Of a DNA stretch of 64,000 nucleotides, positions 1 to 64,000 are shown piece after piece. Within the stretch, counting starts at the first letter, position 1. Each line of letters starts with the position of its first letter. Under the pieces are notes generated by a model that saw only the letters and a program-made list of their open reading frames with translations, ran no database searches and was not told where the DNA came from. A program made the translations under genes and the position numbers. This DNA comes from Candidatus Kapaibacterium sp. (GTDB taxonomy: Bacteria > Bacteroidota > Ignavibacteria > Kapaibacteriales > WFXC01), in NCBI GenBank assembly GCA_027082775.1, contig JALWUI010000058.1, positions 7,255 to 71,254 on the forward strand, read 5' to 3'.

Positions 1-2698
1 GCAAAAAGTACCGGTGAAATTCTGCAAATCCGTGCGGTCCCATATCCGGAATGTGCACATAGCCCACACGTCCCTTCGTTTTCGCTCGCACATAAGCACG
101 ATTATGCTCGACCCAATCACGATAGCGAGCCAGTCGCTCAGACCGCAGGGTTCGAATGACAAACGTGCGTTTTTTGTGCCGCTTCGACCGGGCAACGGTA
201 ATAGCGATCTCGTCGTGAGCGTGATTGATCAATGCTTCACACGGTGGATGCTGCTTGCTCAACTTTCGCCCGTTGATTGCTAATAACAAGTCCCCTTCTC
301 GAATCTGGGATCCAAAGCGTGCCAGTGGCGAGCTGCTGTCTTCCTTCCACGGATCCCCCTGATAAATCTTCGTGATCCGGTGCGCCTGCACCTTTGGGTC
401 AAACTGGATGTCTGCTCCCAGAAAGCCCGGCAGATACTGCGGCGGCACCGGGTAATCACCACCAAATTCGTAAGCGTGCGAGGTCCCCAGCTCGCCCTGC
501 AGTTCCCAGATCAGATCCGACAGCTCATCGCGGGTGGTAATCCGATCCAGCAAAGGCGCATAACGCTGATAAATTGCCTCCCAATCAATACCACCCATAT
601 CAGCGGTCCAGAAATGTTCGCGCTGCAAACGCCACACTTCTCGCAAAATTTGCCGATACTCAGCAGCAGGATCTACTTCAACCCGAATTCGTCCAAGGTT
701 GATCCATCCCCCTTCTTCCGTATAGGCAGTGCTATCTGGGAGTTTTTCAGTATTGATCGCTGTGGCAACTTTGACAACCCGCAGTCGGTTATCTTTCGTT
801 TGATACGTCAAATGCTGACGATCGGCTGAGAGACTAAACACCTGTACATCCTGTGCCAGCGTGACATAGCGCCGCTTTTGAAAATGGTACATTCCCAATT
901 CACCCCCTGTTGCCTGCTGCTCCAGGCTGCCGGTTGGCGAAACGGAAAGCAGAAAGACTGCCTCAGCCGTCCCCTGAATACCCACATACCGGTTTTCCGG
1001 CACGGGAAATTGCCGAATGCGTTGTTCAATACCCTCAAAATCAATGTGCACCGACGGAACCGTATCCTGCTTTGCCGTATCCTTCGACTGCTTTCCCTTT
1101 GCCTTTGACGGAGGCTGCGGTCTGGCAGCCGTCACCAATCGCGGTTCTTTATCGAATGGCGAAGGTGCATCTTTTTGCAGCATAATCAAATAGGGACGTG
1201 CCCCTTTCGGAAATCCCAGGTCGAAGTAGAGGCTGTCATATACCGGGTTGAACTCCCGATACGAGAGGAAATACAAATACCGCCCTTGCGGATCAAAGGT
1301 CGGCTGGATATCACGAAAACGAGGCTGAGTAACCAGATGCTTTTTGCGAGTTTTGACATTATACAGTTTGATGGAAAACGTATGGGGCGTTTCAGCAATG
1401 CTGTAGGTCAGCCACTGCCCATCGGGGGACCAGTCGATCCCCTGCAACACCGCATACTCGCTCCGATCGATCACCTTCAAACGCCCGGTATCCAGATTGA
1501 CCAGCAAAAGCTCATTTCGGTGATTGGTGATAGCAGCAAAATTACGCCGGGGTGAAATTGCCATTTCCAGCGGGTGACCAATATCCAGCTTTGGATATCG
1601 CTTTTTCGGCGTTGTTAAATCATCCAGATGATAAAGCTCCAGCACTTCCTCGCCAGTCTCATCGGATACCGTCAACAAATGCTGTTTGTCAGGCATCCAG
1701 CTACACAACCGGTAGCGTACTCCCTGCGTTTTTCCCAATTGCAGTACGGCTCCTTCCCAATTAGGAAAAAGAAAGGTTTTCCCACGAATCGTCACGCAGA
1801 GAGAATGTCCTTCAGGATGCAGCGTAAAGCGTTCAAAAAATTTCGCTGGGGAAACGAACTTTCGCTGGCGCGCTTCCCGGGGACTGCGAATCTCGACTGG
1901 CACCTGTTGCGTTGTATCCGTTTCAGGGTCAAAAACGTACAAATCGCCCCCGGCGTGATACACAATCCGGCGTCCATCGGTAGTCGCATTGCGGGCGTAA
2001 AATTCAGTATGGTGGGTGTGGCGCCGCAGATCGTCCCCCTGCGGTGTGCACGAATACAAATTCCCGATTCCTTCGTGATCGGAGAGAAAATAGATTCGGT
2101 TTCCAATCCACATTGGCGCGGTCAGATTACCCACCAGATCGGGTAACAAGCGAGTAAACTGTCCCGATCCTTTGCGATCGATCCACAGAACGCCAACTGT
2201 TCCTCCTCGATATCGTTTCCATCGAGCATAGTCTGTGGTATTGCGTCCGATCAGCACTCCTTTGCCTCCCGGCTCATACGCAATGCTAAATGCCAATCCG
2301 TAGGGTAACTCAACGGGATCGCCCCCCTCAAGTCCAATAGCATACAGTTTCACCATCTGGCGAAACGGCTGCCAGGCATTGCTGGCAAAAATCACCTGAG
2401 AACTATCCGGCGACCATCCCAAGAACACCCAGGCAGCACCCCAGAAGGTAAGTCGACGCGGCTCTCCTCCCTCTGCCGGCATTACGTAGACATCGGGAAC
2501 ACCTTCTTCCGTTGCGATGTACGCAATCCATTTGCCATCGGGTGAGAAGCGGGGATGGGCAATCTTGCCTTTACTTTTGGTGAGTCGCTGCGCTACCCCT
2601 GCTGCTGTGGTCGTGATCCAGAGATCATCTTCAGCAACAAAGGCAATTTTGTCCTTCCAGATGGTCGGGAATCGGTAATACCCGTTGTGTTGTTGCAT
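1..2698 (-). CDS. Tricorn protease homolog (S41-related, TolB-like beta-propeller N-terminal region). Only the 5' ~900 codons are in the window; the C-terminus lies beyond the window start.
   Basis: The reverse strand reads without a stop from the ATG at 2698 to the window edge, which is why it is missing from the ORF track. Translation starts MQQHNGYYRFPTIWKDKIAFVAEDDLWITT. It contains repeated SPDG-x-W propeller motifs (FSPDGKWIAY, WSPDGQWLTY). It ends ...GRVGYVHIPDMGPHGFAEF, typical of the tricorn C-terminal region. Confidence 0.7.
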   Translation of the reverse strand, partial: MQQHNGYYRFPTIWKDKIAFVAEDDLWITTTAAGVAQRLTKSKGKIAHPRFSPDGKWIAYIATEEGVPDVYVMPAEGGEPRRLTFWGAAWVFLGWSPDSSQVIFASNAWQPFRQMVKLYAIGLEGGDPVELPYGLAFSIAYEPGGKGVLIGRNTTDYARWKRYRGGTVGVLWIDRKGSGQFTRLLPDLVGNLTAPMWIGNRIYFLSDHEGIGNLYSCTPQGDDLRRHTHHTEFYARNATTDGRRIVYHAGGDLYVFDPETDTTQQVPVEIRSPREARQRKFVSPAKFFERFTLHPEGHSLCVTIRGKTFLFPNWEGAVLQLGKTQGVRYRLCSWMPDKQHLLTVSDETGEEVLELYHLDDLTTPKKRYPKLDIGHPLEMAISPRRNFAAITNHRNELLLVNLDTGRLKVIDRSEYAVLQGIDWSPDGQWLTYSIAETPHTFSIKLYNVKTRKKHLVTQPRFRDIQPTFDPQGRYLYFLSYREFNPVYDSLYFDLGFPKGARPYLIMLQKDAPSPFDKEPRLVTAARPQPPSKAKGKQSKDTAKQDTVPSVHIDFEGIEQRIRQFPVPENRYVGIQGTAEAVFLLSVSPTGSLEQQATGGELGMYHFQKRRYVTLAQDVQVFSLSADRQHLTYQTKDNRLRVVKVATAINTEKLPDSTAYTEEGGWINLGRIRVEVDPAAEYRQILREVWRLQREHFWTADMGGIDWEAIYQRYAPLLDRITTRDELSDLIWELQGELGTSHAYEFGGDYPVPPQYLPGFLGADIQFDPKVQAHRITKIYQGDPWKEDSSSPLARFGSQIREGDLLLAINGRKLSKQHPPCEALINHAHDEIAITVARSKRHKKRTFVIRTLRSERLARYRDWVEHNRAYVRAKTKGRVGYVHIPDMGPHGFAEFHRYFL

Positions 2699-2860
2699 TG
2701 TGCTCCGATCCACTTCTTTTGATCCTCTACCATTCTCACAAATGCCCGAAAAGTACAAATTTACGGAAGAAGCAAAGAAGGGCAATGTGAGAAAGTCGCA
2801 ATGGCACCTCAAAGCTGTTTTCTCTGATTTTCAAACCGCCATCACGGCGGCAGCGACCGG

Positions 2861-4243
2861 TTACAACAAAATGCCATACAAAATCAGGTTGGCAACAGTG
2901 AAGTAGATGATAATCCCCGTTACGTCCACCAGGGTTGCAACGAAAGGAGCAGAAGAAGTGGCAGGATCCAGTCCCAGGCGGCGCAGCAGGAAGGGCAGCA
3001 TCGAGCCAACGATTGTTCCCCAGAGCACAATGCCAACCAGCGCCAGAAACACGGTGAACCCAATAAGATGCCAGAAGCTATGGTATCGCGGATCTGTGGC
3101 AGCGGTAAAAGCTGCCCGCATAAAGCCCAGGATGCCCAGCATTGCGCCCAGCAGGAGTCCGGTCAGGAGTTCCCGGCGTAAAACTTTTTTCCAGTCTCCC
3201 AACTGCAACTCCCCCAATGCCATTGCCCGAATCACAAGGGTTGCGGTCTGTGAGCCAGAGTTGCCGCCGCTGGAAATCAGCAGGGGAATAAACAATGCTA
3301 AGATGACCGCCTGCGCAATTTGATGCTCGAAATATCCGAGGGCAGTGGCGGTAAACATTTCGCCGACAAAAAGAAGAATCAACCACATTCCTCGTTTCCG
3401 TACCATTTCCAGCAGTGGCGTTGCAGTATAGCTGGTTTCCAGCGCTTCCATTCCCCCAAACTTTTGAATATCCTCCGTGTCTTCTTCTTCCACCACATCC
3501 AGAATGTCATCAACGGTGACGATTCCCAGCAAATATCCACGGGTATCAATCACTGGCAAAGCCACGCGATCGTACTCTTTAAACACTTCAATTGCTTTCT
3601 CCTGGGGATCGGTGGCATACAGGAAGGGAAAATGTTCGTTCATAATGTCGAAGACATAGCTTTCCGGTTCTGCCAGCAGCAATTTCCGAATCGGCAACTC
3701 TCCAATCAGTTTCCCCTGGTCATCGGTAACATACAAAATGTTCAACGTCTCGCTATCCTTGCCATAAGTCCGGATATAGTCCAGCACTTTCTGCACGGTC
3801 CAGTGTGCCCGGACTGCCACAAAGTCCGTTGTCATTAAGCGTCCAACGCTTTCCTCCGGATAGGCAAGGAGCGCCTGAGCAATTTCCCGTTCCTCTGGAG
3901 ACAACAAATTGAGCAGTTGTTGCACTACGTTGCCCGGCAATTCTTCCAGCAGTGCTGTTCGGTCATCCGGATCCATTTCATTGAGTATCGAAGCAATTTC
4001 CCGCTGCGCCAGGGTTTGCAACAACGCTTTCTGCTGCTCCAGTTCCAGATACTCAAAAACATCAGCAGCTAATTCCGTAGGCAGGATGCGGAACAGCAGT
4101 GCCTGTTCGTGCGGCTCCAGATGTTCAATCAACTCTGCAATTTCGACCGGATGCCATTCCTCCAGAACAGACCGAATGGTCATAAAGTCCCGCTGTTGCA
4201 AAAGTTCCCGTATTTCGGGCAAGACTGCTGCAACAATCATCAT
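2861..4243 (-). CDS. mgtE: Magnesium transporter MgtE
   Basis: 460 aa with the N-terminal MgtE domain, tandem CBS region and C-terminal TM domain carrying the conserved GGNSGSQ motif. Confidence 0.9.
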   Translation of the reverse strand: MMIVAAVLPEIRELLQQRDFMTIRSVLEEWHPVEIAELIEHLEPHEQALLFRILPTELAADVFEYLELEQQKALLQTLAQREIASILNEMDPDDRTALLEELPGNVVQQLLNLLSPEEREIAQALLAYPEESVGRLMTTDFVAVRAHWTVQKVLDYIRTYGKDSETLNILYVTDDQGKLIGELPIRKLLLAEPESYVFDIMNEHFPFLYATDPQEKAIEVFKEYDRVALPVIDTRGYLLGIVTVDDILDVVEEEDTEDIQKFGGMEALETSYTATPLLEMVRKRGMWLILLFVGEMFTATALGYFEHQIAQAVILALFIPLLISSGGNSGSQTATLVIRAMALGELQLGDWKKVLRRELLTGLLLGAMLGILGFMRAAFTAATDPRYHSFWHLIGFTVFLALVGIVLWGTIVGSMLPFLLRRLGLDPATSSAPFVATLVDVTGIIIYFTVANLILYGILL

Positions 4244-4430
4244 TCATCTACTCCCCGGTTGTTTTTCTGTGCCCGCCTTAGACGGCTGGCAGTCGTGCTC
4301 AGTGGAGAGTCAAGGTTGTTCGACCCTTTACTCCTTTCAGAGCAAACGTTTTTCCTTTTCTCAATGAAGTTTTTCGATCACCGTCTGCTGAATCTCAGTA
4401 CAAAGTTGCAGAGGGAAAAAAGAGGGGCGG

Positions 4431-5273
4431 ATGAAAGAATCGTGGAAGTATGCTTCGCGACAGTACCAGCCCGAAGATACGGTCGTGAGCATTGGATCGG
4501 TTTTTATTGGAAGCGGTGAGCCGGTTGTGATTGCTGGTCCCTGTGCGGTAGAAAGTGCGGAACAGATTGTGGAAACAGCGCTGGCAGTCAAAGAAGCCGG
4601 GGCGCATTTACTTCGGGGCGGCGCGTTCAAACCGCGCACCAGCCCGTATGATTTCCAGGGGCTGGGCGCAAAAGGATTGGAGCTTCTGGCACAGGCACGG
4701 GAAATGACGGGATTGGGCATTGTGACTGAAGTACTGGATCCTGCCGATGTACCGCTTGTTGCTGAGTATGCAGATATGCTCCAAATTGGCAGTCGGAATA
4801 TGTACAACTACCCCCTGCTGCGAGCCGTCGGACGACAGGATAAACCTGTGCTGTTGAAACGCGGGATGTCTGCTACCCTCTATGAGTTTCTGATGAGTGC
4901 CGAGTACATCTTAGCAGAAGGAAATCCGAACGTTGTTCTGTGCGAGCGCGGCATTCGCGGTTTTTCGGACTTCACCCGAAATACTCTGGATCTCAGCATT
5001 GTGCCGGCGGTCAAACAATATTCCCATTTGCCCATCATTGTCGACCCCAGCCACGGAACTGGTCGACCGGAGTACATTGAGCCAATGAGCCTGGCAGCCT
5101 TAGCCGCAGGTGCCGACGGCATTATGGTAGAAGTACACCCGCGCCCCCATCGAGCACTCTCTGATGCAGATCAGGCACTGACTCTTACCCAATTTCAGGA
5201 AATGATGAAAAAAATTCGCTCATTCTTGGAGTGGCGCCGCAGCTATGGACATTCTTACCTTGAACATCCGTGA
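4431..5273 (+). CDS. 3-deoxy-7-phosphoheptulonate (DAHP) synthase, class I-beta. The KDO8P-synthase family is related, but context favours DAHPS.
   Basis: 280 aa with a PEP-utilising aldolase fold. Motifs include [15 protein letters not shown] and IVDPSHG. It sits first in a shikimate-pathway operon. Confidence 0.7.
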
Positions 5274-6396
5274 TCGGGAGCTCAATCCCATACCATTTTT
5301 TATTGCACCCGCCCTACACGATCAGTGGCAGCGGTGGTTGCAGGTATACCCTTATCGGATTGACCAGATTTTCTGGATTGTGGATGCAACCGTTAACCAA
5401 CTGCACTCAAAAATCCTGGAGTATTACCAGGAGAACACGGAAAAGACTGAACTGGTAGTCTTATTCCCGGCGGGAGAACCGTACAAATCGCGACGTTTTC
5501 GGGACATTCTGGAAGATGTTTTACTAAATGCCAGAATCAATCGGCATTCGCTCATCATTATTGTCGGTGGTGGAACGCTGGGCGATCTTGCCGGTTTCGT
5601 AGCAGCGACCATTCATCGGGGTATTCGTTATGTGTTCTTCCCCACCACGCTACTGGCGCAGGTGGATAGCTGTCTGGGTGGGAAGGTAGCTATCAACCAT
5701 CCACAGGGTAAAAATCTGCTCGGCACATTTCATTATCCCACCGCTGTTTTTATCCGCACCCGTTTCCTCCGAACGCTGCCGTGGGCTGAGTGGGTCAATG
5801 GTTTAGCCGAGGTGATTAAGTATGCCCTCCTGTTCGACGTCCAGTTGTTAACCGTTTTGAAGAAATATTACCGGGAAATTCGAGCACGAGACTCTGTCTG
5901 GGTCCAGCGTATTATCCGTCGATCTTTGCACTGGAAGAAATGGGTCGTTGAACACGATCCTGATGAACGCTGGTACCGCGCCTCGCTGAATTTTGGGCAC
6001 ACTGTTGGGCACGCTCTGGAACGGTACTTCAACTACACAATCTCCCACGGAGCGGCGATCCTGATTGGAATGGCAGTGGAATTACTGCTGTCGCAACGAC
6101 TCTGCTCCTGTCCAGGATACCTCTTAAAAGAATTACAAACACTTCTGGAACGCTACCCAGAACCCAGTGTACTCCAATTGCTGAATGCTGATCCAGACGA
6201 GCTGTGGCGATGGATGCAATATGACAAGAAATCAGATGACGAGGTGCGCTGTAGCCTCCTCCACACCATTGGCGATCCGTGTCTCTATGAGCCTGTTTCG
6301 CAATCACAGTTTCTCTATGCGTGGGAATCCCTTCAAAACCTGCCTCTCGTTCTGGATCAGTTCGATCCACAATCTGCCGACCTTAGCGGAGATTAG
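5245..6396 (+). CDS. aroB: 3-dehydroquinate synthase
   Basis: 383 aa. The Rossmann GGG motif ([18 protein letters not shown]), metal-binding His residues and overall collinearity match AroB. It extends ~20 aa beyond the usual AroB end. Confidence 0.85.
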
Positions 6397-7786
6397 CCAG
6401 CCAGTAGATCTGGTGGAGCTCCGCGCAGATCGCTGGCGAACGCCCGACTGGCAGGCAGCCCGGCGGCAGATCCCTCAGCCAATCATTGCTACAATTCGAC
6501 GCAGAGCAGAAGGTGGTGAATGGGAGGGATCAATGCACCAATGGGTGCAGCTCTATAAAGCAGCTATTGAAGCAGGCTGCCAGTGGATCGATGTGGACAT
6601 TCAGGGCATTGCCGCCTTTGATCAGGATTTTCTCAACACGGTCTTCGCCCGCCGCGGCGTGCTTTCAGCCCATTTCACGGACGAACAGTCTGTCGATGCC
6701 ACCGTACGTGCAATGGCAGCAATTCCGGCTGCGGTGTACAAATGCGTTCTCCCGGAAGAATTCGCCCGCTGTATGCGTACGGTCACTGCCCTCATTGATT
6801 TCTGGAAATCGCTGAACAAAAAATTTATCGTTCACTGCTCCGGCGAAAATGCGACCAGCACCCGCCTCTGGGCTGCGATCCTCGGAAATGCGTGGACATA
6901 CATCGCTGCTGGAACTGAACGAACGGCAGCCGGGCAACCAACTATGGAGGAACTCCGATGGTATCGGCTGGATCAAAAAACGCCAGAGACCCGGCTGCTG
7001 GGACTTTTCGGCTATCCCCTGCACCAAAGCCGGGGATGGCAACTCCATAACGCCCTGCTGGCACTTTTCGGCTATGCAGATCGCTGGCTCTATCTCAATT
7101 TCCCCGATCCTGACTTTTCTGCTGCATTCGCTGCCTGGCAGCCGTGGCTGGATGGTGCCAGCATCACGATTCCACACAAACAAACAGCGGTGGCACTGTG
7201 CGAAGAACGGTCACCAGAAGTCCAGATAACCGGGGTTTGCAATACCATTCTCCGACGGGAAGACCACTGGGCAGCCTTCAATACCGATTTTCTGGCACTG
7301 CGCGAGCTGCTGCTCCCCTTCCAATCACAACTCCGCCGGGCACTGGTCGTTGGCACGGGCGCTACTGCCCGAACTGCCATCGGCGTACTTCAGCAAATGG
7401 GCGTTTCTCAGATCTGGGTGATGGGACGATCGGCGGCAAAGCGCAAGGCGCTGGCGACACACTTCCACTGCTCCTCCCTTCCGCTGGGTGCGCCACTCCC
7501 AGCACCGGTTGACATCCTCATTCACGCCACTCCTGTTGGGATGGTTCCCTATACGGAGCAGATGCTGCCATTGACCCCCTACCTTCATCCTCAAATGGTG
7601 CTGGTAGAAGTGGTGCACAACCCTGCCGAAACACTGCTGGTCCAGACTGCACGACAGCAGGGCGTTGCTGCGATTATCACCGGGATCGAGCTCTTTCTGC
7701 ATCAGGCGCGCTATCAATTTCAGCTCTTCACAAACGTTTGCCCCTCTATCCAGCAAATGTGGCAGGTATGGAAACAGCTCCAATGA
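6317..7786 (+). CDS. Bifunctional 3-dehydroquinate dehydratase (type I) / shikimate 5-dehydrogenase (AroD-AroE fusion)
   Basis: The N-terminal half aligns with type I DHQase (VDLVELRAD ... RRRAEGGEW ... IDVDIQG). The C-terminal half aligns with AroE (LFGYPLHQSRGWQLHN, ITIPHK, NTDFLAL, VVGTGATARTA). The start is uncertain. The first in-frame ATG at 6317 overlaps aroB by 80 nt. The ORF-track start at 6185 is implausible. Confidence 0.75.
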   Translation: MRGNPFKTCLSFWISSIHNLPTLAEISQPVDLVELRADRWRTPDWQAARRQIPQPIIATIRRRAEGGEWEGSMHQWVQLYKAAIEAGCQWIDVDIQGIAAFDQDFLNTVFARRGVLSAHFTDEQSVDATVRAMAAIPAAVYKCVLPEEFARCMRTVTALIDFWKSLNKKFIVHCSGENATSTRLWAAILGNAWTYIAAGTERTAAGQPTMEELRWYRLDQKTPETRLLGLFGYPLHQSRGWQLHNALLALFGYADRWLYLNFPDPDFSAAFAAWQPWLDGASITIPHKQTAVALCEERSPEVQITGVCNTILRREDHWAAFNTDFLALRELLLPFQSQLRRALVVGTGATARTAIGVLQQMGVSQIWVMGRSAAKRKALATHFHCSSLPLGAPLPAPVDILIHATPVGMVPYTEQMLPLTPYLHPQMVLVEVVHNPAETLLVQTARQQGVAAIITGIELFLHQARYQFQLFTNVCPSIQQMWQVWKQLQ

Positions 7787-7917
7787 TCAAACGGGGCACT
7801 ATGTTCATCCGGACCGACCGGTTGATTCCCGGCTGGATAACCGCCAACCAAAAGCCTCAGCGCCAGATCACAGTGCAGGGAAGCAACACAAAGGAAAAAC
7901 AAACGAAGGAAAAAGTA

Positions 7918-9185
7918 TGCTGATGACCACACCAATCCGCATTCTGGTTCCTCCTTCCAAAAGCTTCACCCACCGGGCAATGGTCATTGGCGCATTAGCT
8001 GCTCCGGGAACGGTCATTCAATCACCGCTCTGGGCAGAAGATACCCAACTGACGGCGAAAGGATTGGAAGCGCTGGGGGTACAATGGGCATACGAATCAA
8101 CCGGGTTGCGGGTTCAAAACGTCATTCCTCCATCCCGGCCGATCCGCCTGTTTGCTGGAAACTCCGGGACAACTGTCCGGTTTCTCACTGCCCTTGCCGC
8201 CCTCCTGAGCCCATACGAAGTCCAGCTTGATGGAACGCCACGGATGCGGCAGCGTCCGCTGCAACCGCTGCTCAGTGCGCTGGAACAAATGGGAGCACAA
8301 ATCCGATCAACCAATGGGTTTCTGCCAATCTCTATCGTTGGCGGATCGCTTCGTCCCGGACGGGTCGTAATGCCGGGACATATTTCTTCGCAATTCCTCT
8401 CTGCTCTGCTGTTCGTCGCAGCCAGACTGTCCGGCACCACCCTCATCGAGCTGAGCACTCCGCTGGTATCCGCAGGATACCTCCGGATGACCCAGTGGTT
8501 CTTAGAACAATCCGGCGTCGAAGTCTCGTGGGAATCCGAACACGAGGTGATGATCACGAGTGATGGGGCACCACTCCCTGCGCAAACGTGGACAGTTGAA
8601 CGCGACTGGTCTGCGGCTGCATTCTGGATTGTCGGCGCACTGATCGCTGAACGCCCCGTTATCCTGCCAGAACTCCAGCCAAACAGCTTACAGAGTGACT
8701 CTACCATCGTGGAGCTCCTGCAAAACGCTGGTGCTTCACTTCAGTGGAACGGAAACGAGCTTCTGATCGATGGTTCCTGTCAACAAGGAATCGACGTCTC
8801 ACTCCGCAATATTCCTGATCTGTTCCCCGCACTGGCAGTCTATGCCGCCTGCGCCCATACGCCTTCGCGCTTTCGGGATTTCCAGCACCTCCGGTGGAAG
8901 GAATCGGATCGCATCAAGGCAGTCGTGGAAAATTTACAACGCATCGGCGCTCAGGTAACATCCCGAAAAAACGAAATCATCATCACGCCAGCAAATACCA
9001 TCCATCCTGCCACCATTCGAACCTACAATGACCACCGCATTGCAATGGCGTTCGGACTGCTGAAACTCCGCAATCCGCATATCCAACTGGACGACTCTGC
9101 CTGTGTGCAAAAATCGTATCCGGCATTCTGGAAACACTGGGAACTGCTTACATCCTCAGTGAACACCTCAGAAGCATCAAGCTGA
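7918..9185 (+). CDS. aroA: 3-phosphoshikimate 1-carboxyvinyltransferase (EPSP synthase)
   Basis: The ORF-track frame 7665..9185 has an EPSPS-like body (LFAGNSGTTVRFL, RPL..L..LE..GA). The start is set at ATG 7918 (MLMTTPIRILVPPSKS), downstream of the aroDE stop. Confidence 0.9.
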
Positions 9186-9205
9186 TCTGCGAAAATTGCG
9201 TATTT

Positions 9206-9784
9206 TTGAGCGAAGGGAAACTGGCGAGATCTCTGAACAACCGGATGAAGTTACAGCGTTCCATCCTGCTCATTGGCTTCCGCTCCGTTGGCAAAACGAC
9301 CGTTGCACCGCTACTCGCCCGACGCTGCGGAACGCCGTGGTCATCGCTGGATACCATCGTTGAACGGATGACCCGGCTATCGATACCAGAGATGGTAACC
9401 CTGTACGGCTGGGAATACTTCCGGGAGTGGGAAGGACAGATGATGCGGATGCTCTTGGCGCAACCACCGCACGTTATTGACACCGGTGCCGGTATTGTAG
9501 AGCACACAGACTTGTTCCCACTGATTGAACACTGCACCTGGCGCATCTGGCTGGACCTTCCGTGGGACCAGCTTCTGGAACGCTATGATCCACAGAACCG
9601 ACCACCACTGACATCGCTGCCGCCGCAGGAAGAACTGCGGTTGCTCTGGGATCGCCGCCGCCCGCTGTATCAACAATGGGCAAATATTCGGATTGAGATA
9701 GCGGGTAAATCACCGCAACAGATAGCCGACCTGATCGCAGTCGCAGCAAAACAGGAAGGCATTCTCCGCGACACAGAGCGGTAA
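9206..9784 (+). CDS. aroK: Shikimate kinase
   Basis: 192 aa with a P-loop (LIGFRSVGKTTV) and shikimate-kinase-like length. It is last in the aro operon. Confidence 0.8.
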   Translation: MSEGKLARSLNNRMKLQRSILLIGFRSVGKTTVAPLLARRCGTPWSSLDTIVERMTRLSIPEMVTLYGWEYFREWEGQMMRMLLAQPPHVIDTGAGIVEHTDLFPLIEHCTWRIWLDLPWDQLLERYDPQNRPPLTSLPPQEELRLLWDRRRPLYQQWANIRIEIAGKSPQQIADLIAVAAKQEGILRDTER

Positions 9785-9975
9785 TGCATCGCCGCCACAA
9801 GATCTTTCCCGGCTGCAACAATTTCCCGAAGCGATGAAAGCTCAATCGCATCAATTGACAACCAGAATAAACTTCGGACTGCTTCCCAGAGTTCAGCAAG
9901 CAGCTACAACACATCGAGCATAGAGAAAACCGGAAAACGGAGTGGACCGGTATCCTACAGCCGTACGGATAGCTC

Positions 9976-10734
9976 TCAGGTTGCGCCCAGCAGCAACGCG
10001 AAGCTCTCCACCTCAAAGAGAAAATGAGCGGCGATCTTCCCCGAGAACGGATTATCAAATGCCATTCGCTCCGGATGCCACTGAACACCCAGCAGGAAGC
10101 TACTGCCATAAAGCGATTCCCATTCCACCGCTTCTGCAATATTGTCCGGACTATATGCTGTGACGGTCAGGCCACGGCCCGGCTGATGAATTGCCTGATG
10201 GTGAGCGCTGTTTACAATCCCCTCCACTTCCCCGGTTATTTTGAACAGCAACGACCCACCAACAACAGCGATAGGATGCTCCGAATCCCGCTGATTCTGC
10301 TTCCGGTGTTCGATGGACGTTCGCAGATCCGTGGGAATATCCACATACAGTGAACCACCCAGGGCAACGTTGATCAACTGGCAACCTCGGCAGATGCCCA
10401 GAATCGGCTTTTTCGCCTTTTGCGCAGCATCAAACACAGCAAACTCCAGCGCATCACGCTGCGGCTCCAGCCGGCACTCCGCTGCCCGATGTTCAAGCCC
10501 ATATCGCTGTGGATGAATGTCTTTGCCACCGGTCAGCAGCAGTCCGGAACAGCGATCCATCTGTTCCACCGCTTCCGAAACAGGCATCGCCGGAGTCAGC
10601 ACCACCAGCTCCAGCGAAGCAACCGAAGCAACCGAAGCCGCTCGGTGTAACCACTGCTGGTATGGCAGTGCCTTCTCTTCCGACGCAGCCGCAACGGCTA
10701 TGCGAATCGGTTGGGTATGGATCGGCTCAGACAT
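9976..10734 (-). CDS. Class I glutamine amidotransferase-like hydrolase (gamma-glutamyl-GABA hydrolase / peptidase C26 family)
   Basis: 252 aa with a GATase1 catalytic Cys motif (GICRGCQLINVALGG) and a His near the C-terminus (VQWHPE). Confidence 0.7.
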   Translation of the reverse strand: MSEPIHTQPIRIAVAAASEEKALPYQQWLHRAASVASVASLELVVLTPAMPVSEAVEQMDRCSGLLLTGGKDIHPQRYGLEHRAAECRLEPQRDALEFAVFDAAQKAKKPILGICRGCQLINVALGGSLYVDIPTDLRTSIEHRKQNQRDSEHPIAVVGGSLLFKITGEVEGIVNSAHHQAIHQPGRGLTVTAYSPDNIAEAVEWESLYGSSFLLGVQWHPERMAFDNPFSGKIAAHFLFEVESFALLLGAT

Positions 10735-11756
10735 TGTTCCAGAAGATTTTTCAACTGCTCTGCTGCTGAATCACTCAGTTCCACCCACATCGGAAGCACG
10801 TACACCGCAATGCCAGATTGTTCAATCTGCTGTCGGTACGGCAGAAGACGAACCGCATCCTTTTCCGTCGTGACCAGCGCGGCTGCTTTTTGCTGACGCA
10901 GAAGACGCTGCAACGTACGAAGATCTTCCAGCGTATACCAGTGATGATCTGGAAAAGCCAGTGTTTGCACGACCGGAACGCCATCACGAAGCAGTTGTTG
11001 AAAGAATTGCTGAGGATTGGCAATGCCAGCAAAAGCAACGAAATGTTCTGGTGGTAATCCATTGCCCAGAAACAGTTGCAATTCGCCAAACGCCACGGTA
11101 AAGGGAAGGCACGGGCGCTCTGGCACTACCGAACGCAGCACATCACACGACAGCGGTGCACGTGCCAGCAACAGATCTGCGCGGTGCAAAGCGTCGAGGG
11201 GCTCGCGCAATTTCCCTGCTGGCAGCAAAGAATGCTCCTCAAGCGTTTCCGAGGTTACAATCACCAGATCACAGTGGCGGTGACACTGCCAGTGCTGGAA
11301 AGCGTCATCGAAAATCAAAGTATCAACCGCAAAGGAGCGGGCAACATACGCAGCGGCTCGAGACCGATTGCTATCGACCACAACCGGTACCGAGGGAAGT
11401 TTCCACGCATACCAGTAGGGTTCATCGCCGGCTGCCGTCACCGAAGCCGTTATTTGCTGCCCATCCGAAACAACGAGAAGTCCCGAAGACCGACGTCGGT
11501 AGCCACGGGAAAGAATCGCTGGTCTTCTGCCCTGCTGGAGCAGGTAACGAGCAAGCCAGTACACAAAAGGTGTTTTGCCGGTACCGCCAACCAGCAGATT
11601 ACCAACGCTGATTGTGGGCAGCGGTGGATAAACGGGTTTTCGAAGTCCTGTGCGATAGAGCCATTGCCGGCAGCGAAGGACCCCTCCATAGAGCCAGCTT
11701 CCAGCTTTCAAGAAGTGGCGCATTCGGGCAAACGTTCTGGTGGAAGATTCAACCAC
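10698..11756 (-). CDS. lpxK: Tetraacyldisaccharide 4'-kinase
   Basis: LpxK P-loop motif ISVGNLLVGGTGKTP. The alternative start at the second Met (position 11723) would reduce the overlap with the upstream gene. Confidence 0.8.
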   Translation of the reverse strand: MVESSTRTFARMRHFLKAGSWLYGGVLRCRQWLYRTGLRKPVYPPLPTISVGNLLVGGTGKTPFVYWLARYLLQQGRRPAILSRGYRRRSSGLLVVSDGQQITASVTAAGDEPYWYAWKLPSVPVVVDSNRSRAAAYVARSFAVDTLIFDDAFQHWQCHRHCDLVIVTSETLEEHSLLPAGKLREPLDALHRADLLLARAPLSCDVLRSVVPERPCLPFTVAFGELQLFLGNGLPPEHFVAFAGIANPQQFFQQLLRDGVPVVQTLAFPDHHWYTLEDLRTLQRLLRQQKAAALVTTEKDAVRLLPYRQQIEQSGIAVYVLPMWVELSDSAAEQLKNLLEQCLSRSIPNRFA

Positions 11757-12307
11757 TGTTCACACTGCTGGATCCATCGATCAATTTCATCTGGCGATGC
11801 GTCCTGCGGAACACGAATCGGCGGTGAAAAGAAAAGCTCGATGTGGGCAAAGGGATAGGGGAGCAGGAAACGATCCCAACTGCGGGAGAATCGAATCCCC
11901 CGAGCTCGAATTCTGCATAACAACAGCGGTCGCTGGGTACGATGCGCCAGCACGACGGCTCCGGGTTTAAACCGATGACGCGGTCCCCTTGATCCATCAG
12001 GCGTTATCAACACCGTGTACTGCCGGGCTAAAGCAGCCAACCGATGAAGTGCTTCCTTCCCTCCTCGATGACGCGATCCCCGAACAACGGTATACCGCCA
12101 GCGCCGCAGCAGTCGCGCCAGCCATTCTCCATCCCGACTGTAGCTAATCAACGCTGCAGCAGTGACGGAGGCAAAAAACCGCCATACCGGCAACATCTCA
12201 TCGTGCCACATCGCCACAACGGCAGGGTGAGGAAGAGAACCGGAAACATAGGAGCGAAGACGCCACGATCGGCACCACCAATCCAATACGTACAATGCAG
12301 GGTTCAT
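11708..12307 (-). CDS. DUF374 / lysophospholipid-acyltransferase-like protein commonly linked to Kdo-lipid A genes
   Basis: 199 aa. The weak motif recognition rests mainly on conserved genomic context between lpxB and lpxK. Confidence 0.5.
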   Translation of the reverse strand: MNPALYVLDWWCRSWRLRSYVSGSLPHPAVVAMWHDEMLPVWRFFASVTAAALISYSRDGEWLARLLRRWRYTVVRGSRHRGGKEALHRLAALARQYTVLITPDGSRGPRHRFKPGAVVLAHRTQRPLLLCRIRARGIRFSRSWDRFLLPYPFAHIELFFSPPIRVPQDASPDEIDRWIQQCEQWLNLPPERLPECATS

Positions 12308-13419
12308 TGTGCAAGCCGCCCGAGAATCACATCCGCAACTGTTTCCGTTGCTCCAGCGCCACCCAGCGTCGCACGGAGCTGCTGGAATTGGGACAGGAAT
12401 AACGAACGGTATTCTGAATTCGTGAGAATGGACAGCACGGATTCTGCAATTGCCTTCGGCTGAGCTTCATCCTGGATGAACTCTGGGACAACCGCCTGTT
12501 GTAACAAAATGTTGACCAGCGTAATATGCGGGACGTTGACCAGCCATTTGCCAATTCGGTAGGAGAGTGCAGAGGTTTTGTACACCGTAACAAAAGGAGT
12601 GAGGAGCACAGCCGCTTCCAGGGTTGAAGTGCCAGCTTTGATAATTGCCGCTTTCGCCCATTGCAGTGCCTGCGATGCCGTAGAAGCAAACTCCAACTCC
12701 AGATGCTCGTAAGAGCGGAAATAGGGCATGTAACTTTCCAAAGGAAGCGTTTCAGGCTTGACAATCGTAAAACTCAACTCTGGCAAATAGGATGCCAGAA
12801 TAGCGGCTGTTTGTAACATCAGGGGTAAATGATGCGCAAGCTCCTGAGGTCGACTACCGGGCATTAACACAATCGTATCATCCCGGTACTCAAATCGGCG
12901 TGGCAGCGCTGCAAACTGTGGATCATCCAGCAAAGGATGTCCGACATACAGGGCTGGGACACCCAGTTGCGTAAAAAAAGCTTCTTCGAATGGAAAAACC
13001 ACCAGGAGCAAATCAACACTGTTTGCCAGCGTCTGCGCCCGCTGCTTACCCCACGCCCACAATTGTGGAGCGATATAGTAAATCGTCGGAATCCGAAGTT
13101 TTCTGGCAAACGTGGCAAGGCGCAGGTTGAAACCAGGAAAATCAATGGGAAGGAACAGATCCGGCCGCTGCTCCTGAAGCACTTTTTTACAACGCCGCAA
13201 TACGCTCCGGAAAAATGCGTATTTTTTCACAACCTCCCAGAATCCCACGACACTGAGGGATTCAAAGGGAACGAGCGACTGCAATCCCTGCGCCTGCATT
13301 GCCGGTCCTCCCAGCCCGATAAACTCAAGATCCGGACGCCGCGCTTTGAGCACTCGCATTAAACGGGCGGCGTGGGCATCTGCTGAAGGATCACCAACAG
13401 AAATGAAAATTTTTGCCAT
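12304..13419 (-). CDS. lpxB: Lipid-A-disaccharide synthase
   Basis: 371 aa with the N-terminal MAKIFISVGDPSAD motif (LpxB AGExSGD-like) and a GT-B fold signature. Confidence 0.85.
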   Translation of the reverse strand: MAKIFISVGDPSADAHAARLMRVLKARRPDLEFIGLGGPAMQAQGLQSLVPFESLSVVGFWEVVKKYAFFRSVLRRCKKVLQEQRPDLFLPIDFPGFNLRLATFARKLRIPTIYYIAPQLWAWGKQRAQTLANSVDLLLVVFPFEEAFFTQLGVPALYVGHPLLDDPQFAALPRRFEYRDDTIVLMPGSRPQELAHHLPLMLQTAAILASYLPELSFTIVKPETLPLESYMPYFRSYEHLELEFASTASQALQWAKAAIIKAGTSTLEAAVLLTPFVTVYKTSALSYRIGKWLVNVPHITLVNILLQQAVVPEFIQDEAQPKAIAESVLSILTNSEYRSLFLSQFQQLRATLGGAGATETVADVILGRLAQ

Positions 13420-13604
13420 ATTGTTCCATTGACCGCTATTGCTCTTTGTTGCTGCTGTGGTGACGCACCATCACCCTTAGTGTTTTGGCAGGAAACTGCC
13501 CATAGCAAGCTATGCTGCGGAAGCACAGTCCAGAAGCATCGGTTTACAACAGGAAATGCCCCTGCGATATCCATCCCGGTAATGGATACGGATACCAGAA
13601 TTCC

Positions 13605-13889
13605 TTACGAAGTCGCCGGACTTTCAGAACTGTCTTCAACCCCGCACACATTTGTCAGCGTCGTTACCAGAATGGTCATCCCGTATTCCGCAGCCGCATT
13701 GAATGCAGCCTGTAAAGCTTCAAAAACCACCGCTGCTTCCCCTTCAATTTCCGTATGCATTGGCTGGACATCGACGGTAAGGGGAAACGATCGGAGAACT
13801 TCAATTGCTCGATTGATCGCTCGAAAATCCTGCTGTCCCAGCGGATACACTGCCACCGTTGCAGCAATTCGCATCAGTGCTTCTCCCAC
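13605..13889 (-). CDS. MTH1187/YkoF-like small protein (UPF0045 family)
   Basis: 94 aa with a ferredoxin-like pattern (VAVYPLG, TEIEGEA, YGMTILVTT). The likely true start is the second Met at 13874, sharing one base with the upstream stop (TGATG). Confidence 0.5.
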   Translation of the reverse strand: MGEALMRIAATVAVYPLGQQDFRAINRAIEVLRSFPLTVDVQPMHTEIEGEAAVVFEALQAAFNAAAEYGMTILVTTLTNVCGVEDSSESPATS

Positions 13890-14548
13890 ATTATGAGACT
13901 GAATCCCGGAACATTGCCAGCACGCTGTCCAGCGCGATCTGCTTCATCGTACGGCGGATGAGCATACGGTGCAAGCCACAAAGCCGAGCGTTTCTCCTGC
14001 GCTGGCTGTCCAACCATCGTCTCCAGTTGCTGCTGATCGTAGAAACGGGCGACCTGCCACGGCAGTTCGCCCCGGTCAGCCCGATGGCGATAAACCGCAA
14101 CCCAACTGCTTTCGACTTCTAAAAATCCGATGATCAGGTGACCGCCGGGCTGTAAAACTCGCAGCGCTTCACCGATCGCCCGCCGGGGATTGTTCACAAA
14201 TTCCAGGGTTGCAAAAAACAGCACGCAGGCAAAAGCCTCATCTGGAAAAGGCAGGTTTTCCGCAACTGCCGTGATCCAGCGCACTGCCGGGAGCTTCTGC
14301 CGACCAATGGCTTGCATTGCCTCTGAGGGTTCCACCGCCGTCACATCCCATCCAGCGTCAAGCAAAATCCGGGTCGCAAATCCAGTACCCGCTCCAATAT
14401 CCAGTGCCGTTTCCGGGTGCAACCGGTTCAACAACTGCCGCAATCGCCGCGTTTCCTGCTCCGCCACATACTGTCCCAGCGGTGTTGTGAACCATTGATC
14501 ATACGCAGAGGCTATAGACTGGAACGCTGCCACACCGTTCATTTCCAT
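13874..14548 (-). CDS. Class I SAM-dependent methyltransferase
   Basis: Motif I LDIGAGTGFAT, post-I acidic residue and motif II (PGGHLII), in the Methyltransf_11-like arrangement. Confidence 0.75.
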   Translation of the reverse strand: MEMNGVAAFQSIASAYDQWFTTPLGQYVAEQETRRLRQLLNRLHPETALDIGAGTGFATRILLDAGWDVTAVEPSEAMQAIGRQKLPAVRWITAVAENLPFPDEAFACVLFFATLEFVNNPRRAIGEALRVLQPGGHLIIGFLEVESSWVAVYRHRADRGELPWQVARFYDQQQLETMVGQPAQEKRSALWLAPYAHPPYDEADRAGQRAGNVPGFSLIMWEKH

Positions 14549-14563
14549 TTCTCTTTTTTGTCC

Positions 14564-15151
14564 TTACGCTGCAACTTTTGGCTTTCGATGAGCAGTAACG
14601 ATCCAGTACGAAGTAATTTTGGACAGAAACTGCCGCGCCGGGTATTCCAGACGTCCGCGATGGCGCAACACCCTTCGGGAGGGCCACGGATCCCGGACGA
14701 CAACAGTAAGCGCACGGGGAGGATGTCCCGGAAGCTGCTCAATTTGCAGCGCCGTTGCCACAACAGCGTGACCGGCTAACCGGGGAAAGGTGCGGCTGAT
14801 GTAGGATAGCAGGACAGGACGCTGCGCGGACAATTCCCGGATCAAGGTTTCCAGCGGTGGTGGTCCCCAGTGAAACGAAGCTCGAACGACAAAAAATTGC
14901 CCTTTGAAATCGATCCCCCAATCATTCAGATTTTTTGCCATCGCTTCGTATGTTGCCTCCCGATTCGGCGGCTGCCCCCGCCAATCCAGACCATAAGCAC
15001 GGTACACAATGGCTTCCTGTGAGATCTCGATCCCATAGTACCGCAGAATCATTTCAATAGCGGCTGCCCAGCACCATTGCGTATTCCGCTGCGCGGCATA
15101 GACCGTATTCATCCGACCGGTTGGAATGCCGATGTAGAAACGCCGGGACAT
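14564..15151 (-). CDS. Papain-fold (C39-like) cysteine peptidase domain protein
   Basis: 195 aa. The catalytic-Cys context (QRNTQWCWAAAIEMILRYYG) and downstream His (GHAVVA) resemble the C39 / Peptidase_C39_2 family. There are no TM segments. Confidence 0.45.
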   Translation of the reverse strand: MSRRFYIGIPTGRMNTVYAAQRNTQWCWAAAIEMILRYYGIEISQEAIVYRAYGLDWRGQPPNREATYEAMAKNLNDWGIDFKGQFFVVRASFHWGPPPLETLIRELSAQRPVLLSYISRTFPRLAGHAVVATALQIEQLPGHPPRALTVVVRDPWPSRRVLRHRGRLEYPARQFLSKITSYWIVTAHRKPKVAA

Positions 15152-15257
15152 TGCTCCGTCTGCTTATTGCTTCTGCACTGCTGCACATTTTCTAGTAGAC
15201 GTTCAACGCTTTTGAACCCTGCACCACTCTGCACCTTTGATCCCGGCAACGGACAGC

Positions 15258-16226
15258 TTACGGTTGAAACCGCCAGGTGTTGATTCCCGGCTGTACCTGA
15301 AATGCCGACGCCTGTACCTTCTTGTAGTCTGAACCCGTACACGGGAGAACGTCTGAGTGAGGAATGGTAAAGGCGTTGACACGATGAACGCAGAAACGAT
15401 AAGGCAGGTTGGAGTCATACCAGAAATACTGATGCTGACTGTCCTCAGCGTACAGATAGACAGTGCCCTTGTACCATCCCAGGGAAAGCTGGATAGACTG
15501 ATGTGGATCCAGTTTGTACCACCCTCTCGACACCCACCCTTCTGACGAAGAAAACGAAATCACGCAGGCATAGAGCAGCCAATCGGTGTCATTGGCTAAT
15601 TGCAGGATCGTTTCAGCAGGAGCCGAAGGAAATCGGGGAAAGAAGGACGAGGGCGGCGTTCCATACTGAATGTACCCGCCGCTTCGCTGCGTCGAGTGCT
15701 GGGGTAGTTGTGTTGGATCCAGATCCACCAAAGTACCGTCAATCCAGCATTTCCATCCCCAATCTCGAAAAAGGATGCACCTATCCCCAACCCAAGACCT
15801 CCGAATCCACCCTCTCCGTAGGGTCCACGCCGAACCATCGCTCAGTACCAAGATTTCCGTTCCATTATCATCAATTACGTCCGCTACTCTCAACTTTTTT
15901 GCCCCGATCAGTTGCTCCACCTCAACCCCCTGATCCTCATTACACCCTTCAACCCACATTTTCCCATTTCGGAGAATAACGCGGGGGTTAAATTCGTAGC
16001 AGTAGTCATAGGTATACTCACGCTGGATCCAGAAGGTGCCATCGGAGAGCTCAACAACGGTGTTGCCTTGCCACCCTTCAAAGTCACCAACGATTTGCAA
16101 CGAAGATGGAGCGAACGGATCCTGCTGCTGCGATGCGTTCCAATTCCAGTTCCAGTTTCCCCACTGCTGGGCACCCAGCGGCAGGCTCAGCCACAGTGCA
16201 AAGAAGAAAGCGTACCATTGCTTCAT
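15258..16226 (-). CDS. Secreted hypothetical protein with an internal tandem ~45-aa module
   Basis: N-terminal signal peptide (MKQWYAFFFALWLSLPLGAQQ) followed by WGNWNWNWN. It has two related modules (ELSDGTFWIQ...WVEG and VLSDGSAWTL...WIDG). No recognisable catalytic motifs. Confidence 0.6.
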   Translation of the reverse strand: MKQWYAFFFALWLSLPLGAQQWGNWNWNWNASQQQDPFAPSSLQIVGDFEGWQGNTVVELSDGTFWIQREYTYDYCYEFNPRVILRNGKMWVEGCNEDQGVEVEQLIGAKKLRVADVIDDNGTEILVLSDGSAWTLRRGWIRRSWVGDRCILFRDWGWKCWIDGTLVDLDPTQLPQHSTQRSGGYIQYGTPPSSFFPRFPSAPAETILQLANDTDWLLYACVISFSSSEGWVSRGWYKLDPHQSIQLSLGWYKGTVYLYAEDSQHQYFWYDSNLPYRFCVHRVNAFTIPHSDVLPCTGSDYKKVQASAFQVQPGINTWRFQP

Positions 16227-16439
16227 CGGTCAACTCCTCTGGATGTACAAACTGATTACGGCAACAGACTCTTTTGCCCTTTTTCCAGTGGCAAATGCAG
16301 CATTTTGAGAAGGTTCCTGTTGCTCCAGACAATAATCGAACACCGGGTTTTACAGTTCCAAAGTTGCCAATCGAGAACCCTGTTTCAGCGCATATTTCTG
16401 GCAGTGCCCACTTGGACATACAAATTTTTGCCCCTACTA

Positions 16440-16920
16440 TCGCTCCGTAGGAACAGGAATGTTTGCCGACGAAAGTCGGCGCTCCCACCGACTGGGAGCG
16501 CACCCTTTAGGGTGCATTCTCTGCCGACGAAAGTCGGCGCTCCCGGCAATTGCCAGCGAAAGCTAGCACTCCCAGTGGGTGCCGGCGAACGTCGTGCTTC
16601 TAGTCCACTGGGAGCGCATACTTTAGTGTGCATTTCTTGCCGGCTGAAGCCGGCGCTCCCAGTTCGGCGCAATCCGGCAGGTCGTCATCACCCGCACCCG
16701 TAGGGGCGACCGGCCGGTCGCCCCTACACATTCGCAACGTTGCCGACGAAAGTCGGCACTCCCAGTCGGCGTCTCCAGTTCACTGGAAGCGCACACTTCA
16801 GCATGCATTTACTGGGAACGCATCCTTTAGGATGCATTTACTGGAAACGCACACTTCATCGTGCATCGTTGACCCTTTGCCGACTGATCCCGGCGCTCCC
16901 AGTCGGCGCTTGCAGAGCGT
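16440..16920. repeat. Cluster of REP/BIME-like short palindromic repeat units (cluster 1)
   Basis: At least 10 units combine a 6-bp-stem hairpin with a GAAA/TGAA/TTTA loop (e.g. GCCGACGAAAGTCGGC, GCACCCTTTAGGGTGC) and the core ACTGGGAGCGC or its reverse complement GCGCTCCCAGT. The units alternate in orientation. The same family recurs at 39.06-39.55 kb. Confidence 0.8.
16700..16727. repeat. Perfect 28-nt GC-rich palindrome inside repeat cluster 1
   Basis: GTAGGGGCGACCGG|CCGGTCGCCCCTAC. A related imperfect copy (GGGCGACCAGCCAGTCGCCCCTAC) lies at about 39418..39443 in cluster 2. Confidence 0.85.
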
Positions 16921-17023
16921 TCGTAGATAGCAAATCATCCCGACACTTTGCGATCCCCATCCAACTCCAATACAACCCGGAGCTAACCGTAAGAGAGGCA
17001 ACTAAAGAAATGGAGCAGCGACG

Positions 17024-18175
17024 ATGAACAGACAGCGCAACATTCTGCTTTTTACTCCCGGTCCTACGGCTGTTCCACCGTTTGTCTACGAGGCAATGCA
17101 GCAGCCGTTGTACCACCGCAGTGACGCATTTCGCCAGCTCTGGCAACAATTGCACCAGCGGCTGCAATGGCTCTTTCAAACCGAGCAGCCGGTTCTTGCC
17201 CTTACCTGCTCGGCAACCGGAGCAGCCGAAGCGGTTATCCAGCAGTTGTTTGCCAGCACTGCTCCCCACTGCGTCGTTGTCAACGGGAAATTTGCAGAGC
17301 GCTGGGCGTTGATGCTGGAGCGTTTCGGTGCCCAGGTGCATCGATTGTCCGTCCCCTGGGGAGAAGCACCACTGCTGGAGGAAATCGAGTCAGTGGTACA
17401 ATCAATGCCCAATCTTGTCTCCTTCTGGGTCGTACACAGCGAAACTTCAACCGGCGCCTTGAGCGATGTCAAAGCCATTGCCCGTATCGTCCGCACATAC
17501 AGCGAGGCTCTGATCTGTGTCGATGCGGTCAGTTCCCTGGGCGTTCATCCGCTGTCGATGGATCAATGGGGACTGGACGTGGTGTTTACCGGCTCACAAA
17601 AATCCCTGATGCTCCCTCCAGGACTGGCTTTCGTTGCCCTGAGCCAGCGAGCGTGGGACAGCGTGCAGCGCCGCTCTGCGGTTAGCTGGTATTTCGACCT
17701 GCTGCAAGCACGTCGGTCGGCTGAGAAAGGACTAACCCCCTGGACACCGGCAATTCCTCTTCTCCAGGGAGCTGATGCCGTGTTGCAGTATTTCCAGAAC
17801 GCAGGACTGGAAGCGATATGGCATCTTCATCAGCGCCGCGCCCACGCCTTCCGTGCTGCGCTGGAAGCGTTGCAACTGCGAGTTTTCGGACAGAGTTCTT
17901 CTCACGCGGTCACGCCTGTTTATCTCCCTCCCGGTGGAGAATCATTCCGCCAGCAACTCTACGAACAGTTCGGTATCGTAGTTGCCGGTGGGCAGGAGCA
18001 ACTTAAAGGCAAAATTTTCCGGGTTTCCCATATGGGATGGTTACCGTACGAACGTCACCTGTACCTGATCAGTGCGATGGAACAATTGCTTCAGCAGCAA
18101 CATTATCATTTTGAATTCGGTGCGGGCATTGCAACCTTTCAAAAGGTGTGGATGAGTGAAGGAGCAAATGGATGA
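17024..18175 (+). CDS. Class V pyridoxal-phosphate aminotransferase (alanine-glyoxylate / serine-pyruvate aminotransferase family)
   Basis: 383 aa with an N-terminal LLFTPGPT motif and a GSQKSL-type Lys region typical of the AGXT/SGAT family. Confidence 0.8.
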   Translation: MNRQRNILLFTPGPTAVPPFVYEAMQQPLYHRSDAFRQLWQQLHQRLQWLFQTEQPVLALTCSATGAAEAVIQQLFASTAPHCVVVNGKFAERWALMLERFGAQVHRLSVPWGEAPLLEEIESVVQSMPNLVSFWVVHSETSTGALSDVKAIARIVRTYSEALICVDAVSSLGVHPLSMDQWGLDVVFTGSQKSLMLPPGLAFVALSQRAWDSVQRRSAVSWYFDLLQARRSAEKGLTPWTPAIPLLQGADAVLQYFQNAGLEAIWHLHQRRAHAFRAALEALQLRVFGQSSSHAVTPVYLPPGGESFRQQLYEQFGIVVAGGQEQLKGKIFRVSHMGWLPYERHLYLISAMEQLLQQQHYHFEFGAGIATFQKVWMSEGANG

Positions 18176-18807
18176 GCGCTCCGTATCAACTGCTCATTGC
18201 TTCCAATAATCCGCACAAGATTGAGGAAGTTCAGCACATCCTTGATGAGCTACTTCACGGTGCCGTTCAGATCCTTTCACCTGCTTCCCTGGGGCTTCAC
18301 GTCGAGGTAAAAGAAACAGGCGCGACACTGGAAGAGAACGCCTACCTGAAAGCCATCGCCTTCCACCGCGCCAGTGGACTCCCTGTTATTGCGGACGATA
18401 CCGGACTGGAAGTCGAAGCGCTCAACGGTGCGCCGGGCATTCACACCGCACGGTATGCAGGTGAAGATCAAGATGATCGGAAAAATCGGCAAAAGTTACT
18501 CAAAGAGCTCTCAATGGTTGCACCAGAAAAGCGTAACGCTCGATTTCGCACCGTCATCTGCTTCGTCGATTCCCTCCGCATTTTCTTTGCAGAAGGAATG
18601 TGTCCGGGCAGGATTGTCGAGCAGGAACGCGGAACAGGCGGTTTCGGTTACGATCCGATTTTCATTCCGGAAGGGCATCACCGCACGTTCGCAGAACTAC
18701 CTGCAGCGATCAAAAATCGCATCAGCCATCGCCGGCGCGCGCTGGAAGCATTCGCTCAAAAGTTTGCTGCTTACTACGATATTCCACTGGCAACCCAACA
18801 CCGATAA
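18172..18807 (+). CDS. rdgB: Non-canonical purine NTP (dITP/XTP) pyrophosphatase, RdgB/Ham1 family
   Basis: 211 aa with ASNNPHKIEE, DDTGLEV and GGFGYDPIF motifs. An ATGA overlap links it to the aminotransferase gene. Confidence 0.85.
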   Translation: MSAPYQLLIASNNPHKIEEVQHILDELLHGAVQILSPASLGLHVEVKETGATLEENAYLKAIAFHRASGLPVIADDTGLEVEALNGAPGIHTARYAGEDQDDRKNRQKLLKELSMVAPEKRNARFRTVICFVDSLRIFFAEGMCPGRIVEQERGTGGFGYDPIFIPEGHHRTFAELPAAIKNRISHRRRALEAFAQKFAAYYDIPLATQHR

Positions 18808-18940
18808 CAACATTCCTTCCTTCTGCATTCTGCTTACTGAGGAGCGACATTTCACGAAACCAGCCCGGAAAACGTCTTGCTGCCTTTTCCAGGGGAAGAA
18901 CTGGCTGCAACTGGCAAGAAGGAACAGAAAGGGGACGGAA

Positions 18941-20656
18941 ATGCGATTTTCGGAAATTCCTTATAAGCGTCCGGATCAGCAGGAATTGCTACAACAGATT
19001 CAGCGTCTGGAGCAACAGGCTCGATCCGCAGACAGTGCTGATGCATTGCTGAGCATTCTCAAGGAAATGGATCAACTGCAACGGCACATTCGTACTCTTC
19101 AGGCGCTTGTTCATATTCGTTTCACGCAGGATGTCCGCAGTGAATTCTGGAAAAACGAAAAAATTTTCTGGGAACAACTCCTTCCCGAATTAGCCGAAAA
19201 ACAGCGGCAACTGCTTGCTGCATTGGTCGAACATCCACAGCGATCAGCAGTAGAGCAACAGGTGGGAGAACGGTTATTTCAGGGCTACGAAATCAGTCTA
19301 CAAACGTTCGATCCTTCAATTAAGCCCCTCTTGCTGCAGATCGTGGCGCTGGAGCGGCGTTACACGGAACTAACGGGATCGCTGCTCATCACGTTTCGGG
19401 GCAATCAGTACACGATGTCTCAAATCCAGCCATTTCTGCAGGATCCGGACCGGGAAACCCGGAAAGCGGCTGCTGAAGCGTTGTGGAATGCACTGGGCAA
19501 TCTGTCAGCAGAGCTGGACACTATTTATGACCAACTGGTCAAACTGCGGCATCAGAAAGCCCGGAAGCTGGGATTTGATAGTTACATCCAGCTCCGCTAC
19601 CTGGAACTATTCCGCACCGACTACACGCCGGAAGATGTCGCCCAACTTCGGAAGGTCATCCGGGAAACGGTGGTTCCAATCGTGCAGCAATTGCGTCAAG
19701 AACAGCAACAATGGTTGAATCTGGATCATCTGCGGATTTACGACGAAGCACTGCTTTTCCCTTCCGGCAATCCACAGCCAAAAGGCGATCCTGAATGGAT
19801 ACTGCAGCAGGCAAAAACGATGTACACCCGGCTTTCCGATGAGACAGCCCGGTTGATGACGCATCTGGTTGAAGATGAATTTCTGGACGTCCTCAGTCGT
19901 CCCGGTAAAGCCAGCGGCGGATACTGCGCCTATCTTCCTGACTACCAATCTCCCTTCATCTTTGCTAACTTTAATGGGACCATCGATGACGTCCGTGTGC
20001 TCACGCACGAATTTGGCCACGCTTTCCAGCAGGACCAGAGCAGTACCCAGCCTTTCTTAGCATATATGTCCCCAACCTTAGAAACCGCCGAAATCCACTC
20101 GATGGGGATGGAATTCCTCACCTATCCGTGGATGGATCTGTTCTTTGGAGACGAGGTCGAAAAATTTTACACCCAGCATCTCTTTGCAGCAGTCAGCTTT
20201 CTGTGCTATGCTGCCGCCGTGGATGAGTTCCAGCACCGCATTTATGAGCAACCAGAAATGTCGCCGCAACAGCGGTTAGCTGTATGGCAGGAAATGGAAA
20301 AGCAATACTTGCCGTGGCGAGATAATGCCGGCATTGCGGCGCTGGAGCAGGGGCGATTCTGGCAGCGACAACTTCACATCTATCGCGCACCGTTTTACTA
20401 CATCGATTACGCCCTGGCACAGCTCTGTGCCTTCCAGATCTGGCTGCAATCCCGTCGATCGTATGCAGAAACCTTCCAGCAGTATCGAACGCTGTGTCAG
20501 TTGGGCGGACGATACTCCTTTGTGCAAACCCTGCAAACCGTGGGGCTCTCCTCTCCCTTCGATCCCCGGGTTGTTCGGCAAACCATTACTGAGGTGGTGG
20601 CTCTACTTCGAACGCTGATAGAGCAGGTTATCCTTTCGGCGTCGACTGTCGCTTAG
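18941..20656 (+). CDS. pepF: Oligoendopeptidase F (M3B metallopeptidase)
   Basis: HEFGHAFQQ zinc motif with M3-like length. The ORF-track frame 18374..20656 overlaps rdgB, so the start is set at ATG 18941 (MRFSEIPYKRPD). Confidence 0.8.
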   Translation: MRFSEIPYKRPDQQELLQQIQRLEQQARSADSADALLSILKEMDQLQRHIRTLQALVHIRFTQDVRSEFWKNEKIFWEQLLPELAEKQRQLLAALVEHPQRSAVEQQVGERLFQGYEISLQTFDPSIKPLLLQIVALERRYTELTGSLLITFRGNQYTMSQIQPFLQDPDRETRKAAAEALWNALGNLSAELDTIYDQLVKLRHQKARKLGFDSYIQLRYLELFRTDYTPEDVAQLRKVIRETVVPIVQQLRQEQQQWLNLDHLRIYDEALLFPSGNPQPKGDPEWILQQAKTMYTRLSDETARLMTHLVEDEFLDVLSRPGKASGGYCAYLPDYQSPFIFANFNGTIDDVRVLTHEFGHAFQQDQSSTQPFLAYMSPTLETAEIHSMGMEFLTYPWMDLFFGDEVEKFYTQHLFAAVSFLCYAAAVDEFQHRIYEQPEMSPQQRLAVWQEMEKQYLPWRDNAGIAALEQGRFWQRQLHIYRAPFYYIDYALAQLCAFQIWLQSRRSYAETFQQYRTLCQLGGRYSFVQTLQTVGLSSPFDPRVVRQTITEVVALLRTLIEQVILSASTVA

Positions 20657-20855
20657 CGCCGATAGCCGCAGGGACAGTTCTGCCTGTCCCTGCCCTCTAC
20701 CCACGCTGTGAGGCATTTTTCTTCTGGACATCTTGCGTATTTGCAGAGAAATTTGTATCTTTGCGATTGGAGATAGAAGTCGGGAAGGAAAGATCTGAAA
20801 AATTGATCTTTGAAATCCGACCCGTCTCGCTATTCTCTTCCTCTTTATGCTGCAT

Positions 20856-20895
20856 GCCTTACCATCAAGCCCCCCCGATGGTAAGGCATTTTTTT
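20856..20895 (+). terminator. Rho-independent terminator candidate downstream of pepF
   Basis: GCCTTACCATC-(11 nt loop)-GATGGTAAGGC followed by ATTTTTTTATT. A second perfect hairpin without a T-tract (GCAGGGACAG-TTCTGC-CTGTCCCTGC) sits at 20668..20693 just after the pepF stop. Confidence 0.5.
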
Positions 20896-21988
20896 ATTCC
20901 CTTGACCACGTCACACTCCGCTTCCCGGAAGGCTCGAACCAATGAAGCTGTGCAGCCGGATGCAAACCGATGGAAATAGTCGTTTGTGGAGTGAGCAACT
21001 GCTGAGAACGGAAGCAGTAAGAACTGTCAGCCAGTGAAAAGTAAGCGATAGCCTCGTGTCCAATGTTTTCCACAAATTCCACAACAGCGGCAAACAATTC
21101 AGGGGTCGCCATTGGCTGTAAATGTTCGGGACGAATTCCCAGAACACCTTCCTGCGACTGTGGCTGTCCGTCCGGGCGCCAGCCCTGCAACGAAATGTGA
21201 AAACCAGCAGTTGCTACAAACCGCAGCTCGGTATGGTGCGTCTCCAGTTTTCCCGAAAAAAAATTCATCGGTGGGGAACCAATGAAGCCAGCAACGAACT
21301 GATTGGCAGGACGGTGATAAATTTCCTGTGGGGTGCCAATTTGCTGCAATTGTCCATCATACAGCAGAGCGATTCGATCCCCCATTGTCATCGCTTCGGT
21401 CTGATCGTGTGTGACATACAGCGTGGTGGTCCGAAAAAGCTCCTTTTGCAGGCGCACCAGTTCCTTGCGCATCTGCTGTCGCAGTTGCGCATCCAGATTG
21501 GAGAGCGGTTCGTCCAGCAGGAACACGCGGGGCTGCCGAATCAACGCTCTACCCAGAGCAACCCGTTGTTGCTGACCGCCAGAGAGTGCGCGAGGTTTGC
21601 GGTCGAGAAGCGATTCTAACTGCAACAGCGCGGCAATACGGCGCACCTGCTGATCAATGATGTGCCGGGCTTCCTTCCGAATCAACAGAGGAAAAGCCAG
21701 GTTTTCCCACACCGTTAAGTGAGGATACAACGCATAGTTTTGGAAAACCATCCCAACGTCTCGCTCAGCCGGCGCAAGCGGGAGAATCGAATGTCCATCA
21801 AAGCAAATGTCGCCACTTTTCGGTGTGTCCAGACCAGCGATCAATCGGAGCAAAGTTGACTTGCCACTCCCCGATGGTCCCAGAATAACCAGAAACTCTC
21901 CGGGATGCACGGTAAAGGAAAGACGGTCCAGAATGCGATGTTCTGGTTGGAAAAAGTGGGTCAACGCCACAAATTCCACAGTGGTCAT
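20894..21988 (-). CDS. ABC transporter ATP-binding protein, sugar-importer type (MalK/MsmX/UgpC-like with C-terminal TOBE domain)
   Basis: Walker A GPSGSGKST, signature LSGGQQQRVALGRAL, Walker B VFLLDEPLSNLD, and a C-terminal ~120-aa regulatory domain. Confidence 0.85.
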   Translation of the reverse strand: MTTVEFVALTHFFQPEHRILDRLSFTVHPGEFLVILGPSGSGKSTLLRLIAGLDTPKSGDICFDGHSILPLAPAERDVGMVFQNYALYPHLTVWENLAFPLLIRKEARHIIDQQVRRIAALLQLESLLDRKPRALSGGQQQRVALGRALIRQPRVFLLDEPLSNLDAQLRQQMRKELVRLQKELFRTTTLYVTHDQTEAMTMGDRIALLYDGQLQQIGTPQEIYHRPANQFVAGFIGSPPMNFFSGKLETHHTELRFVATAGFHISLQGWRPDGQPQSQEGVLGIRPEHLQPMATPELFAAVVEFVENIGHEAIAYFSLADSSYCFRSQQLLTPQTTISIGLHPAAQLHWFEPSGKRSVTWSRE

Positions 21989-22776
21989 TGACTGGAAGAA
22001 TCCGTTTTGTGCACAATGGTTGTTGTTGCCTGATCAGTAGGCAGCACCAGAACATCAGCGATGGTAACGTGTGGCGGTCGCTGGACGCAAAAGAGCACCA
22101 CTTCGGCAACATCTCGCGGCGAAAGCGGCGTATAACCTTCATACACCTTTTTTGCCCGCTCTGCATCGCCACGGAATCGCACCAGGGAAAATTCGGTTTC
22201 TACCAGTCCCGGATCAACATTGCACACTCGAATGTTTTTCCCATTGGTATCGATACGAATTGCCTGCGACAGTGCTCGAACGGCGTGTTTGGTTGCACAA
22301 TACACATTCCCCTGCGGATAGACTTCCCGTCCAGCAATAGAACCGATGTTGACAATGGTGCCCCGCTGCCGCTGAATCATTCCGGGGAGCACCTGGCGGG
22401 TTACATACAGCAACCCCTTCACATTGGTGTCGATCATCTCTTCCCAATCCTGGATATTGCCCTGGTCGATTGGATTCAATCCCCGGGCAAGTCCCGCATT
22501 GTTGATCAGCACATCAATTGCCTGCCATTCTGCTGGCAAGGTTTCAAAAACCCGGCGAACCTGATCCAGCGATCGCACATCGCACTGGAGAGGAAGTACT
22601 TCAATATGATGCTGCGACCGGAGTGACGCAGCAAGTTTCTCCAGTCGGTCCTGACGACGTGCCAGCAGTAGCAGGCGAGCGCCAGCCTCAGCAAAAAGCT
22701 CGGCGCACGCAGCACCAATACCTGCTGATGCCCCGGTGATCAACACGATTTTTCCATTCAGCGACTGCGCCATCAT
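21985..22776 (-). CDS. Short-chain dehydrogenase/reductase (SDR) family oxidoreductase
   Basis: TGASAGIG cofactor motif, NNAG, and catalytic YxxxK (YCATKHAV). Confidence 0.85.
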   Translation of the reverse strand: MMAQSLNGKIVLITGASAGIGAACAELFAEAGARLLLLARRQDRLEKLAASLRSQHHIEVLPLQCDVRSLDQVRRVFETLPAEWQAIDVLINNAGLARGLNPIDQGNIQDWEEMIDTNVKGLLYVTRQVLPGMIQRQRGTIVNIGSIAGREVYPQGNVYCATKHAVRALSQAIRIDTNGKNIRVCNVDPGLVETEFSLVRFRGDAERAKKVYEGYTPLSPRDVAEVVLFCVQRPPHVTIADVLVLPTDQATTTIVHKTDSSSQ

Positions 22777-23261
22777 TCCGTTGCGGTTGTTTGACAGATG
22801 GTCTCACAGATTCTGGCAATAATAGCGGTTGTCGACTTCCCTTCGATGTAAGGAAGCAGGACAACAGAACCTCCATAACTCGTGACAAAGGATGCACCGG
22901 CAATTTGATGGGGGCGATAGTCTCCCCCTTTGACCAGGATATCTGGTCGAATTTCCCGGATCAGTTGCTCCGGCGTATCTTCATCGAAGAGCACGACGTA
23001 ATCCACAAACCGGAGCGAATCCAGCAACAGTGCCCGGTCTTGCTGCGGCAGGACCGGACGGGTTGGTCCTTTAATCCGCTGCACCGATCGGTCAGAATTC
23101 AGTCCAACGATCAGGCAATCTCCCAGGGAACGCGCCGCCTGAAGATACAACAGGTGTCCTGAGTGGACCAGATCGAAGCAGCCATTGGTGAATACAATCC
23201 GCTCACCGCGCTGGCGATGCGGCGCAAGAGCCGAAGGAATCTGTTCACGTGGAAGAATCAT
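22773..23261 (-). CDS. hldC: D-glycero-beta-D-manno-heptose 1-phosphate adenylyltransferase (HldE domain II equivalent)
   Basis: Cytidylyltransferase-fold motif FTNGCFDLVHSGH. The ORF-track frame 22773..23444 is trimmed to the Met at 23261 (MILPREQ). Confidence 0.75.
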   Translation of the reverse strand: MILPREQIPSALAPHRQRGERIVFTNGCFDLVHSGHLLYLQAARSLGDCLIVGLNSDRSVQRIKGPTRPVLPQQDRALLLDSLRFVDYVVLFDEDTPEQLIREIRPDILVKGGDYRPHQIAGASFVTSYGGSVVLLPYIEGKSTTAIIARICETICQTTATE

Positions 23262-24258
23262 AAAGCTCTTCAGCTTGCTGTATCGCACGTTCCAGCATTG
23301 CCATTGTAATGGGGATAATGCCGGGTTCCTCGCACACGGCGCCCGCAGCAATGTTCGACAGCGCTGCTGCTTCACCCGGCGTTGCTCCTCCCAGAGATGC
23401 GGCGACAAAGGTCGCAATGACCGTATCTCCAGCACCGGAAACATCCGCTACGTGACGCGCTCGCGTGGAAATATGGATTGCTGTATCACTCGAATCGAAC
23501 AACACCATCCCGTCTGCACCCAGGGTAATCAACACCAGATCGGCACTGAGGCGGTGGCGAAGCTGATTTCCCGCTTTTTCAACATCCTCGAACGTCTGCA
23601 ACGGCAAATGCAGCGCATCCTGCGTCTCTTTCTTGTTCGGCTTGAAAAAGGTCACATCGGTGTAGTGAAAGAAATTGCGGTACTTGGGATCAACAAAAAT
23701 GGGAAGATCGAAGCGATGAGCGATCTGTTTGACAGTCTCAATGAGCTGGGGTGTAATGACACCTTTGTCATAATCCTGGAAAATAACCGCATCCAGTTGC
23801 GAGGCAAAACTTTCGATCAATCCTACCAGTTGTGCCGTAAGTTGTGGCGACAGCACGGCACGGTTCTCACGATCCAATCGTGCGATGTGTTGATTGTTAC
23901 CAATGATCCGGGTTTTCACCGTTGTCGGTCGCTGCTCATCCACAATGATGCCAGCAGACTCCATTCCGTTTTGCTCTAACAATTCCCGCAGTGTCCTCCC
24001 CGCCTCGTCATTGCCTACAACACCGAAAATGACGGGATGCAATCCCAGGCAGGCAAGGTTATTCGCCACATTGGAAGCACCACCAAGGTGAAAACTTTCT
24101 TCCTGCAAATCGACAATTGGAACAGGCGCTTCAGGCGACAACCGGTTTACCACGCCCCAGTAGTAATGATCCAGCATCACATCGCCAATGACAGCAACCG
24201 ACTTTGCACTCCACTGCTTCCGGAGTTGCTGGAATCGCTCCCATTCGATTCCATCCAT
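23245..24258 (-). CDS. hldA: D-glycero-beta-D-manno-heptose-7-phosphate kinase (PfkB-family sugar kinase, HldE domain I equivalent)
   Basis: PfkB ribokinase-like fold with the DVSGAGDT anion-hole motif near the C-terminus. The start is set at the Met at 24258 (MDGIEWERF) in the 23245..24357 frame. Confidence 0.75.
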   Translation of the reverse strand: MDGIEWERFQQLRKQWSAKSVAVIGDVMLDHYYWGVVNRLSPEAPVPIVDLQEESFHLGGASNVANNLACLGLHPVIFGVVGNDEAGRTLRELLEQNGMESAGIIVDEQRPTTVKTRIIGNNQHIARLDRENRAVLSPQLTAQLVGLIESFASQLDAVIFQDYDKGVITPQLIETVKQIAHRFDLPIFVDPKYRNFFHYTDVTFFKPNKKETQDALHLPLQTFEDVEKAGNQLRHRLSADLVLITLGADGMVLFDSSDTAIHISTRARHVADVSGAGDTVIATFVAASLGGATPGEAAALSNIAAGAVCEEPGIIPITMAMLERAIQQAEELYDSST

Positions 24259-24350
24259 TCGATTTGCCTTTGTCGTTGAACCTCTTTTTTGTGTAAAATG
24301 CGTAGATTGCTTTTCGTAAAGACAGTTTCGGAAACAAAGCCCGACAAACA

Positions 24351-25106
24351 ATGGCACAACAACGAACGATAATGGCGTTTTGTGTGCTGGCGTTTCTCAG
24401 TATCGCAAGCGCTCAGCCTCTGTCAAAGCACCTGGAACGATTTGATCGATTAATGGATCGCGGAAAAATTCAGGCAGCCAAGCAGTTCATCGATTCTTTG
24501 CTGCCTCTTCACCCGAATTCCTATCCACTGCTGTGGCGGGCTGCCCGTGCCTGGATTGTCTATGGGGAAACGCTCCCAACGGAAGAGCAGCAGGAGCGCG
24601 CTTACAATCAGGCAAAGCGTTATGCAGATCAGGCAATCCGGCGCAATCCGAAGGGAATGGAAGGATACATCTACCGGGCAGCAGCAAACGGTAAAATCGC
24701 TCTTTTTCGGGGTGTTTTTTCTGTCGGCGATGTCGTTGCAGCCGTACGGGACGATACAGAAAAAGCGACTGCTTTAAATAACAGCTCCCCCTTTATGCTG
24801 GCGCTTGCCCATTACATTCTGGGGCGAACACATTTGAAGTTAGCCGAAAAACCAAAACTCCTGCGCCTCCCCCTGGGTCTGGGATGGGGAAATATCGATG
24901 ACGCTTTATCCCATCTCCGAACGGCTGTGCAACTGGATAGCACATACATCCGATTTCGCCTCGATTACGCCCGCGCCCTTCTGGAAGATGATCAGGAAGA
25001 AGCAGCACGCAAACAGTTACAACGTATTCTCCAGCTCCCCAGCCGAATGCCTGAAGATTCCCGCTACAAACGCGAAGCCCGGCAATTGCTGCAAGAGCTG
25101 GAATGA
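24351..25106 (+). CDS. Exported hypothetical protein, helical / TPR-like
   Basis: Signal peptide MAFCVLAFLSIASAQP and predicted helical repeats. No catalytic motif is recognised. Confidence 0.5.
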   Translation: MAQQRTIMAFCVLAFLSIASAQPLSKHLERFDRLMDRGKIQAAKQFIDSLLPLHPNSYPLLWRAARAWIVYGETLPTEEQQERAYNQAKRYADQAIRRNPKGMEGYIYRAAANGKIALFRGVFSVGDVVAAVRDDTEKATALNNSSPFMLALAHYILGRTHLKLAEKPKLLRLPLGLGWGNIDDALSHLRTAVQLDSTYIRFRLDYARALLEDDQEEAARKQLQRILQLPSRMPEDSRYKREARQLLQELE

Positions 25107-25495
25107 TACTCTACCAGCACCCAGAACTGGCAACAACTGTAGTAGCGGGCGAATCGGCAGCAATACGTTTCTGTTTTTTCCTGCGTAAGAAATCTGATTT
25201 CTGATGCTTCAGCGGGCAAATAGTGCTCTATCTGTTCTCTGCTTATTCACCCGTGGCTTTTGGCATTTTGACATTGCAGAAGACTGAAGGAGTGTCCGAG
25301 TATGAATGGGAAAAGCGGTTGAACTGTGCTGAACAAGAATGCTCAGGATGTGGGAGTGCGCTTACATCGCTGTTCCCCTAAAAAAGTGCTGAGTGTCTTC
25401 ATTCAGCCGCCTATCAACTGTTCGCCCCGAAATTTGGATATTTGTATTTTCCTAAGGCGTTGGTCTTCGTTGTTGTACAGTCAGGGGATCCTCAA

Positions 25496-27103
25496 ATGAA
25501 ATCGCTGGAACAATTGGAGCAAGAACTGTCGCAGCTTGGGTTGAAGCATCTGGGAGAGATTTTTTACAATCTGACTCCGGCAGAACTGTATGAGCACGCT
25601 GTACAGATGGAAGAAGGGTTGCTGTCAGCAGATGGCGCTCTGGTCGTAGACACTACCCCTTTGACTGGACGGTCCGCAAAGGATAAGTTCATTGTCGAAG
25701 AGCCTTCCAGCAAAGACAAAGTGTGGTGGGGAGATGTCAATCGACCTTTCCCGCAGGACAAATTCAACAAACTCAAGGAAAAAGTGTTTGCTTATTTGCA
25801 GGGGCAATCGGTATACGTGCAGGATTGCTATGCCGGCGCCGATCCCCAGTATCGCTTAGGGGTTCGGGTAATTACCCAGTATGCGTGGCATAACCTGTTT
25901 GCGTACAATATGTTCATCAATCTGGAACCAGCAGAAACGGAAGATTTTCAGCCGGAGTTTACGATTGTCCACGTCCCGGACTTCAAAGCCAATCCTGAAT
26001 GGGACGGAACTCGATCTGAAGTGTTCATTATCCTGGACTTTTCCCAGCGACTGATTTTGATTGGCGGCACCCACTACGGCGGCGAAATTAAAAAATCCAT
26101 TTTTACCGTGACGAACTATCTGCTTCCTTTGCAAAATGTTTTTTCAATGCACTGCTCTGCCAATGTGGGACAGGCAGGAGACGTTGCCCTCTTCTTTGGA
26201 CTTTCAGGCACAGGTAAAACCACGCTCTCGACTGATCCAGAGCGCCCCCTGATCGGTGATGACGAGCACGGCTGGAGTGAAAACGGCGTATTCAACATCG
26301 AAGGTGGCTGCTACGCCAAGGTTATCAATCTCTCACCGGATGCAGAGCCGATCATTTACAAGATGACAAAAACGTTCGGTACGATTCTGGAAAATGTTGT
26401 GCTGGATCCCATCACCCGAACGGTCGACTATGCGGACGCCTCAAAAACTGAAAACACTCGCGCCAGCTACTCACGGGAGCGTATGGATAACATTGTGCCG
26501 GAGAATCGGGCAGGGCATCCAAAGAATATTTTTTTCCTTACCGCTGACGCTTTTGGCGTTCTTCCTCCAATTGCCCGGCTTACGCCGGAACAGGCAATGT
26601 TCCATTTTCTTTCCGGCTATACTGCCAAAGTGGCAGGAACAGAGGTTGGTATTGTCGAACCGGTAGCAACTTTCAGCACCTGCTTTGGCGCACCTTTTAT
26701 GGTCCACCACCCCAGTGTCTATGCAAATCTGCTCCGACAGAAGATGCTGGAACACAACGCTCGAGTGTGGTTAGTGAATACTGGCTGGACTGGTGGTCCC
26801 TATGGGGTCGGACACCGCATTAGCATTGCTCATACGCGAGCACTCCTGCGTGCCGCTCTCAGTGGAGCGCTGGATACCGTTTCCTTCCAGACGGAGCCAT
26901 ACTTCCAACTGGCGATTCCGACCGAGTGTCCGGGCGTCCCTGCTGAGATTTTGAATCCGAAAAACACCTGGGACGATCCTGAGGCTTATGATCACCAGGC
27001 AAAGAAACTGGCAATGATGTTTCGGGAAAACTTCAAGCAATACGAGGATCACGTCGATCCGGCTGTAGCAGCATCTTTACAGACTCCAGCAGTCGTGGAA
27101 TAA
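25496..27103 (+). CDS. pckA: Phosphoenolpyruvate carboxykinase (ATP)
   Basis: GLSGTGKTT kinase-1a motif and the broader PckA-specific region (..[25 protein letters not shown]..). The start is set at ATG 25496 (MKSLEQLEQ) within ORF-track frame 25442..27103. Confidence 0.9.
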
Positions 27104-27300
27104 AGAGATATTCAGCAGTGAAGCAAGACATCGCTGGCAGTGCTGGAATTATGCAATGCCAGCTGCTGCATACACAGAGATCCTTCAAATTGCGGGGCAT
27201 ACCAATTGCTTCAGGATGCAAGAGACCCACTGATTGATCGTTAAACTGCAACAACGCAAAATATTGAATCTCGAGGCGCAAAAACAAAAACCAGGGGAAA

Positions 27301-28668
27301 ATGCAGGGGAACACGACCATTGTGAAGTATACCATTTTTGGTGTTGCATTTGGACTCACTTTTCCACTGCTTGCCGTCCTGCTTCGATACTTAGAGGGAA
27401 ACTGGACTTTTGTCGCCCGGAGTTTTGCCAATGATCCGCTGTTGTGGATCATTTGCACGGCTCCTGTAGTTTTAGGAATCGTTTTCGCCATTGTAGGGAA
27501 AAAACAGCAGGTCGTTGAAAACACCGTTGCCCATCTGGAAGAAACGAACCGGCGACTGGAGGCGATGCAGCGTGAGATTGAAGAGGCATTGGAATCAGCA
27601 CGGAAGCTGATGGAAATATTTGGGGAAATGCTGCAGACCTTGGGAAAAGGACGTTTCCGTCGGGCAATGGAATTATATCACCAGCTTCAAGGAGCAGTCG
27701 GGCGAAAATACGGTGACGAAGAAGTCTTCCTTCAAAAATCCATCCAGCAGATGCTGGAATTCTGGACTCACTTCGTATCGACGCTAGATGAAGTCAAGCG
27801 ATCCGTAGGAGAAACGTATGCAGCGGTTGACAGCAAAGTGCGCGAACTGCTCCAGACATTTGAAAGCCTTCAACAGCAAATCCACCAGATTCTGCAAGCC
27901 AACGATGGTGTCCGGCAGTCTTTGCAACACTCGGCAGAAAATGCGGAGGTAGGCAGTGCAACCGTAGACGAGATGCATCAGCAGTGTACACACTTTGTCC
28001 AGCAGTTTTCAAAATTTCAGCAGGAAGTTGAAAATATCGTCACGGAAGGCGGCAATATCAGTGCGCAGGTGCAGCAACTGGGCGTTCAGATGGCAGAGGT
28101 TCGTAAAGTTGCTTTGATTATTCGGGACATCGCAGAACACATCAATCTCCTTTCCCTCAACGCTGCCATTGAAGCTGCCCGGGCAGGAGAAGCCGGACGA
28201 GGTTTCGCCGTAGTTGCCGAGCAGGTGCAGAGCTTAGCAGAACGAACCCGACAATCAACGGAACAGATTACCCAGGTCATCGATCAATTGCAACAGTTAA
28301 CGCAACAGCTTGGCGAAGGCGTCTCTGCATTCTATACTGTTTTGCAGCAGGTGGGTCAACGGCATCAGGACATTCAGCAGTTGTTAGCAGCATTTTCCCA
28401 GGCTTTGCAACGGATCCAGCAGCAAGCTCAAAACAATAGAGAACTGGCTCAGCAATCCTTCCGGTATTTCCATCAGATGGAAGAACAGTTGCGCCAGATT
28501 GTGGACCTAATCGATCAGGAAACCCAGGAATTCCAGATGCTACAAAAAGAAAATCAACAACTCCATTCTATGATTCAGCGTCTGGAGTACGTCACTCAAA
28601 GCATTGAACTTCCCTCGACGCAATCACTTACACCTCATACTGATGCAAGTCTGCTCCAGCGAAGCTAA
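27301..28668 (+). CDS. Methyl-accepting chemotaxis protein
   Basis: Two N-terminal TM segments and the highly conserved MCP signalling domain ([27 protein letters not shown]). Confidence 0.8.
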
Positions 28669-28779
28669 TCGATGCAATCATTGGTCGTTGATCCGTCCAA
28701 TTGTTGGAAACTCGATGGAGTAAACATCCACATTCAACAGGCCCAACACCCACTGACGGGCACTATCGTGCCAAATACC

Positions 28780-29496
28780 TTACTCCTCTGCCGCCGACAT
28801 TGATGTGGCAGTTTGGCGTGTCTTATACTGCGCAGCAACTGGAAGCTCGCAATGATCTCCACAGCAGGTCCACGTCCGCGCCCGCGCTTTTTCAAAACAC
28901 TCCTGTCCCTCGCGGAAAGAGAAGAACGCCAATCCGACAAGTCCCAGGGGGTCCAGCCACCCGATGTGGAACAGCTCGTATAGTCCGCTGCTGGCAAACA
29001 GCACAACAGACATCCACAGGCAGGTCAGCGTACAGCGAGCATCCGCAATTATCGGCTCTGATTGGAGCTTTTTCCCGACCGATAGCTTTGCCCAGATGAG
29101 AAAGCCCATTGTGATCAGCGAAAGCGCGGAAATCACGATACCCCAGAAAGTGGTATTCGGACGGTGATCGGTAGCGATCGAAACTCCGGCAGAGAGAATC
29201 AATCCAGCCGTCAGCAGGTAAAAAGCCGTTCCAGTAATGCGCAGCGCCGTTTGCTCAAAGCGATCCAACTGTTCGGTACCAAATCGCCCGATTCGCCACA
29301 CCATATGGGCAATGCCAATGCCGGACAGAACTTCGATAAAACTATCAATGCCAAATCCCATCAGAGTCAGCGTTTCATCCTGATAGCCCAGAAAGATGGA
29401 CAGCACCCCCTCCAGAACATTGTAGCCAATCGTGACAAGACTGAGCCAATACGCACGCCGATAGAGCCGCTGCTCCTGTGTTGTGAGCGTTCCCAT
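28780..29496 (-). CDS. Six-TM membrane protein resembling the transmembrane domain of cation diffusion facilitator (CDF) transporters, without the cytoplasmic C-terminal domain
   Basis: 238 aa with six hydrophobic helices. The conserved acidic residues fall in helix 2 (GIDSFIE) and helix 5 (ADARCTL). The C-terminus is Cys-rich (CCGDHCELP). Confidence 0.45.
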   Translation of the reverse strand: MGTLTTQEQRLYRRAYWLSLVTIGYNVLEGVLSIFLGYQDETLTLMGFGIDSFIEVLSGIGIAHMVWRIGRFGTEQLDRFEQTALRITGTAFYLLTAGLILSAGVSIATDHRPNTTFWGIVISALSLITMGFLIWAKLSVGKKLQSEPIIADARCTLTCLWMSVVLFASSGLYELFHIGWLDPLGLVGLAFFSFREGQECFEKARARTWTCCGDHCELPVAAQYKTRQTATSMSAAEE

Positions 29497-29559
29497 ATCC
29501 CTTGACCCAATTGTTCCGTATTTTTGCTGTTCCGCAACAAACGATTGGTGAAGCGAAAT

Positions 29560-32364
29560 ATGGGATCAAGAGAGAAGTTTGTCCTGCTGGATGGAATGTC
29601 CTTAGTGTTTCGCGCCTATCACGCTCTTTCCCGTGCCAACCTCCAATCGCCGGTAACGGGAGAGCCAACATACGCTGTTTTTGGGTTTGCCAATATGCTG
29701 GCAACTTTGCTGGAAAAAATTCAGCCTCATTACATCGTCGCCGCCTTCGACACTGCAGAACCAACGGTGCGGCACGAACAATACGAAGCCTATAAAGCCA
29801 ATCGCCCGGAGTTCCCTGAGGATCTGGTGCCACAGCTTTTGCGAATCAAAGAGCTGCTGACAGCGTTACGGATCCCAATCCTCGAAATGCCCGGCTACGA
29901 GGCGGACGACATTATCGGTAGTCTGGCGAAAAAAGCAGCAGCGCAAGGGCTGGATGTCTATTGCGTCACTTCTGACAAAGACTTCTTCCAGCTTGTGAAT
30001 GCCCACATCAAAATCTTTCGTCCCGGCATCCGCTCCGGAGAGTATGAAATCATCGATGGTGCCAAGGTACGGCAACGATACGGTATTGAACCCTCCCAGT
30101 TTGTGGATTTCTTAGCCCTGGTCGGTGATCCTGTTGACAACGTTCCAGGGGTCAAAGGCATTGGTGAAAAAACGGCACGAACATTGATTGCGACTTACGG
30201 TTCCTTAGAGGCAGTCTATCAGCATTTAGAGGAACTCTCCCCTTCCATTCGCAAAAAACTGGAGCAGTACCGGGATGAAGCATTTTTATCTCGCGAGCTG
30301 GTAACGATCCACACCAACCTGGATATTCCTCTGGATCTGGAGCGATTTCGTCTCCAGAAACCCGACTATGCGCAACTTCATACTCTCTTTGATCAACTGG
30401 GATTCCACCGATTGCGAGAACGATTTGGCTTGCCGGACGCCGAAGCAGTAACGCAAAAAACGGATTTCCAGACGATTGCTGATCGTCCCCACCAATACAC
30501 CTTGGTGAACTCTTTCTCCCTGCTGCAAGCAATGCTGACAGAATTGCAACAGGCGGAATGGTTAGCAGTCGACACAGAGACTTCTTCGCTGGAACCAATG
30601 CGGACGCAACTGGTTGGTATTTCCCTGAGCAACAAAGTGGGGCGAGCGTGGTACATTCCCATTTTCGGCGCTGAAGACCATTTCGTAGATGACCGATGGC
30701 GAATGAAAGGAGAACGACAGGGACATCTCTTTGCAGACACCGGGGGAGCAACGAATGGGTCGATCCAGCGCACGATTCTCCAACAATTGCAGCCCATTCT
30801 GGAAAATGCACACATCCTGAAAACGGGACAAAACATCAAGTTTGATCTGCTGGTGCTCCGCCGCTATGGCATCCAGGTACAACCGGTCAAATTTGATACA
30901 ATGGTCGCAAGCTACGTATTAAATCCAGATGCCTCCCATAACTTAGAAGCACTGGCAGAACGATGGTTGCATTACAAGCCGATTTCGATTGCAACACTGA
31001 TCGGAGAACGACGCAAAGGGCAAATTTCGATGACAGAAGTTTCTGTCAGCGACGTGTATCCATACGCCTGCGAAGACGCAGACATCACGCTGCAGCTTAC
31101 CTATCGTCTTCGTGAAGAGCTCGAAAAGGAAAATTTACTACACCTGGCAGAAACGATCGAGTTTCCTCTGATCGAAGTCCTGACCACGATGGAATACAAT
31201 GGCATTGCGATCGACCGGCAGGTGCTGCAGGAAATTTCTGTTGTACTGGAACAACGGATTCAGGAACTCAAGAAGAAAATCTTTGAGGAAGCCGGGATGA
31301 GCTTCAACATTGATTCGCCCAAACAATTAGCACACGTCCTTTTTGAAAAGCTGATGATCCCACCAATCAAAAAAACGAAAACTGGCTACAGCACCGATGC
31401 TTCGGTGCTGGAAGAATTAGCTCGATCCTATCCCATCGCGCAATACATTCTGGAGTATCGGCAGCTTACCAAGTTGAAATCAACGTACGTCGATGCGTTG
31501 CCGCGCTACATCCATCCCGAAACTGGCTGCATTCACACCACGTTCAATCAGACAGTTACCAGCACAGGGCGGCTGTCATCCAGCAATCAGAATTTACAGA
31601 ACATCCCGGCGCGTGGGGAGCTTGGAATGGAAATCCGACAGGCATTCGTACCCCGATCGCCCGATCGGTGGTTGCTTTCCGCCGATTATTCTCAGATCGA
31701 GCTGCGACTGATGGCGTATTTCAGCGGCGATGAGCATTTGATTGCCGCCTTTCGTGAGGGATTGGACATTCACACGGCAACGGCAGCCCGGCTGTTCGGC
31801 GTGCCGATGGATCAGGTAACGCCCGATATGCGGCGAAAGGCAAAGACGGTGAATTTCGGCATTATGTATGGACTGGGACCGTACGGGCTGGCGCAACAGC
31901 TCCGAATATCCCGGACGGAAGCCCGGCAGATCATTGAACAGTACTTCCAGACGTATCCCGGCATTCGTCAATATATCGAAGAGACCCTGGAAAAAGTCCG
32001 CAAGCTGGGATACGCAGAAACGCTCTTCGGTCGGCGGCGCTATTTTCCCAACATCAACAGCCACAATGCGACCGTCCGGAAAGCCGAGGAACGGGCAGCA
32101 ATCAATATGCCGCTGCAGGGAACGGCAGCCGATATGATCAAACTTGCAATGATCCGGGTCCATCATCGCCTGCAGGAACAATACCCCAACTCCCTGCTGT
32201 GCCTCCAGGTTCACGATGAGTTAGTACTGGACATTTCCGATGCAGATCGCCACCATTTGCCCGATGAAGTGAAAAACATTATGGAAAGCGTTGTATCGCT
32301 GGGCGAAGTACCAATTGTTGTCGACATCGGCATTGGGAAAAACTGGGCAGAAGCCCATGGGTAA
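29560..32364 (+). CDS. polA: DNA polymerase I
   Basis: 5'-3' exonuclease, 3'-5' exonuclease and polymerase domains with motifs A/B/C (DYSQIELR, RRKAKTVNFGIMYG, VHDE). The start is set at ATG 29560. Confidence 0.95.
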   Translation: MGSREKFVLLDGMSLVFRAYHALSRANLQSPVTGEPTYAVFGFANMLATLLEKIQPHYIVAAFDTAEPTVRHEQYEAYKANRPEFPEDLVPQLLRIKELLTALRIPILEMPGYEADDIIGSLAKKAAAQGLDVYCVTSDKDFFQLVNAHIKIFRPGIRSGEYEIIDGAKVRQRYGIEPSQFVDFLALVGDPVDNVPGVKGIGEKTARTLIATYGSLEAVYQHLEELSPSIRKKLEQYRDEAFLSRELVTIHTNLDIPLDLERFRLQKPDYAQLHTLFDQLGFHRLRERFGLPDAEAVTQKTDFQTIADRPHQYTLVNSFSLLQAMLTELQQAEWLAVDTETSSLEPMRTQLVGISLSNKVGRAWYIPIFGAEDHFVDDRWRMKGERQGHLFADTGGATNGSIQRTILQQLQPILENAHILKTGQNIKFDLLVLRRYGIQVQPVKFDTMVASYVLNPDASHNLEALAERWLHYKPISIATLIGERRKGQISMTEVSVSDVYPYACEDADITLQLTYRLREELEKENLLHLAETIEFPLIEVLTTMEYNGIAIDRQVLQEISVVLEQRIQELKKKIFEEAGMSFNIDSPKQLAHVLFEKLMIPPIKKTKTGYSTDASVLEELARSYPIAQYILEYRQLTKLKSTYVDALPRYIHPETGCIHTTFNQTVTSTGRLSSSNQNLQNIPARGELGMEIRQAFVPRSPDRWLLSADYSQIELRLMAYFSGDEHLIAAFREGLDIHTATAARLFGVPMDQVTPDMRRKAKTVNFGIMYGLGPYGLAQQLRISRTEARQIIEQYFQTYPGIRQYIEETLEKVRKLGYAETLFGRRRYFPNINSHNATVRKAEERAAINMPLQGTAADMIKLAMIRVHHRLQEQYPNSLLCLQVHDELVLDISDADRHHLPDEVKNIMESVVSLGEVPIVVDIGIGKNWAEAHG

Positions 32365-33001
32365 ACACAATGCCACCATCCACCTTGTTTTTTATCACGA
32401 TGTCCTGTGCCCCTGGTGTCTCCCAATGTCTCGCCGCCTCCACCGGCTCCAGCAGGAACTGGGAGATCAGTTAGTTGTCGAACATCGATGCTATGCGCTG
32501 GTTCCCGAACCAGAAGACCTGCGGCATCTCTTCGGAAGCTTTGCTGCGGCAAAACGGGAGTTTCTGGCAATGTGGCGGGAAATTGCCCAACTACCGGAGG
32601 GTGCCGATGTTCGCCCGGATCGGATGGCACGCCGATCGTTCCGCTTCCCCCATTCATCGCCAGCTCTGTGGAGCTGCAAAATTGCAGAGTGGCAGAAAGG
32701 AGCTGATGGTCACTGGCAAATGTTCGACCTTCTCCAGGAAGCACTGTTTGTCCACGCTGAAAACATCGCCTCCCTGCGGGTGTTGCGAAAATATGCTCGA
32801 CGATGCGGACTGGACATCCGAGCGTGGGAACACGCAATGAACAGCCGAGCTGTGCGTGAAGCTGTGCTCCAGGATCAGCAGGAAGCTCATCGCTGGGGCA
32901 TCTTCGGTGTGCCAGCGCTGGTAATCAACCATCAATTCCTCCTCCAGGGGGAATTGCCGTATCAGGTCCTGCGATCTGAAATCCTGACGGCAACTCAATG
33001 A
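32357..33001 (+). CDS. DsbA-family thiol:disulfide oxidoreductase (FrnE-like)
   Basis: CPWC active site in a thioredoxin fold. The start at 32357 overlaps the polA stop by 8 nt. Confidence 0.7.
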   Translation: MGKHNATIHLVFYHDVLCPWCLPMSRRLHRLQQELGDQLVVEHRCYALVPEPEDLRHLFGSFAAAKREFLAMWREIAQLPEGADVRPDRMARRSFRFPHSSPALWSCKIAEWQKGADGHWQMFDLLQEALFVHAENIASLRVLRKYARRCGLDIRAWEHAMNSRAVREAVLQDQQEAHRWGIFGVPALVINHQFLLQGELPYQVLRSEILTATQ

Positions 33002-33007
33002 CCTTCT

Positions 33008-34207
33008 TTATCCCGCCAGCACTTCCTGGAAAAACTGCACAATGTGTTCTCCAATCGCCAGCGATGCTGTTGCCGCCGGCGATGGAGCATTCAAAACGTG
33101 GAGCATTCGCCGGCGATGCTTGAAGAAAAAGTCGTGATACAATTGCCCGTTGGGTAACAGAAGCTGCGCCCGGACACCACTCCCATTGCGCTGGAGATCT
33201 TCCGGGGCTATCTCGCGAAGCAGCCGTGCAACCGAGCGATAGAACCACCGCTTCGACAGGGAGCGCACAACTTCCGCAACGCCTGTTCTCCAGTATCGCC
33301 GAATCAAATGTATCGTACCGCTATAGCGGAGCGTTTGCCAGAGCTCTGAAGGGCGAACAACACTCCACCGGTAGCCTTCGCGGGCAAATGCCAGAACAGC
33401 ATTGGGTCCACAATGGACTTCTCCGTCAATGCCGCGGGTAATATGCACCCCCAGAAAGGGAAATCGGGGATCAGGAACAGGATAGATCAATCCGCGACAC
33501 AAATACTGCTTGTCGGGAACAAGAGTGTAGTACTCACCACGAAAAGGGACAATGCGGGCAGGGACCGCAATCCCCGAACGCTGAGCGACAACATCGGCGT
33601 ACAAACCAGCGCAGGCAATGAAACCATCTACGACCATTTCTCCCTGAGAAGTGGCAATCTCTACCGCGTCGGGATACTCCTTTGCACGAAGGAACGTGGT
33701 ACTGGTTAGAATCTGGTGTCCACGATCCAGCAGCCATTGCTGGAGGGCGCGTGCCACGCGGTGAAAGTCCACCACGCCAGCTTCGGGCACCCACAGTGCC
33801 CGGATTCCCCGGCAATACGGCTCTTGCTCGTGAAATTGATCAGGCTCCCACAGTTCACACTGCAACCCATTTTGTTTCCCCTGAGCATACAGTTTCTCCA
33901 GTTGCGGCAATTCCGAGGCATCCTGCGCAACGATCAATTTGCCACTGAGCCGATAGGGAATCTGCTGCTGATCGCAGAATTCCAGCAACAAACGATATCC
34001 TCGCCGGGTAAGCTGCGCTTTCAGGGAGTTGGGAGGGTAGTAAACGCCGGAGTGCAGAACTCCCGAATTGTGCCCACTCTGATGCTGAGCAACCGATGCT
34101 TCTTTTTCAATGACGGTGATGCGGCTGTCGGGAAAGGTTTGCGCCAGGGCACGAGCGGTTGCCAGACCAACAATCCCGGCTCCAACAATGCAGAAATGTT
34201 GTTTCAT
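33008..34207 (-). CDS. lhgO: L-2-hydroxyglutarate oxidase / FAD-dependent oxidoreductase
   Basis: N-terminal FAD-binding motif IVGAGIVGLATA with LhgO-like length and collinearity. Confidence 0.7.
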   Translation of the reverse strand: MKQHFCIVGAGIVGLATARALAQTFPDSRITVIEKEASVAQHQSGHNSGVLHSGVYYPPNSLKAQLTRRGYRLLLEFCDQQQIPYRLSGKLIVAQDASELPQLEKLYAQGKQNGLQCELWEPDQFHEQEPYCRGIRALWVPEAGVVDFHRVARALQQWLLDRGHQILTSTTFLRAKEYPDAVEIATSQGEMVVDGFIACAGLYADVVAQRSGIAVPARIVPFRGEYYTLVPDKQYLCRGLIYPVPDPRFPFLGVHITRGIDGEVHCGPNAVLAFAREGYRWSVVRPSELWQTLRYSGTIHLIRRYWRTGVAEVVRSLSKRWFYRSVARLLREIAPEDLQRNGSGVRAQLLLPNGQLYHDFFFKHRRRMLHVLNAPSPAATASLAIGEHIVQFFQEVLAG

Positions 34208-34587
34208 TGCGTTTGGGTGTCATCCTCCGCCGTATCAGCCAGTGAAGTACGCACCTGTAAAGGATGCAGGGGATCGAAGATGAGCATTTCAAACCCGTTC
34301 TGAATCGGTTCTCCTGCTTGTTGCTGCAATGCCAACCGCTCCTGCTCCAGATACTCCCGCACGGCCGGCTTGATGTAAACACCGTCCAGCGGAAAGCTGC
34401 TTAAGGCTTGTGCCAGGAGGGAAATTTTGCTTTCGACCGGCAGGGAACGATTGATAACGATCAGCCGCTGCTGCTCCAGAATACACGAGCCACCCCGAAA
34501 ATTCCCCTGTTCAAATCGTACGGTAATGTTCAATGTTGCCGCTAAGGACTTGAGTTCTTCCAGTAACTGCTTTGGCTTCATCCGCAC
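34204..34587 (-). CDS. Hypothetical protein (127 aa), translationally coupled to lhgO
   Basis: ATGA stop/start overlap with lhgO. No recognisable motif. Confidence 0.45.
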   Translation of the reverse strand: MRMKPKQLLEELKSLAATLNITVRFEQGNFRGGSCILEQQRLIVINRSLPVESKISLLAQALSSFPLDGVYIKPAVREYLEQERLALQQQAGEPIQNGFEMLIFDPLHPLQVRTSLADTAEDDTQTQ

Positions 34588-34724
34588 GCGTCTTTTCTGG
34601 TACTTCTCTTCCTCTTTATGCGCACTGCAAATTTAGAGAATTTGCCAGCGACGACCAAAGATGCCAATCACCCTTGCAGAAGCGCCAAAAACGGCATATT
34701 CTCCATCCAATATCGCTGCAAAAC

Positions 34725-36629
34725 TCAGCGTTCGACAGCTAACATCCGCTCATACTGCTGCATATATTCCTTGATAGCGTTCACAATGCCCCGCGCTATT
34801 TTCTGCTGTCCCTGCTTCGACGCCAGGAATTTTTCATCACGAGGATTGGACAAAAAGCCAGCTTCAAACAGAACATTGGGCATTGAGGCGCCAACCAACA
34901 CCAGAAATCCCGCTTGATGAACGCCTCGATCTGACAGACCGGTGGCCTGCGAAACATGCTTCTGGAGCAGCGAAGCAAACAATTCGCTGAATTTCACAAA
35001 AGCCCGCTGCGCCATTGTGGCAATAATCAACTGCTCCTCTGTCAGCTTTACATACCGCTGCTGATCTGCTTCCAGCCGAATAACGGCATTTTCCCGCCGG
35101 GCTACTTCCAGCGCATCAGCGTTCCGCCCCGGTCGAAGAATGTAGGTTTCGCACCCACGGGCAGGATCAGGTTTACGCGGTTTGGAATTACAATGAATGC
35201 TGACAAACAACTTCCCACCGCTTTGATTGGCAATTTGCCCTCGCCGATAGAGCTCAACAAACCGGTCCGTTGTTCGGGTATATACGACTTTAATCTGCGG
35301 GAACTCCTTTTTAAGCAGTCGTCCAACTTCCAGCGCAATTGCCAGCGTAATATCTTTTTCCCGAACTCCTGTTACCCCAATCGCCCCCGCATCCTTGCCA
35401 CCATGTCCCGGATCTAACACAATCACATCCAGTTTCCACTTCTGCTGTTCCTTCTGCAGCTTCTCGGCAACGCTTTCCACCTGCTGCTTGAAATAAATCC
35501 GAAACTTCAGCGCCGTGCTGTTTGCAATGCGGCGATAGTCCACGTCTGCAATCTCCGTAGGGAACTGGAACGTATACCGGAGAATGTTCCGGATCTTTTC
35601 TACTTTGATGCGACACCGATGCTGCTTCCCCAGCGCCGACAGAGAGCCTGCCCGATGGAGTGCATCCGGGATGCGAATAATGAGGGTATTGCCGAAAAAT
35701 TCTGGCTTCTGATAAGCGCCAATGGAACGATTCGCATACAGGTAGAGCTCGTAGGTATCACCGGAAGGCACCAGCCGCACTTTCTGGATCAGCAACGGTG
35801 GTCTGCTGCGCTCTGGTGGTGCTAACCACTCCAGCGGCATAAGCGAGGCTAAAAGTGGCGATGGCCGCAGTGGCACACCAAGCTGGAAGGACTGTGTCTT
35901 GCGAGGTGGTAGCTGCGGTAATGGTCGCCGCAATCCGGGCGGAATCTGGTAAAACAGCGGAGGGAGAAATAGCGGTTTGGCTTTGTACCGGGGAAGCTTC
36001 CGTTGCCCAGCAACTTCCAGTTGCCACTTCCGACTTTCCCCCAGATACCGTGGCAAACCGGTTTCCGCAATCCAGCTTAAGCGCTGACGCACCGCCTCCA
36101 CCCCTTCTTCCAGCGGCGGCATTGCACCGGTCACCACGACAGGCTGGGTGGTGCGTTTCGGTTTAGCAACAAAAGGCAACAGCTCTGCCAGTGTTTCCTG
36201 AAATTGAAGGCGCAGCTTCTTTCCCCGGTGTTCGTAGCGAAGAACGCCCAGCGATCGAAGGGCTTCCAGATAGCCGAACAGCGGTAGAAACGGTTTATCC
36301 TCCCATTGAATCACCGGATAAGGCATCTGGTATTCGTAGCGATTTTCACCTTTCTCCAGATACAAAATCAGGCTCAACGGCGCAAAGCGGAGACGGAACT
36401 GGAGCCGATCGCTCCAGATCCAGTGATGGCGCCACTGTCCCCCCGGAAGAATCCGGGCAGCATCTGCGGGTGAAATATACCGGTGCGGGCCCAGTTGAAG
36501 AACCGTTATTCGCACCGGTTTGTATCCCGATCGCACCACCGTAGAGCGGTGAAACTGCTGTGCTGTCAGAAACACCGGTGCAAGGAGCAGCAAGCTGGCA
36601 AATAGCAGCACACTCCGTTTCTTGTTCAT
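34725..36629 (-). CDS. N-acetylmuramoyl-L-alanine amidase (Amidase_3, AmiC-like) with N-terminal exported domain
   Basis: Signal peptide and a C-terminal Amidase_3 catalytic domain (VLDPGHGGKD...SIHCNS...E). Confidence 0.8.
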   Translation of the reverse strand: MNKKRSVLLFASLLLLAPVFLTAQQFHRSTVVRSGYKPVRITVLQLGPHRYISPADAARILPGGQWRHHWIWSDRLQFRLRFAPLSLILYLEKGENRYEYQMPYPVIQWEDKPFLPLFGYLEALRSLGVLRYEHRGKKLRLQFQETLAELLPFVAKPKRTTQPVVVTGAMPPLEEGVEAVRQRLSWIAETGLPRYLGESRKWQLEVAGQRKLPRYKAKPLFLPPLFYQIPPGLRRPLPQLPPRKTQSFQLGVPLRPSPLLASLMPLEWLAPPERSRPPLLIQKVRLVPSGDTYELYLYANRSIGAYQKPEFFGNTLIIRIPDALHRAGSLSALGKQHRCRIKVEKIRNILRYTFQFPTEIADVDYRRIANSTALKFRIYFKQQVESVAEKLQKEQQKWKLDVIVLDPGHGGKDAGAIGVTGVREKDITLAIALEVGRLLKKEFPQIKVVYTRTTDRFVELYRRGQIANQSGGKLFVSIHCNSKPRKPDPARGCETYILRPGRNADALEVARRENAVIRLEADQQRYVKLTEEQLIIATMAQRAFVKFSELFASLLQKHVSQATGLSDRGVHQAGFLVLVGASMPNVLFEAGFLSNPRDEKFLASKQGQQKIARGIVNAIKEYMQQYERMLAVER

Positions 36630-37591
36630 TGCTCTACTCTGACCATCGTTTGTAATTCCGGATACTGCTCACTTCGCAGCACGCCTGCTAATCGGTAATA
36701 TTGCATCGCCGTCGGACGCCACTTAATGCGCATCCGTTGCATAAATTCTTCAACGGGAATGCCGGATTCTGCCAGTAAGATTCCTGCGGTGTGCCGAATG
36801 GAAAAGGGCGTTATCAGACGCTTGCGATCCTGCTTGATGCCGCTTTGCCGCAACCGCTCGGAAATTGCCTCGCGAATCCCACGAATCGTCATTCGCTGCC
36901 GCTGCGATCGATTGCTGTAGCTCACAAACATTGGTGAATCCTCGTCCAGCTCTTCGTACTGCCGCCGTTTCTCCAGATACCGTTGCACTGCTTCCACTGC
37001 CGCTGGTGGCACAGGCACAACCTCATCTTTCACCGTTCGCCCCTTCCCCTGCACATAGAGGATCCACTTCCGACCCCGGCGTTGCAAATCCCCAATGTTG
37101 GCATACATTATTTCTCGCTCTGAACAGGCGCATCCCAACATCAACTGAATAATCGCTCGATCCCGCAGTCCGATCTCGGTCGTCTGATCAATGGACTCCA
37201 GCAACTGCTGAATCTCCGATAATTGCAGATACATTCGATGATGGTGTTGCGGACGCCGACCGCCAGCCACTCGAGCCGCCGGATTTTTCTCTAACACTCC
37301 TTCAGCGACCAGAAACTGGCAGAATCGTCGCAGAGCAGTCAGATACGTAGCAACCGTTGCTTCTTTGAGCTTCCGCTGCGTTTTGAGAAATTCTCGATAC
37401 CGTTCAACATCGCGCACCCGGAAGAAAAAGTGGCGGTCCTGGACAAAAAAGTTGACAAAAGCTTTCAGGGAACGCTCATACGTTCCTCGCGTTTCCGGTG
37501 ACCGCTCCTGCAACGTCTCCAGAAACGCCGCTATGTACCGCTTGAGCTCTGTGAGCTTGAGCTTGACCGGTTTAAAAGTATCCTTGATCAT
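36626..37591 (-). CDS. Tyrosine site-specific recombinase, XerC/XerD family
   Basis: N-terminal SAM-like core-binding domain and a C-terminal catalytic domain with R..H.R.Y residues (RHTAGILL ... YY). The start is trimmed to the Met at 37591 (MIKDTFKP). Confidence 0.8.
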   Translation of the reverse strand: MIKDTFKPVKLKLTELKRYIAAFLETLQERSPETRGTYERSLKAFVNFFVQDRHFFFRVRDVERYREFLKTQRKLKEATVATYLTALRRFCQFLVAEGVLEKNPAARVAGGRRPQHHHRMYLQLSEIQQLLESIDQTTEIGLRDRAIIQLMLGCACSEREIMYANIGDLQRRGRKWILYVQGKGRTVKDEVVPVPPAAVEAVQRYLEKRRQYEELDEDSPMFVSYSNRSQRQRMTIRGIREAISERLRQSGIKQDRKRLITPFSIRHTAGILLAESGIPVEEFMQRMRIKWRPTAMQYYRLAGVLRSEQYPELQTMVRVEQ

Positions 37592-37965
37592 TCCTCTGCT
37601 GCCTTGCCCCAAAGATTTTTTAAAATTACAACTTTCTGACGAAATGGGAAGCGAAAACGGTAGGAACGGATGCGGATGCGCAATGTCCCGCAAGGGTACA
37701 ATGTTCCATACCGGTACGGACAATTGCTGCTTTGAACGATTCGTAGAAAGTTGATCGGCGCAAAGAAACTGCCGGGAAACAGGTGTCAGGCTACCTGCCG
37801 ATTTTCCCTGCATTCTGTGTTAGGCAGCGGTGAAAGCATATTGCTGATGCAGAAACAGTACGCTGTCCGGAAGCCATCAATCGCTGTTGCTCGCCATACA
37901 CGATTCCGCATTTCCAGCCGTTCTTTGCTTAAGGAACAAGGAAAAAGTCAAAAAAATTTTTAGAA

Positions 37966-39054
37966 ATGATCCGCGAAAGTGCTGAGAAAGTCATCGGACA
38001 ATATGAACACATTCAGGAGCAACTGCAAGATCCAGAAGTTGTGGCGGATCTGGAGCGATATAAACAGTTAGCGCAGGAAGAGAAACGACTAGCTCCCATT
38101 GTTGCAGTTGCACGCCGGTATTTGCAGTTGCTGCGAGAGCATCAGGAACTGGAGGAATTACTGGACAGCGCTGAGGACAAAGAATTAGCAGAGATTGCAA
38201 AAGAAGAACTTCGCACACTGGAAGAAACACTTCCGGCTATCGAGGAAGAGCTGCAAGGGCTGCTGTTACCGGAAGATCCGAAAGATCAGCGGAACTGTAT
38301 CGTTGAGATTCGGGCAGGCACTGGCGGTGAAGAAGCTGCCCTGTTTGCCGCCGACCTGTTTAAAATGTACCAGCGATACGCTGACCGCAAAGGATGGCAA
38401 ATTGAAGTACTGGACTTCCACGAAAGTGACAAAGGAGGCTTCAAAGAGATCATTTTTTTAGTCAAAGGAGAACGGGCATACGGAACGTTGAAGTATGAAA
38501 GTGGGGTCCACCGCGTTCAGCGGGTACCGGAAACGGAGTCGCAGGGGCGAATTCATACTTCCGCCGCCTCGGTTGTGGTGTTACCGGAACTGGAGGATAT
38601 TGAGGTGGAAATCAGCGACGAGGATCTCCGCATCGATGTCTATCGTGCCAGTGGGAAGGGAGGACAGCACGTGAACAAAGTTGAAACCGCTGTCCGGATC
38701 GTTCACATTCCGACGGGGATCACTGTCCAATGTCAGGACGAGCGATCCCAGCATCGTAACAAGGAGAAGGCAATGAAAATCCTTCGGGCACGGCTGTATG
38801 AACTCCAGCAACAGCAGCAGCAGGCAGAAATATCCTCTCAGCGTCGATCGATGATCCGCAGCGGCGATCGATCGGAAAAAATTCGGACGTATAACTTTCC
38901 GCAGAACCGGGTTACCGACCATCGACTTCAGGGAGAGGTAAAAAATTACCCTCTTAAGGAAATTCTGGCTGGCAATTTAGACCCACTGATTACCCAGCTT
39001 CAGTTGCTGGATCGCCAGGAACGACTGGCAGAAGCGAAGCGTACGGCTTCATAA
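37966..39054 (+). CDS. prfA: Peptide chain release factor 1
   Basis: GGQ motif (SGKGGQHVN) and the RF1-type PxT tripeptide region ([21 protein letters not shown]). Confidence 0.9.
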
Positions 39055-39059
39055 CACTG

Positions 39060-39545
39060 TTATCGTTCCCCAGTTTGTGGGGCTCCTGCATAAACACCTG
39101 AGATCACTTTGCCACGAAAGCAGCAACAACAAACACCAGGCTTTCCGGGAGCGCCGGCTTTCGCTGGCAAACACTGGAAACATCCCACTGGGAGCGCCGG
39201 CTTCAGCCGGCATCTTTGCACACTAAGGTGTGCGTTCCCAGTAAACGCACGCTGAAGCAAGCGCCCCCAGTAATCGGGAACGCCAGCGCTAACAAGCACC
39301 GACTGGGAGCGCCGACTTTAGTCGGCAAAGAAAGTGCACCCTAAAGGGTGCGGTCCCAGTGAATGCACGCTGAAGCGTGCGCTCCCCAGTGTAGGGGGCG
39401 CAGCGGCGCTTGCCTATGCGGGCGACCAGCCAGTCGCCCCTACCAGTGCAAAAATTCCCTCTCCCTCCGGGAAAGGGTAAGGGCAATGCACGCTGAAGCG
39501 TGCGCTCCCGGTTGCCAGAAGCGCCAGCTTTCCCGGCAAAGGATG
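39060..39545. repeat. Cluster of REP/BIME-like short palindromic repeat units (cluster 2), same family as 16440..16920
   Basis: Repeated hairpin units (GCCGGCTTCAGCCGGC, GCACGCTGAAGCGTGC, GCACCCTAAAGGGTGC, CCGACTTTAGTCGG) alternate with the core ACTGGGAGCGC / GCGCTCCC(C)AGT. It contains the GTCGCCCCTAC palindrome remnant. Confidence 0.8.
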
Positions 39546-39681
39546 GATACTGGAAGGTGCACTTCCTGATAAAATGGATGCTCATTACCCCGCACTGAAT
39601 ACTGCCATCTGTCCAGTAAAAGTCTGTTTTTTCGTAATTTTCGGGTTTTAAAAACGGGGTTTCACAAGGAAAAGGGAATGG

Positions 39682-41259
39682 ATGGCACGGGTGCGTGAAG
39701 CGTGGGCAACCCGCATTGGTTTGATTTTAGCGGTAGCAGGTAATGCTGTTGGACTGGGCAATTTTCTCCGATTTCCTGTGCAAGCTGCCAGCAACGGTGG
39801 TGGGGCGTTTATGATTCCTTACTTCATCTCCTTCATTCTGCTGGGTATCCCTTTGATGTGGATGGAGTGGACGATTGGTCGCTATGGCGGTCGATATGGC
39901 CACCACAGCGCCCCCGGAATGTTCGCGGTTATCTGGCGACATCCGATCGCAAAGTATCTGGGCGCTCTCGGGTTGTTCATCTCACTCACCATTATGGTGT
40001 ACTACACCTACATCGAATCCTGGACGCTGGGCTATAGCATCTTCTCTCTCCTCGGACTGTATTTTGATAACACAACCTTTGAGAGTGCAAAGGAATTTCT
40101 CCTGAGTTACCAGGGACTCAAACCGGACGGTCCTTTTTCCTCTGTGCTGGTCGCTTACCTTTTCCTGCTGGTGACCCTGGGTATTAACTTCTATGTGCTG
40201 AGTAAGGGAATTTCCGGTGGGATTGAAAAACTGGCACGGATTGCAATGCCAACCCTTTTTGTCTTTGCGGTTCTGTTAGCAATCCGGGTTCTGACCATCC
40301 AGACAGACCCGGCAATTCACAAAGCAACAGTATGGGAAGGGCTCGGATTTCTCTGGAATCCAGATCTCTCTGCTCTGTCGGATCCAAAGGTCTGGCTGGC
40401 GGCTGCCGGACAAATTTTCTTTACGCTCAGCCTGGGAATGGGAACAATCCACGCTTATGCCAGCTACCTCCGACCAAAAGATGACATCGCTCTTTCGGGA
40501 CTGACTACCGCATCGATTAACGAATTCGCAGAGGTTGTGCTCGGTAGTTCCATTGCCATTCCGATCGCTGTTGTATTCTTTGGGGTTCAGGCAACGCAGG
40601 AAATTGCTCAGGGAGGAGCTTTCAATCTGGGCTTCGTATCAATGTCGGTGATCTTCAGTCAGATTCCCTTTGGCGAATTCTTCGGGTTTCTGTGGTTCGG
40701 CTTACTCTTCTTTGCCGGCATCACCTCTTCGGTTGCAATGGCACAACCGGTTATTAGCTTTCTGGAAGATGAGTTTCGCTTTTCCCGTGGCAAAGCGGTG
40801 GCGATTATCGCTGTTTTAACGTTCATCTGCATCCAGCCAGTGGTCTTCCTGCTGGGACACGGATTTCTGGATGAGCTGGACTACTGGGGCGGTACCTTTA
40901 TGCTGGTCGTCTTTGCCCTGATTGAAACTATCCTGTTCGCCTTCGTGCTGGGCGTGGACAAAGGATACCAGGAGTTAATGCGCGGAGCAGATATTCACAT
41001 TCCCGAATGGTTCAAGTTCGTGTTCAAGTACATCACACCGCTGTTTCTTATCATCATTCTGGGCTACTGGGCAATAACGGATGCCTGGCGCGTCCTGCTG
41101 CTGGAAGGAGTATCCCCTGATGCCATTCCGTATCGCTGGGCTGCCAGAGGGTTGATGGTGCTGTTTACAATTGGTATCTGCTGGATGGTCTATCGCGCCT
41201 GGCAATATCGCAAGCAAATGGGATTGCGGGATGATGTCATCGAAGTACCAATTGACTGA
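39682..41259 (+). CDS. Sodium-dependent transporter, neurotransmitter:sodium symporter (SNF/NSS) family
   Basis: N-terminal AVGLGNFLRFP motif characteristic of NSS TM1 and about 12 TM helices. Confidence 0.85.
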   Translation: MARVREAWATRIGLILAVAGNAVGLGNFLRFPVQAASNGGGAFMIPYFISFILLGIPLMWMEWTIGRYGGRYGHHSAPGMFAVIWRHPIAKYLGALGLFISLTIMVYYTYIESWTLGYSIFSLLGLYFDNTTFESAKEFLLSYQGLKPDGPFSSVLVAYLFLLVTLGINFYVLSKGISGGIEKLARIAMPTLFVFAVLLAIRVLTIQTDPAIHKATVWEGLGFLWNPDLSALSDPKVWLAAAGQIFFTLSLGMGTIHAYASYLRPKDDIALSGLTTASINEFAEVVLGSSIAIPIAVVFFGVQATQEIAQGGAFNLGFVSMSVIFSQIPFGEFFGFLWFGLLFFAGITSSVAMAQPVISFLEDEFRFSRGKAVAIIAVLTFICIQPVVFLLGHGFLDELDYWGGTFMLVVFALIETILFAFVLGVDKGYQELMRGADIHIPEWFKFVFKYITPLFLIIILGYWAITDAWRVLLLEGVSPDAIPYRWAARGLMVLFTIGICWMVYRAWQYRKQMGLRDDVIEVPID

Positions 41260-41268
41260 ACTACTACA

Positions 41269-42717
41269 ATGATCCTTAAACGCCATATCGGACTCTACAC
41301 CGATTTCTACGAACTCACGATGGCGCAGGGGTATTTCTTTCAGGGGATGGCGGAAAAGCCAGCGGCTTTTGACTACTTTTTTCGGAAAAATCCCTTCGAC
41401 GGCGGCTTTGTGATCTTTGCAGGACTGGGCGATCTGCTGCCGATGCTGGAACAACTCCGGTTTGAAACCGATGACCTGGAATACCTCCGTAGTCAGGGTT
41501 TCCGGGATGAATTTTTAACCTTCCTCCGGGATTTTCGCTTCCAGGGAACGGTATACGCACCCCCAGAGGGCGAAGTGGTATTTCCCTACGAACCAGTGGT
41601 GCGCATTGAAGGGCGGATGTTCGAGGTGCAGCTCATCGAAACCTTAGTGCTTAACTTCCTCAACTTTCAATCGCTCATTGCAACCAAAGCTGCCCGGATT
41701 CGCCGGGTCGCTGGCGATCGAATCTTCCTGGACTTCGGGTTGCGCCGCGCTCAGGGTCTGGGAGGAATGCAGGCAACTCGAGCGGCAATTATTGGTGGCG
41801 CCAACGGGACTTCCAACGTGTTGGCTGGATGGGAGTATGACATCCCGGTTTCCGGTACACAAGCCCATTCGTGGATCCAGAGTTTCCCCGATGAACTCAC
41901 CGCTTTCCGCGCCTTTGCGCAATTGTATCCAGATCGCTGCATCCTGCTGGTGGATACGTACGATACGCTCAAAAGTGGCGTTCCAAATGCCATTACCGTC
42001 GCAAAAGAACTGGAAGCACAAGGGCACCGTCTTCTGGGTATTCGGCTGGACAGCGGCGATTTAGCCTATCTGAGCAAGCAGGCTCGCAAAATGCTGGATG
42101 CAGCAGGACTGCATTACGTAAAAATTTTTGCCTCGAACCAACTGGATGAATACGCAATCCGGAGTCTGAACGAACAGAATGCACCGATCGACGGCTTTGG
42201 AGTGGGAACTCGACTGGCGGTAGGACGCCCCTCTGCTGCGCTGGATGGAGTTTACAAACTCTGCTGGTTCGATGGAACGCCCCGGCTCAAAATTTCTGAA
42301 GACATCACGAAAGTGTCGCTCCCTGATCGGAAACAGGTGTGGCGCTACTGGAACAGCAATGGATACTTTTACGCTGATGGTATTGCACTGGCGGCGGAAT
42401 CAGCCCCAACAACCCTTTTCCATCCCTTCTTTCCCCATCAGCACGTCAACGTTGCACACTTCGACAAAGAACCGCTTCTGAAACCAGTAATGGTCAATGG
42501 CAAGATCGTTAGCCCTCTCCCTTCGGTGCAGGAAAGTGCTGCTTATGCACAGCAGCGGCTTGCTCATCTGGAGCCAGAATACCAGCGATTTGAAGAGCCT
42601 TATGTCTATAAAGTCGGCATCAGCAAAGCACTGATGGAGCTTCGCGATTCCCTAGTTTTCGCCCATCATCGATCGCCATATCGAGCGGAAAAATCTTCGG
42701 ATCGTCCATTGCAATAA
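41269..42717 (+). CDS. pncB: Nicotinate phosphoribosyltransferase
   Basis: 482 aa with N-terminal [14 protein letters not shown] motifs of NAPRTase. Confidence 0.85.
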
Positions 42718-42770
42718 GCAAAAGCATTGTCCTTCCTTTGTTGCCAGTTTCAACAAATGTGAATGTGTGG

Positions 42771-43529
42771 ATGATTTACTTCATCTCTGACCTGCACCTG
42801 GGCTTAGGAGATGCCGGTGATATGCGGCGAGAACAGCTTTTCCGGCAGTGGCTCAAGCTTATCGCCCGGGATGCAACAGCGCTGTACATCGTTGGTGATC
42901 TGTTTGATTACTGGTTTGAATACCGCACGGTTATCCCTGCCCCGTTTTATCGCGTCTTAGCAGCTTTTGCTGATTTAGTCGAAAGCGGCGTTCACATTCA
43001 CTATATCATTGGCAACCACGATTTTGGTCACTGGCGATTCTTCCAGCACGAAATTGGTGCCGTATTGCATTGGGAGGATGTGCAAACAGAGATTCACGGG
43101 AAAAAGTTTTATATTGCCCACGGGGATGGGAAACTCGATGGCGATCGAGGCTATTTGCTACTGCGAAAAATTCTTCGCAACCCGCTGGCGCAACGCCTTT
43201 ATCGCTGGATCCATCCTGACATTGGCATCTGGTTAGCCTCCCTTTCATCCCGCGCCAGCCGGAAACATACAGAACAGAACAACCCTCGCCGAACCGACTA
43301 TCTGTTCCACTTTGCCAAACAAAAAATCGAAGAAGGATTCGATTTCGTCATCTTAGGACACCAGCACCTGCCGCAAAAAAAGGTGTACCAGCAGGGTGTG
43401 TATATCAATCTGGGTGATTGGCTGGAACACGATTCCTTTGCCCGCTTCGATGGCGAAACCGTGGAACTGCTACAACTCCGCCATTTCCTTAATCCATCGG
43501 TTTCACAATTGAGCACGGTGCCTGTATGA
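42771..43529 (+). CDS. lpxH: Calcineurin-like metallophosphoesterase, probably UDP-2,3-diacylglucosamine diphosphatase
   Basis: Motifs FISDLHLG, GDLFDYW, GNHD and GH..LP in LpxH-like order. The start is trimmed to the Met at 42771. Confidence 0.6.
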   Translation: MIYFISDLHLGLGDAGDMRREQLFRQWLKLIARDATALYIVGDLFDYWFEYRTVIPAPFYRVLAAFADLVESGVHIHYIIGNHDFGHWRFFQHEIGAVLHWEDVQTEIHGKKFYIAHGDGKLDGDRGYLLLRKILRNPLAQRLYRWIHPDIGIWLASLSSRASRKHTEQNNPRRTDYLFHFAKQKIEEGFDFVILGHQHLPQKKVYQQGVYINLGDWLEHDSFARFDGETVELLQLRHFLNPSVSQLSTVPV

Positions 43530-44428
43530 GCACTGTGACAGCCAGCGTTTCTTGGCGAGTGTGGTGGCAGGCAGCACGTCCCAAAACCTTAGTGGCTGCA
43601 TTTGCTCCTGTGTTTTTAGGCTCTGCATTAGCGTGGTACAAAGGCGCTTTTGATCCGCTTGTCTTTGCCCTTACCCTTGTTGCAGCCGTAGCAATTCAAA
43701 TTGCAACGAATTTTTTCAATGAGGTTTATGATTACTGGAAGGGAGCTGATACGGGCGAGCGCTTGGGTCCGCCCCGGCTGGTCGCTCAGGGCGTTATTGC
43801 GCCGCAAGCGATGATGCGTGCTGCGCTGTTGCCGTCTGCCTTAGCGCTTCTTGCTGGCATCCCCCTGATTCTGCGTGGTGGTCTACCGATCGTATTGATT
43901 GGAGGAGTTTCCCTGCTTTTAGCCTGGGCGTATACCGGTGGTCCCTTTCCGTTAGCCTATCGGGGACTCGGAGAAGTTTTTGTCTTTGTATTCTTCGGTA
44001 TTGTGGCTGTTGGTGGCACGTTCTATCTGCACACCCTTTCTTATTCACTTGATGCACTACTGCTCTCTTTCATTCCCGGTGCTCTTTCTACCGCGCTGCT
44101 CCTGGTCAACAACATCCGCGATATTCCAACCGACCGGGCTTCGCAGAAGCGAACGCTCAGTGTGCGGCTGGGACGCCGGAAATCGGAAAAACTCTACCAG
44201 TTGCTGCTGTTCTTTCCTTTGCCAACGACGTTGCTCTTGATCGGGCTGGGGCTTCCGTGGACGCTGCTGCTGGATCTCTTTACCCTGCCGACCACCGTTC
44301 GCCTTGCCCGCCTTGTCCGGCAATTGCAGGGGCGAGCGCTGAATCAACTTCTGGAGAAAACCGCTATCCTGCTGTGGCTGCATACCATTCTCCTTGTTGC
44401 CGGTCTCATAGTGGGGAAGCAGTTCTGA
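43526..44428 (+). CDS. menA: 1,4-dihydroxy-2-naphthoate polyprenyltransferase (UbiA superfamily)
   Basis: About 8 TM helices. UbiA-type Asp-rich motifs (NFFNEVYDYWKGAD and NNIRDIPTD). Confidence 0.8.
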   Translation: MSTVTASVSWRVWWQAARPKTLVAAFAPVFLGSALAWYKGAFDPLVFALTLVAAVAIQIATNFFNEVYDYWKGADTGERLGPPRLVAQGVIAPQAMMRAALLPSALALLAGIPLILRGGLPIVLIGGVSLLLAWAYTGGPFPLAYRGLGEVFVFVFFGIVAVGGTFYLHTLSYSLDALLLSFIPGALSTALLLVNNIRDIPTDRASQKRTLSVRLGRRKSEKLYQLLLFFPLPTTLLLIGLGLPWTLLLDLFTLPTTVRLARLVRQLQGRALNQLLEKTAILLWLHTILLVAGLIVGKQF

Positions 44429-44970
44429 TGTTCTGGATCGGCGTCTTCGGCAGTGGGACAGTAACACCGGAAGATCCACTCTATGAACAGGCGGAACTCC
44501 TGGGAAAAGCCATTGCAGAGGCAGGATGGGTTGTGCTGAACGGCGGCTATGGCGGCATTATGGAAGCGGCGAGTAAAGGGGCAACAGCCGCCGGCGGCAC
44601 AGTCATTGGCATAACGACACCGTGGCTGAAGAAACGACAACCGAATCCGTACCTCTCACGGGAAATTACTGCTCCCACCTATCTGCAACGGCTGGAGCGA
44701 TTGGTTCTCTCCGCCGATGCGGCTGTCGTCTTCCCCGGCGGAAGTGGAACGATGCTGGAAATTGCGGCACTGCTTACTCTGATGGAACGCCGTTTTCTGG
44801 ATGAGGAGCGTCCCATCGTATTTTTCTCTGATTTCTGGCGTCCCTGGCTGCAACTTTTGCAGGATCAGGGAATCATCGCCACCGTGCCGCCACGAATGCA
44901 ATTTGCAAACACCATTGATTCCATCATTCCCTTTCTGCAACAAAGTTTCCAGACCCACCATTCAAGTTGA
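44428..44970 (+). CDS. LOG-family (TIGR00730-like) Rossmann-fold nucleotide-binding protein
   Basis: GGYGGIMEA and PGGSGTMLE motifs. Its start codon overlaps the menA stop (TGATG). Confidence 0.7.
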   Translation: MFWIGVFGSGTVTPEDPLYEQAELLGKAIAEAGWVVLNGGYGGIMEAASKGATAAGGTVIGITTPWLKKRQPNPYLSREITAPTYLQRLERLVLSADAAVVFPGGSGTMLEIAALLTLMERRFLDEERPIVFFSDFWRPWLQLLQDQGIIATVPPRMQFANTIDSIIPFLQQSFQTHHSS

Positions 44971-45001
44971 TACCCCCTGTTCTCTGCGTCTGCCTTGACA
45001 G

Positions 45002-45019
45002 TGTCAGGATTTCCTGACA
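45002..45019. promoter_or_regulatory. Candidate operator: perfect 7-4-7 inverted repeat TGTCAGG-ATTT-CCTGACA
   Basis: A perfect inverted repeat in the AT-rich stretch upstream of the hypothetical gene. It is immediately preceded by TTGACA (44995..45000). Confidence 0.3.
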
Positions 45020-45038
45020 CCGACGTGCAGGAAGAGGT

Positions 45039-46283
45039 GTGAAAATGTCCGGAAAGGACACACTTCCATCGATATTTTCCTTCTGGCACGGTTTTTTCAG
45101 TATAGGAATTTTACGCAAAATAAAGAACACAGATAGTCGTAGCACGAAAAAAGTCTGTAAAACAAAAAGAGGGCATATATGGAACATTTCCGTGGTTGAA
45201 TCTCTTTCTGAGGCAAGTGGGTATGTCGAACAAATCAGCGGAGGAAATCATTTTCTTTTCGTTTCTTGTATCGGAAATCGTTCGTTGTTGTTTAACAACA
45301 AAAAGGGACAGAGTATGCAAAACACTCCTCTTTCTCTGAATGCCCACGACTCTTCCTTCCGCGCAATTATGCAAGCCTTAGAACAGCTCATTCAGCAATT
45401 GCAGTCCAGCCACACGCTTTCTCAGGAAACATTCGAACGTGTTCTCGAAGCACGATATGCTATGTATCGTGCCCTTTGGAAGGTCATCCAAGAGCTGGAA
45501 AGCACAAAACGTTCGGCACAAGACCGCAAGGAGCTCCGTTCTCTGGAGGCATTGCTTCGGAATCTGGTGGAACGGTGGGGTAACAGGGATGGTCTTAATG
45601 AGTCGGTAGTAGATCCTGACCTACGGCGGATAGATCCTGAGGAACGGATAGGAACGGTGCCGAAGGCAAGCTGGGACCTATATGGATACACTCCGGGAGC
45701 CCCTGAGGTATGGACGGAAGAGGCACCGATCGAACGCCCCAGCCTTATGAAAAGCCGCCGGCGGCAAGATCTCAAATCCTCGTCTCATCATATTCAAAAG
45801 CACAAATTACCGCTTTACATTTCCGAAACAAATCGTAAGATTTCTGCTCTTGCTGAAAGCAACTTTGTTACACTCCCACTCAAGCCATTAAACGCAGCGC
45901 TGTATACCCTGATTCTGAGCTATGCTCCGGATCCGGTACGGCTGGGGAAAGAAACGCTTCCAGAACATTGGAACCTGTTCAAGGATCTGTATGCATATTT
46001 TTCTCAGCGCAGTGCTCGCTACAAGAATTTTGTCTTGTCCGTCGAGTCCAGGAAATCACATCCTGCGTGCTGGTTCGACCTGAGCAATAAGATTTACAAA
46101 CTGGTCTCGGAAATCAACGCTGCCATTCGACGCTCTGAGGAACTTCCAGAAAAGATAAAAGAAAAGCTGTACATTCACAAAACGGGGGCATATCGCACCA
46201 AACGCTACTACATACAATTGCCTCCGGAGCAGCATCGTCTGCCAGTAGAGTTAAGAGAAATCCTGAAAAGGTATTTAGGCTAA
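45039..46283 (+). CDS. Hypothetical protein with no recognisable domain. The first ~90 codons are AT-rich, and ATG 45315 (MQNTPLSL) is an alternative start.
   Basis: The long ORF is followed by a clear intrinsic terminator. Local GC is lower than in surrounding genes. No motif is recognised. Confidence 0.55.
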   Translation: MKMSGKDTLPSIFSFWHGFFSIGILRKIKNTDSRSTKKVCKTKRGHIWNISVVESLSEASGYVEQISGGNHFLFVSCIGNRSLLFNNKKGQSMQNTPLSLNAHDSSFRAIMQALEQLIQQLQSSHTLSQETFERVLEARYAMYRALWKVIQELESTKRSAQDRKELRSLEALLRNLVERWGNRDGLNESVVDPDLRRIDPEERIGTVPKASWDLYGYTPGAPEVWTEEAPIERPSLMKSRRRQDLKSSSHHIQKHKLPLYISETNRKISALAESNFVTLPLKPLNAALYTLILSYAPDPVRLGKETLPEHWNLFKDLYAYFSQRSARYKNFVLSVESRKSHPACWFDLSNKIYKLVSEINAAIRRSEELPEKIKEKLYIHKTGAYRTKRYYIQLPPEQHRLPVELREILKRYLG

Positions 46284-46341
46284 CGCTGAGACGTTGGTCT
46301 GAGCCTTAGAAAATCCCTCCTCCTTTTTTGATCGCACCGTA

Positions 46342-46373
46342 GGGGCAGCCACAAAGCGGCTGTCCCTTTTTTG
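46342..46373 (+). terminator. Rho-independent terminator
   Basis: GGGGCAGCC-acaaagc-GGCTGTCCC followed by TTTTTTG. Confidence 0.6.
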
Positions 46374-46431
46374 TTCTTTGCTGTTTCTTTCTGGTCCTGA
46401 GAGTTGTATTCGGTATTTGCCACACTTTTCG

Positions 46432-47931
<1,500 letters not shown>

Positions 47932-47948
47932 GAGTGTAGAAAACGGCA

Positions 47949-48374
47949 ATGTTAACGGGTAAACCTTTTGCACTGGAAATCGTCACGCCGGAAGGAATCG
48001 CATTTGAAGGAATGGTGGAAATGGTGCAGGTTCCCGGCACCTTAGGTCCTTTTCAGGTACTGTACGGACACGCACCGATTATTTCCGAGCTGGACATTGG
48101 TATTACCCGGTTCAATGATTCCGAGGACAATGAATCGATTTGGGCAACCAGCAGTGGATTTGCACAATTTTTTCACAACAAAATGACGCTGGTTGTTGAA
48201 ACGGCAGAGGATGCCACGACAATCGACATTCAACGGGCGTTAGCAGCGAAGCGGCGCGCTGAGGCATTGTTGGCAAAGAAAGAAGCGATCGACTTCCACC
48301 GTGCCCAAATTTCACTCCTGAAAGCACTCAACCGTCTCAAAGCCGCTCAGTTGGTAGGACGTTACCATGGCTAA
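47949..48374 (+). CDS. atpC: F0F1 ATP synthase subunit epsilon
   Basis: 141 aa with an N-terminal beta-sandwich, a C-terminal helical hairpin, and its position after atpD. Confidence 0.9.
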   Translation: MLTGKPFALEIVTPEGIAFEGMVEMVQVPGTLGPFQVLYGHAPIISELDIGITRFNDSEDNESIWATSSGFAQFFHNKMTLVVETAEDATTIDIQRALAAKRRAEALLAKKEAIDFHRAQISLLKALNRLKAAQLVGRYHG

Positions 48375-48405
48375 ATGCCAGTAAACGCAGATTGTCGTAG
48401 CACAA

Positions 48406-48436
48406 GCGGAACTCCGGGTGAGTTTCGCTTTTTTAT
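48406..48436 (+). terminator. Rho-independent terminator after atpC
   Basis: AGCGGAACT-ccgggtg-AGTTTCGCT (one mismatch) followed by TTTTTTAT. Confidence 0.5.
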
Positions 48437-48440
48437 ATAG

Positions 48441-49937
<1,497 letters not shown>

Positions 49938-49947
49938 CGGATTTCGA

Positions 49948-51027
49948 ATGCAACACCGAATTCAACAACTCCAGCGCTTTATCCGCTCAGAAAAGCTGGG
50001 AGGTTTCCTTGTCAGCTTTGTCCCTCATATCCGCTACCTTACAGGATTTTCGGGTTCCAGCGCCTCGCTGCTGGTACTTCCTCGATCGCTTCACTTCTTC
50101 ACCGACGGTCGCTATGCAACGCAGGTTCAGAATGAAGTGGGACACATTCCCAGACTCAAGATTCACATTACCCGGAATGTCGTCCAGTTTTTCCAGCAAC
50201 ATCGCAAACTGTTCGCATCGGGACGACCGCTGGGCTTTGAATCGTCTTATGTCTCTTACGCTTTCTACGAACACCTCCAGCAGGCGCTTCCGAAGGTTCC
50301 GCTGAAAGGTTACACGAATGTGCTGGAACCCCTGATCGCTGCAAAAACAGAGACGGAACTGCGCTCGATTCGGAAAGCAGCACACATTGCCGAGCGAGTG
50401 TATCAGGACATCCTAACGTTTATCCAGCCCGGTATGCGAGAAATTGAAGTTGCTGCTGAAATTTCCTACCGAGCGCGCCAGTACGGCTCCGAAGGTGATG
50501 CTTTCGATATCATCGTTGCTTCCGGAAAGCGGAGCGCTCTACCGCACGGTCGGGCGACGCGCAAAAAAATCCGATCGGGGGAAATCATCACCTTAGATTT
50601 CGGATGTATTGTCAATGGCTTTTGCTCTGACATCACCCGGACATTTGCGCTGGGCAAAGCGTCGAAGAAAGCGCGTGAAATCTATGCCCTGATCCACACC
50701 GCTTACACAGCAGCAATCGAGCAATTGCAAAGCGGTAAAACAGGAGCCGAAATCGACGCAGTAGCACGCTCGATTATCGACAAAGCAGGCTATGGACCCT
50801 TTTTCAACCACAGCTTAGGACACGGTGTCGGCATCTCTGTCCACGAATATCCAACGCTCTCTCCACAGGGAAAGACTGCCACGATCCCGGAAAATGCGGT
50901 GGTTACCATTGAACCGGGAATTTACTTGCCGAATCAATTCGGCATACGAATCGAAGATGACGTCTGGGTACGTAGTAACACTGCGAAACCTTTTACCCGG
51001 GCTGCTCACGAACTCCTGATTGTGTAA
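49948..51027 (+). CDS. Xaa-Pro aminopeptidase / M24 family metallopeptidase
   Basis: C-terminal pita-bread fold with metal ligands (D..D..H..E..E) and HSLGHGVGISVHE. Confidence 0.85.
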   Translation: MQHRIQQLQRFIRSEKLGGFLVSFVPHIRYLTGFSGSSASLLVLPRSLHFFTDGRYATQVQNEVGHIPRLKIHITRNVVQFFQQHRKLFASGRPLGFESSYVSYAFYEHLQQALPKVPLKGYTNVLEPLIAAKTETELRSIRKAAHIAERVYQDILTFIQPGMREIEVAAEISYRARQYGSEGDAFDIIVASGKRSALPHGRATRKKIRSGEIITLDFGCIVNGFCSDITRTFALGKASKKAREIYALIHTAYTAAIEQLQSGKTGAEIDAVARSIIDKAGYGPFFNHSLGHGVGISVHEYPTLSPQGKTATIPENAVVTIEPGIYLPNQFGIRIEDDVWVRSNTAKPFTRAAHELLIV

Positions 51028-51032
51028 AATCA

Positions 51033-52331
51033 GTGCTTCACGCGTACCCTATGCACAGCAGCGTTGAAACCGTGCTGGTTATTGCTTACTACTTTCCGCC
51101 AATGGGACTCAGCGGCGTTCAGCGCATCACAAAATTTGTCAAGTATCTGCCTCAATTCGGCTGGCGTCCCATTGTGTTAACTCCAGGTGCGGCTTCTTAT
51201 TATGCCTATGATCCCTCGCTGCTGGCAGAAGTACAGCAATTGGAAATTCAGGTGATTCGAACGGACCATCCGCTGGAATCCTCCAGAGTTGCCAAAAGCG
51301 CCTCGTACTACCCTCCCCGACTGCTCCAGCGGCTCTATCATTTTATTGCCAGTTTCTATGCAATCCCTGACACGAAATATCGGTGGAAGAAACGTGCCCT
51401 AAAAGCAGCTCGCTCTTTGCTCCGCCATACGCCGGTCGATGTCATTTTTGCTACCGCTCCTCCTTTTACCAATTTTTTAATCGGTGCGACCCTGGCTGAA
51501 GAGTTCAATCTTCCGCTCGTGTTAGACTACCGGGATCCGTGGGTCGACAACTCCTTCCATATCTACCCCACCCCATACCATCGATTCCGCAATCGCCAAC
51601 TGGAAGAACAGGTACTCCGTCGTGCCAGTGCTGTGATCGTACTTACCCGTTCAATGAAAGAGCATCTGTTGCAGCAATATCGATTTCTGGCACACAGTGA
51701 CATAGCAATCATTCCACACGGCTACGATCCAGAGGATTTTATTCTCTATGGACAGAGTTCCTCGCCGTCGGAAAAGTTTATCCTCACCTACAGTGGCCTT
51801 TTCCAGGACAACCGAACGCCGCGATACCTCCTGGCTGCCGTTGCACATCTATGCAAACAGGAGCCGGCATTGAAAGAGCAATTAGAACTCCGCTTCGTGG
51901 GTTTGCTTCGCAAACGCGATGAGCGACTGATTGACAAATACCGACTTCGGGATCTTGTCCGCATTACGGGCTATGTTCCACACGCTGAGCTGATCCAACA
52001 CCTGGCAGAATCCACGGTCCTCTGGCTGATGCTTCGGGACCAGACCCGAACACCGGAAAAACTCTTTGAATACTTTGGTGCCCGCAAACCCATTTTAGCA
52101 ATGCTTGATCACCCCGCCCTCCAGGAACTCCTGCAACAGTACGAAGCAGCACGGCTGGTACCTCCTACCGATGTGCCAGCAATTGCAACGGCGTTGAAAG
52201 AATTGATCCAGCAATGGCAGAAGCGAGCCCTCCCATCACCCAACGAAGCATTTGTCAAGCAATTCGATCGTCGGCTTCAGACAGAAACCTTAGCAAAGCT
52301 TCTCCGCCACGTTATTCCGATCGACAAATAA
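51033..52331 (+). CDS. Glycosyltransferase, GT-B fold (family 4-like)
   Basis: N-terminal YYFPPMGLSGVQRITKFVKYL motif and a C-terminal E...E-like region (EKLFEYFGARKPILA). Confidence 0.55.
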   Translation: MLHAYPMHSSVETVLVIAYYFPPMGLSGVQRITKFVKYLPQFGWRPIVLTPGAASYYAYDPSLLAEVQQLEIQVIRTDHPLESSRVAKSASYYPPRLLQRLYHFIASFYAIPDTKYRWKKRALKAARSLLRHTPVDVIFATAPPFTNFLIGATLAEEFNLPLVLDYRDPWVDNSFHIYPTPYHRFRNRQLEEQVLRRASAVIVLTRSMKEHLLQQYRFLAHSDIAIIPHGYDPEDFILYGQSSSPSEKFILTYSGLFQDNRTPRYLLAAVAHLCKQEPALKEQLELRFVGLLRKRDERLIDKYRLRDLVRITGYVPHAELIQHLAESTVLWLMLRDQTRTPEKLFEYFGARKPILAMLDHPALQELLQQYEAARLVPPTDVPAIATALKELIQQWQKRALPSPNEAFVKQFDRRLQTETLAKLLRHVIPIDK

Positions 52332-52337
52332 CCCTGA

Positions 52338-52940
52338 TTATTCCGAGCGCTGCCCGTAAAGCTCCAGCCACCGGGCAACATATTTCCCGATGATATCAAA
52401 CTCCAGGTTCACTTCCGATCCCTCTCTGTAGGTGGGAAAAATGGTGTGGTGGAAGGTATGGGGAATAATAGCAACCTTAAATCGATGATCCTGCAAATCG
52501 GCAATAGTTAGACTGACGCCATCCACGGCGATAGAACCGTGTGGAACAAGCATCGCCTGCCACGCTTCAGGAAAACGAATCCAGTACTCTCGCGCCGATT
52601 GCAGGGAAATCGACTCCACAATTCCAATGGTATCGACGTGTCCCTGGACGAAATGTCCGCCCAACCGGTCGGTCACCTGTAATGCCCGCTCCAGATTCAC
52701 CGGTGACCCGACAGTGAGATGCTTCAGCGTTGTTTTTGTCAGGGTTTCCGGAACCACTTCAACGCGCAATCGAGGCGGCTTAATTGCAACAACGGTCAGA
52801 CAGACGCCATTGACCGCAAGCGATTCGCCTTCTTTCAGAGCAGAAGTCAGCGATGGTGCTGCAATATCCAGTTGCCGCGCAGCAGCACGGTGCTCGACTG
52901 CCGCTACCTGTCCAACCGCTTCAACTAATCCCGTAAACAT
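52338..52940 (-). CDS. ribE: Riboflavin synthase (alpha subunit)
   Basis: Begins MFTGLVE. Two homologous lumazine-binding repeats each contain GxSLxVNGxCLTV-type motifs. Confidence 0.85.
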   Translation of the reverse strand: MFTGLVEAVGQVAAVEHRAAARQLDIAAPSLTSALKEGESLAVNGVCLTVVAIKPPRLRVEVVPETLTKTTLKHLTVGSPVNLERALQVTDRLGGHFVQGHVDTIGIVESISLQSAREYWIRFPEAWQAMLVPHGSIAVDGVSLTIADLQDHRFKVAIIPHTFHHTIFPTYREGSEVNLEFDIIGKYVARWLELYGQRSE

Positions 52941-53040
52941 TCCGCATCCTGCTTCTGCTTTGATCGCAAACTTGATGCATCAACCGGACTTTGCACTTGC
53001 TTTGCAATAACAATCCAAAAAGCTACTGCGTACCCAACCC

Positions 53041-53090
53041 AAACAAACAAAAACTGCCGTGCCAGTGGATAAACCACCGGAACACGGCAG
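53041..53090 (-). terminator. Rho-independent terminator downstream of the giant T9SS gene (minus strand)
   Basis: On the minus strand, CTGCCGTG...CACGGCAG stem with inner pairing, followed by TTTTTGTTTGTTT. Confidence 0.5.
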
Positions 53091-53129
53091 CATTGCTTGC
53101 TCGACGCTGAGAAAATGGCCGTTTGCTCT

Positions 53130-56100
53130 TTACTTCACCACATTCACTTTGAGCGTTTTCGTAAACCGTCCACTGCTCATCCGTACATAATACAACCCAC
53201 TGCTCATCTCCGTCGCCGGTACCTCAACCTGATACCACCCCGCCTTCCGATACCCCTTCACAAGATCCCTTACCTTCGTCCCAACCGCATCATACACCCC
53301 AATCTGCACTTCCCCATCAAATCCTATCCCGTACCGTATCACCAACCGCTCCCGCACCGGCTGCTCCCCTACAACCTCCATCCCATAACGCTCCCCGATC
53401 ACTATGTCCCGCGCCTGCCGCAGGCAAAACTCCGATAACGGTACCCGCCCTTTTACCCCACTCGGCTCTACACAAATTGCCCGATCCTCTCCAATCCCGA
53501 TCTCTACAGGAACAATCCCTGCTTCATTGCTATCACTTTCCAGATACACCTCAAACACCAATTGACACACTTCCTCCCCGCCCGGCAACGGCTGCTGCCC
53601 CTGCCCGCTGATCTGCGCTATCCCCGGCTTTAACTCTACTCCCGTCCATTCCCATCCATCTATCAGCGATTCCACTCCCTTCAACCCCAACGCCTTCCCG
53701 TTGTACCGTATCTCCAGCACCACCTGCTCCAACCCCGCTTCCCCGCTCATATCCTCATACCGCACCGGGACCATCACCGTATCCCCCGGCAACACTGGAT
53801 CCTCTACGTCCTCTATCACAAACACCACCGGCACCGAATACCGCTCCCCTCTTACCACCACCGTCGTGTCTCCACTCCCACTTTCCACCAGCACCTCTAC
53901 CTCATACTGCCCCGCTTCGCCCGGCAACAACCGTACGCCTACCTGCCGCTCCCCGCCTGCCGGTACCACAAACTGCCGCGGTCCTACGACCTCAAACTCT
54001 CCAACATCCCCGCCAGCGATCCGCACATCCGTCACATCCACTGCCGCACTCCCCGTGTTCCGCACCACAATCGTCCCTTCTCCGCCATCACATCCCAATA
54101 CCGGTCCAATCACCGTCCCTTCTGCTTCCAGCCCCACCACATACGCACAGCCTCGCACCATTACCCCACTTTCTACCTGCGGCTCTTCCTCCGGTCCCGC
54201 TGCCGCATCACTCACAATCCGTACCCGCACACTGTCTCGGGGATACGTCCGCGCCCGAAACCGTACTGCAAGCTTCAGCGTATCTCCCACATCCAGTGTC
54301 ACTGGAAATTGGGGCCAATTCTCTGCCCAGAACGCCTGCGGATCACTCATTACTCCATTGTCAAATTCTACGTTCCAGATCTGCAATTGCCACACCGCAT
54401 CGGCATTCCAGATCTTCACTACCCCCTGCTCCGCCGATTCCGTCCCCAGCTCCACACATTCAAACTCATACCCTTCCGCTCCAATCTTCGGTAAATACGC
54501 CTGTCCACGTAACTCTCCTTCTACGGCTTCAGCATCAATAAACTCCGCCTGAATCCCTACCTTCAGCGTATCTCCCACTGCCGTCTCCACCTGCGGCTCA
54601 TACTCCACAAACACCAACAGCTTCTGCTTCGGATTCAGTGTTACCCCCTGCGGATCACTCAACGGTGTCCCTTCAAACTCATAGCCAGTAATCCGGAAAT
54701 GCGGCGTTGGCGCTGTGAGATACACCGTATCAATCGTTACCGCATTATTCCCCCCGTTGCCAACTTCCACCTGCCCGCTGTGCACCGTCTGCAACCGCTG
54801 CCACCCCCAGTCGTAACTGGTGATGTACGGTGCCCCCTGAATCCCTTCTCCCTTCCATCGCGAAATGTTGTCATCTCCCGGCGGTGCATCGCACACAAAC
54901 TCCACGTCAATCTGATACTTTTGCACTGCCGTCGGCGTGAAACACGCCCCCTTGAAGTAAATGGTCTCTCCCGGTTGCACTTTGATCGGCAATGTGTAGG
55001 TACTTTGATCCAGCGAAAACGGGGCAGTCACATTCCGAATCTCGGTGATCGTCAGCACCGTGCTGCCCGGATTGCGAATCTCCACGGTCCGCTGAAAATC
55101 CTGGATGTTCTCACTATTACACCGGGTCAGCCCAACCGGCACTGGTCCCGCATCCCAGTCGCCCACCACGATATGCGGCAACACGCCCTGTCCCCGCAAC
55201 TCTGCCAGGGGAAAGTCCACGCACGGTGTTGTTGCAAACAACGAATCAATGTCCCAATCCTCCGGATCGCTCCGCTCATCCTTCGGCGTGTACCGCAATT
55301 CCACCCACAGGGTATCGCCCGCTGCCAGACTTGTCGGTATATCGGGCGTGATCGACACAATTTCAAACTCGTCGGCTATCTTGAGCTTCACCTCCTCCAC
55401 GAGCACCACAGAATCACTTTCGTTGACCACTGCCAGCAGCAACGTCCGGCTCTTGCCGACCCGCACGGTATCGAAAAACACCAGGGTGTCTGACGGCATT
55501 AACTTCGGTGCTTCGTAAAACACGCTGTCATATGCTTCATTGCCCGCCCGGTCGACCACAACGAAATAGGCTTGTGCGTCCTTTGTCTTATCGATCACCT
55601 CCAGGCGGAACCTGGCAGGCGAAATCTTCTCACCGGTGTTTTCCAGCTTTGGCGGATCGACCAGTATCAGTCGATAGTTGAAACTTTTTTCCGGAATCAG
55701 CTCGATCTTGCTGACGCCCTGATCAATCTGACGGGGATTATCGTTGGGTTTGCCGTTGCGTTCCTCCCAGGCGGTAAAGTCATAATCGCCGCAATCTTCC
55801 ACAAATTCCAGCACTGGCTCTAAGGTATCCAGCTCATCGATCTTATTGACGGCGGTGGCAGCGGGCCACCCATAGGATTCCCAGGTGGCGAAGCCATAGA
55901 TATATCCTCCAAAAGGCGTTTTCCCTTCGATGCGGTGCGGTCCGGGATTCACATTCAGCACGGCATAATACACATTGGTTCCCGGAATCCGCTGGCTAAG
56001 AAACGAGGGCACCTTTTGCCACACGTACTGTCCGTCGAGCTTAATCGTTTTGAGTTTTTGCTGCTCTGGATCATCCGGATCGCCAATTGCCAGAATGTTG

Positions 56101-57374
56101 AAATAGTTTTTGGTAAATGCTCGATTGGAAGGCGTCTGGAAAACGGTTCCCTTCGTGTACTGCTCCACAGGGACAACCCAGTAGTAAAAAGGATCAAAAT
56201 TCCGGGCGTTGTCCCAGGCAGCAGAATACGAATACTGACAAACCAGCACTGGCTTATCGGCTGTCCATACGGAAAATCCACGAATCGATTCCAGTTGTCC
56301 CGGTTGCCATGCGTTCATATATTCGAAAAACTCTCCTGCTTTCTTCAGCAGTCCCGACAACTGTCCAATGAGTTCCCCGGATTGCTTGTCGTACCACTTC
56401 ACTTCCCACATCGTATTATCCTGTGAAGCGACAATCCGGAAGAAATCGCCGCGATTTTCGCGCAGTAGTTCTCCCGTGATATATTGTTTTCCCCACGCAT
56501 GCACCGGTGGTGGCATTGTCAGCAGGTGATCCCGGCTGGTAATCCCCGCAGCAATGGGCATAATACTCCGAACGTGGTAAGAAATAATGCCGATTGGCTT
56601 GGTTGCCACGATCTCTGTTCCCGTAATATCAAACAATTGCTCCTGCGATTCGCCAGTGGTCTGGAAGACAAAGGCTTCACCTTCATTCAAAGTGATTGTG
56701 TAGGGCTTGTTCCAGTCTCGTGGAAATTGAATCTGCTGTTTGCCCCCCTGCCAGAAAATATATCCGTTATTCCGACCGCGAAGCTTGACCTGAATGACTG
56801 TCCCATCGTATTTTGCCAGAATCACAAATCCTGAACCGCGGGGGTAATTCCAGCTCAGGTCTTTATAATCGTAATGTCCCACGTGGATATACCGCTTGCC
56901 CCATACTTCTACAGGCAGTGCCAGATATCCTTCGGAGGTATACTGGTGAGCGGACATCACATAGACAGAAATCGGATCCTCAGCAGTAATGTGAATTGCT
57001 TTCAGTGACTTTCCACCTCCTTCATCCCGCATTTCTAAGGATTCATTCAGTGGACCACCCTGCGATGAAATTGTTGTGATCTTCATCGCTTCTACTTTGT
57101 AGGGAATGGGACCAATTCCCAATCCAGGGATATGGAGCATAAATTTCGTGTCGACGGAAGAGGTTACATAGATCTCCAGCAGGCGGAACGCACCATCTCC
57201 ACCGGCTCCACGGTAATTCGTGTTTTCATTCTGTGGAAAGGCAATCCAGAATTCCCGTCCCTGTGTCCCATTATCCAGCAGCCATTGTGGAGAAATCACT
57301 TCGCGCTTCTGTGCAAAGGCACTGAGCCCTCCCAGAAAAAGAATAAAGAGCGTAAAAAACCATCGGCGCATCAT
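53130..57374 (-). CDS. Giant secreted protein (1414 aa) with a T9SS C-terminal sorting domain; N-terminal IgGFc-binding-like region followed by Ig-like repeats
   Basis: Signal peptide MMRRWFFTLFILFLGGLSAFAQ. The N-terminus (GREFWIAFPQNEN...LEIYVTS) resembles the IgGFc-binding-like domain of FCB adhesins. The last ~70 aa (VYDAVGTKV...SGLYYVRMSSGRFTKTLKVNVVK) match the Por/T9SS CTD pattern. Confidence 0.8.
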   Translation of the reverse strand: MMRRWFFTLFILFLGGLSAFAQKREVISPQWLLDNGTQGREFWIAFPQNENTNYRGAGGDGAFRLLEIYVTSSVDTKFMLHIPGLGIGPIPYKVEAMKITTISSQGGPLNESLEMRDEGGGKSLKAIHITAEDPISVYVMSAHQYTSEGYLALPVEVWGKRYIHVGHYDYKDLSWNYPRGSGFVILAKYDGTVIQVKLRGRNNGYIFWQGGKQQIQFPRDWNKPYTITLNEGEAFVFQTTGESQEQLFDITGTEIVATKPIGIISYHVRSIMPIAAGITSRDHLLTMPPPVHAWGKQYITGELLRENRGDFFRIVASQDNTMWEVKWYDKQSGELIGQLSGLLKKAGEFFEYMNAWQPGQLESIRGFSVWTADKPVLVCQYSYSAAWDNARNFDPFYYWVVPVEQYTKGTVFQTPSNRAFTKNYFNILAIGDPDDPEQQKLKTIKLDGQYVWQKVPSFLSQRIPGTNVYYAVLNVNPGPHRIEGKTPFGGYIYGFATWESYGWPAATAVNKIDELDTLEPVLEFVEDCGDYDFTAWEERNGKPNDNPRQIDQGVSKIELIPEKSFNYRLILVDPPKLENTGEKISPARFRLEVIDKTKDAQAYFVVVDRAGNEAYDSVFYEAPKLMPSDTLVFFDTVRVGKSRTLLLAVVNESDSVVLVEEVKLKIADEFEIVSITPDIPTSLAAGDTLWVELRYTPKDERSDPEDWDIDSLFATTPCVDFPLAELRGQGVLPHIVVGDWDAGPVPVGLTRCNSENIQDFQRTVEIRNPGSTVLTITEIRNVTAPFSLDQSTYTLPIKVQPGETIYFKGACFTPTAVQKYQIDVEFVCDAPPGDDNISRWKGEGIQGAPYITSYDWGWQRLQTVHSGQVEVGNGGNNAVTIDTVYLTAPTPHFRITGYEFEGTPLSDPQGVTLNPKQKLLVFVEYEPQVETAVGDTLKVGIQAEFIDAEAVEGELRGQAYLPKIGAEGYEFECVELGTESAEQGVVKIWNADAVWQLQIWNVEFDNGVMSDPQAFWAENWPQFPVTLDVGDTLKLAVRFRARTYPRDSVRVRIVSDAAAGPEEEPQVESGVMVRGCAYVVGLEAEGTVIGPVLGCDGGEGTIVVRNTGSAAVDVTDVRIAGGDVGEFEVVGPRQFVVPAGGERQVGVRLLPGEAGQYEVEVLVESGSGDTTVVVRGERYSVPVVFVIEDVEDPVLPGDTVMVPVRYEDMSGEAGLEQVVLEIRYNGKALGLKGVESLIDGWEWTGVELKPGIAQISGQGQQPLPGGEEVCQLVFEVYLESDSNEAGIVPVEIGIGEDRAICVEPSGVKGRVPLSEFCLRQARDIVIGERYGMEVVGEQPVRERLVIRYGIGFDGEVQIGVYDAVGTKVRDLVKGYRKAGWYQVEVPATEMSSGLYYVRMSSGRFTKTLKVNVVK

Positions 57375-57467
57375 TGTTCGCCTCGTTGTTTATTGGACTT
57401 ACCTATCGGTTTCTCAACCATATCAAAACAAACTTACGAAAAATTCCGAAGATTTCCAATACCTCCG

Positions 57468-60400
57468 CTACCTCACCACCCAGAGGTATCCCTTTGCCAT
57501 CTCCATTGGCGACCGCAGATCCCAGAGGTATACTCCACTGGGCAGCGTGCCCGGTAGTGGGATCGAATGTTGCCCCGCACTGACAGCGATGGTTTGTTGG
57601 GCAGCAAGTACCCCTGTGACACTGTAAACGGAGAGCTGAAGCTCTATCTGTCCTGAGGTATTGATCACAATCGCCGGCTGTGGTGCTGGATGTACAACTC
57701 GAACAACGCTGAATGTGGGAGCAAGCTGAATGGTCCGCAGATCCAGCAAGCAGATTTGCTGAAGTTTGAGCGTCCCATCGATAGTAGTAACGGCAAAACG
57801 ATCAGGAGACTGAATCGTAACATCTGCAATCGTTAAGGGAGAAACGCTTGGATCAGACAACTGGACTATACCCCGCATCGTGATCAGGGTATCCTGATCA
57901 GACCCTGCGAACGATAAGATCGATTGTGCCAGCAGGAGAGAATCCAGGGCGACGATGGTTCGACCCAGATCGGAGGTAAATGGAACGGCAGCATACCCAT
58001 TGCCCAGGAACACCTGCACCGGCACAAAGATGGTTGGCAGAAAGTCCACAGCAAATTCCATTCGCTCCATTTCTGCATCTTTCCCCTCCAGCCGTACCAG
58101 AACGGCGACATCAATCGTATCTCCCGGAACCGCTTCGTACGCTGGAATACTGAGCACCAGCGGATAGACTTTTTCAACTGCCATCACCGCCACTCCTGCG
58201 GTGCTTTGCCGATCACAGCGCGGACCAATCGTTGCGCGTAATGCGGTGCTGACCGTATCAGGAACTGGTGGCGCATAGCGAATCGAAACGGGCAATGAAT
58301 CGGCTGCTGCTACTGTTATCGGGAGTGGGGGATGTGACAGCATCAGCGCTGCTGGCACAGGAGAATCCCACCGAATGTCCGTTACTTCGATCGGGAAATA
58401 AGCGGAGGGATTGACCAGATAGACCGTTGCAGTCGCCTGCTCCTTGCGAGCAAACACGGGACCAATCTGCACATTGGCTGGACGGAAAACCGCTCGTGGG
58501 TCTCGAATCGCCACGCTGAGTTCAACAGTATCCTGTCCCCCACACTGCCGCCAGGCAAGGACAACCGGAATGCGATACATTCCTTCCTCCAATGCTGCTG
58601 GATTCAACTGGACAGCAAAGGACCGTTGCTCATTGACTGACAGGGGGAATGAAAGCGGCGTTACGGAAGCAGCCGCTGCAAAAGCATCAGGAAGGTGCAC
58701 ATCCACCGTATCGGCAAAATTCCCGCTATTGCGTACCTCCCATTGCCACTGCTGCACTGGCTCACACCGGAACAGAGTATCCGGAAATGATGCTGGCGCC
58801 TTCACAATTTCCAGTTCCGGACGATACCATCCAAACGTCACCGGAATCGCAATGGTGTCAACAGAAGCAAAAATACGGAGTGTATCGATCGCAGCCCGGG
58901 GCGTAATCGGCGTCCAGCGAACGACAAAGGCAGCAGCAGCACCCGGATCCAGCACAAAGGGCAATCCACCATCAAATTGCCACTCCAACTCCGGCGCTGT
59001 CACCGCTGCTCCATAAATCGTCACACTCTGGCTGCCAGTATTGGTAATCCACACCGTATCCTCCACGGGCGTGGCAGAACAAACAAATTCTGGTAATGTT
59101 AGCATACCCGGCTGCACTGTAAGCAATTTGTTCTTTGCTGAAATATCGACATCGACACAAATGCTCCACGGACATTCAGCATCTCCCGAAGCGCATATTT
59201 TACCAACGTATACCGTATCGCTGGACGGAAACAGTTTGAGCTGTACAGTAAGTTCCTCGCCAGACTGCAATGTTTGCGGCAGCGCTGGTGCAACGATCAT
59301 CCAATCAGATCGCTGGGGTGTCAGGAGGATCGTATCGATCACCGCAGCGGCGGTCCCTATGGATCGGAATCGGACAGGGACAACCGTAGTATCGCCGGGA
59401 CTAATCGTCATCTGGATCTGCGCTGGTGTAGCAGCTACGTCCGTTGTGATCGCCTGTCCGTGCAACACAATGGCAAAGCGGAGATTGCACGGTTGTACCA
59501 GCACAATCAACGTATCCGTAAATTCACCTACCACCGTTGGAGCAAATCGCAGTTGCAGGTTGATTTGCTGATTCGGGGAAAGCTTCACTGGAGGATTTGC
59601 CGGGCTGATCAGTTGAAAAGCGGTTGCCGGCATAATGAAATCCAGCACTGATGATTGCGGCGAAAGATTCTGGATCGAGATAGCGGTATCTTTTGGGGTG
59701 TTGATGCAAACACTCCCGAAATCGACCTGCGTTGCGCTCAGTTCAAGCTCAGGTTGGAAACTGGAAATCTGGACAGCAACGATCTTTGGATTTGCATTTC
59801 CCCGTACCTGTGTCCGATCATTGTTAGCAAGCGCTATGCTGAAGTTGTAAGTCTGGTTCTGCTGCACCCGGATAACAAGCTGGAGGGTATCTGCTGCTTT
59901 TGGCGGGATAGCAACTGGAAGTGTTTGCCCTGAACGCCAGAACAGCGCCTGCACGATTGCAGTATCTGACCCCTGGAGTGTCACAGCAGAAATCCTCAAC
60001 GTGTCGTTTCCACCATTACGGACAGGAACGGCTACCGTATCAACATCCCGGCAGGCAGCAATGTGCTGCACTCGCTGAGGAGCAACAATGATAGGCGATA
60101 CTCCATACGCTCGAACGACGATCACCGTATCAAGCGAACATTGATTCACAAAGAGTCGGAATCGGGCTTCATACCATCCGGTGTCTGGCGGATTAATCTG
60201 GAACAGCAGATCCGTTCCCGGCTCCGTAATTTCTAAAGGCAACGGCGAAGCAATGCGGATGTGCGAGCTACCGGATATGCGCTTCACGGACTGCAAAGAA
60301 AACGCAGAAGTATCCACGGGCTGCAACGTAACCCCACCAGTGTTATTTTGTCCACAGAATGCAGGATTGATGATCAAGGTGTCGCGGCTGACCTGGTAAT

Positions 60401-61679
60401 GGGTTGGCGGGAGCGCATAGCCTTCGATGTAGATAAGGAAGGATCGTCCCACCGTTGGCGTTGTGAAGCGCAACACAGCCGTATGTTTGCCAGCTCGTTT
60501 CGGTTCAAAGACAATGCGGGCATCCATCGAGTCACAGCCAGCAACGGTAAGCGTTGGGCGGAGATTGGTGGTAAAAGCAGAGGAACCTATCAATTCGGTA
60601 TACGCAGGATAGTCTTTGCGCCAGTAATTTTTAATCCAGATCTTCTCAACCTGTTTGTCGCCTATGCAGACCGTATCAAACTGCACGGTATCCGGGTGGG
60701 GTTGGACGGGGGGCCAAACCATTCGGTATAGCCCGCCAGCACCGGCGATGAACGCTGTGGTATCGTTGACAAACCAGATGTCGTCCAGATTGATTCCTTC
60801 CACCCCACAGTTGAGCAATTCCCAGGCATACCCTCCATTTGTCGTGCGGATTGCTGTTCCACTATCGCCCACGCCCCAGCCAACCCGCGGCGTCAGCAAG
60901 AAGGAACCGAACATTCGCTTGCCCGTAGAGTATGCCACCCAGGTGTTTCCATTATCCAGTGAAAATCCCATTTCGCCGCCGGGACCATCTCCATTGCAGG
61001 TATTGCCTGCTGAAGGAAGCAGAAAAGAATTGCCATTCTTCGAGATCTCCTCCTGCCAGTGTTTCGGACCCGTGATGGCAAAAATGCTCCAGGTGCGTCC
61101 TCCATTGGTGGTCCGCCAGATACGACCACTGCTGATGGCATAGCCCAATCCGTTTGCTGAATAGAGAATCACATCGCTCAATCCTGACCCCGGCTCGTGG
61201 TATTGCTTCAGGGTCCAGGTATTCCCTCCATCAGTGGTACGATAAAAATTCTGTGGCGTTCCGCATCCCCCACCAACCAGCACTCCCACGGAATCATTGA
61301 CGAAGTAACATCCCCATAGCTCGCCTGTAGGATTCGGCGTAATGTCCGTCCAGGTACGTCCCCCATCGGTCGTGCGATAAATCCGATCGGGATTCGTGCC
61401 CGAACACCATCCAACAAGTGGGGAAACAAAATGAATGCTTTCCATATGGTTTGCGGGAGCGGGCAATTGCGTTCCCTTCCAGGTTTTTCCACCATCGGTG
61501 GTGCGCACCACATAACCATTGAAACCACACGCCCATCCATATTGCGGATCAGAGGGAAGGAAGAAGACATCCAGAAAATATCCGTAACGATAGGGCGCCG
61601 GCAGTTCGATCCGCTGCCATTGTGCCACTGCTGGAAGTACAAGGACCACCAACATTCCGTAAAGCCACCGCCGCATCAC
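57468..61679 (-). CDS. Giant secreted protein (1403 aa) with N-terminal BNR/Asp-box beta-propeller, many Ig-like repeats, and a T9SS C-terminal sorting domain
   Basis: Signal peptide. Six S/T-x-D-G-G-x-T-W Asp-box repeats lie in the first ~330 aa (TTDGGKTW, TTDGGRTW, TTDGGNTW, TTNGGRTW, LDNGNTW, TTNGGYAW). The C-terminus (LSVYSVTGVL...SGVYLWDLRS...KGYLWVVR) fits the T9SS CTD. Confidence 0.8.
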   Translation of the reverse strand: MMRRWLYGMLVVLVLPAVAQWQRIELPAPYRYGYFLDVFFLPSDPQYGWACGFNGYVVRTTDGGKTWKGTQLPAPANHMESIHFVSPLVGWCSGTNPDRIYRTTDGGRTWTDITPNPTGELWGCYFVNDSVGVLVGGGCGTPQNFYRTTDGGNTWTLKQYHEPGSGLSDVILYSANGLGYAISSGRIWRTTNGGRTWSIFAITGPKHWQEEISKNGNSFLLPSAGNTCNGDGPGGEMGFSLDNGNTWVAYSTGKRMFGSFLLTPRVGWGVGDSGTAIRTTNGGYAWELLNCGVEGINLDDIWFVNDTTAFIAGAGGLYRMVWPPVQPHPDTVQFDTVCIGDKQVEKIWIKNYWRKDYPAYTELIGSSAFTTNLRPTLTVAGCDSMDARIVFEPKRAGKHTAVLRFTTPTVGRSFLIYIEGYALPPTHYQVSRDTLIINPAFCGQNNTGGVTLQPVDTSAFSLQSVKRISGSSHIRIASPLPLEITEPGTDLLFQINPPDTGWYEARFRLFVNQCSLDTVIVVRAYGVSPIIVAPQRVQHIAACRDVDTVAVPVRNGGNDTLRISAVTLQGSDTAIVQALFWRSGQTLPVAIPPKAADTLQLVIRVQQNQTYNFSIALANNDRTQVRGNANPKIVAVQISSFQPELELSATQVDFGSVCINTPKDTAISIQNLSPQSSVLDFIMPATAFQLISPANPPVKLSPNQQINLQLRFAPTVVGEFTDTLIVLVQPCNLRFAIVLHGQAITTDVAATPAQIQMTISPGDTTVVPVRFRSIGTAAAVIDTILLTPQRSDWMIVAPALPQTLQSGEELTVQLKLFPSSDTVYVGKICASGDAECPWSICVDVDISAKNKLLTVQPGMLTLPEFVCSATPVEDTVWITNTGSQSVTIYGAAVTAPELEWQFDGGLPFVLDPGAAAAFVVRWTPITPRAAIDTLRIFASVDTIAIPVTFGWYRPELEIVKAPASFPDTLFRCEPVQQWQWEVRNSGNFADTVDVHLPDAFAAAASVTPLSFPLSVNEQRSFAVQLNPAALEEGMYRIPVVLAWRQCGGQDTVELSVAIRDPRAVFRPANVQIGPVFARKEQATATVYLVNPSAYFPIEVTDIRWDSPVPAALMLSHPPLPITVAAADSLPVSIRYAPPVPDTVSTALRATIGPRCDRQSTAGVAVMAVEKVYPLVLSIPAYEAVPGDTIDVAVLVRLEGKDAEMERMEFAVDFLPTIFVPVQVFLGNGYAAVPFTSDLGRTIVALDSLLLAQSILSFAGSDQDTLITMRGIVQLSDPSVSPLTIADVTIQSPDRFAVTTIDGTLKLQQICLLDLRTIQLAPTFSVVRVVHPAPQPAIVINTSGQIELQLSVYSVTGVLAAQQTIAVSAGQHSIPLPGTLPSGVYLWDLRSPMEMAKGYLWVVR

Positions 61680-61878
61680 TAATGCCTCCGTGGATTGTTT
61701 TTACTTCAGGTAAAGTTACAAAATCCCGGCGAAAGAAAGGGCAACCGAATAACCATTTTCGCCCATCCTGCCCAACCAGTGTTTCCAGAAGAGCGCAGAC
61801 ACCAGTCAAACCTGACGCGGCTTTTTACCCTGTTCCCAAATCCGGCTGCACAATAGGGAATGCAGGGCAACGTTTCCA

Positions 61879-63864
61879 TTGCTGCAAATAGCAAGGATCA
61901 TAGACATCAAGACAAAAATGCAAGAGCAATTTCCGCTCCTTTCCCGAATTCACGATCCCAATGATCTTCGCAAACTCCCCATCGATCAACTGCCACAACT
62001 GGCAACCGAAGTTCGACAATACCTTATCGACACGATCACCAAAGTTGGTGGACACTTCGGCTCAGGACTGGGAGTGGTGGAGTTGACCATCGCTCTTCAC
62101 TACGTATTCCAGACCCCGAAAGACAAGCTGGTGTGGGACACTGGACACCAGGGGTATCCGCACAAGATCCTGACCGGACGAAAGCATCTACTGCCGACGA
62201 TTCGGAAAAAAGGAGGCATCTCTGGCTTTCTGAAACGGAGCGAAAGCATTTACGACGTTTTTGGTGCCGGACACGCCTCAACCAGCATTTCGGCTGCGCT
62301 GGGTATTGCCACTGCCCGGGATTTAATGAAAAAAGATTTTCACGTTGTCGCCATCATTGGCGACGGGGCAATGACGGGCGGATTGGCGTATGAAGCAATG
62401 AACAACTGTGGGCTACAGCAGCGGAAATTGCTGGTCGTTCTGAATGACAATCAAATGTCGATAGCTCCCAATGTCTGGGCGTTAGCCAACTACTTCACAG
62501 AGTTAGACACCACTCGCATCGTTTTCAAGCTACGGCAAAATATCCAGCGGTTGAGCGAACAACTGGAGCCATTCGGTGATCGAATTCTGAAGCTGCTCCA
62601 GCGGATCGAAGGTGGCGTAAAATCGATCATCACTCCCGGAATGCTCTTCGAAGCCTTAGGCTTCAAGTACTACGGTCCGATCAATGGTCACCATTTGCCC
62701 CGGCTGATCAAGATTTTGCGCTTTATCCGGGACACCTACGATCGCCCGGTGCTACTCCACGTTACAACGCAAAAGGGAAAAGGGTACGAAGCGGCGGAGA
62801 AACATCCGGAGGCATTACACGCTATCGGAAAGTCAGCCCCACCGTCGCAGGATAAAATTGAAATCGGCTCTTCCCACCGCAAAGGGAAAAAATATCAGGA
62901 TGTTTTCGCCGAGACGCTGATTGAATTGATGCGGCACAATGAGAAAATCGTCGCCATTACTGCTGCTATGCCGAGTGGAACTGGTCTGGATAAAGTTGCG
63001 GCGCACTTCCCTGATCGGGTTTTTGATGTTGGCATTGCTGAAGCGCACGCTGTCACGTATGCCGCTGGCTTAGCAACGGAAGGGATGATTCCTGTCTGTG
63101 CGATCTACTCCTCCTTCCTCCAGCGTGCTTTCGACCAGATCATCCACGACTGTGCCCTGCAAAATCTGCACGTTGTCTTTGCAATGGATCGTGCAGGTGT
63201 GGTTGGTGCAGATGGTCCTACGCACCACGGCGTTTTTGACCTGGCTGCACTTCGAGTGATTCCGAATATGGTGTTGATGGCACCCAAAGATGAGCGCGAG
63301 CTCCGGAATATGCTGTATACGGCAATTGTCGAACATCGCGGTGGCCCCATTGCCTTGCGATATCCCCGAGGACAGGGACCGGGCAGCTCGTGGGATCCGG
63401 GTGATTTTGAGTCTATTCCCATTGGAAGGGCAGAAATTCTGCGAACTGGTGGGGATGTCGCGCTGCTGGCAATTGGCAAACCGGTAGCAGAAGCCCTGCA
63501 AGCAGCAACGATCCTGGAGCAGCACGATATTTCGGCAGCGGTGATCAATGCGCGTTTTGCCAAACCGCTGGATACTGCTCTGTTAGATCAATTGTTCGAC
63601 ACCTATCCATTGATTGTTACCATTGAAGATGGGCAAAAAATTGGTGGATTTGGAAGCGGCGTTCTGGAATATTTTCACGCCCATCCCCGGTCTACCGCTC
63701 CCCATATCGTGGTTCACGGTATCGAAGACCGTTTTGTGAGCCACGGTACCCAGGAAGAACTGTACGAAGAATTGCAGCTTAATGCTGCCGGGATTGCTCG
63801 GCTGGTCCTGGAATCGCTGCATCTGGGCACTCAAATTCCCAGCTCTTCGTCTCTGGATTCTTGA
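61879..63864 (+). CDS. dxs: 1-deoxy-D-xylulose-5-phosphate synthase
   Basis: TPP-binding GDG...N motif (IIGDGAMTGGLAYEAMNN) and transketolase-like domains. ATG 61918 (MQEQFPLL) aligns better with Dxs N-termini than 61879 does. Confidence 0.9.
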   Translation: MLQIARIIDIKTKMQEQFPLLSRIHDPNDLRKLPIDQLPQLATEVRQYLIDTITKVGGHFGSGLGVVELTIALHYVFQTPKDKLVWDTGHQGYPHKILTGRKHLLPTIRKKGGISGFLKRSESIYDVFGAGHASTSISAALGIATARDLMKKDFHVVAIIGDGAMTGGLAYEAMNNCGLQQRKLLVVLNDNQMSIAPNVWALANYFTELDTTRIVFKLRQNIQRLSEQLEPFGDRILKLLQRIEGGVKSIITPGMLFEALGFKYYGPINGHHLPRLIKILRFIRDTYDRPVLLHVTTQKGKGYEAAEKHPEALHAIGKSAPPSQDKIEIGSSHRKGKKYQDVFAETLIELMRHNEKIVAITAAMPSGTGLDKVAAHFPDRVFDVGIAEAHAVTYAAGLATEGMIPVCAIYSSFLQRAFDQIIHDCALQNLHVVFAMDRAGVVGADGPTHHGVFDLAALRVIPNMVLMAPKDERELRNMLYTAIVEHRGGPIALRYPRGQGPGSSWDPGDFESIPIGRAEILRTGGDVALLAIGKPVAEALQAATILEQHDISAAVINARFAKPLDTALLDQLFDTYPLIVTIEDGQKIGGFGSGVLEYFHAHPRSTAPHIVVHGIEDRFVSHGTQEELYEELQLNAAGIARLVLESLHLGTQIPSSSSLDS

Positions 63865-63869
63865 CTATT

Positions 63870-63942
63870 GACCCCGTAGCTCAGCAGGTAGAGCAACGGC
63901 CTTTTAAGCCGTGGGTCGCAGGTTCGATCCCTGCCGGGGTCA
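63870..63942 (+). tRNA. tRNA-Lys (anticodon TTT)
   Basis: Cloverleaf readable by eye: acceptor GACCCCG/CGGGGTC, D-arm GCTCAGCAGGTAGAGC, anticodon stem ACGGC/GCCGT with loop CTTTTAA, T-arm GCAGGTTCGATCCCTGC, discriminator A. No encoded CCA. A T-tract follows. Confidence 0.85.
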
Positions 63943-64000
63943 CTTTTTATTCCTGCCGATCAACCGGATAGCGGTATGGCGAGCGATCTGCAAGTACTCC

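Follow-up and report, generated by a model that had tools for sequence, protein, structure and literature searches.

An intergenic stretch of approximately 450 bases in Candidatus Kapaibacterium sp., a relative of Chlorobiota/Ignavibacteria, is a non-coding patchwork of short hairpin-forming repeats. We consider it probable (roughly 0.7) that this stretch, referred to here as cluster 1, is a BIME-like mosaic array of REP-like palindromic repeats that has been spread by a trans-acting enzyme. Within the window (the whole stretch of 64,000 nt that was analyzed), cluster 1 (16464-16903) comprises 11 copies of a 26-nt module and a perfect 28-nt GTAG...CTAC palindrome. The same module family also fills positions 39144-39538 (cluster 2) and is absent from the rest of the window. 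A sequence-only reading had described hairpin repeats at the first site, a perfect palindrome among them and a second cluster of the same family 22 kb away; all three are present as described.

Content and Setting of the Arrays

The core 11-mer ACTGGGAGCGC or its complement, with at most one mismatch, occurs 15 times in the window as against 1.17 expected from shuffles, and none of 100 shuffles reached this number; 14 of the 15 matches lie within 16491-16903 or 39187-39512. This core is the element that the sequence-only reading had taken as conserved; its terminal GC belongs to the stem base, and the true tag is 9 nt long. The three hairpins quoted with it were all found, each directly abutting the core. 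When a covariance model of the paired element (model R1) was run over the whole 64 kb with filters off, its matches were confined to clusters 1 and 2 (Table 1).

Cluster 1 is flanked by divergent genes, encoding a DUF1036 protein on the minus strand and an aminotransferase on the plus strand, and therefore occupies a shared upstream region rather than gene 3' ends. The four open reading frames named in the array, previously dismissed as artefacts, do look spurious: the three that were scanned (16385-16672, 16628-16930, and 16740-17027) have no Pfam match, and the fourth (16798-17001) also lies within the array. ORF 15912-16703, which overlaps cluster 1, likewise has no Pfam match. A search of the window against Rfam 15 gave a tRNA as the sole match above the gathering score; at a permissive threshold only chance-level matches appeared, the best in the array reaching 20 bits against a cut-off of 35. 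CRISPR arrays consist of direct repeats that all face the same way, with unique spacers of some 30 nt between them. This identity was rejected for the present arrays, in which units occur in both orientations and are separated by gaps of -1 to 15 nt or by other repeat modules. Two public contigs terminate within cluster 1.

Table 1. Features of the two clusters (window coordinates; bit scores refer to model R1, folds are predicted)
Feature	Coordinates	Strand	Evidence or remarks
Strain-variable segment: all of cluster 1 and ~140 nt of unique sequence	16322-16925	.	strain alignments
Class A module, T GCCGAC GAAA GTCGGC + tag GCTCCCACC (2 mismatches)	16464-16489	+	tag pairs head-to-head with next module's tag; three-hairpin fold of 16465-16515, -20 kcal/mol, z = -5.9
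Paired element, tags outside: B 16491-16516 (GCACCC) + 7-nt linker + A 16522-16547 (GCCGAC)	16491-16547	-	72.8 bits on minus strand vs 51.4 on plus; Y-shaped fold, z = -4.6 as DNA, -6.4 as RNA
Class A module, slightly decayed (GCCAGC GAAA GCTAGC ACTCCCAGT)	16551-16576	+	
Decayed A-like module (TGCCGGCGAACGTCGTGCTTCTAGT), third copy of 58-nt tandem period	16580-16604	+	58-nt spacing x3
Best paired element in window: B 16607-16632 + 7-nt linker + A 16638-16663 (GCCGGC TGAA GCCGGC GCTCCCAGT)	16607-16663	-	78 bits, E = 1.8e-16
Perfect 28-nt palindrome GTAGGGGCGACCGGCCGGTCGCCCCTAC, GTAG...CTAC "double-foot" REP, second repeat family	16700-16727	.	
Class A module (GCCGAC GAAA GTCGGC ACTCCCAGT)	16741-16766	+	
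Three class B modules in direct tandem, 29-nt period, partly decayed	16782-16865	-	16782-16807, 16811-16836, 16840-16865; spacing 29/29
Class A module (GCCGAC TGAT CCCGGC GCTCCCAGT)	16878-16903	+	forms paired element with B at 16840, 14-nt linker; 16840-16903, 46.4 bits
Cluster 2: class A module, decayed tag	39144-39169	-	
Cluster 2: paired element A (GCCGGC) + ATCTTT + B (GCACAC, tag GTTCCCAGT)	39187-39242	+	74.9 bits; B module is left end-point of 244-nt strain indel
Cluster 2: extra class B module, direct tandem	39247-39271	+	
Cluster 2: paired element A (GCCGAC) + AAAGAAAGT + B (GCACCC)	39302-39360	+	77.8 bits; Y fold, -33 kcal/mol as RNA, z = -6.2
Cluster 2: class B module, tag with one extra C (GCTCCCCAGT)	39364-39390	+	
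Cluster 2: GTAG-tagged REP dimer (GTAGGGGGCGCAGC..GCGCTTGCC / GGGCGACCAGCCAGTCGCCCCTAC)	39391-39443	.	
Cluster 2: decayed third-module copy (CCCTCTCCC-n-GGGAGAGGG + TAAGGG)	39455-39485	-	minus strand: hairpin + T-run
Cluster 2: class B module (GCACGC TGAA GCGTGC GCTCCCGGT)	39487-39512	+	right end-point of strain indel
Cluster 2: decayed class A module (CCAGAAGC GCCAGC TTTC CCGGC A)	39514-39538	-	

Module Architecture and Predicted Folding

Each 26-nt module consists of a T, a 16-nt hairpin (a GC-rich 6-bp stem and a 4-nt loop of the form T/G-R-A-A), and the 9-nt tag GCTCCCAGT. The hairpins fall into two classes, A (stem GCCGRC) and B (stem GCAYNC), which are always inverted relative to each other, and 235 of 236 units keep a single polarity per array. 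The alternation of orientation suggested earlier is not strictly what the arrays display: class A stems run one way and class B stems the other, and the strict units of cluster 1 follow the order + - + + - + / + - - - +. Forty-two of 47 close inverted pairs join one A to one B across linkers of 2-15 nt (mostly 6-10 nt). Such a pair, with its tags outside, makes an element of 56-60 nt that ends in perfect terminal inverted repeats of 9-11 nt, ACTGGGAGC(GC)/(GC)GCTCCCAGT; its two arms differ in their hairpin and are identical at about 20 of 26 positions as judged by eye. Units in direct tandem are spaced 4 nt apart. Subfamilies are marked by linked variants, a GTT tag accompanying GCACCC or GCATCC stems, and this linkage of stem, tag, and linker variants suggests that doublets are copied whole.

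A single strand carrying A and B is predicted to fold as a Y in which the tags pair and both hairpins branch off. This three-way junction was the lowest-energy structure of the paired element in five of six RNA folds and in all DNA folds, with RNA energies of -30 to -37 kcal/mol and z-scores of -4.5 to -7 for the elements. Only five or six stem types exist, every one self-complementary and differing from the others only by compensatory changes: position 5 of the class A stem is A-T or G-C (30/16), while class B stems carry A-T, C-G, or G-C at position 5 and C-G or T-A at position 4. Double-sided stem changes were counted in 45 cells, compared to 15.3 in shuffles. Stem cells were paired in 96% of cases versus about 30% with the partner slid, the former figure being inflated because mismatch limits were used in picking units. 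The hairpins on which the sequence-only reading relied were thus confirmed by folding and by compensatory stem changes. Mismatches in the stems, read on the polar strand, comprise 25 G.T and 37 A.C, without a bias of G.U over A.C, and the stems therefore bear no RNA-level signature. An excess of G.U wobbles in the tag helix was considered as an RNA constraint and discarded after being traced to sub-family variants.

Distribution of the Module Family

In a scan of species-representative genomes, two other Kapaibacterium MAGs were found to contain at least 245 strict units in at least 88 clusters, with at least 196 units in 359 kb of WFXC01 and at least 49 in 146 kb of JALWJX01; the module was present in at least 68 separate 8-kb blocks of the two. 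None of the 88 clusters listed lies within a credible gene, and overlaps involve only short ORFs created by the repeats. The family is accordingly dispersed and effectively all intergenic, as had been proposed, and its core is found at many sites rather than at the two in the window alone. Canonical REPs often accompany it: of the 88 arrays listed, 46 have a GTAG double-foot REP or a REP dimer no more than 200 nt away, and about half have no GTAG REP nearby. The GT[AG]G tag occurs in arrays only on separate GTAGGGGCGACC... palindromes and not on A or B modules.

In quantity, the module family is so far known only from a small clade of Kapabacteria. Copies with the same boundaries and unrelated flanks were nevertheless detected in an Acidobacteriota chromosome, a phage contig, a Verrucomicrobium contig, and a Lentisphaerales contig. 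The last of these carries four units, including a 106-nt inverted pair, and has two inverted modules 2.1 kb apart, the 2.2-kb segment between them containing no sizeable ORF and no Pfam match. A metagenome scan for a GCAG-stem variant returned only two contigs, one of them the same phage contig, so cross-phylum copies are rare. Every solitary module ("singleton") proved to be among decayed copies, and hence none provides a clean single insertion for defining ends or a target site. The idea that the arrays are copies of one long element was set aside, as the matches of 200-500 nt take in the 5' part, itself conserved, of a family of paralogous genes. A literature search for these motifs returned nothing relevant. 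One 1.5-kb repeat contig was found mis-binned in an "Aquificales" MAG.

Variation between Strains

Comparison with related genomes revealed presence and absence of repeats at both sites. Same-species contigs (L102-L104) align to 13567-16321 (94%) and 16926-20774 (97%) and not to 16322-16925, which is replaced by 55 unrelated nt; these contigs contain neither the core 9-mer nor a match to the covariance model. The strains that lack cluster 1 keep the same genes and the same promoter-proximal flanks of about 95 nt. Cluster 2 is 244 nt shorter in a second group of contigs (L094-L098), where the alignment blocks overlap by exactly 26 nt, that is, one unit, and its module order differs in a third (L099-L101). 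Across three strain groups the prfA-SNF spacer measures 627, 578, or 360 nt, the indel being in unit register, and between WFXC and JALWJX, orthologous arrays (about 92% identity) do not have the same number of units. Arrays are thus gained or lost whole between strains and are resized in step with the 26-nt unit. The strain comparisons yielded neither a clean single-element insertion with defined ends nor an inverted segment, and all of the strain differences are compatible with existing units having recombined or with whole segments having been replaced.

Genomic Context and Polarity

Arrays lie between convergent genes in 26 of 62 cases, compared to 21% of background gene pairs. Their polarity is sense to co-directional neighbors in 24 of 31 (24:7, p = 0.003) and follows the locally G-rich strand in 59 of 78. 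Neighboring arrays on one contig agree in polarity only 19:13, and a simple replication-fork (lagging-strand) rule was for this reason not accepted. The polar strand carries the A-runs and the opposite strand the T-runs (94 vs 33), so that hairpin + T-run motifs face antisense transcription; counts of terminator-like motifs do not exceed shuffled expectation. The seven genes bracketed by arrays are ordinary by Pfam.

Comparison with Known Repeat Systems

In E. coli BIMEs, y and z REPs stand in inverse orientation and are joined by linkers; the copy number differs from strain to strain, and TnpA-REP acts on the BIMEs in single-stranded form (PMC3333891). The present arrays resemble the E. coli REP/BIME system (y, z1, z2; BIME-1, BIME-2; REPtron) in being GC-rich extragenic hairpins present in hundreds of copies (PMC3333891; PMC2817692). 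They also share its two unit types in fixed inverse orientation with short linkers and tandem amplification, its strain-variable unit number per locus, and its variation of stems by compensatory changes. The REP/BIME-like label given by the sequence-only reading fits in these respects, and more closely than that reading had indicated. The modules nevertheless lack the GT[AG]G tag by which canonical REPs are defined, carrying the 9-nt GCTCCCAGT/ACTGGGAGC where E. coli REPs carry the 4-nt GTAG. Their stems are, moreover, perfect over 6 bp with no internal mismatch required, the host is a Kapabacterium, and, unlike in the REPtron, no tnpA-REP gene was found in the approximately 0.75 Mb examined here.

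The REP superfamilies defined by Di Nocera et al. (2013) bear a GT[AG]G or CGTC tag (PMC3733652). With these the modules share a conserved unpaired tag at one end of the stem (6-13 bp in those REPs), dimers joined head-head across a short spacer so that the tags lie outside, occurrence in clusters, subfamilies that differ by complementary stem changes, and a preference for convergent and co-directional intergenic regions (PMC3733652). In contrast, the module tag matches neither of the two consensus sequences and has double their length, and the tags of a module dimer would pair mutually and close the predicted three-way junction. "Double-foot" REPs belong to TnpA-REP subclass 2.4, whereas "atypical secondary structures" flank the subclass 2.6 RAYTs of Bacteroidetes (Quentin et al. 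2018, PMC6006769). The palindrome at 16700-16727, with its 5' GTAG and 3' CTAC foot, is exactly of the former type. In lacking GT[AG]G, the A/B modules resemble the partners of subclass 2.6 and class 3, for which that paper gives no sequences matchable to the modules (PMC6006769); the present host also belongs to the Bacteroidota-Chlorobiota group. Unlike in those systems, no cognate tnpA was seen here.

A single hairpin does not appear to be the unit that replicates; as with the REPINs of Pseudomonas fluorescens SBW25 (PMC3116915), that unit seems to be an inverted doublet. Here, however, the arms are different hairpins, the predicted structure is a Y junction instead of one long hairpin, and doublets occur mostly inside larger arrays rather than singly dispersed. 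A further parallel is offered by the subterminal hairpins of IS200/IS605 elements and their miniature derivatives, in which a hairpin stands beside a short conserved guide/cleavage sequence and one strand of single-stranded DNA is read. A strand-specific enzyme would be in keeping with the fixed polarity seen in the arrays, although no tnpA or tnpB is associated with them and polarity is inconsistent along contigs, contrary to lagging-strand targeting.

Proposed Mode of Spread and Alternative Explanations

In the model we favor, the modules would be non-autonomous and would spread through a trans-acting enzyme that recognizes the hairpin and the tag and acts on the modules as folded single-stranded DNA. 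The best candidate would be a RAYT-type HUH/Y1 enzyme, because canonical GTAG REPs occur in the same arrays. The arrays would then be reshaped by slippage or homologous recombination involving direct units, and any effects on expression, through stable RNA structure on the sense strand or hairpin + T-run motifs on the antisense strand, would be side-effects. A RAYT gene, which the sequence-only reading had proposed to look for, was sought with a regular expression for the HUH...Y motif in six frames (window and part of the fetched loci) and with phmmer using E. coli RayT on ORF-like segments of the fetched loci. Neither search turned up a RAYT/Y1 transposase in these loci or in the window (approximately 0.7-0.75 Mb). 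The DNA examined also contained no insertion sequence with module ends, no transposase between or beside modules, and, in 25-nt flanks, no target-site duplication around 50 paired elements; the known IS or MITE with such duplications that might have accounted for the units did not emerge. With no RAYT, IS, or target-site duplication in approximately 0.75 Mb, we infer rather than observe mobilization by a hairpin-recognizing single-stranded DNA enzyme. A bolder variant, to which we give little weight, holds that the 26-nt module of hairpin and GCTCCCAGT represents a third, phylum-crossing class of REP-like tag beside GTAG and CGTC, read by a strand-specific single-stranded DNA enzyme or an RNA-binding protein and not by a canonical RAYT; the strict A/B polarity would then reflect that enzyme's way of building arrays.

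The tags, which enclose a short internal segment as perfect terminal inverted repeats, would also suit a MITE derived from an IS with a DDE transposase (ends ACTGGGAGCGC.../...GCGCTCCCAGT) and moved by cut-and-paste on double-stranded DNA, and the Lentisphaerales contig, with its 106-nt element bounded by inverted modules and the distant inverted pair, lends this some color. We regard it as very unlikely, given the absence of duplications (0 of 50) and of an adjoining transposase in the DNA examined, and the occurrence of modules in direct tandem. Independent insertions in random orientation would not produce the strict A/B polarity, and what is conserved is the hairpins, with compensatory changes, a trait of elements read as folded single strands. 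Inverted modules might instead be where a site-specific recombinase acts, the array then working like an invertible promoter or a shufflon. A Phage_integrase-family gene, the candidate tyrosine recombinase at 36626-37813, lies 1.3 kb from cluster 2 and, by comparison with more distant relatives, is an insertion in its own right, and cluster 1 sits in a divergent promoter region rich in inverted repeats. Inversion between A and B would, however, break the polarity rule that all but one unit obey, the strain comparisons yielded no inversion, and neither cluster 1 nor the majority of the 88 arrays has a recombinase nearby; this explanation is scarcely credible.

Selection could alternatively have maintained the arrays as host cis-regulatory RNA or DNA (mRNA 3' stabilizers, attenuators, antisense terminators, or nucleoid-protein sites), spread being secondary. 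The very stable RNA folds, the enrichment between convergent genes, the sense polarity relative to co-directional neighbors, and the T-run motifs facing antisense transcription all speak for such a role. Cluster 1, by contrast, lies upstream of both its neighbors, is missing from strains of the same species with the same genes and flanks, and belongs to a family whose unit number and order vary freely among strains. The stems lack the G.U-versus-A.C bias expected of an RNA-only constraint, no Rfam family matches, and terminator-like motifs are no more frequent than in shuffles. Overall, a primarily regulatory role seems improbable beside the favored model of a REP-like array spread in trans.

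Significance

The arrays are real and non-coding, and their anatomy and behavior match those of E. coli BIMEs, with a 9-mer tag replacing GTAG; they are a variation on an established type of selfish or structural DNA and do not constitute a novel system. Knowledge of REPs and BIMEs comes almost entirely from Proteobacteria, and the literature on the Bacteroidota-Chlorobiota group mentions only "atypical secondary structures" beside some RAYT genes. The module family supplies a clean, abundant, and structurally simple example from an uncultured thermophilic lineage. Its long 9-nt tag and its two hairpin classes in fixed arrangement are handles for finding the recognizing enzyme, and its arrays offer a ready-made case for testing how such mosaics are put together. 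In practical terms, such arrays break short-read assemblies, cause mis-binning, and create spurious ORFs of up to 263 aa; they are also fast-evolving strain markers for hot-spring populations of Kapabacteria.

Anatomy of the repeat module and its paired element

The two arrays of the window (clusters 1 and 2) had been described from sequence as hairpins joined to an 11-mer core. On reading 16200–17200 and 38900–39700, the quoted core and hairpin sequences were found to be present, and the 28-nt palindrome reported within cluster 1 proved to be perfect. When at most one mismatch is allowed, the window contains 15 matches to the core ACTGGGAGCGC or to its complement versus 1.17 expected from dinucleotide shuffles, and 14 of these matches are located in 16491–16903 or 39187–39512. 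The terminal GC of the 11-mer belongs to the hairpin, at the base of its stem. Because of this, and because 97% of copies have a T before the stem, the module is 26 nt long—that is, T, hairpin, and GCTCCCAGT—with TAAA, TGAA, or GAAA as the loop. By scanning the window for a 6-bp stem, 4-nt loop, and 6-bp stem followed directly by GCTCCCAGT (at most two core and two stem mismatches), 11 units were identified in cluster 1 and seven in cluster 2, with an eighth in the latter whose tag has one extra C. An Rfam search of the arrays gave no match, and neither did a Pfam search of the scanned ORFs overlying the cluster 1 array; these ORFs look spurious, as the sequence-only reading had supposed.

Among strict units (at most one mismatch in the tag and one in the stem) from two other Kapaibacterium MAGs, WFXC01 (WFXC) and JALWJX01 (JALWJX), the stem repertoire is limited to a handful of types, designated class A (GCCGAC, GCCGGC) and class B (GCACAC, GCACGC, GCACCC, GCATCC). 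Units are most often arranged as inverted pairs, tags outward and hairpins inward, with a spacing of 2–15 nt (mostly 6–10 nt), and 42 of 47 such pairs are composed of one A and one B unit. This 56–60-nt paired element, ACTGGGAGC - hairpin A - linker - hairpin B - GCTCCCAGT, is predicted to fold, as single-stranded DNA or RNA, into a stable three-way junction of paired tags and two hairpins (−16 to −19 kcal/mol as DNA, −30 to −37 as RNA; z −4.5 to −7). In an alignment of 48 distinct elements, compensatory double changes at three stem pairs filled 45 cells versus 15.3 in shuffles. Pairing was 96%, a value inflated by the selection of units with mismatch limits, and dropped to ~30% when partners were slid; the compensatory variation is not inflated in this way. 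Within 63 multi-unit arrays, 235 of 236 units obey a simple orientation rule, A units facing one way and B units the opposite, and the whole array therefore has a polarity. Like units in direct tandem lie 4 nt apart, with a 29–30-nt period.

Dispersal and turnover of the arrays

A scan of one genome per species with TGCMNNNKRAANNNKGCGCTCCCAGT as the query matched at least 82 blocks of 8 kb; among the blocks listed, at least 48 were from WFXC01 and at least 20 from JALWJX01. One listed block, a 1.5-kb contig binned as 'Aquificales' (L013, JALWWX010000119.1, 1506 nt) and carrying nine units, is probably mis-binned repeat-rich DNA, since it shares 86% identity with Kapaibacterium WFXC DNA (L080). 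At least 196 strict units were found in 359 kb of WFXC and at least 49 in 146 kb of JALWJX, grouping into at least 88 clusters of 1–10 strict units each, in agreement with the proposal of a dispersed family. Nine clusters 'inside ORFs' lie in ORFs of 124–245 aa generated by the repeats themselves. Positions between convergent genes are over-represented (26 of 62 clusters versus 21% of all neighbouring gene pairs), and divergent regions also hold clusters.

Comparison with related genomes revealed presence/absence variation at cluster 1 and variation in length and order at cluster 2. At the former site, 55 unrelated nucleotides stand in place of 16322–16925 in GCA_027036995.1 and two JOHN19 scaffolds, three same-species contigs whose identity to the window is 94% as far as 16321 and 97% from 16926 onward; none of the three has a match to the core 9-mer or the covariance model. 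At the latter, the window has a prfA–SNF spacer of 627 nt and four relatives (L094–L097) have one of 360 nt, the flanks being 95–98% identical. The 244 nt absent from these relatives (39243–39486) extend between two B units, and the alignment blocks around the gap overlap by 26 nt, exactly one unit, suggesting that direct units recombined or slipped. The same allele is seen in L098 as far as its contig extends; L099–L100 have a 578-nt spacer with a different module order, and L101 terminates within the array. Both arrays are absent from a more distant relative, GCA_054037375.1 (87% RF1 identity). Between orthologous arrays of the WFXC and JALWJX MAGs, which share ~92% identity, the difference in modules reaches 470 nt. 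In E. coli BIMEs, y and z REPs are inverted with linkers and occur in tandem copies, with per-locus copy number varying between strains (PMC3333891); the Kapabacteria arrays match them in inverse unit pairs with linkers, tandems, and strain-variable copy number.

Co-resident modules and array polarity

A second repeat family in the A/B arrays, the GTAG-tagged palindromes, occurs at many loci in two forms: a 28-nt 'double-foot' monomer, and a dimer of ~55 nt in which two different hairpins (GGGCGAAGC... and GGGCGACC...) are bounded by GTAG...CTAC. These palindromes are canonical REPs, and the 28-nt form is of the double-foot type associated with TnpA-REP subclass 2.4 in Cyanobacteria, Bacteroidetes, and other phyla (Quentin et al., PMC6006769). 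Of the 88 arrays, 46 have such a palindrome no more than 200 nt away, and 61 of 65 palindrome copies are within 400 nt of an A/B unit, a proportion partly built in, as the loci were chosen for A/B units.

The polar strand is defined as the one that shows A units in the order tag-hairpin and B units in the order hairpin-tag; covariance model scores confirmed the polarities of both window clusters. A third recurrent module, CCCTCTCCC-n-GGGAGAGGG plus (T/A)AGGGTGAGGG, consists of a 9-bp hairpin (CCCTCACCCTAACCCTCTCC-n-GGGAGAGGGAATTTTT) and a T-run that is always on the anti-polar strand, an orientation in which it resembles a terminator of antisense transcripts. More generally, A-runs favour the polar strand and T-runs the opposite one (94 vs 33), so that terminator-like hairpin and T-run motifs face antisense transcription. 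Among 31 arrays located between co-directional genes, 24 have the sense strand as their polar strand (p = 0.003). In 59 of 78 arrays the polar strand is the one that is G-rich locally, a match that persists once coding-strand skew is removed (32 of 41). Selection against a terminator-like orientation on the sense strand is one possible cause of this polarity, and another is that transcription leaves the non-template strand exposed as single-stranded DNA. A replichore-wide lagging-strand rule is not supported, since neighbours on the same contig share their polarity by only 19:13. The arrays were also tested for G.U-tolerant evolution, a sign of RNA-level constraint, with a negative result.

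Genomic setting and copies outside Kapabacteria

The genes flanking both clusters are ordinary, those at cluster 1 being divergent, and RF1 homologues assign the host to Kapabacteria, which are related to Chlorobiota/Ignavibacteria. Public contigs with an identical aminotransferase terminate within cluster 1, as assemblies typically do at dispersed repeats. The DUF1036 protein has just two homologue clusters (85% and 54% identity) in a database of 5.8 billion sequences. Between strains, it is much more diverged than the aminotransferase side of the array (94% versus 97% DNA identity, the first 135 aligned bases on the latter side being identical), and cluster 1 may mark a recombination boundary. 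Between a 634-aa amidase-domain gene and prfA lies a tyrosine recombinase gene (Phage_integrase and SAM-like N domain) that overlaps the former by 4 nt; the recombinase gene is found in all same-species contigs and is missing here in two more distant relatives (L003, L004). A very strongly negative GC skew (−0.38 to −0.52) at 53001–55000 coincides with the first of two large ORFs. Among the fetched loci, a highly charged 231-aa protein with arrays on both sides has no Pfam match, and was ruled out as a RAYT (TnpA-REP, an HUH/Y1 enzyme) by its lack of an HUH motif. A WFXC01 paralogous gene family combines a conserved Bacteroidetes-type promoter box (TAtaTTTG) with a (GT)8–11 microsatellite in the first ~15 codons, the repeat number of which varies between paralogues, making it a candidate for slipped-strand phase variation.

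Most pattern matches outside Kapabacteria are without a hairpin and are due to chance; a few, in unrelated phyla and a phage, have perfect or near-perfect hairpins. A Lentisphaerales contig (L045/L070) holds four units with a GCCGGA stem, including one 106-nt inverted pair, and the exact 26-mer T-GCAGAC-TGAA-GTCTGC-GCTCCCAGT is identical in an Acidobacteriota chromosome and a phage contig with unrelated flanks. A metagenome scan for this GCAGAC-stem variant gave two contigs, and module copies beyond Kapabacteria are rare.

Coordinates of the repeat modules and neighbouring features
Feature	Sequence	Position	Strand	Remark
Cluster 1	window	16464–16903	minus (polarity)	
Cluster 2	window	39144–39538	plus (polarity)	
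GTAG monomer	window	16700–16727		
GTAG dimer	window	39391–39443		
GTAG family	L006	1811–1880		
GTAG family	L019	2611–2650		
Third module	window	39455–39485		
Third module	L020	~4690–4735		
Third module	L012	~7140–7180		
DUF1036 protein gene	window	15258–16226	minus	flanks cluster 1
Class-V aminotransferase gene	window		plus	flanks cluster 1
prfA	window		plus	flanks cluster 2
SNF-family symporter gene	window		plus	flanks cluster 2
Tyrosine recombinase gene	window	36626–37813	minus	between amidase-domain gene and prfA
1414-aa ORF	window	53130–57374	minus	
1403-aa ORF	window	57468–61679		next large ORF
231-aa charged protein	L071	2741–3436	minus	
(GT)8–11 paralogue family	L032	~2190–2330		also L046, L053, L077, L082
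26-mer, Acidobacteriota OY970352	L072	6815–6839		2 nt past rho stop codon
26-mer, phage contig	L090 = L092	8179–8204 = 8754–8779		directly before ribosome-binding site
26-mer near copy	Verrucomicrobium contig			
Low-copy module outside Kapabacteria	L055	4651–4675		

Mechanism and classification

The arrays are a structurally constrained, dispersed, and rapidly turning-over mosaic of hairpin modules. The modules may have spread as folded single-stranded DNA through a trans-acting enzyme, with subsequent recombination between units; we infer such spread because the A/B modules share the hairpin-plus-tag design of REP/RAYT and IS200/IS605 substrates, because canonical GTAG REPs occupy the same arrays, and because the arrays behave in a BIME-like manner. 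Counting against this mode of spread, searches of the window and of ~0.7 Mb of fetched DNA gave no HUH/Y1 gene, no transposase was found between arrays, and no target-site duplications were found flanking the elements; moreover, every seemingly solitary unit is surrounded by decayed copies, and there is therefore no clean insertion junction.

The interpretation of these loci as REP/BIME-like, made from the sequence alone, was judged essentially right. The family is a REP/BIME-like mosaic array, although the A/B units fall outside the defined GTAG and CGTC REP superfamilies. The motifs were looked for in the literature with no relevant result, and such elements were previously undescribed in this phylum.

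Follow-up and report, generated by a model that had tools for sequence, protein, structure and literature searches.

The 627-nt spacer between prfA and a transporter gene in the window (the whole 64-kb stretch of DNA that was analysed) holds a repeat array, which our results indicate is probably a non-coding mosaic of the REP/REPIN/BIME type that recombines locally and would be mobilised by a RAYT-like enzyme. The units share the anatomy of REPs and their tag lies near that of RAYT-associated REPs, and it is on this basis that the array is read as an element of this type; consensus, covarying stems and dispersal support the REP/BIME-like category proposed in a preliminary description of this DNA. 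About 400 nt after prfA, together with about 450 nt at 16.4-16.9 kb, correspond to repeat arrays and not to genes, and they constitute a source of strain-level length variation and explain the breaks of short-read assemblies at these places. The finding adds a REP-like system to the poorly studied Kapabacteria, with a tag one base from that of the RAYT-mobilised Pseudomonas REPs and no transposase visible.

The repeat unit spans 25-34 nt: the tag (A/C)CTGGGAGC precedes a hairpin with a 6-bp stem (GCNNNC and its return strand) closed by the loop TTYA. By means of a scan for tag plus hairpin, the oriented unit was defined as ACTGGGAGC, GCNNNC, a 4-nt loop, GNNNGC and then A, with eight clean copies in 39144-39512 and eight in 16465-16835, counting both strands; their loops are TTTA, TTCA, TTTC or CTTA. 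The outer GC..C stem positions are fixed, the inner three pairs are variable and compensated, and the stems fall into two classes, namely C, GCCGRC (GCCGGC, GCCGAC), and A, GCAYNC (GCACGC, GCACCC, GCACAC, GCATCC). The unit-by-unit alignment proposed earlier as a check yielded a clear common consensus, nACTGGGAGCGCnnnCTTTAGnnnGCA. Further, a covariance model (R1) was built from 31 units and searched against the 64 kb with filters off at E<=1, giving 18 matches: 10 in 16460-16907, 8 in 39140-39516 and 0 elsewhere. Two decayed copies recognised by eye complete the eight detected by the model within 39140-39541. The string GGGAGCGC occurs 13 times against 3.1 expected, a number reached by 0 of 100 shuffles, and 11 of the 13 occurrences are inside the two clusters; the array region also folds more stably than shuffled sequences (z = -8.0). 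With respect to REPs in the wide sense (short stem-loop repeats of 20-40 nt, extragenic), the length, the 6-bp stem and the 4-nt loop agree, and all model matches lie in two intergenic spacers, where the overlapping ORFs have no family match. The motifs listed in the preliminary description were all located, either exactly where stated or a few bases off, with ACTGGGAGCGCC at 39187 and 39302, GCGCTCCCCAGT at 39379, GCGCTCCCGG at 39502, GCACGCTGAAGCGTGC at 39365 and 39488, GCACCCTAAAGGGTGC at 39336, CCGACTTTAGTCGG at 39312 and GGGCGACCAGCCAGTCGCCCCTAC at 39420-39443; the strings described there as a core represent the conserved 5' tag of the oriented unit and not a separate motif.

The flanking genes are those previously named, as Pfam matches identify a release factor on one side and a member of the sodium:neurotransmitter symporter family on the other. 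The extent assigned to the array (39060-39545) holds in part, since recognisable units begin only at about 39140 and 39060-39139 consists of a possible tag remnant plus ordinary spacer. The features of the locus are as follows.

37966-39054, plus strand: prfA (peptide chain release factor 1), upstream flank; Pfam PCRF 2.6e-76, RF-1 4.2e-46.
39067-39090, no strand assigned: possible decayed tag-to-tag remnant, CGTTCCCCAG TTTG TGGGGCTCC; seen by eye, missed by model R1.
39140-39173, plus strand: unit 1, C-class, GCCGGC tttc GCTGGC with one G.T pair, tag TCCGGGAGC; R1 37.1 bits, E 2.9e-7.
39183-39216, plus strand: unit 2, C-class, GCCGGC ttca GCCGGC, left half of heterodimer 39187-39242; R1 44.5 bits.
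39213-39246, minus strand: unit 3, A-class, GCACAC ctta GTGTGC, right half of the same heterodimer; R1 41.1 bits.
39247-39275, minus strand: unit 4, decayed A-class, GCTTGC ttca GCGTGC; R1 10.7 bits, E 0.66, and tag-only selection.
39275-39297, plus strand: decayed C-class remnant GGGAACGCCAGCGCTAACAAGC; by eye and from its 118-nt register with 39394 onward, missed by R1.
39298-39331, plus strand: unit 6, C-class, GCCGAC ttta GTCGGC, left half of heterodimer 39302-39360; R1 47.9 bits, E 7.7e-10.
39331-39364, minus strand: unit 7, A-class, GCACCC ttta GGGTGC; R1 39.9 bits.
39365-39393, minus strand: unit 8, A-class, GCACGC ttca GCGTGC, with one extra C in the tag; R1 20.0 bits.
39394-39449, no strand assigned: decayed GTAG/CTAC-ended palindrome module with two hairpins; 87% complementary to 16694-16723.
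39450-39486, no strand assigned: decayed hairpin module CCCTCTCCC..GGGTAAGGG; colinear with L066 2835-2875 (CCCTCTCCCTGTGGGAGAGGGTAAGGG), fold z -0.65.
39483-39516, minus strand: unit 9, A-class, GCACGC ttca GCGTGC, tag ACCGGGAGC; R1 41.0 bits.
39515-39541, plus strand: unit 10, decayed C-class, AGAAGC GCCAGC tttc CCGGC A; by eye, kept in the close strain, below the R1 threshold.
39682-41259, plus strand: sodium:neurotransmitter symporter family (SNF) gene, downstream flank; Pfam SNF 3.1e-59.
39213-39481, no strand assigned: strain-variable segment of 269 nt, absent from L245/L246/L247; from the spacer alignment.
39289-39585, minus strand: spurious ORF of 98 aa through the repeats; no Pfam match, mostly inside the segment missing in the close strain.
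39060-39299, minus strand: spurious ORF; no Pfam match.
39363-39569, plus strand: spurious ORF; no Pfam match.
16460-16907, no strand assigned: sister array with 10 model matches and an intact 28-nt GTAG palindrome, between divergent genes; mostly inverted relative to the prfA-side array.

Read from left to right, the array thus has the order C+, [C+ A-], A- (decayed), C+ (decayed), [C+ A-], A-, double palindrome, CCCTCTCCC hairpin, A- and C+ (decayed), the brackets marking two heterodimers. Unit 6 is the best R1 match, and a 118-nt higher-order period runs inside this prfA-side array. The alternation of C and A classes in orientation corresponds to what defines BIMEs, and the GTAG palindrome and CCCTCTCCC modules keep their order relative to locus L066. 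Concerning the degenerate copy of the long palindrome reported earlier, 39394-39449 is indeed decayed, with homologous modules at L066 2773-2830 and L007 1809-1865 and with a fold of its own that is no longer significant (z -0.9); its intact counterpart (GTAGGGGCGACCGGCCGGTCGCCCCTAC, 28 nt, fold z -4.8) stands in the sister array at 16697-16728. The judgement that the small ORFs are spurious is borne out, given that all three lack a Pfam match and that most of 39289-39585 is absent in a near-identical strain. A scan of the array for promoters and terminators gave no promoter-like site and no canonical plus-strand terminator; the promoter region of the transporter gene likely lies outside the array, downstream of 39560. 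Directly after the prfA stop codon, the 46 nt at 39055-39100 are hypervariable, with 61% identity to the close strain, compared with 96% for the prfA gene and 95% for the adjacent repeat units.

Covariation in the stems was assessed on copies re-selected by the 10-nt tag alone, in the window plus four related loci, in order to avoid circularity. Among exact-tag copies, 15 of 18 show Watson-Crick pairing at each of the four non-fixed stem positions, with six different stems. A wider set of 48 distinct sequences, allowing one tag mismatch at most and retaining chance matches in coding DNA, gave 79.9% of paired cells against 62.2% in shuffles and a covariation score of 0.431 against 0.157 shuffled (0 of 500 reach it), which fell to 0.11 or less with a slid partner column. 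Double-sided changes in this set number 17-19 at each of the three inner pairs; because the copies belong to few subfamilies, these counts represent a handful of events and not dozens. Stem mismatches comprise 14 G.T and 14 A.C, with no strand-specific wobble bias, and this equal frequency favours neither a single functional strand nor RNA. Compensatory substitutions, one of the checks suggested at the outset, are strongly present, but they do not by themselves imply selection at the RNA level; templated correction of quasi-palindromes could, as an alternative to selection, also account for compensated stems.

Tag-outward pairs of units are a recurrent arrangement, as expected of REPINs, in which inverted dimers predominate, and single half-units and head-to-tail runs are common as well. 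All of the approximately 14 window-type dimers identified by eye (four from the window; a further nine from L007, L026, L066, L121 and L245; two metagenomic, L146 and L212) consist of one C-class and one A-class unit, a half being decayed in several of them. When three window dimers were folded as single strands, the two tags paired and two arms were left, forming a three-way junction with z values of -4.6 to -5.4 (-5.4 for 39187-39242 and -4.6 for 39302-39360). The tag-outward C/A heterodimer of about 57 nt appears to be the propagating entity, a view that these arrangements support. The sister array contains the same dimers in opposite orientation, which explains why inverted repeats make up the longest matches between the arrays.

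The prfA homologues place the organism with Kapabacteria-type bacteria and provided orthologous loci for comparison. Contigs L245/L246/L247 have the same gene order, with DNA identities of 96.3% for prfA and 98.8% for the transporter gene, and their spacer measures 360 nt against 627. The missing segment (39213-39481) has approximate boundaries, since these fall inside repeats, and at the junction the short-spacer contigs carry a mismatched chimeric unit, GCACAC tgaa GGATGC, whose two different stem halves are those expected from recombination between two different units. This shift in array size between near-identical strains, together with the higher-order duplications, indicates that the array lengthens and shortens in place through unequal recombination or slippage; recombination between units is hence shown to expand and contract it locally. 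More distant relatives, at 87% and 80% RF1 protein identity, have other neighbours after prfA, and no units were found in their 11-kb and 7.7-kb loci. Upstream of prfA, the window encodes a tyrosine recombinase (36626-37813, minus strand; Phage_integrase plus a SAM-like N-terminal domain), whose gene shares 4 nt with the beginning of the 634-aa gene upstream; this species has the recombinase gene, which is missing at the same position in the 87% and 80% relatives.

Dispersal, also put forward in the preliminary description, extends beyond the two loci in the window to at least four in a Kapaibacterium MAG: the related assembly WFXC01 (Candidatus Kapaibacterium sp. S141_32_esom) has four loci, at each of which these units cluster and show the stem variants seen here. 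The pattern used to scan reference genomes, ACTGGGAGCGC-N12-GCA, was too loose, and most of the 120 loci listed are chance matches, genuine ones being limited to the four loci of WFXC01 and perhaps L031. Four short-read assemblies, independent of one another, stop within one of the two arrays, which suggests many copies per genome. Furthermore, L066 2743-2935 and window 39364-39539 share a colinear composite block of about 190 nt at 80% identity, with the module order A unit, GTAG palindromes, CCCTCTCCC hairpin, A unit and C unit, and no homologue of the five genes bordering the window's two arrays was found in the L066 flanks. Being common to non-homologous loci, this block indicates that blocks larger than the unit also travel or are conserved. 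The differing unit order of the two clusters had been taken to point away from block copying; this needs qualifying, as blocks are indeed copied, to judge from the 118-nt period within the array and from the block of about 190 nt shared at 80% with another genome. Two variant forms were also observed. At L026 6750-7180, units with the tag CTGGGAGTGC have non-pairing bodies (GCCGCTTTAGCTGACAG, GCTACTTTAAGCGACAC) and lie within a 279-nt tandem duplication adjoining canonical units. At L031 4499-4587, from a Lentisphaerales MAG, two inverted copies of GAGACTGGGAGCGCCGGAtgtaTCYGGCA are separated by 64 nt, with an identical 12-nt stretch before both, and may constitute a further family variant in another phylum.

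Metagenomes were scanned with the dimer outline CTGGGAGCGC-N32-37-GCGCTCCCAG, giving at least 120 loci on contigs with 45-71% G+C. Nearly all matches listed correspond to a sister form (L122-L241), consisting of CCTGGGAGC, a 7-bp stem and a 3-nt TCY loop arranged in tag-outward dimers of 52-57 nt, as at L183 1296-1352 and 4718-4774; its 10-nt tag is identical to that of the window units. Among the matches listed, 173 of 291 exact tags have perfect hairpins with 32 different stems (GCGGGCG, GCGGCCA and GCAGGCG being frequent), the loop read from the tag is TCT or TCC in 139 cases, and the 107 distinct dimers include 69 heterodimers and 18 homodimers. Direct repeats in the flanks, as a sign of target-site duplication, occur at the level expected from shuffling, 80 of 113 dimers among the matches listed having none. 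Of the 56 sites among these matches that were classifiable by a crude gene call, 34 are tandem, 17 convergent and 5 divergent. Both features, the want of duplications and the scarcity between divergent genes, liken the sister form to REPs. One contig is probably from Chloroflexota, to judge from an MftG-like protein 77% identical to that of a Chloroflexota MAG, and another may come from a methanotroph-like host, as it encodes an integrase whose named relatives are proteobacterial methanotrophs. No match to the array or to the consensus dimer was obtained in 7.3 Gb of plasmids, and viral contigs gave one match in 2.9 million.

As to the mobilising enzyme, tblastn with E. coli RayT gave only matches at E>1 in the 64-kb window, which counts against the REP/RAYT reading, and none of the 10 small ORFs scanned matched Y1_Tnp. 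In 1.6 Mb of loci, the same query found one RAYT (L235) and one fragment (L232), and an all-against-all BLAST of the ORFs of 124 loci revealed no relevant recurrent flanking family and no recurring transposase gene. As no RAYT gene was found linked to the units in these searches, we only infer the mobilising enzyme. An enzyme acting in trans, most plausibly a RAYT-like HUH tyrosine transposase, would recognise tag and hairpin on single-stranded DNA, where the two tags would pair and the dimer would adopt the three-way junction with two arms, and would thereby spread the repeats to new intergenic sites. For the host, the array would be largely neutral. It may provide the prfA 3' end with stable hairpins, a secondary effect made plausible by the lack of a plus-strand terminator inside the array.

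Several candidate partners were discarded. The L235 RAYT (3340-4035, 46% identical to E. coli RayT) has GTAG-tagged REPs (GTAGGTCGGGTTAGCGYAGCGTAACCCGACA) on both sides, and a similar REP-like sequence apparently lies inside its reading frame at about 3670-3705; these REPs are its own and different (GTAGGTCGGGTTAGCG...), and the dimer is 1.9 kb away. The ORF between two dimers in L207 encodes a different protein, another gene separates the TnpB-like gene of L127 from the dimer, and the tyrosine recombinase beside prfA has no homologue near any other array. At L232 4200-4315 the dimer is nested in a longer perfect inverted repeat (GTAACCGTTCAGCCCCCCC ... GGGGGGGCTGAACGGTTAC), flanked on either side by another hairpin repeat (GACGGGATTACAAATCCCGTCC); at a distance of 570 nt stands a truncated RAYT N-terminus.

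Described REPs have a terminal tag, a short G+C-rich stem-loop and subfamilies with alternative complementary stems; they are preferentially arranged as head-head dimers, including heterodimers, and their clusters are mixed with flanking DNA (PMC3733652). The RAYT-associated REP of P. putida, TGTGGGAGCGGGCgTGCCCGCGAA, and the Xanthomonas REPs GTAGGAGCGCACC... and GTAGGAGCGC... (Nunvar 2010, PMC2817692) carry very similar tags: the P. putida tag GTGGGAGC equals the unit tag CTGGGAGC at 7 of 8 positions, the first base being C in the unit, and the Xanthomonas GTAGGAGCGC... REP is likewise close. Like GTAG-1 REPs and REPINs (PMC2817692, PMC3116915, PMC3733652), the units combine a 5' tag with a stem-loop, are clustered and extragenic, lack target duplications, form subfamilies with alternative complementary stems and prefer tag-outward dimers. 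They differ from GTAG-1 REPs in having the tag CTGG, and not GTAG, GTGG or CGTC, in the lack of a RAYT found beside any copy, in dimers that are always C/A heterodimers folding as three-way junctions and not as one long hairpin, and in a host that is a Kapabacteria-type bacterium and not a proteobacterium. Among the accepted variants of GTAG (GYAG, GYRG, GTRG, GTMG, GTGG) none corresponds to the unit tag, CTGG(GAGC), and only the 28-nt palindrome carries GTAG. The REPs tagged with CGTC, known from Chlorobi, Bacteroidetes and others (Di Nocera 2013), broadly share the host group and also have loops of 4-5 nt, predominant head-head dimers and no associated transposase gene, but their tag is CGTC instead of CTGGGAGC, their stems measure 8-9 bp and clusters are rare.

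With E. coli BIMEs, the array shares two classes of palindromic unit alternating in orientation, other short conserved motifs in between, an intergenic position downstream of genes and a variable length; there is, however, no sequence relationship, and the additional motifs here themselves belong to other families of palindromic repeats. IHF and gyrase bind to E. coli BIMEs, and binding of IHF, gyrase and Pol I characterises BIME subclasses. The Nostoc SDR, reportedly described by Elhai et al. in 2008, are said to be hairpin units of 21-27 nt with compensatory stem changes, nested or arrayed, and we know of no enzyme associated with them; they differ from the units in their other, cyanobacteria-specific sequences and in insertion at heptamer repeats or HIP1, which was not seen here. 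A cyanobacterial or HIP1-related origin was dismissed, as GCGATCGC is not enriched in the window (2 against 1.7 expected). When the open literature was searched, neither the tag nor peptide signatures of the spurious ORFs led to anything but unrelated papers, and the family may be undescribed, if ordinary in kind. Two further observations speak against the REP reading: divergent genes border the sister array, an unusual setting for REPs, and no insertion at an otherwise empty site was captured among the compared loci.

Other explanations were weighed against the same evidence. An RNA-level function, with the array acting as a barrier or terminator in the prfA 3' UTR, as a leader of the transporter gene or as an sRNA locus and with selection on the transcript, would agree with the very stable RNA fold (z -8.0), the covarying stems, the position downstream of prfA on the same strand with no canonical plus-strand terminator inside, the preference of the superfamily for 3' gene ends and the fact that REPs stabilise upstream mRNA (PMC3733652). 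We nevertheless hold it unlikely, as units occur in both orientations and the same units stand between divergent genes in the sister array, 269 nt are dispensable in a strain of the same species, and equal G.T and A.C mismatches (14 each) leave no strand-specific wobble signature; moreover, the GTAG and CCCTCTCCC modules are decayed here, and Rfam gave nothing at the gathering score and only chance-level matches at E<=5, none reaching two-thirds of its family's gathering score.

We give still less credit to the proposal that the 57-nt dimer is a MITE, with tags as terminal inverted repeats, a DDE transposase elsewhere and arrays formed by nested or adjacent insertions. The perfect terminal inverted repeats of 9-13 nt, (C)CTGGGAGCGC...GCGCTCCCAG(G), and the spread of dimers over unrelated loci and genomes are what such an element would show, but so would target duplications, and the flank repeats of the superfamily dimers stay at the shuffled level (80 of 113 without any, among the matches listed); both single half-units and head-to-tail runs occur often, the flanks of 124 loci show no recurring transposase gene, and 57 nt is below the MITE range, which Elhai et al. 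in 2008 reportedly placed generally over 100 nt. Least probable, and in our opinion hardly tenable, is the view that a dimeric host protein (gyrase, a regulator or a nucleoid-associated protein, for instance) binds the units as double-stranded DNA, so that their palindromic symmetry would mirror that of the protein and not hairpin formation. In its favour, every stem-loop has dyad symmetry, the binding of IHF and gyrase by E. coli BIMEs is established, and the lack of mismatch strand bias is compatible with a constraint on the duplex. Yet the inner stem bases are free as long as they are complementary (six stems here, 32 in the superfamily among the matches listed), and as these variable positions are those that a sequence-specific protein would read, a duplex-binding array is disfavoured; the conserved parts, tag and loop, are asymmetric, and copy number differs between strains.

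Along with the REP/REPIN/BIME-type reading, a bolder extension may be considered, for which we estimate roughly one chance in several: the (C)CTGGGAGC two-armed heterodimer would constitute a third superfamily beside GTAG and CGTC, distributed over distant lineages and served by an enzyme other than a canonical RAYT that recognises the three-way junction. The lineages concerned would be Kapabacteria, the likely Chloroflexota contig and possibly Methylococcales-like bacteria and Lentisphaerales, two of these assignments being based on proteins. The three-way-junction fold of the dimer recalls the T-shaped hairpins that other HUH enzymes nick. If the breadth of the sister form holds, it raises the questions of which conserved enzyme reads the tag and whether three-way-junction dimers are general for elements mobilised as single-stranded DNA.

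Elsewhere in the window, a 714-nt gap (2147-2860) lies upstream of an MgtE-family magnesium transporter gene (2861-4243, minus strand); it contains no ORF of 90 aa or more and gave no Rfam match at the gathering score, hence no recognisable M-box. The stretch 4431-9784 carries clustered genes of the aromatic amino-acid pathway: at 4431-5273 one of DAHP synthase type, whose identical counterpart in L254 matches Pfam DAHP_synth_1; overlapping it, a 383-aa ORF (5245-6396) that by eye looks like 3-dehydroquinate synthase; a 533-aa ORF (6185-7786); and a shikimate kinase gene (9206-9784; Pfam SKI).

Follow-up and report, generated by a model that had tools for sequence, protein, structure and literature searches.

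Two adjacent minus-strand genes, A (53130..57374; 1414 aa) and B (57468..61679; 1403 aa from a GTG codon), are ordinary members of two widespread, functionally uncharacterised families, and the reading we favour, as a probable one, is that they encode independent type IX secretion system (T9SS) cargo, namely surface-anchored, ligand-binding fibrillar proteins that lie side by side here by chance. Both open reading frames occupy the coordinates first given for them in the window, by which we mean the whole 64-kb stretch of DNA that was analysed. The A protein combines an IgGFc_binding head with choice-of-anchor D domains and a T9SS C-terminal sorting domain (CTD), and the B protein joins a Ycf48-like propeller to the same two types of domain. 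We found 257 full-length homologues of A, of ~1,400 aa, and at least 633 homologues of B. Both families occur in Kapabacteria, Ignavibacteria and Chlorobi-group MAGs, all homologues stem from FCB-group lineages, and GenBank already annotates homologues as choice-of-anchor D domain-containing.

Genes, Start Sites and Signal Peptides

Substitutions relative to close relatives fall mostly at third codon positions of the sense frames, with counts by codon position of 45/30/269 for gene A (relatives L009 and L010) and 35/23/149 for gene B. This excess identifies A and B as real genes and indicates that both are under purifying selection. The antisense open reading frames listed inside A and B, dismissed from the outset as compositional artefacts, are indeed accounted for by composition, as C-poor sense third positions take away antisense stop codons. 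The start of gene B is probably the ATG at 61676, giving 1402 aa, since an identical 1402-aa product is present in an independent assembly.

The N-termini of both proteins look Sec-like and, by sequence inspection only, appear to carry the signal peptides that had been assigned to them, covering residues 1-21 of A (57312..57374, minus strand; predicted cleavage between AFA and Q) and 1-20 of B (61620..61679, minus strand; between AVA and Q). Residues 2-19 are helical in the AF2 model of the A head, and the family consensus keeps "AQ" at the cleavage position in A and "AQxW" in B. This conserved Ala-Gln site agrees with the Q-rule described for Bacteroidetes and Ignavibacterium album (PMC5837995).

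A separate observation concerns the nucleotide sequence of gene A, which is a mosaic from recombination or assembly. Its 3' segment (53133..54677, minus strand; codons ~900-1414) is anomalous in base composition, with third-position G at 0.55 and C at 0.07, an extreme G-over-C excess at synonymous sites, and Val, Gly and Glu make up 39% of the encoded residues. Gene A shares this anomaly only with P0001 and P0002.

N-terminal Heads

An IgGFc-binding-like module had been proposed to open the downstream gene, A, and a Pfam search bears this out with a match to PF17517 at E 4.8e-49. This all-beta head (aa 22 to ~510; 55845..57311, minus strand) is the most conserved part of the family, and many acidic or polar residues, Asp, Glu and Arg among them, are invariant in the family alignment. 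We found no literature on bacterial PF17517 proteins. A linker beta-domain with a boundary placed by inference follows (aa ~511-620; 55515..55844, minus strand), in which the family alignment shows a conserved DTLxP...CGDY motif and the AF2 model, at lower confidence, has beta strands at residues 521-536.

The B head (aa 21-320; 60720..61619, minus strand) is a BNR/Asp-box beta-propeller that matches PF14870 at E 3e-15 over profile positions 6-298 of 303, thereby passing the Pfam PSII_BNR threshold. Ycf48 chains in the PDB match it near full length, at E 6.6e-15 with a single sequence and 2.4e-20 with a profile. Six Asp-boxes, at residues 60, 103, 148, 190, 240 and 279, are spaced ~43 aa apart, as in Ycf48/HCF136, and past the last of them lies a seventh segment of blade length that lacks an Asp-box. 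Ycf48 chains are seven-bladed. The end-to-end alignment to Ycf48 and the seventh segment together suggest that the B propeller probably has seven blades, so that the BNR profile and the six Asp-boxes of the original prediction stand, but its count of six blades probably does not. In contrast to the photosystem II assembly factor, the B propeller would sit at the tip of a secreted protein of 1,400 aa. The head was also considered as a Ycf48 orthologue and rejected, with a score of 64.7 bits against an equivalog cut-off of 326 bits; the sequenced members of the host lineage are not known to be oxygenic phototrophs.

The heads might instead be unrecognised enzymes (glycoside hydrolases or lyases), which would make A and B secreted polymer degraders on a stalk, like the many T9SS CAZymes of Melioribacter. 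Profile searches give the B propeller weak matches to GH74 xyloglucanases and BNR glycosidases, as well as a sub-threshold match to the F510_1955 glycosylhydrolase family (28.5 versus 175 bits), the invariant acidic and polar residues of the A head could mark a catalytic rather than a binding site, and Ignavibacteria commonly carry T9SS CAZymes (PMC3534657). However, no enzyme family passes threshold for A or B in Pfam or NCBIfam, in keeping with the earlier statement that neither protein has a recognisable enzymatic domain. Ycf48, which is not an enzyme, is what the propeller matches best. For the A head, the only likeness is to small beta-sandwiches of binding type (TM1070/ASRT, CBMs and GOLD domains), and polysaccharide-utilisation genes were not found adjacent to the pair. 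We therefore regard an enzymatic role as quite unlikely and retain ligand binding as the putative function of both heads.

Stalks and Cohesin-like Modules

Behind the heads, a repeat-profile scan placed five ASH/HYDIN-type Ig-like (choice-of-anchor D) domains in A (aa ~623-1185; 53820..55508, minus strand) and eight in B (aa ~323-1171; 58167..60713, minus strand), resolving the run of Ig-like beta-sandwich repeats previously noted in B. The A stalk matches ASH and HYDIN_VesB in Pfam and choice_anch_D in NCBIfam at 64 bits, and the latter matches B at 94.4 bits over four stretches; both stalks exceed the cut-off of this model (NF012200). They also match the Ig repeats of eukaryotic HYDIN/ASH (MSP/PapD-like) proteins strongly at the profile level, with E 3e-17 for the A family against HYDIN chains and E 2.6e-65 over nine stretches for the B family. 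In contrast to the two ~1,400-aa architectures, for which no functional description exists, the choice-of-anchor D and HYDIN names cover the repeat only.

A cohesin-like module that was absent from the first description lies directly before the CTD in both proteins. In B (aa ~1172-1305; 57765..58166, minus strand), the family profile matches the cohesin chains 1g1k and 2vn5 at E 6e-7 over the entire cohesin, and the AF2 model of the tail (pLDDT 89.7) gave Foldseek matches to cohesins with a probability of 1.00 and target TM scores of 0.70-0.74. The B module thus has the fold shared by cellulosomal scaffoldin cohesins and the non-cellulosomal examples from Archaeoglobus (2xdh) and C. perfringens (2jh2/2w1n). 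The module of A (aa ~1190-1325; 53400..53807, minus strand) gave no direct Pfam or PDB cohesin match and was placed by hhalign of the two families, which aligned it to the B-family cohesin columns with a probability of 95.9% and E 5.5e-9 over 130 columns, indicating homology to the B module. The window copies differ from known cohesins in having no Pfam cohesin match and no known dockerin partner, and from scaffoldins in carrying a single copy right before a T9SS CTD rather than tandem copies.

This cohesin fold, conserved in both families and predicted to be membrane-proximal, would also suit structural parts of a surface coat, such as an S-layer-like or fibril layer, core to Kapabacteria and Ignavibacteria, in which the cohesin-like modules would make lateral or anchoring contacts. 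Family lengths are very constant (medians 1421 aa for A and 1405 aa for B) down to ~27-35% identity, many cysteines are conserved in the alignments of both families, and the B family is found in at least 210 species-level genomes as one gene standing alone in a housekeeping context, all of which would agree with such a coat. We nevertheless consider it unlikely: Pfam, NCBIfam, PDB and profile searches did not link A or B to any known S-layer protein, a dockerin partner was not found, and a head on a stalk is more typical of the fibrillar adhesins to which we liken A and B.

C-terminal Domains and Type IX Secretion

Both proteins had been predicted to end in T9SS CTDs, and this assignment is supported at the family level, although the copies in the window fall below threshold. 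The type A domains span residues ~1336-1414 of A (53133..53369, minus strand) and ~1323-1403 of B (57471..57713, minus strand). Against a TIGR04183 cut-off of 23 bits, the full A and B proteins score 17.7 and 18.2 bits, and the isolated tails 21.7 and 22.6 bits, narrowly under it; the PF18962 score of 15.7 is well under its cut-off of 27. Across the families, however, TIGR04183 is matched by 51/51 A tails and 41/51 B tails (92/102 in all; best E 1e-10). The CTD profiles of A and B are homologous (hhalign 98%, E 6e-14), the B tail model closes with a seven-strand beta-sandwich at the extreme C-terminus, and the CTD chains 8glk_D and 8glj_D are weak B-family profile matches at the correct positions.

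Could the C-terminal domains be generic Ig-like sandwiches without a T9SS signal, on proteins that are periplasmic or exported otherwise? Besides the sub-threshold scores, such a reading could draw on the absence of T9SS components among the 40 open reading frames scanned in the 64-kb window, and on doubts among some authors about T9SS beyond Bacteroidetes proper (PMC5837995). Against it stand the extreme C-terminal position of the domain in every family member, the frequency of TIGR04183 matches among the tails, further matches of the domain to the tails of a T9SS-dependent protease equivalog, clear CTDs on neighbouring proteins in relatives (e.g., 35.4 bits in L007), and a lineage that GTDB naming places within Bacteroidota. 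We consider it highly improbable that the tails are generic sandwiches. PorE-like neighbours in relatives scored far under the equivalog cut-off, and a non-T9SS OmpA family matched them equally well. The literature gives T9SS in the host lineage plausibility at the lineage level only (PMC5837995, PMC3534657, PMC4737851), and TIGR04183 cargo is common in FCB-group lineages (PMC3534657, PMC4737851).

Like type A CTD cargo, A and B combine a Sec signal peptide and a Gln after the cleavage site with a beta-sandwich of ~75-80 aa at the extreme C-terminus, a family-level type A match and an FCB-group host. They differ from it in the narrowly sub-threshold window copies, in passengers (a propeller or IgGFc_binding head, an ASH stalk and a cohesin) unlike those of characterised cargo, and in that machinery genes were not observed among the open reading frames scanned; secretion and anchoring are predicted.

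Adjacency of A and B

In the window and in the close relatives L001, L009 and L091, A and B are adjacent on one strand with 93 bp between them, and in one Kapaibacterium genome they are no more than 6 kb from each other. Together with the near-equal length of the proteins and their shared layout of ASH stalk, cohesin-like module and CTD, this could point to a dedicated two-component system, co-transcribed and forming, for example, two subunits of one surface structure. Synteny, however, largely refutes such a system. Of 80 species-level B loci, no more than 3 have any A-head-like sequence within 10 kb, each of them a distant one (~25% identity). B has no conserved neighbour. Among relatives, B occurs without A nearby in L006 and L008, A occurs without B in L007 and L010, A can also lie 6 kb from B in reversed order, and the surroundings of A are rearranged even among close relatives. 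The spacer itself (57375..57467, minus strand) holds a terminator-like hairpin at 57447-57467, with a T-run, and a candidate promoter, TAAGTTTG at 57429-57436, which fits the Bacteroidetes -7 promoter consensus TAnnTTTG; both are consensus matches only, and both speak against such a system. We hence judge a two-component system very unlikely. The "tandem pair" does not hold up as a functional unit, and the adjacency of A and B is a local accident rather than a conserved two-gene system.

A Model for A and B as Independent Surface Proteins

In the model we favour, Sec would take A and B over the inner membrane, and signal peptidase I would cut after the AxA motif, exposing an N-terminal Gln. 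Recognition of the type A CTD would lead to translocation across the outer membrane. If A and B behave like the type A CTD cargo that has been characterised, the CTD would then be removed, and the proteins would be fixed to the cell surface or set free. The cohesin-like module would adjoin the membrane, the five (A) or eight (B) ASH/Ig-like domains may form a rigid stalk of tens of nanometres, and the head at its tip (Ycf48-like propeller for B, multi-sandwich IgGFc_binding domain for A) would bind a ligand, for which a glycan or another surface is the most plausible candidate. Among the roles initially suggested, those of adhesin or ligand-binding protein fit this layout, but S-layer and gliding functions have no specific support. 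A and B resemble fibrillar adhesins in their distal head, their 5-8 tandem Ig-like stalk domains and their proximal anchoring signal. They differ from them in that binding is putative, in that each family keeps a constant count of stalk domains whereas many adhesins vary their repeats, and in that the two families behave like conserved core genes, not like accessory ones.

Gene Calls and Flanking Genes

Genes A and B lie side by side on the minus strand of the window. We found two open reading frames exactly where, and of the lengths that, the original prediction had placed them, one of 1414 aa (A, 53130..57374) and one of 1403 aa when read from a GTG start (B, 57468..61679). They lie between two groups of genes, dxs with tRNA-Lys and ribE with a GT4 glycosyltransferase and an M24 peptidase. 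Substitutions between A and the related locus L009 are distributed 45/30/269 over the three codon positions of the sense frame, and those between B and a close relative 35/23/149; this overwhelming concentration at third positions identifies both as genuine genes. The GTG of B directly precedes an ATG (61676; 1402 aa), and a GGAGG motif lies ~8 nt upstream. The 1402-aa product is recorded exactly in an independent metagenome assembly and the closest B homologue also begins at the position of this ATG. From these comparisons, the true start of B is probably ATG 61676, three bases past the GTG.

Heads and Stalks

The head of A matches the Pfam family PF17517 (IgGFc_binding) over aa 149-494 (E 4.8e-49, 167.7 bits against a gathering threshold of 25.6), spanning profile positions 2-297 of 297, which confirms the IgGFc-binding-like module proposed for this protein. 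The head of B (aa 18-317) matches PF14870 (PSII_BNR) with E 3e-15 and 56.7 bits (gathering threshold 27) over profile positions 6-298 of 303, and Ycf48 chains in the PDB align with it along nearly their whole length. Its score with the NCBIfam equivalog NF010237 (64.7 bits, cut-off 326) is below the level of orthology; the head of B has a Ycf48-like fold and is not a photosystem II assembly factor. This propeller had been described as six-bladed. Six Asp-boxes were indeed present, at a spacing of ~43 residues, but behind the last of them comes one more segment of blade length that has no Asp-box, and the Ycf48 propeller is seven-bladed. The end-to-end alignment with Ycf48 together with this extra segment suggests that B probably carries six Asp-boxes on seven blades.

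Behind the heads, both proteins continue into stalks of HYDIN-type Ig-like (ASH) repeats. Pfam and NCBIfam detected ASH/HYDIN-type Ig and choice-of-anchor D repeats in A and four choice-of-anchor D stretches in B, with NF012200 scores of 64.0 bits for A and 94.4 bits for B (NCBIfam cut-off 45). Using single-repeat profiles built from the family alignments, we resolved five ASH-type domains in A (aa ~623-1185) and eight in B (aa ~323-1171). The family profiles also match the HYDIN ASH repeats of solved ciliary structures, with E 3e-17 for A and E 2.6e-65, over nine stretches, for B.

No enzymatic family scored above threshold in A or B in Pfam or NCBIfam, in keeping with the predicted lack of a recognisable enzyme domain; that the heads are cryptic enzymes is one alternative reading. 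A second alternative is that the proteins form a structural surface coat. Among the Pfam, NCBIfam and PDB matches of A and B we found no similarity to S-layer proteins or to SprB/RemA-type gliding adhesins, and the earlier suggestion of a gliding or S-layer component gains no specific support.

Signal Peptides, Sorting Domains and a Shared Cohesin-like Module

On inspection, both N-termini show the features of a Sec-type signal peptide, with an RR-charged n-region, a hydrophobic core and an AxA|Q site, and in the structure model of A residues 2-19 form a helix. An 'AQ' is conserved at the predicted cleavage point in both family consensus sequences. The AxA|Q sites agree with the Q-rule described for Bacteroidetes, for which a high value has also been reported in Ignavibacterium album (PMC5837995).

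We then examined the C-termini, for which type IX secretion system (T9SS) sorting domains (CTDs) had been claimed. The copies in the window narrowly miss the curated cut-offs: with TIGR04183 (cut-off 23), A and B score 17.7 and 18.2 bits as full proteins and 21.7 and 22.6 bits over the last 100 residues, and with PF18962 (cut-off 27) full-length A scores 15.7 bits and B gives no match. At the family level, however, TIGR04183 matches 51/51 A-family tails (best 1e-10) and 41/51 B-family tails (best 4.5e-8) at E<=0.01, and many also match the tails of T9SS-dependent M36/M6 protease equivalogs. The CTD profiles of A and B are homologous to each other (hhalign 98.2%, E 6e-14), and the B family profile gives weak matches, correctly placed, to the CTD chains 8glk_D and 8glj_D. 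In the structure model, the last ~80 residues of B form the seven strands of a putative beta-sandwich, with pLDDT mostly >90; the Foldseek matches of this model were mainly cohesins and included no direct match to a solved CTD. The assignment of A and B as bearers of type A CTDs is solid at the family level, and the claim stands in that form, although the two window copies fall just short of the TIGR04183 cut-off.

A module that the original description did not contain directly precedes the CTD in both proteins. The B family profile matches the whole cohesin modules 1g1k and 2vn5 with E 6e-7, and the AlphaFold model of the last 244 residues of B (pLDDT 89.7) superposes on many cohesins with a Foldseek probability of 1.00 and target TM values of 0.70-0.74. 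Residues ~1190-1325 of A align with the cohesin columns of B (hhalign 95.9%, E 5.5e-9); the cohesin fold is thus established for B by model and profile, and for A through homology to the B module only. The Pfam cohesin model PF00963 gives no match at E<=1 in A or B of the window and a precomputed match in few homologues only. The window ORFs that were scanned yielded no dockerin.

A further alternative is that the CTDs are non-functional. None of 40 window ORFs scanned with Pfam or NCBIfam encodes a T9SS component; within the 64 kb these gave housekeeping genes only, including the shikimate pathway, lipid A synthesis, PolA, PEPCK, RF-1, IMPDH, ATP synthase beta, dxs and ribE. PD40+OmpA proteins of relatives, encoded beside the A homologue of locus L010 (7303-9954) or near B in locus L008 (1369-3372), resemble PorE, but they reach 171-232 bits against 600 with the PorE equivalog, and the family of CHU_0125, a non-T9SS OmpA protein, matches equally well. 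For the lineage in general terms, plentiful TIGR04183 cargo has been described both in Melioribacter and throughout the FCB superphylum (PMC3534657, PMC4737851), and BLAST searches have suggested a T9SS in Ignavibacteriae and Chlorobi (PMC5837995).

Distribution and Linkage of the Two Families

We retrieved 257 full-length homologues of A and at least 633 of B, with median lengths of 1421 and 1405 aa that stay constant down to ~27-35% identity. Their sources are labelled Kapabacteria/Kapaibacterium, Ignavibacteria, Chlorobi-group or Bacteroidota, and they are named 'choice-of-anchor D domain-containing protein', the generic name under which homologues already stand in GenBank, or 'YCF48-related protein'. 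Species-representative genomes with relatives of B number at least 210 and are without exception MAGs. Several MAGs that carry this FCB-specific family (L016-L018, L027, L033, L069, L070, L085 and others) bear titles such as 'uncultured Hyphomicrobiales', 'Chloroflexota' or 'Patescibacteria group', which probably reflect taxonomic mislabels or bin contamination. We found no literature specific to bacterial IgGFc_binding proteins, choice-of-anchor D or T9SS in Kapabacteria/Ignavibacteria.

A and B had been described as a tandem pair, and a true two-gene system is one alternative reading. Across 80 B loci, however, sequence resembling the A head lies within 10 kb of B in only three, at ~25% identity. 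B stands alone in two relatives (L006, L008) and A is present without B in two others (L007, L010), while in the Kapaibacterium genome L004 the two stand in reversed order, 6 kb and five genes apart. No neighbour of B is conserved across the 80 loci, the commonest ones being housekeeping genes found in 17/80. In the spacer between B and A, a T-run accompanies a terminator-like hairpin, and a TAAGTTTG motif fits the Bacteroidetes -7 consensus; both are consensus matches only. The rare linkage, the variable contexts, the lack of a conserved neighbour and the hairpin and -7 motif between them all argue against a pair; A and B are independent genes, adjacent by chance in the clade of the window, L001, L009 and L091.

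Other large secreted proteins were observed in the neighbourhoods of relatives. In L001 (2341-5781) and L009 (1-1647), a third large BNR/Sortilin-type protein (~1146-1151 aa) is encoded two genes past dxs, a position outside the window beyond its right end, so that in this clade three giant secreted proteins are loosely clustered around dxs. In L007, a relative of 5.5 Mb, the neighbours of the A homologue are an Ig-repeat CTD protein (970 aa, 6893-9805), an LptD_2-family outer-membrane protein (927 aa, 14431-17214) and a shorter IgGFc_binding CTD protein (824 aa, 17442-19916), a local cluster of T9SS-type cargo.

Mosaic Structure and Compositional Skew of A

Comparison of A with three close A-like proteins of relatives revealed a mosaic. 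P0001 is ~96% identical to A up to aa ~1200 and ~30-50% thereafter; P0002 is ~92% identical from aa ~500 on, with a head at 30-68%; and P0003 is ~90% identical in the head only. Resemblance to A therefore lies with P0001 and P0003 in the head, with P0001 and P0002 in the stalk and with P0002 alone in the tail, the breakpoints falling near 53776 and 55043-56733. In DNA comparisons, window positions 53776-64000 match L009 (93.8%) and 49704-56733 match L010 (88%). A sits on a synteny breakpoint between these two contexts, the upstream order dxs-B-A being that of L009 and the downstream order A-ribE-GT4-M24 that of L010. Three independent assemblies carrying B stop inside A, at codons 632, 685 and 777, and L091 among them shows 100% identity with the window as far as it reaches. 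These ends point to strain-level heterogeneity or recombination in the 3' part of A; they equally leave the candidate join in the window without independent confirmation, so that it could be an assembly chimera. Judged from these alignments, the mosaic may be either real strain-level recombination or a chimera. The exact A protein has no record in public assemblies.

The 3' third of A also shows an extreme surplus of G relative to C on the coding strand. In codons ~900-1414 (53133-54677, minus strand), third positions are 0.55 G and 0.07 C, synonymous sites included, compared with ~0.27-0.30 G and ~0.23-0.28 C in other window genes, and V, G and E make up 39% of the residues, compared with a family median of 22%. 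The skew begins sharply at ~codon 900 and is shared with P0001 and P0002 only. It accounts for the long antisense ORFs, and the view that these are compositional artefacts proved correct. Selection for an antisense ORF was ruled out as the cause of the skew by codon-context reasoning, since avoiding antisense stops requires only T/C-before-TA/CA contexts and not a global loss of C. C-to-T deamination was likewise ruled out, as third-position T is low rather than high. Template or cassette copies of the kind found with DGRs were rejected for both mosaic and skew, as neither A nor B takes part in any repeat of the window.

Other Features of the Window

Two intergenic clusters of hairpin-forming short repeats (16463-16915 and 39142-39528), with units such as TGCCGACGAAAGTCGGCGCTCCC (~29 nt), occur in both orientations ~22.4 kb apart and look like REP/BIME-type palindromic elements. 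A minus-strand tyrosine recombinase/integrase gene (36626-37813; Phage_integrase with a SAM-like N-terminal domain) adjoins that of a 634-aa Amidase_3 protein and could be XerC/D-like or a mobile-element remnant. A plus-strand ORF of 414 aa (45039-46283) has no Pfam or NCBIfam match, and a minus-strand ORF of 322 aa (15258-16226) has only a weak Pfam match to DUF1036 and none in NCBIfam.

Discussion

Within the FCB group, big surface proteins with several domains and a T9SS tag are common, and proteins of the kind of A and B are already known under generic annotation in public databases. On balance, we favour with moderate confidence the reading of A and B as type A CTD cargo proteins, each independent of the other, that would be exported by Sec and T9SS and would form surface fibrils with ligand-binding heads. 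We infer secretion, anchoring and ligand binding from the domain architecture and homologies described here. The proteins would leave the cell via Sec and then T9SS and be displayed on the surface as fibrillar proteins, in which the cohesin-like module would lie near the membrane, the Ig stalk of fixed length would point outward and the ligand-binding head would be placed at the distal tip.

A broader proposal, which we consider quite improbable, would join these observations. The two families might belong to the core surface architecture of Kapabacteria and Ignavibacteria, with a constraint on their length, and their membrane-proximal cohesin-like modules would dock into a T9SS-dependent surface scaffold, a cohesin assembly that is not part of a cellulosome. 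Pressure from phages or predators would then drive strains to swap the outer modules of A by recombination, and the G>C skew at synonymous sites in its 3' third would be the trace of a local process, mutational or selective, tied to that variation. Taken by themselves, the mosaic and the skew are minor curiosities that may reflect surface variation at strain level.

What is new here is the full domain map of two widespread families of ~1,400-aa proteins in Kapabacteria, Ignavibacteria and Chlorobi-group bacteria, the cassette of cohesin-like module and CTD common to the C-termini of A and B, and the correction that the two are not a functional pair. If A and B prove to be major surface fibrils, they would provide markers for the cell-envelope biology of a little-studied lineage.
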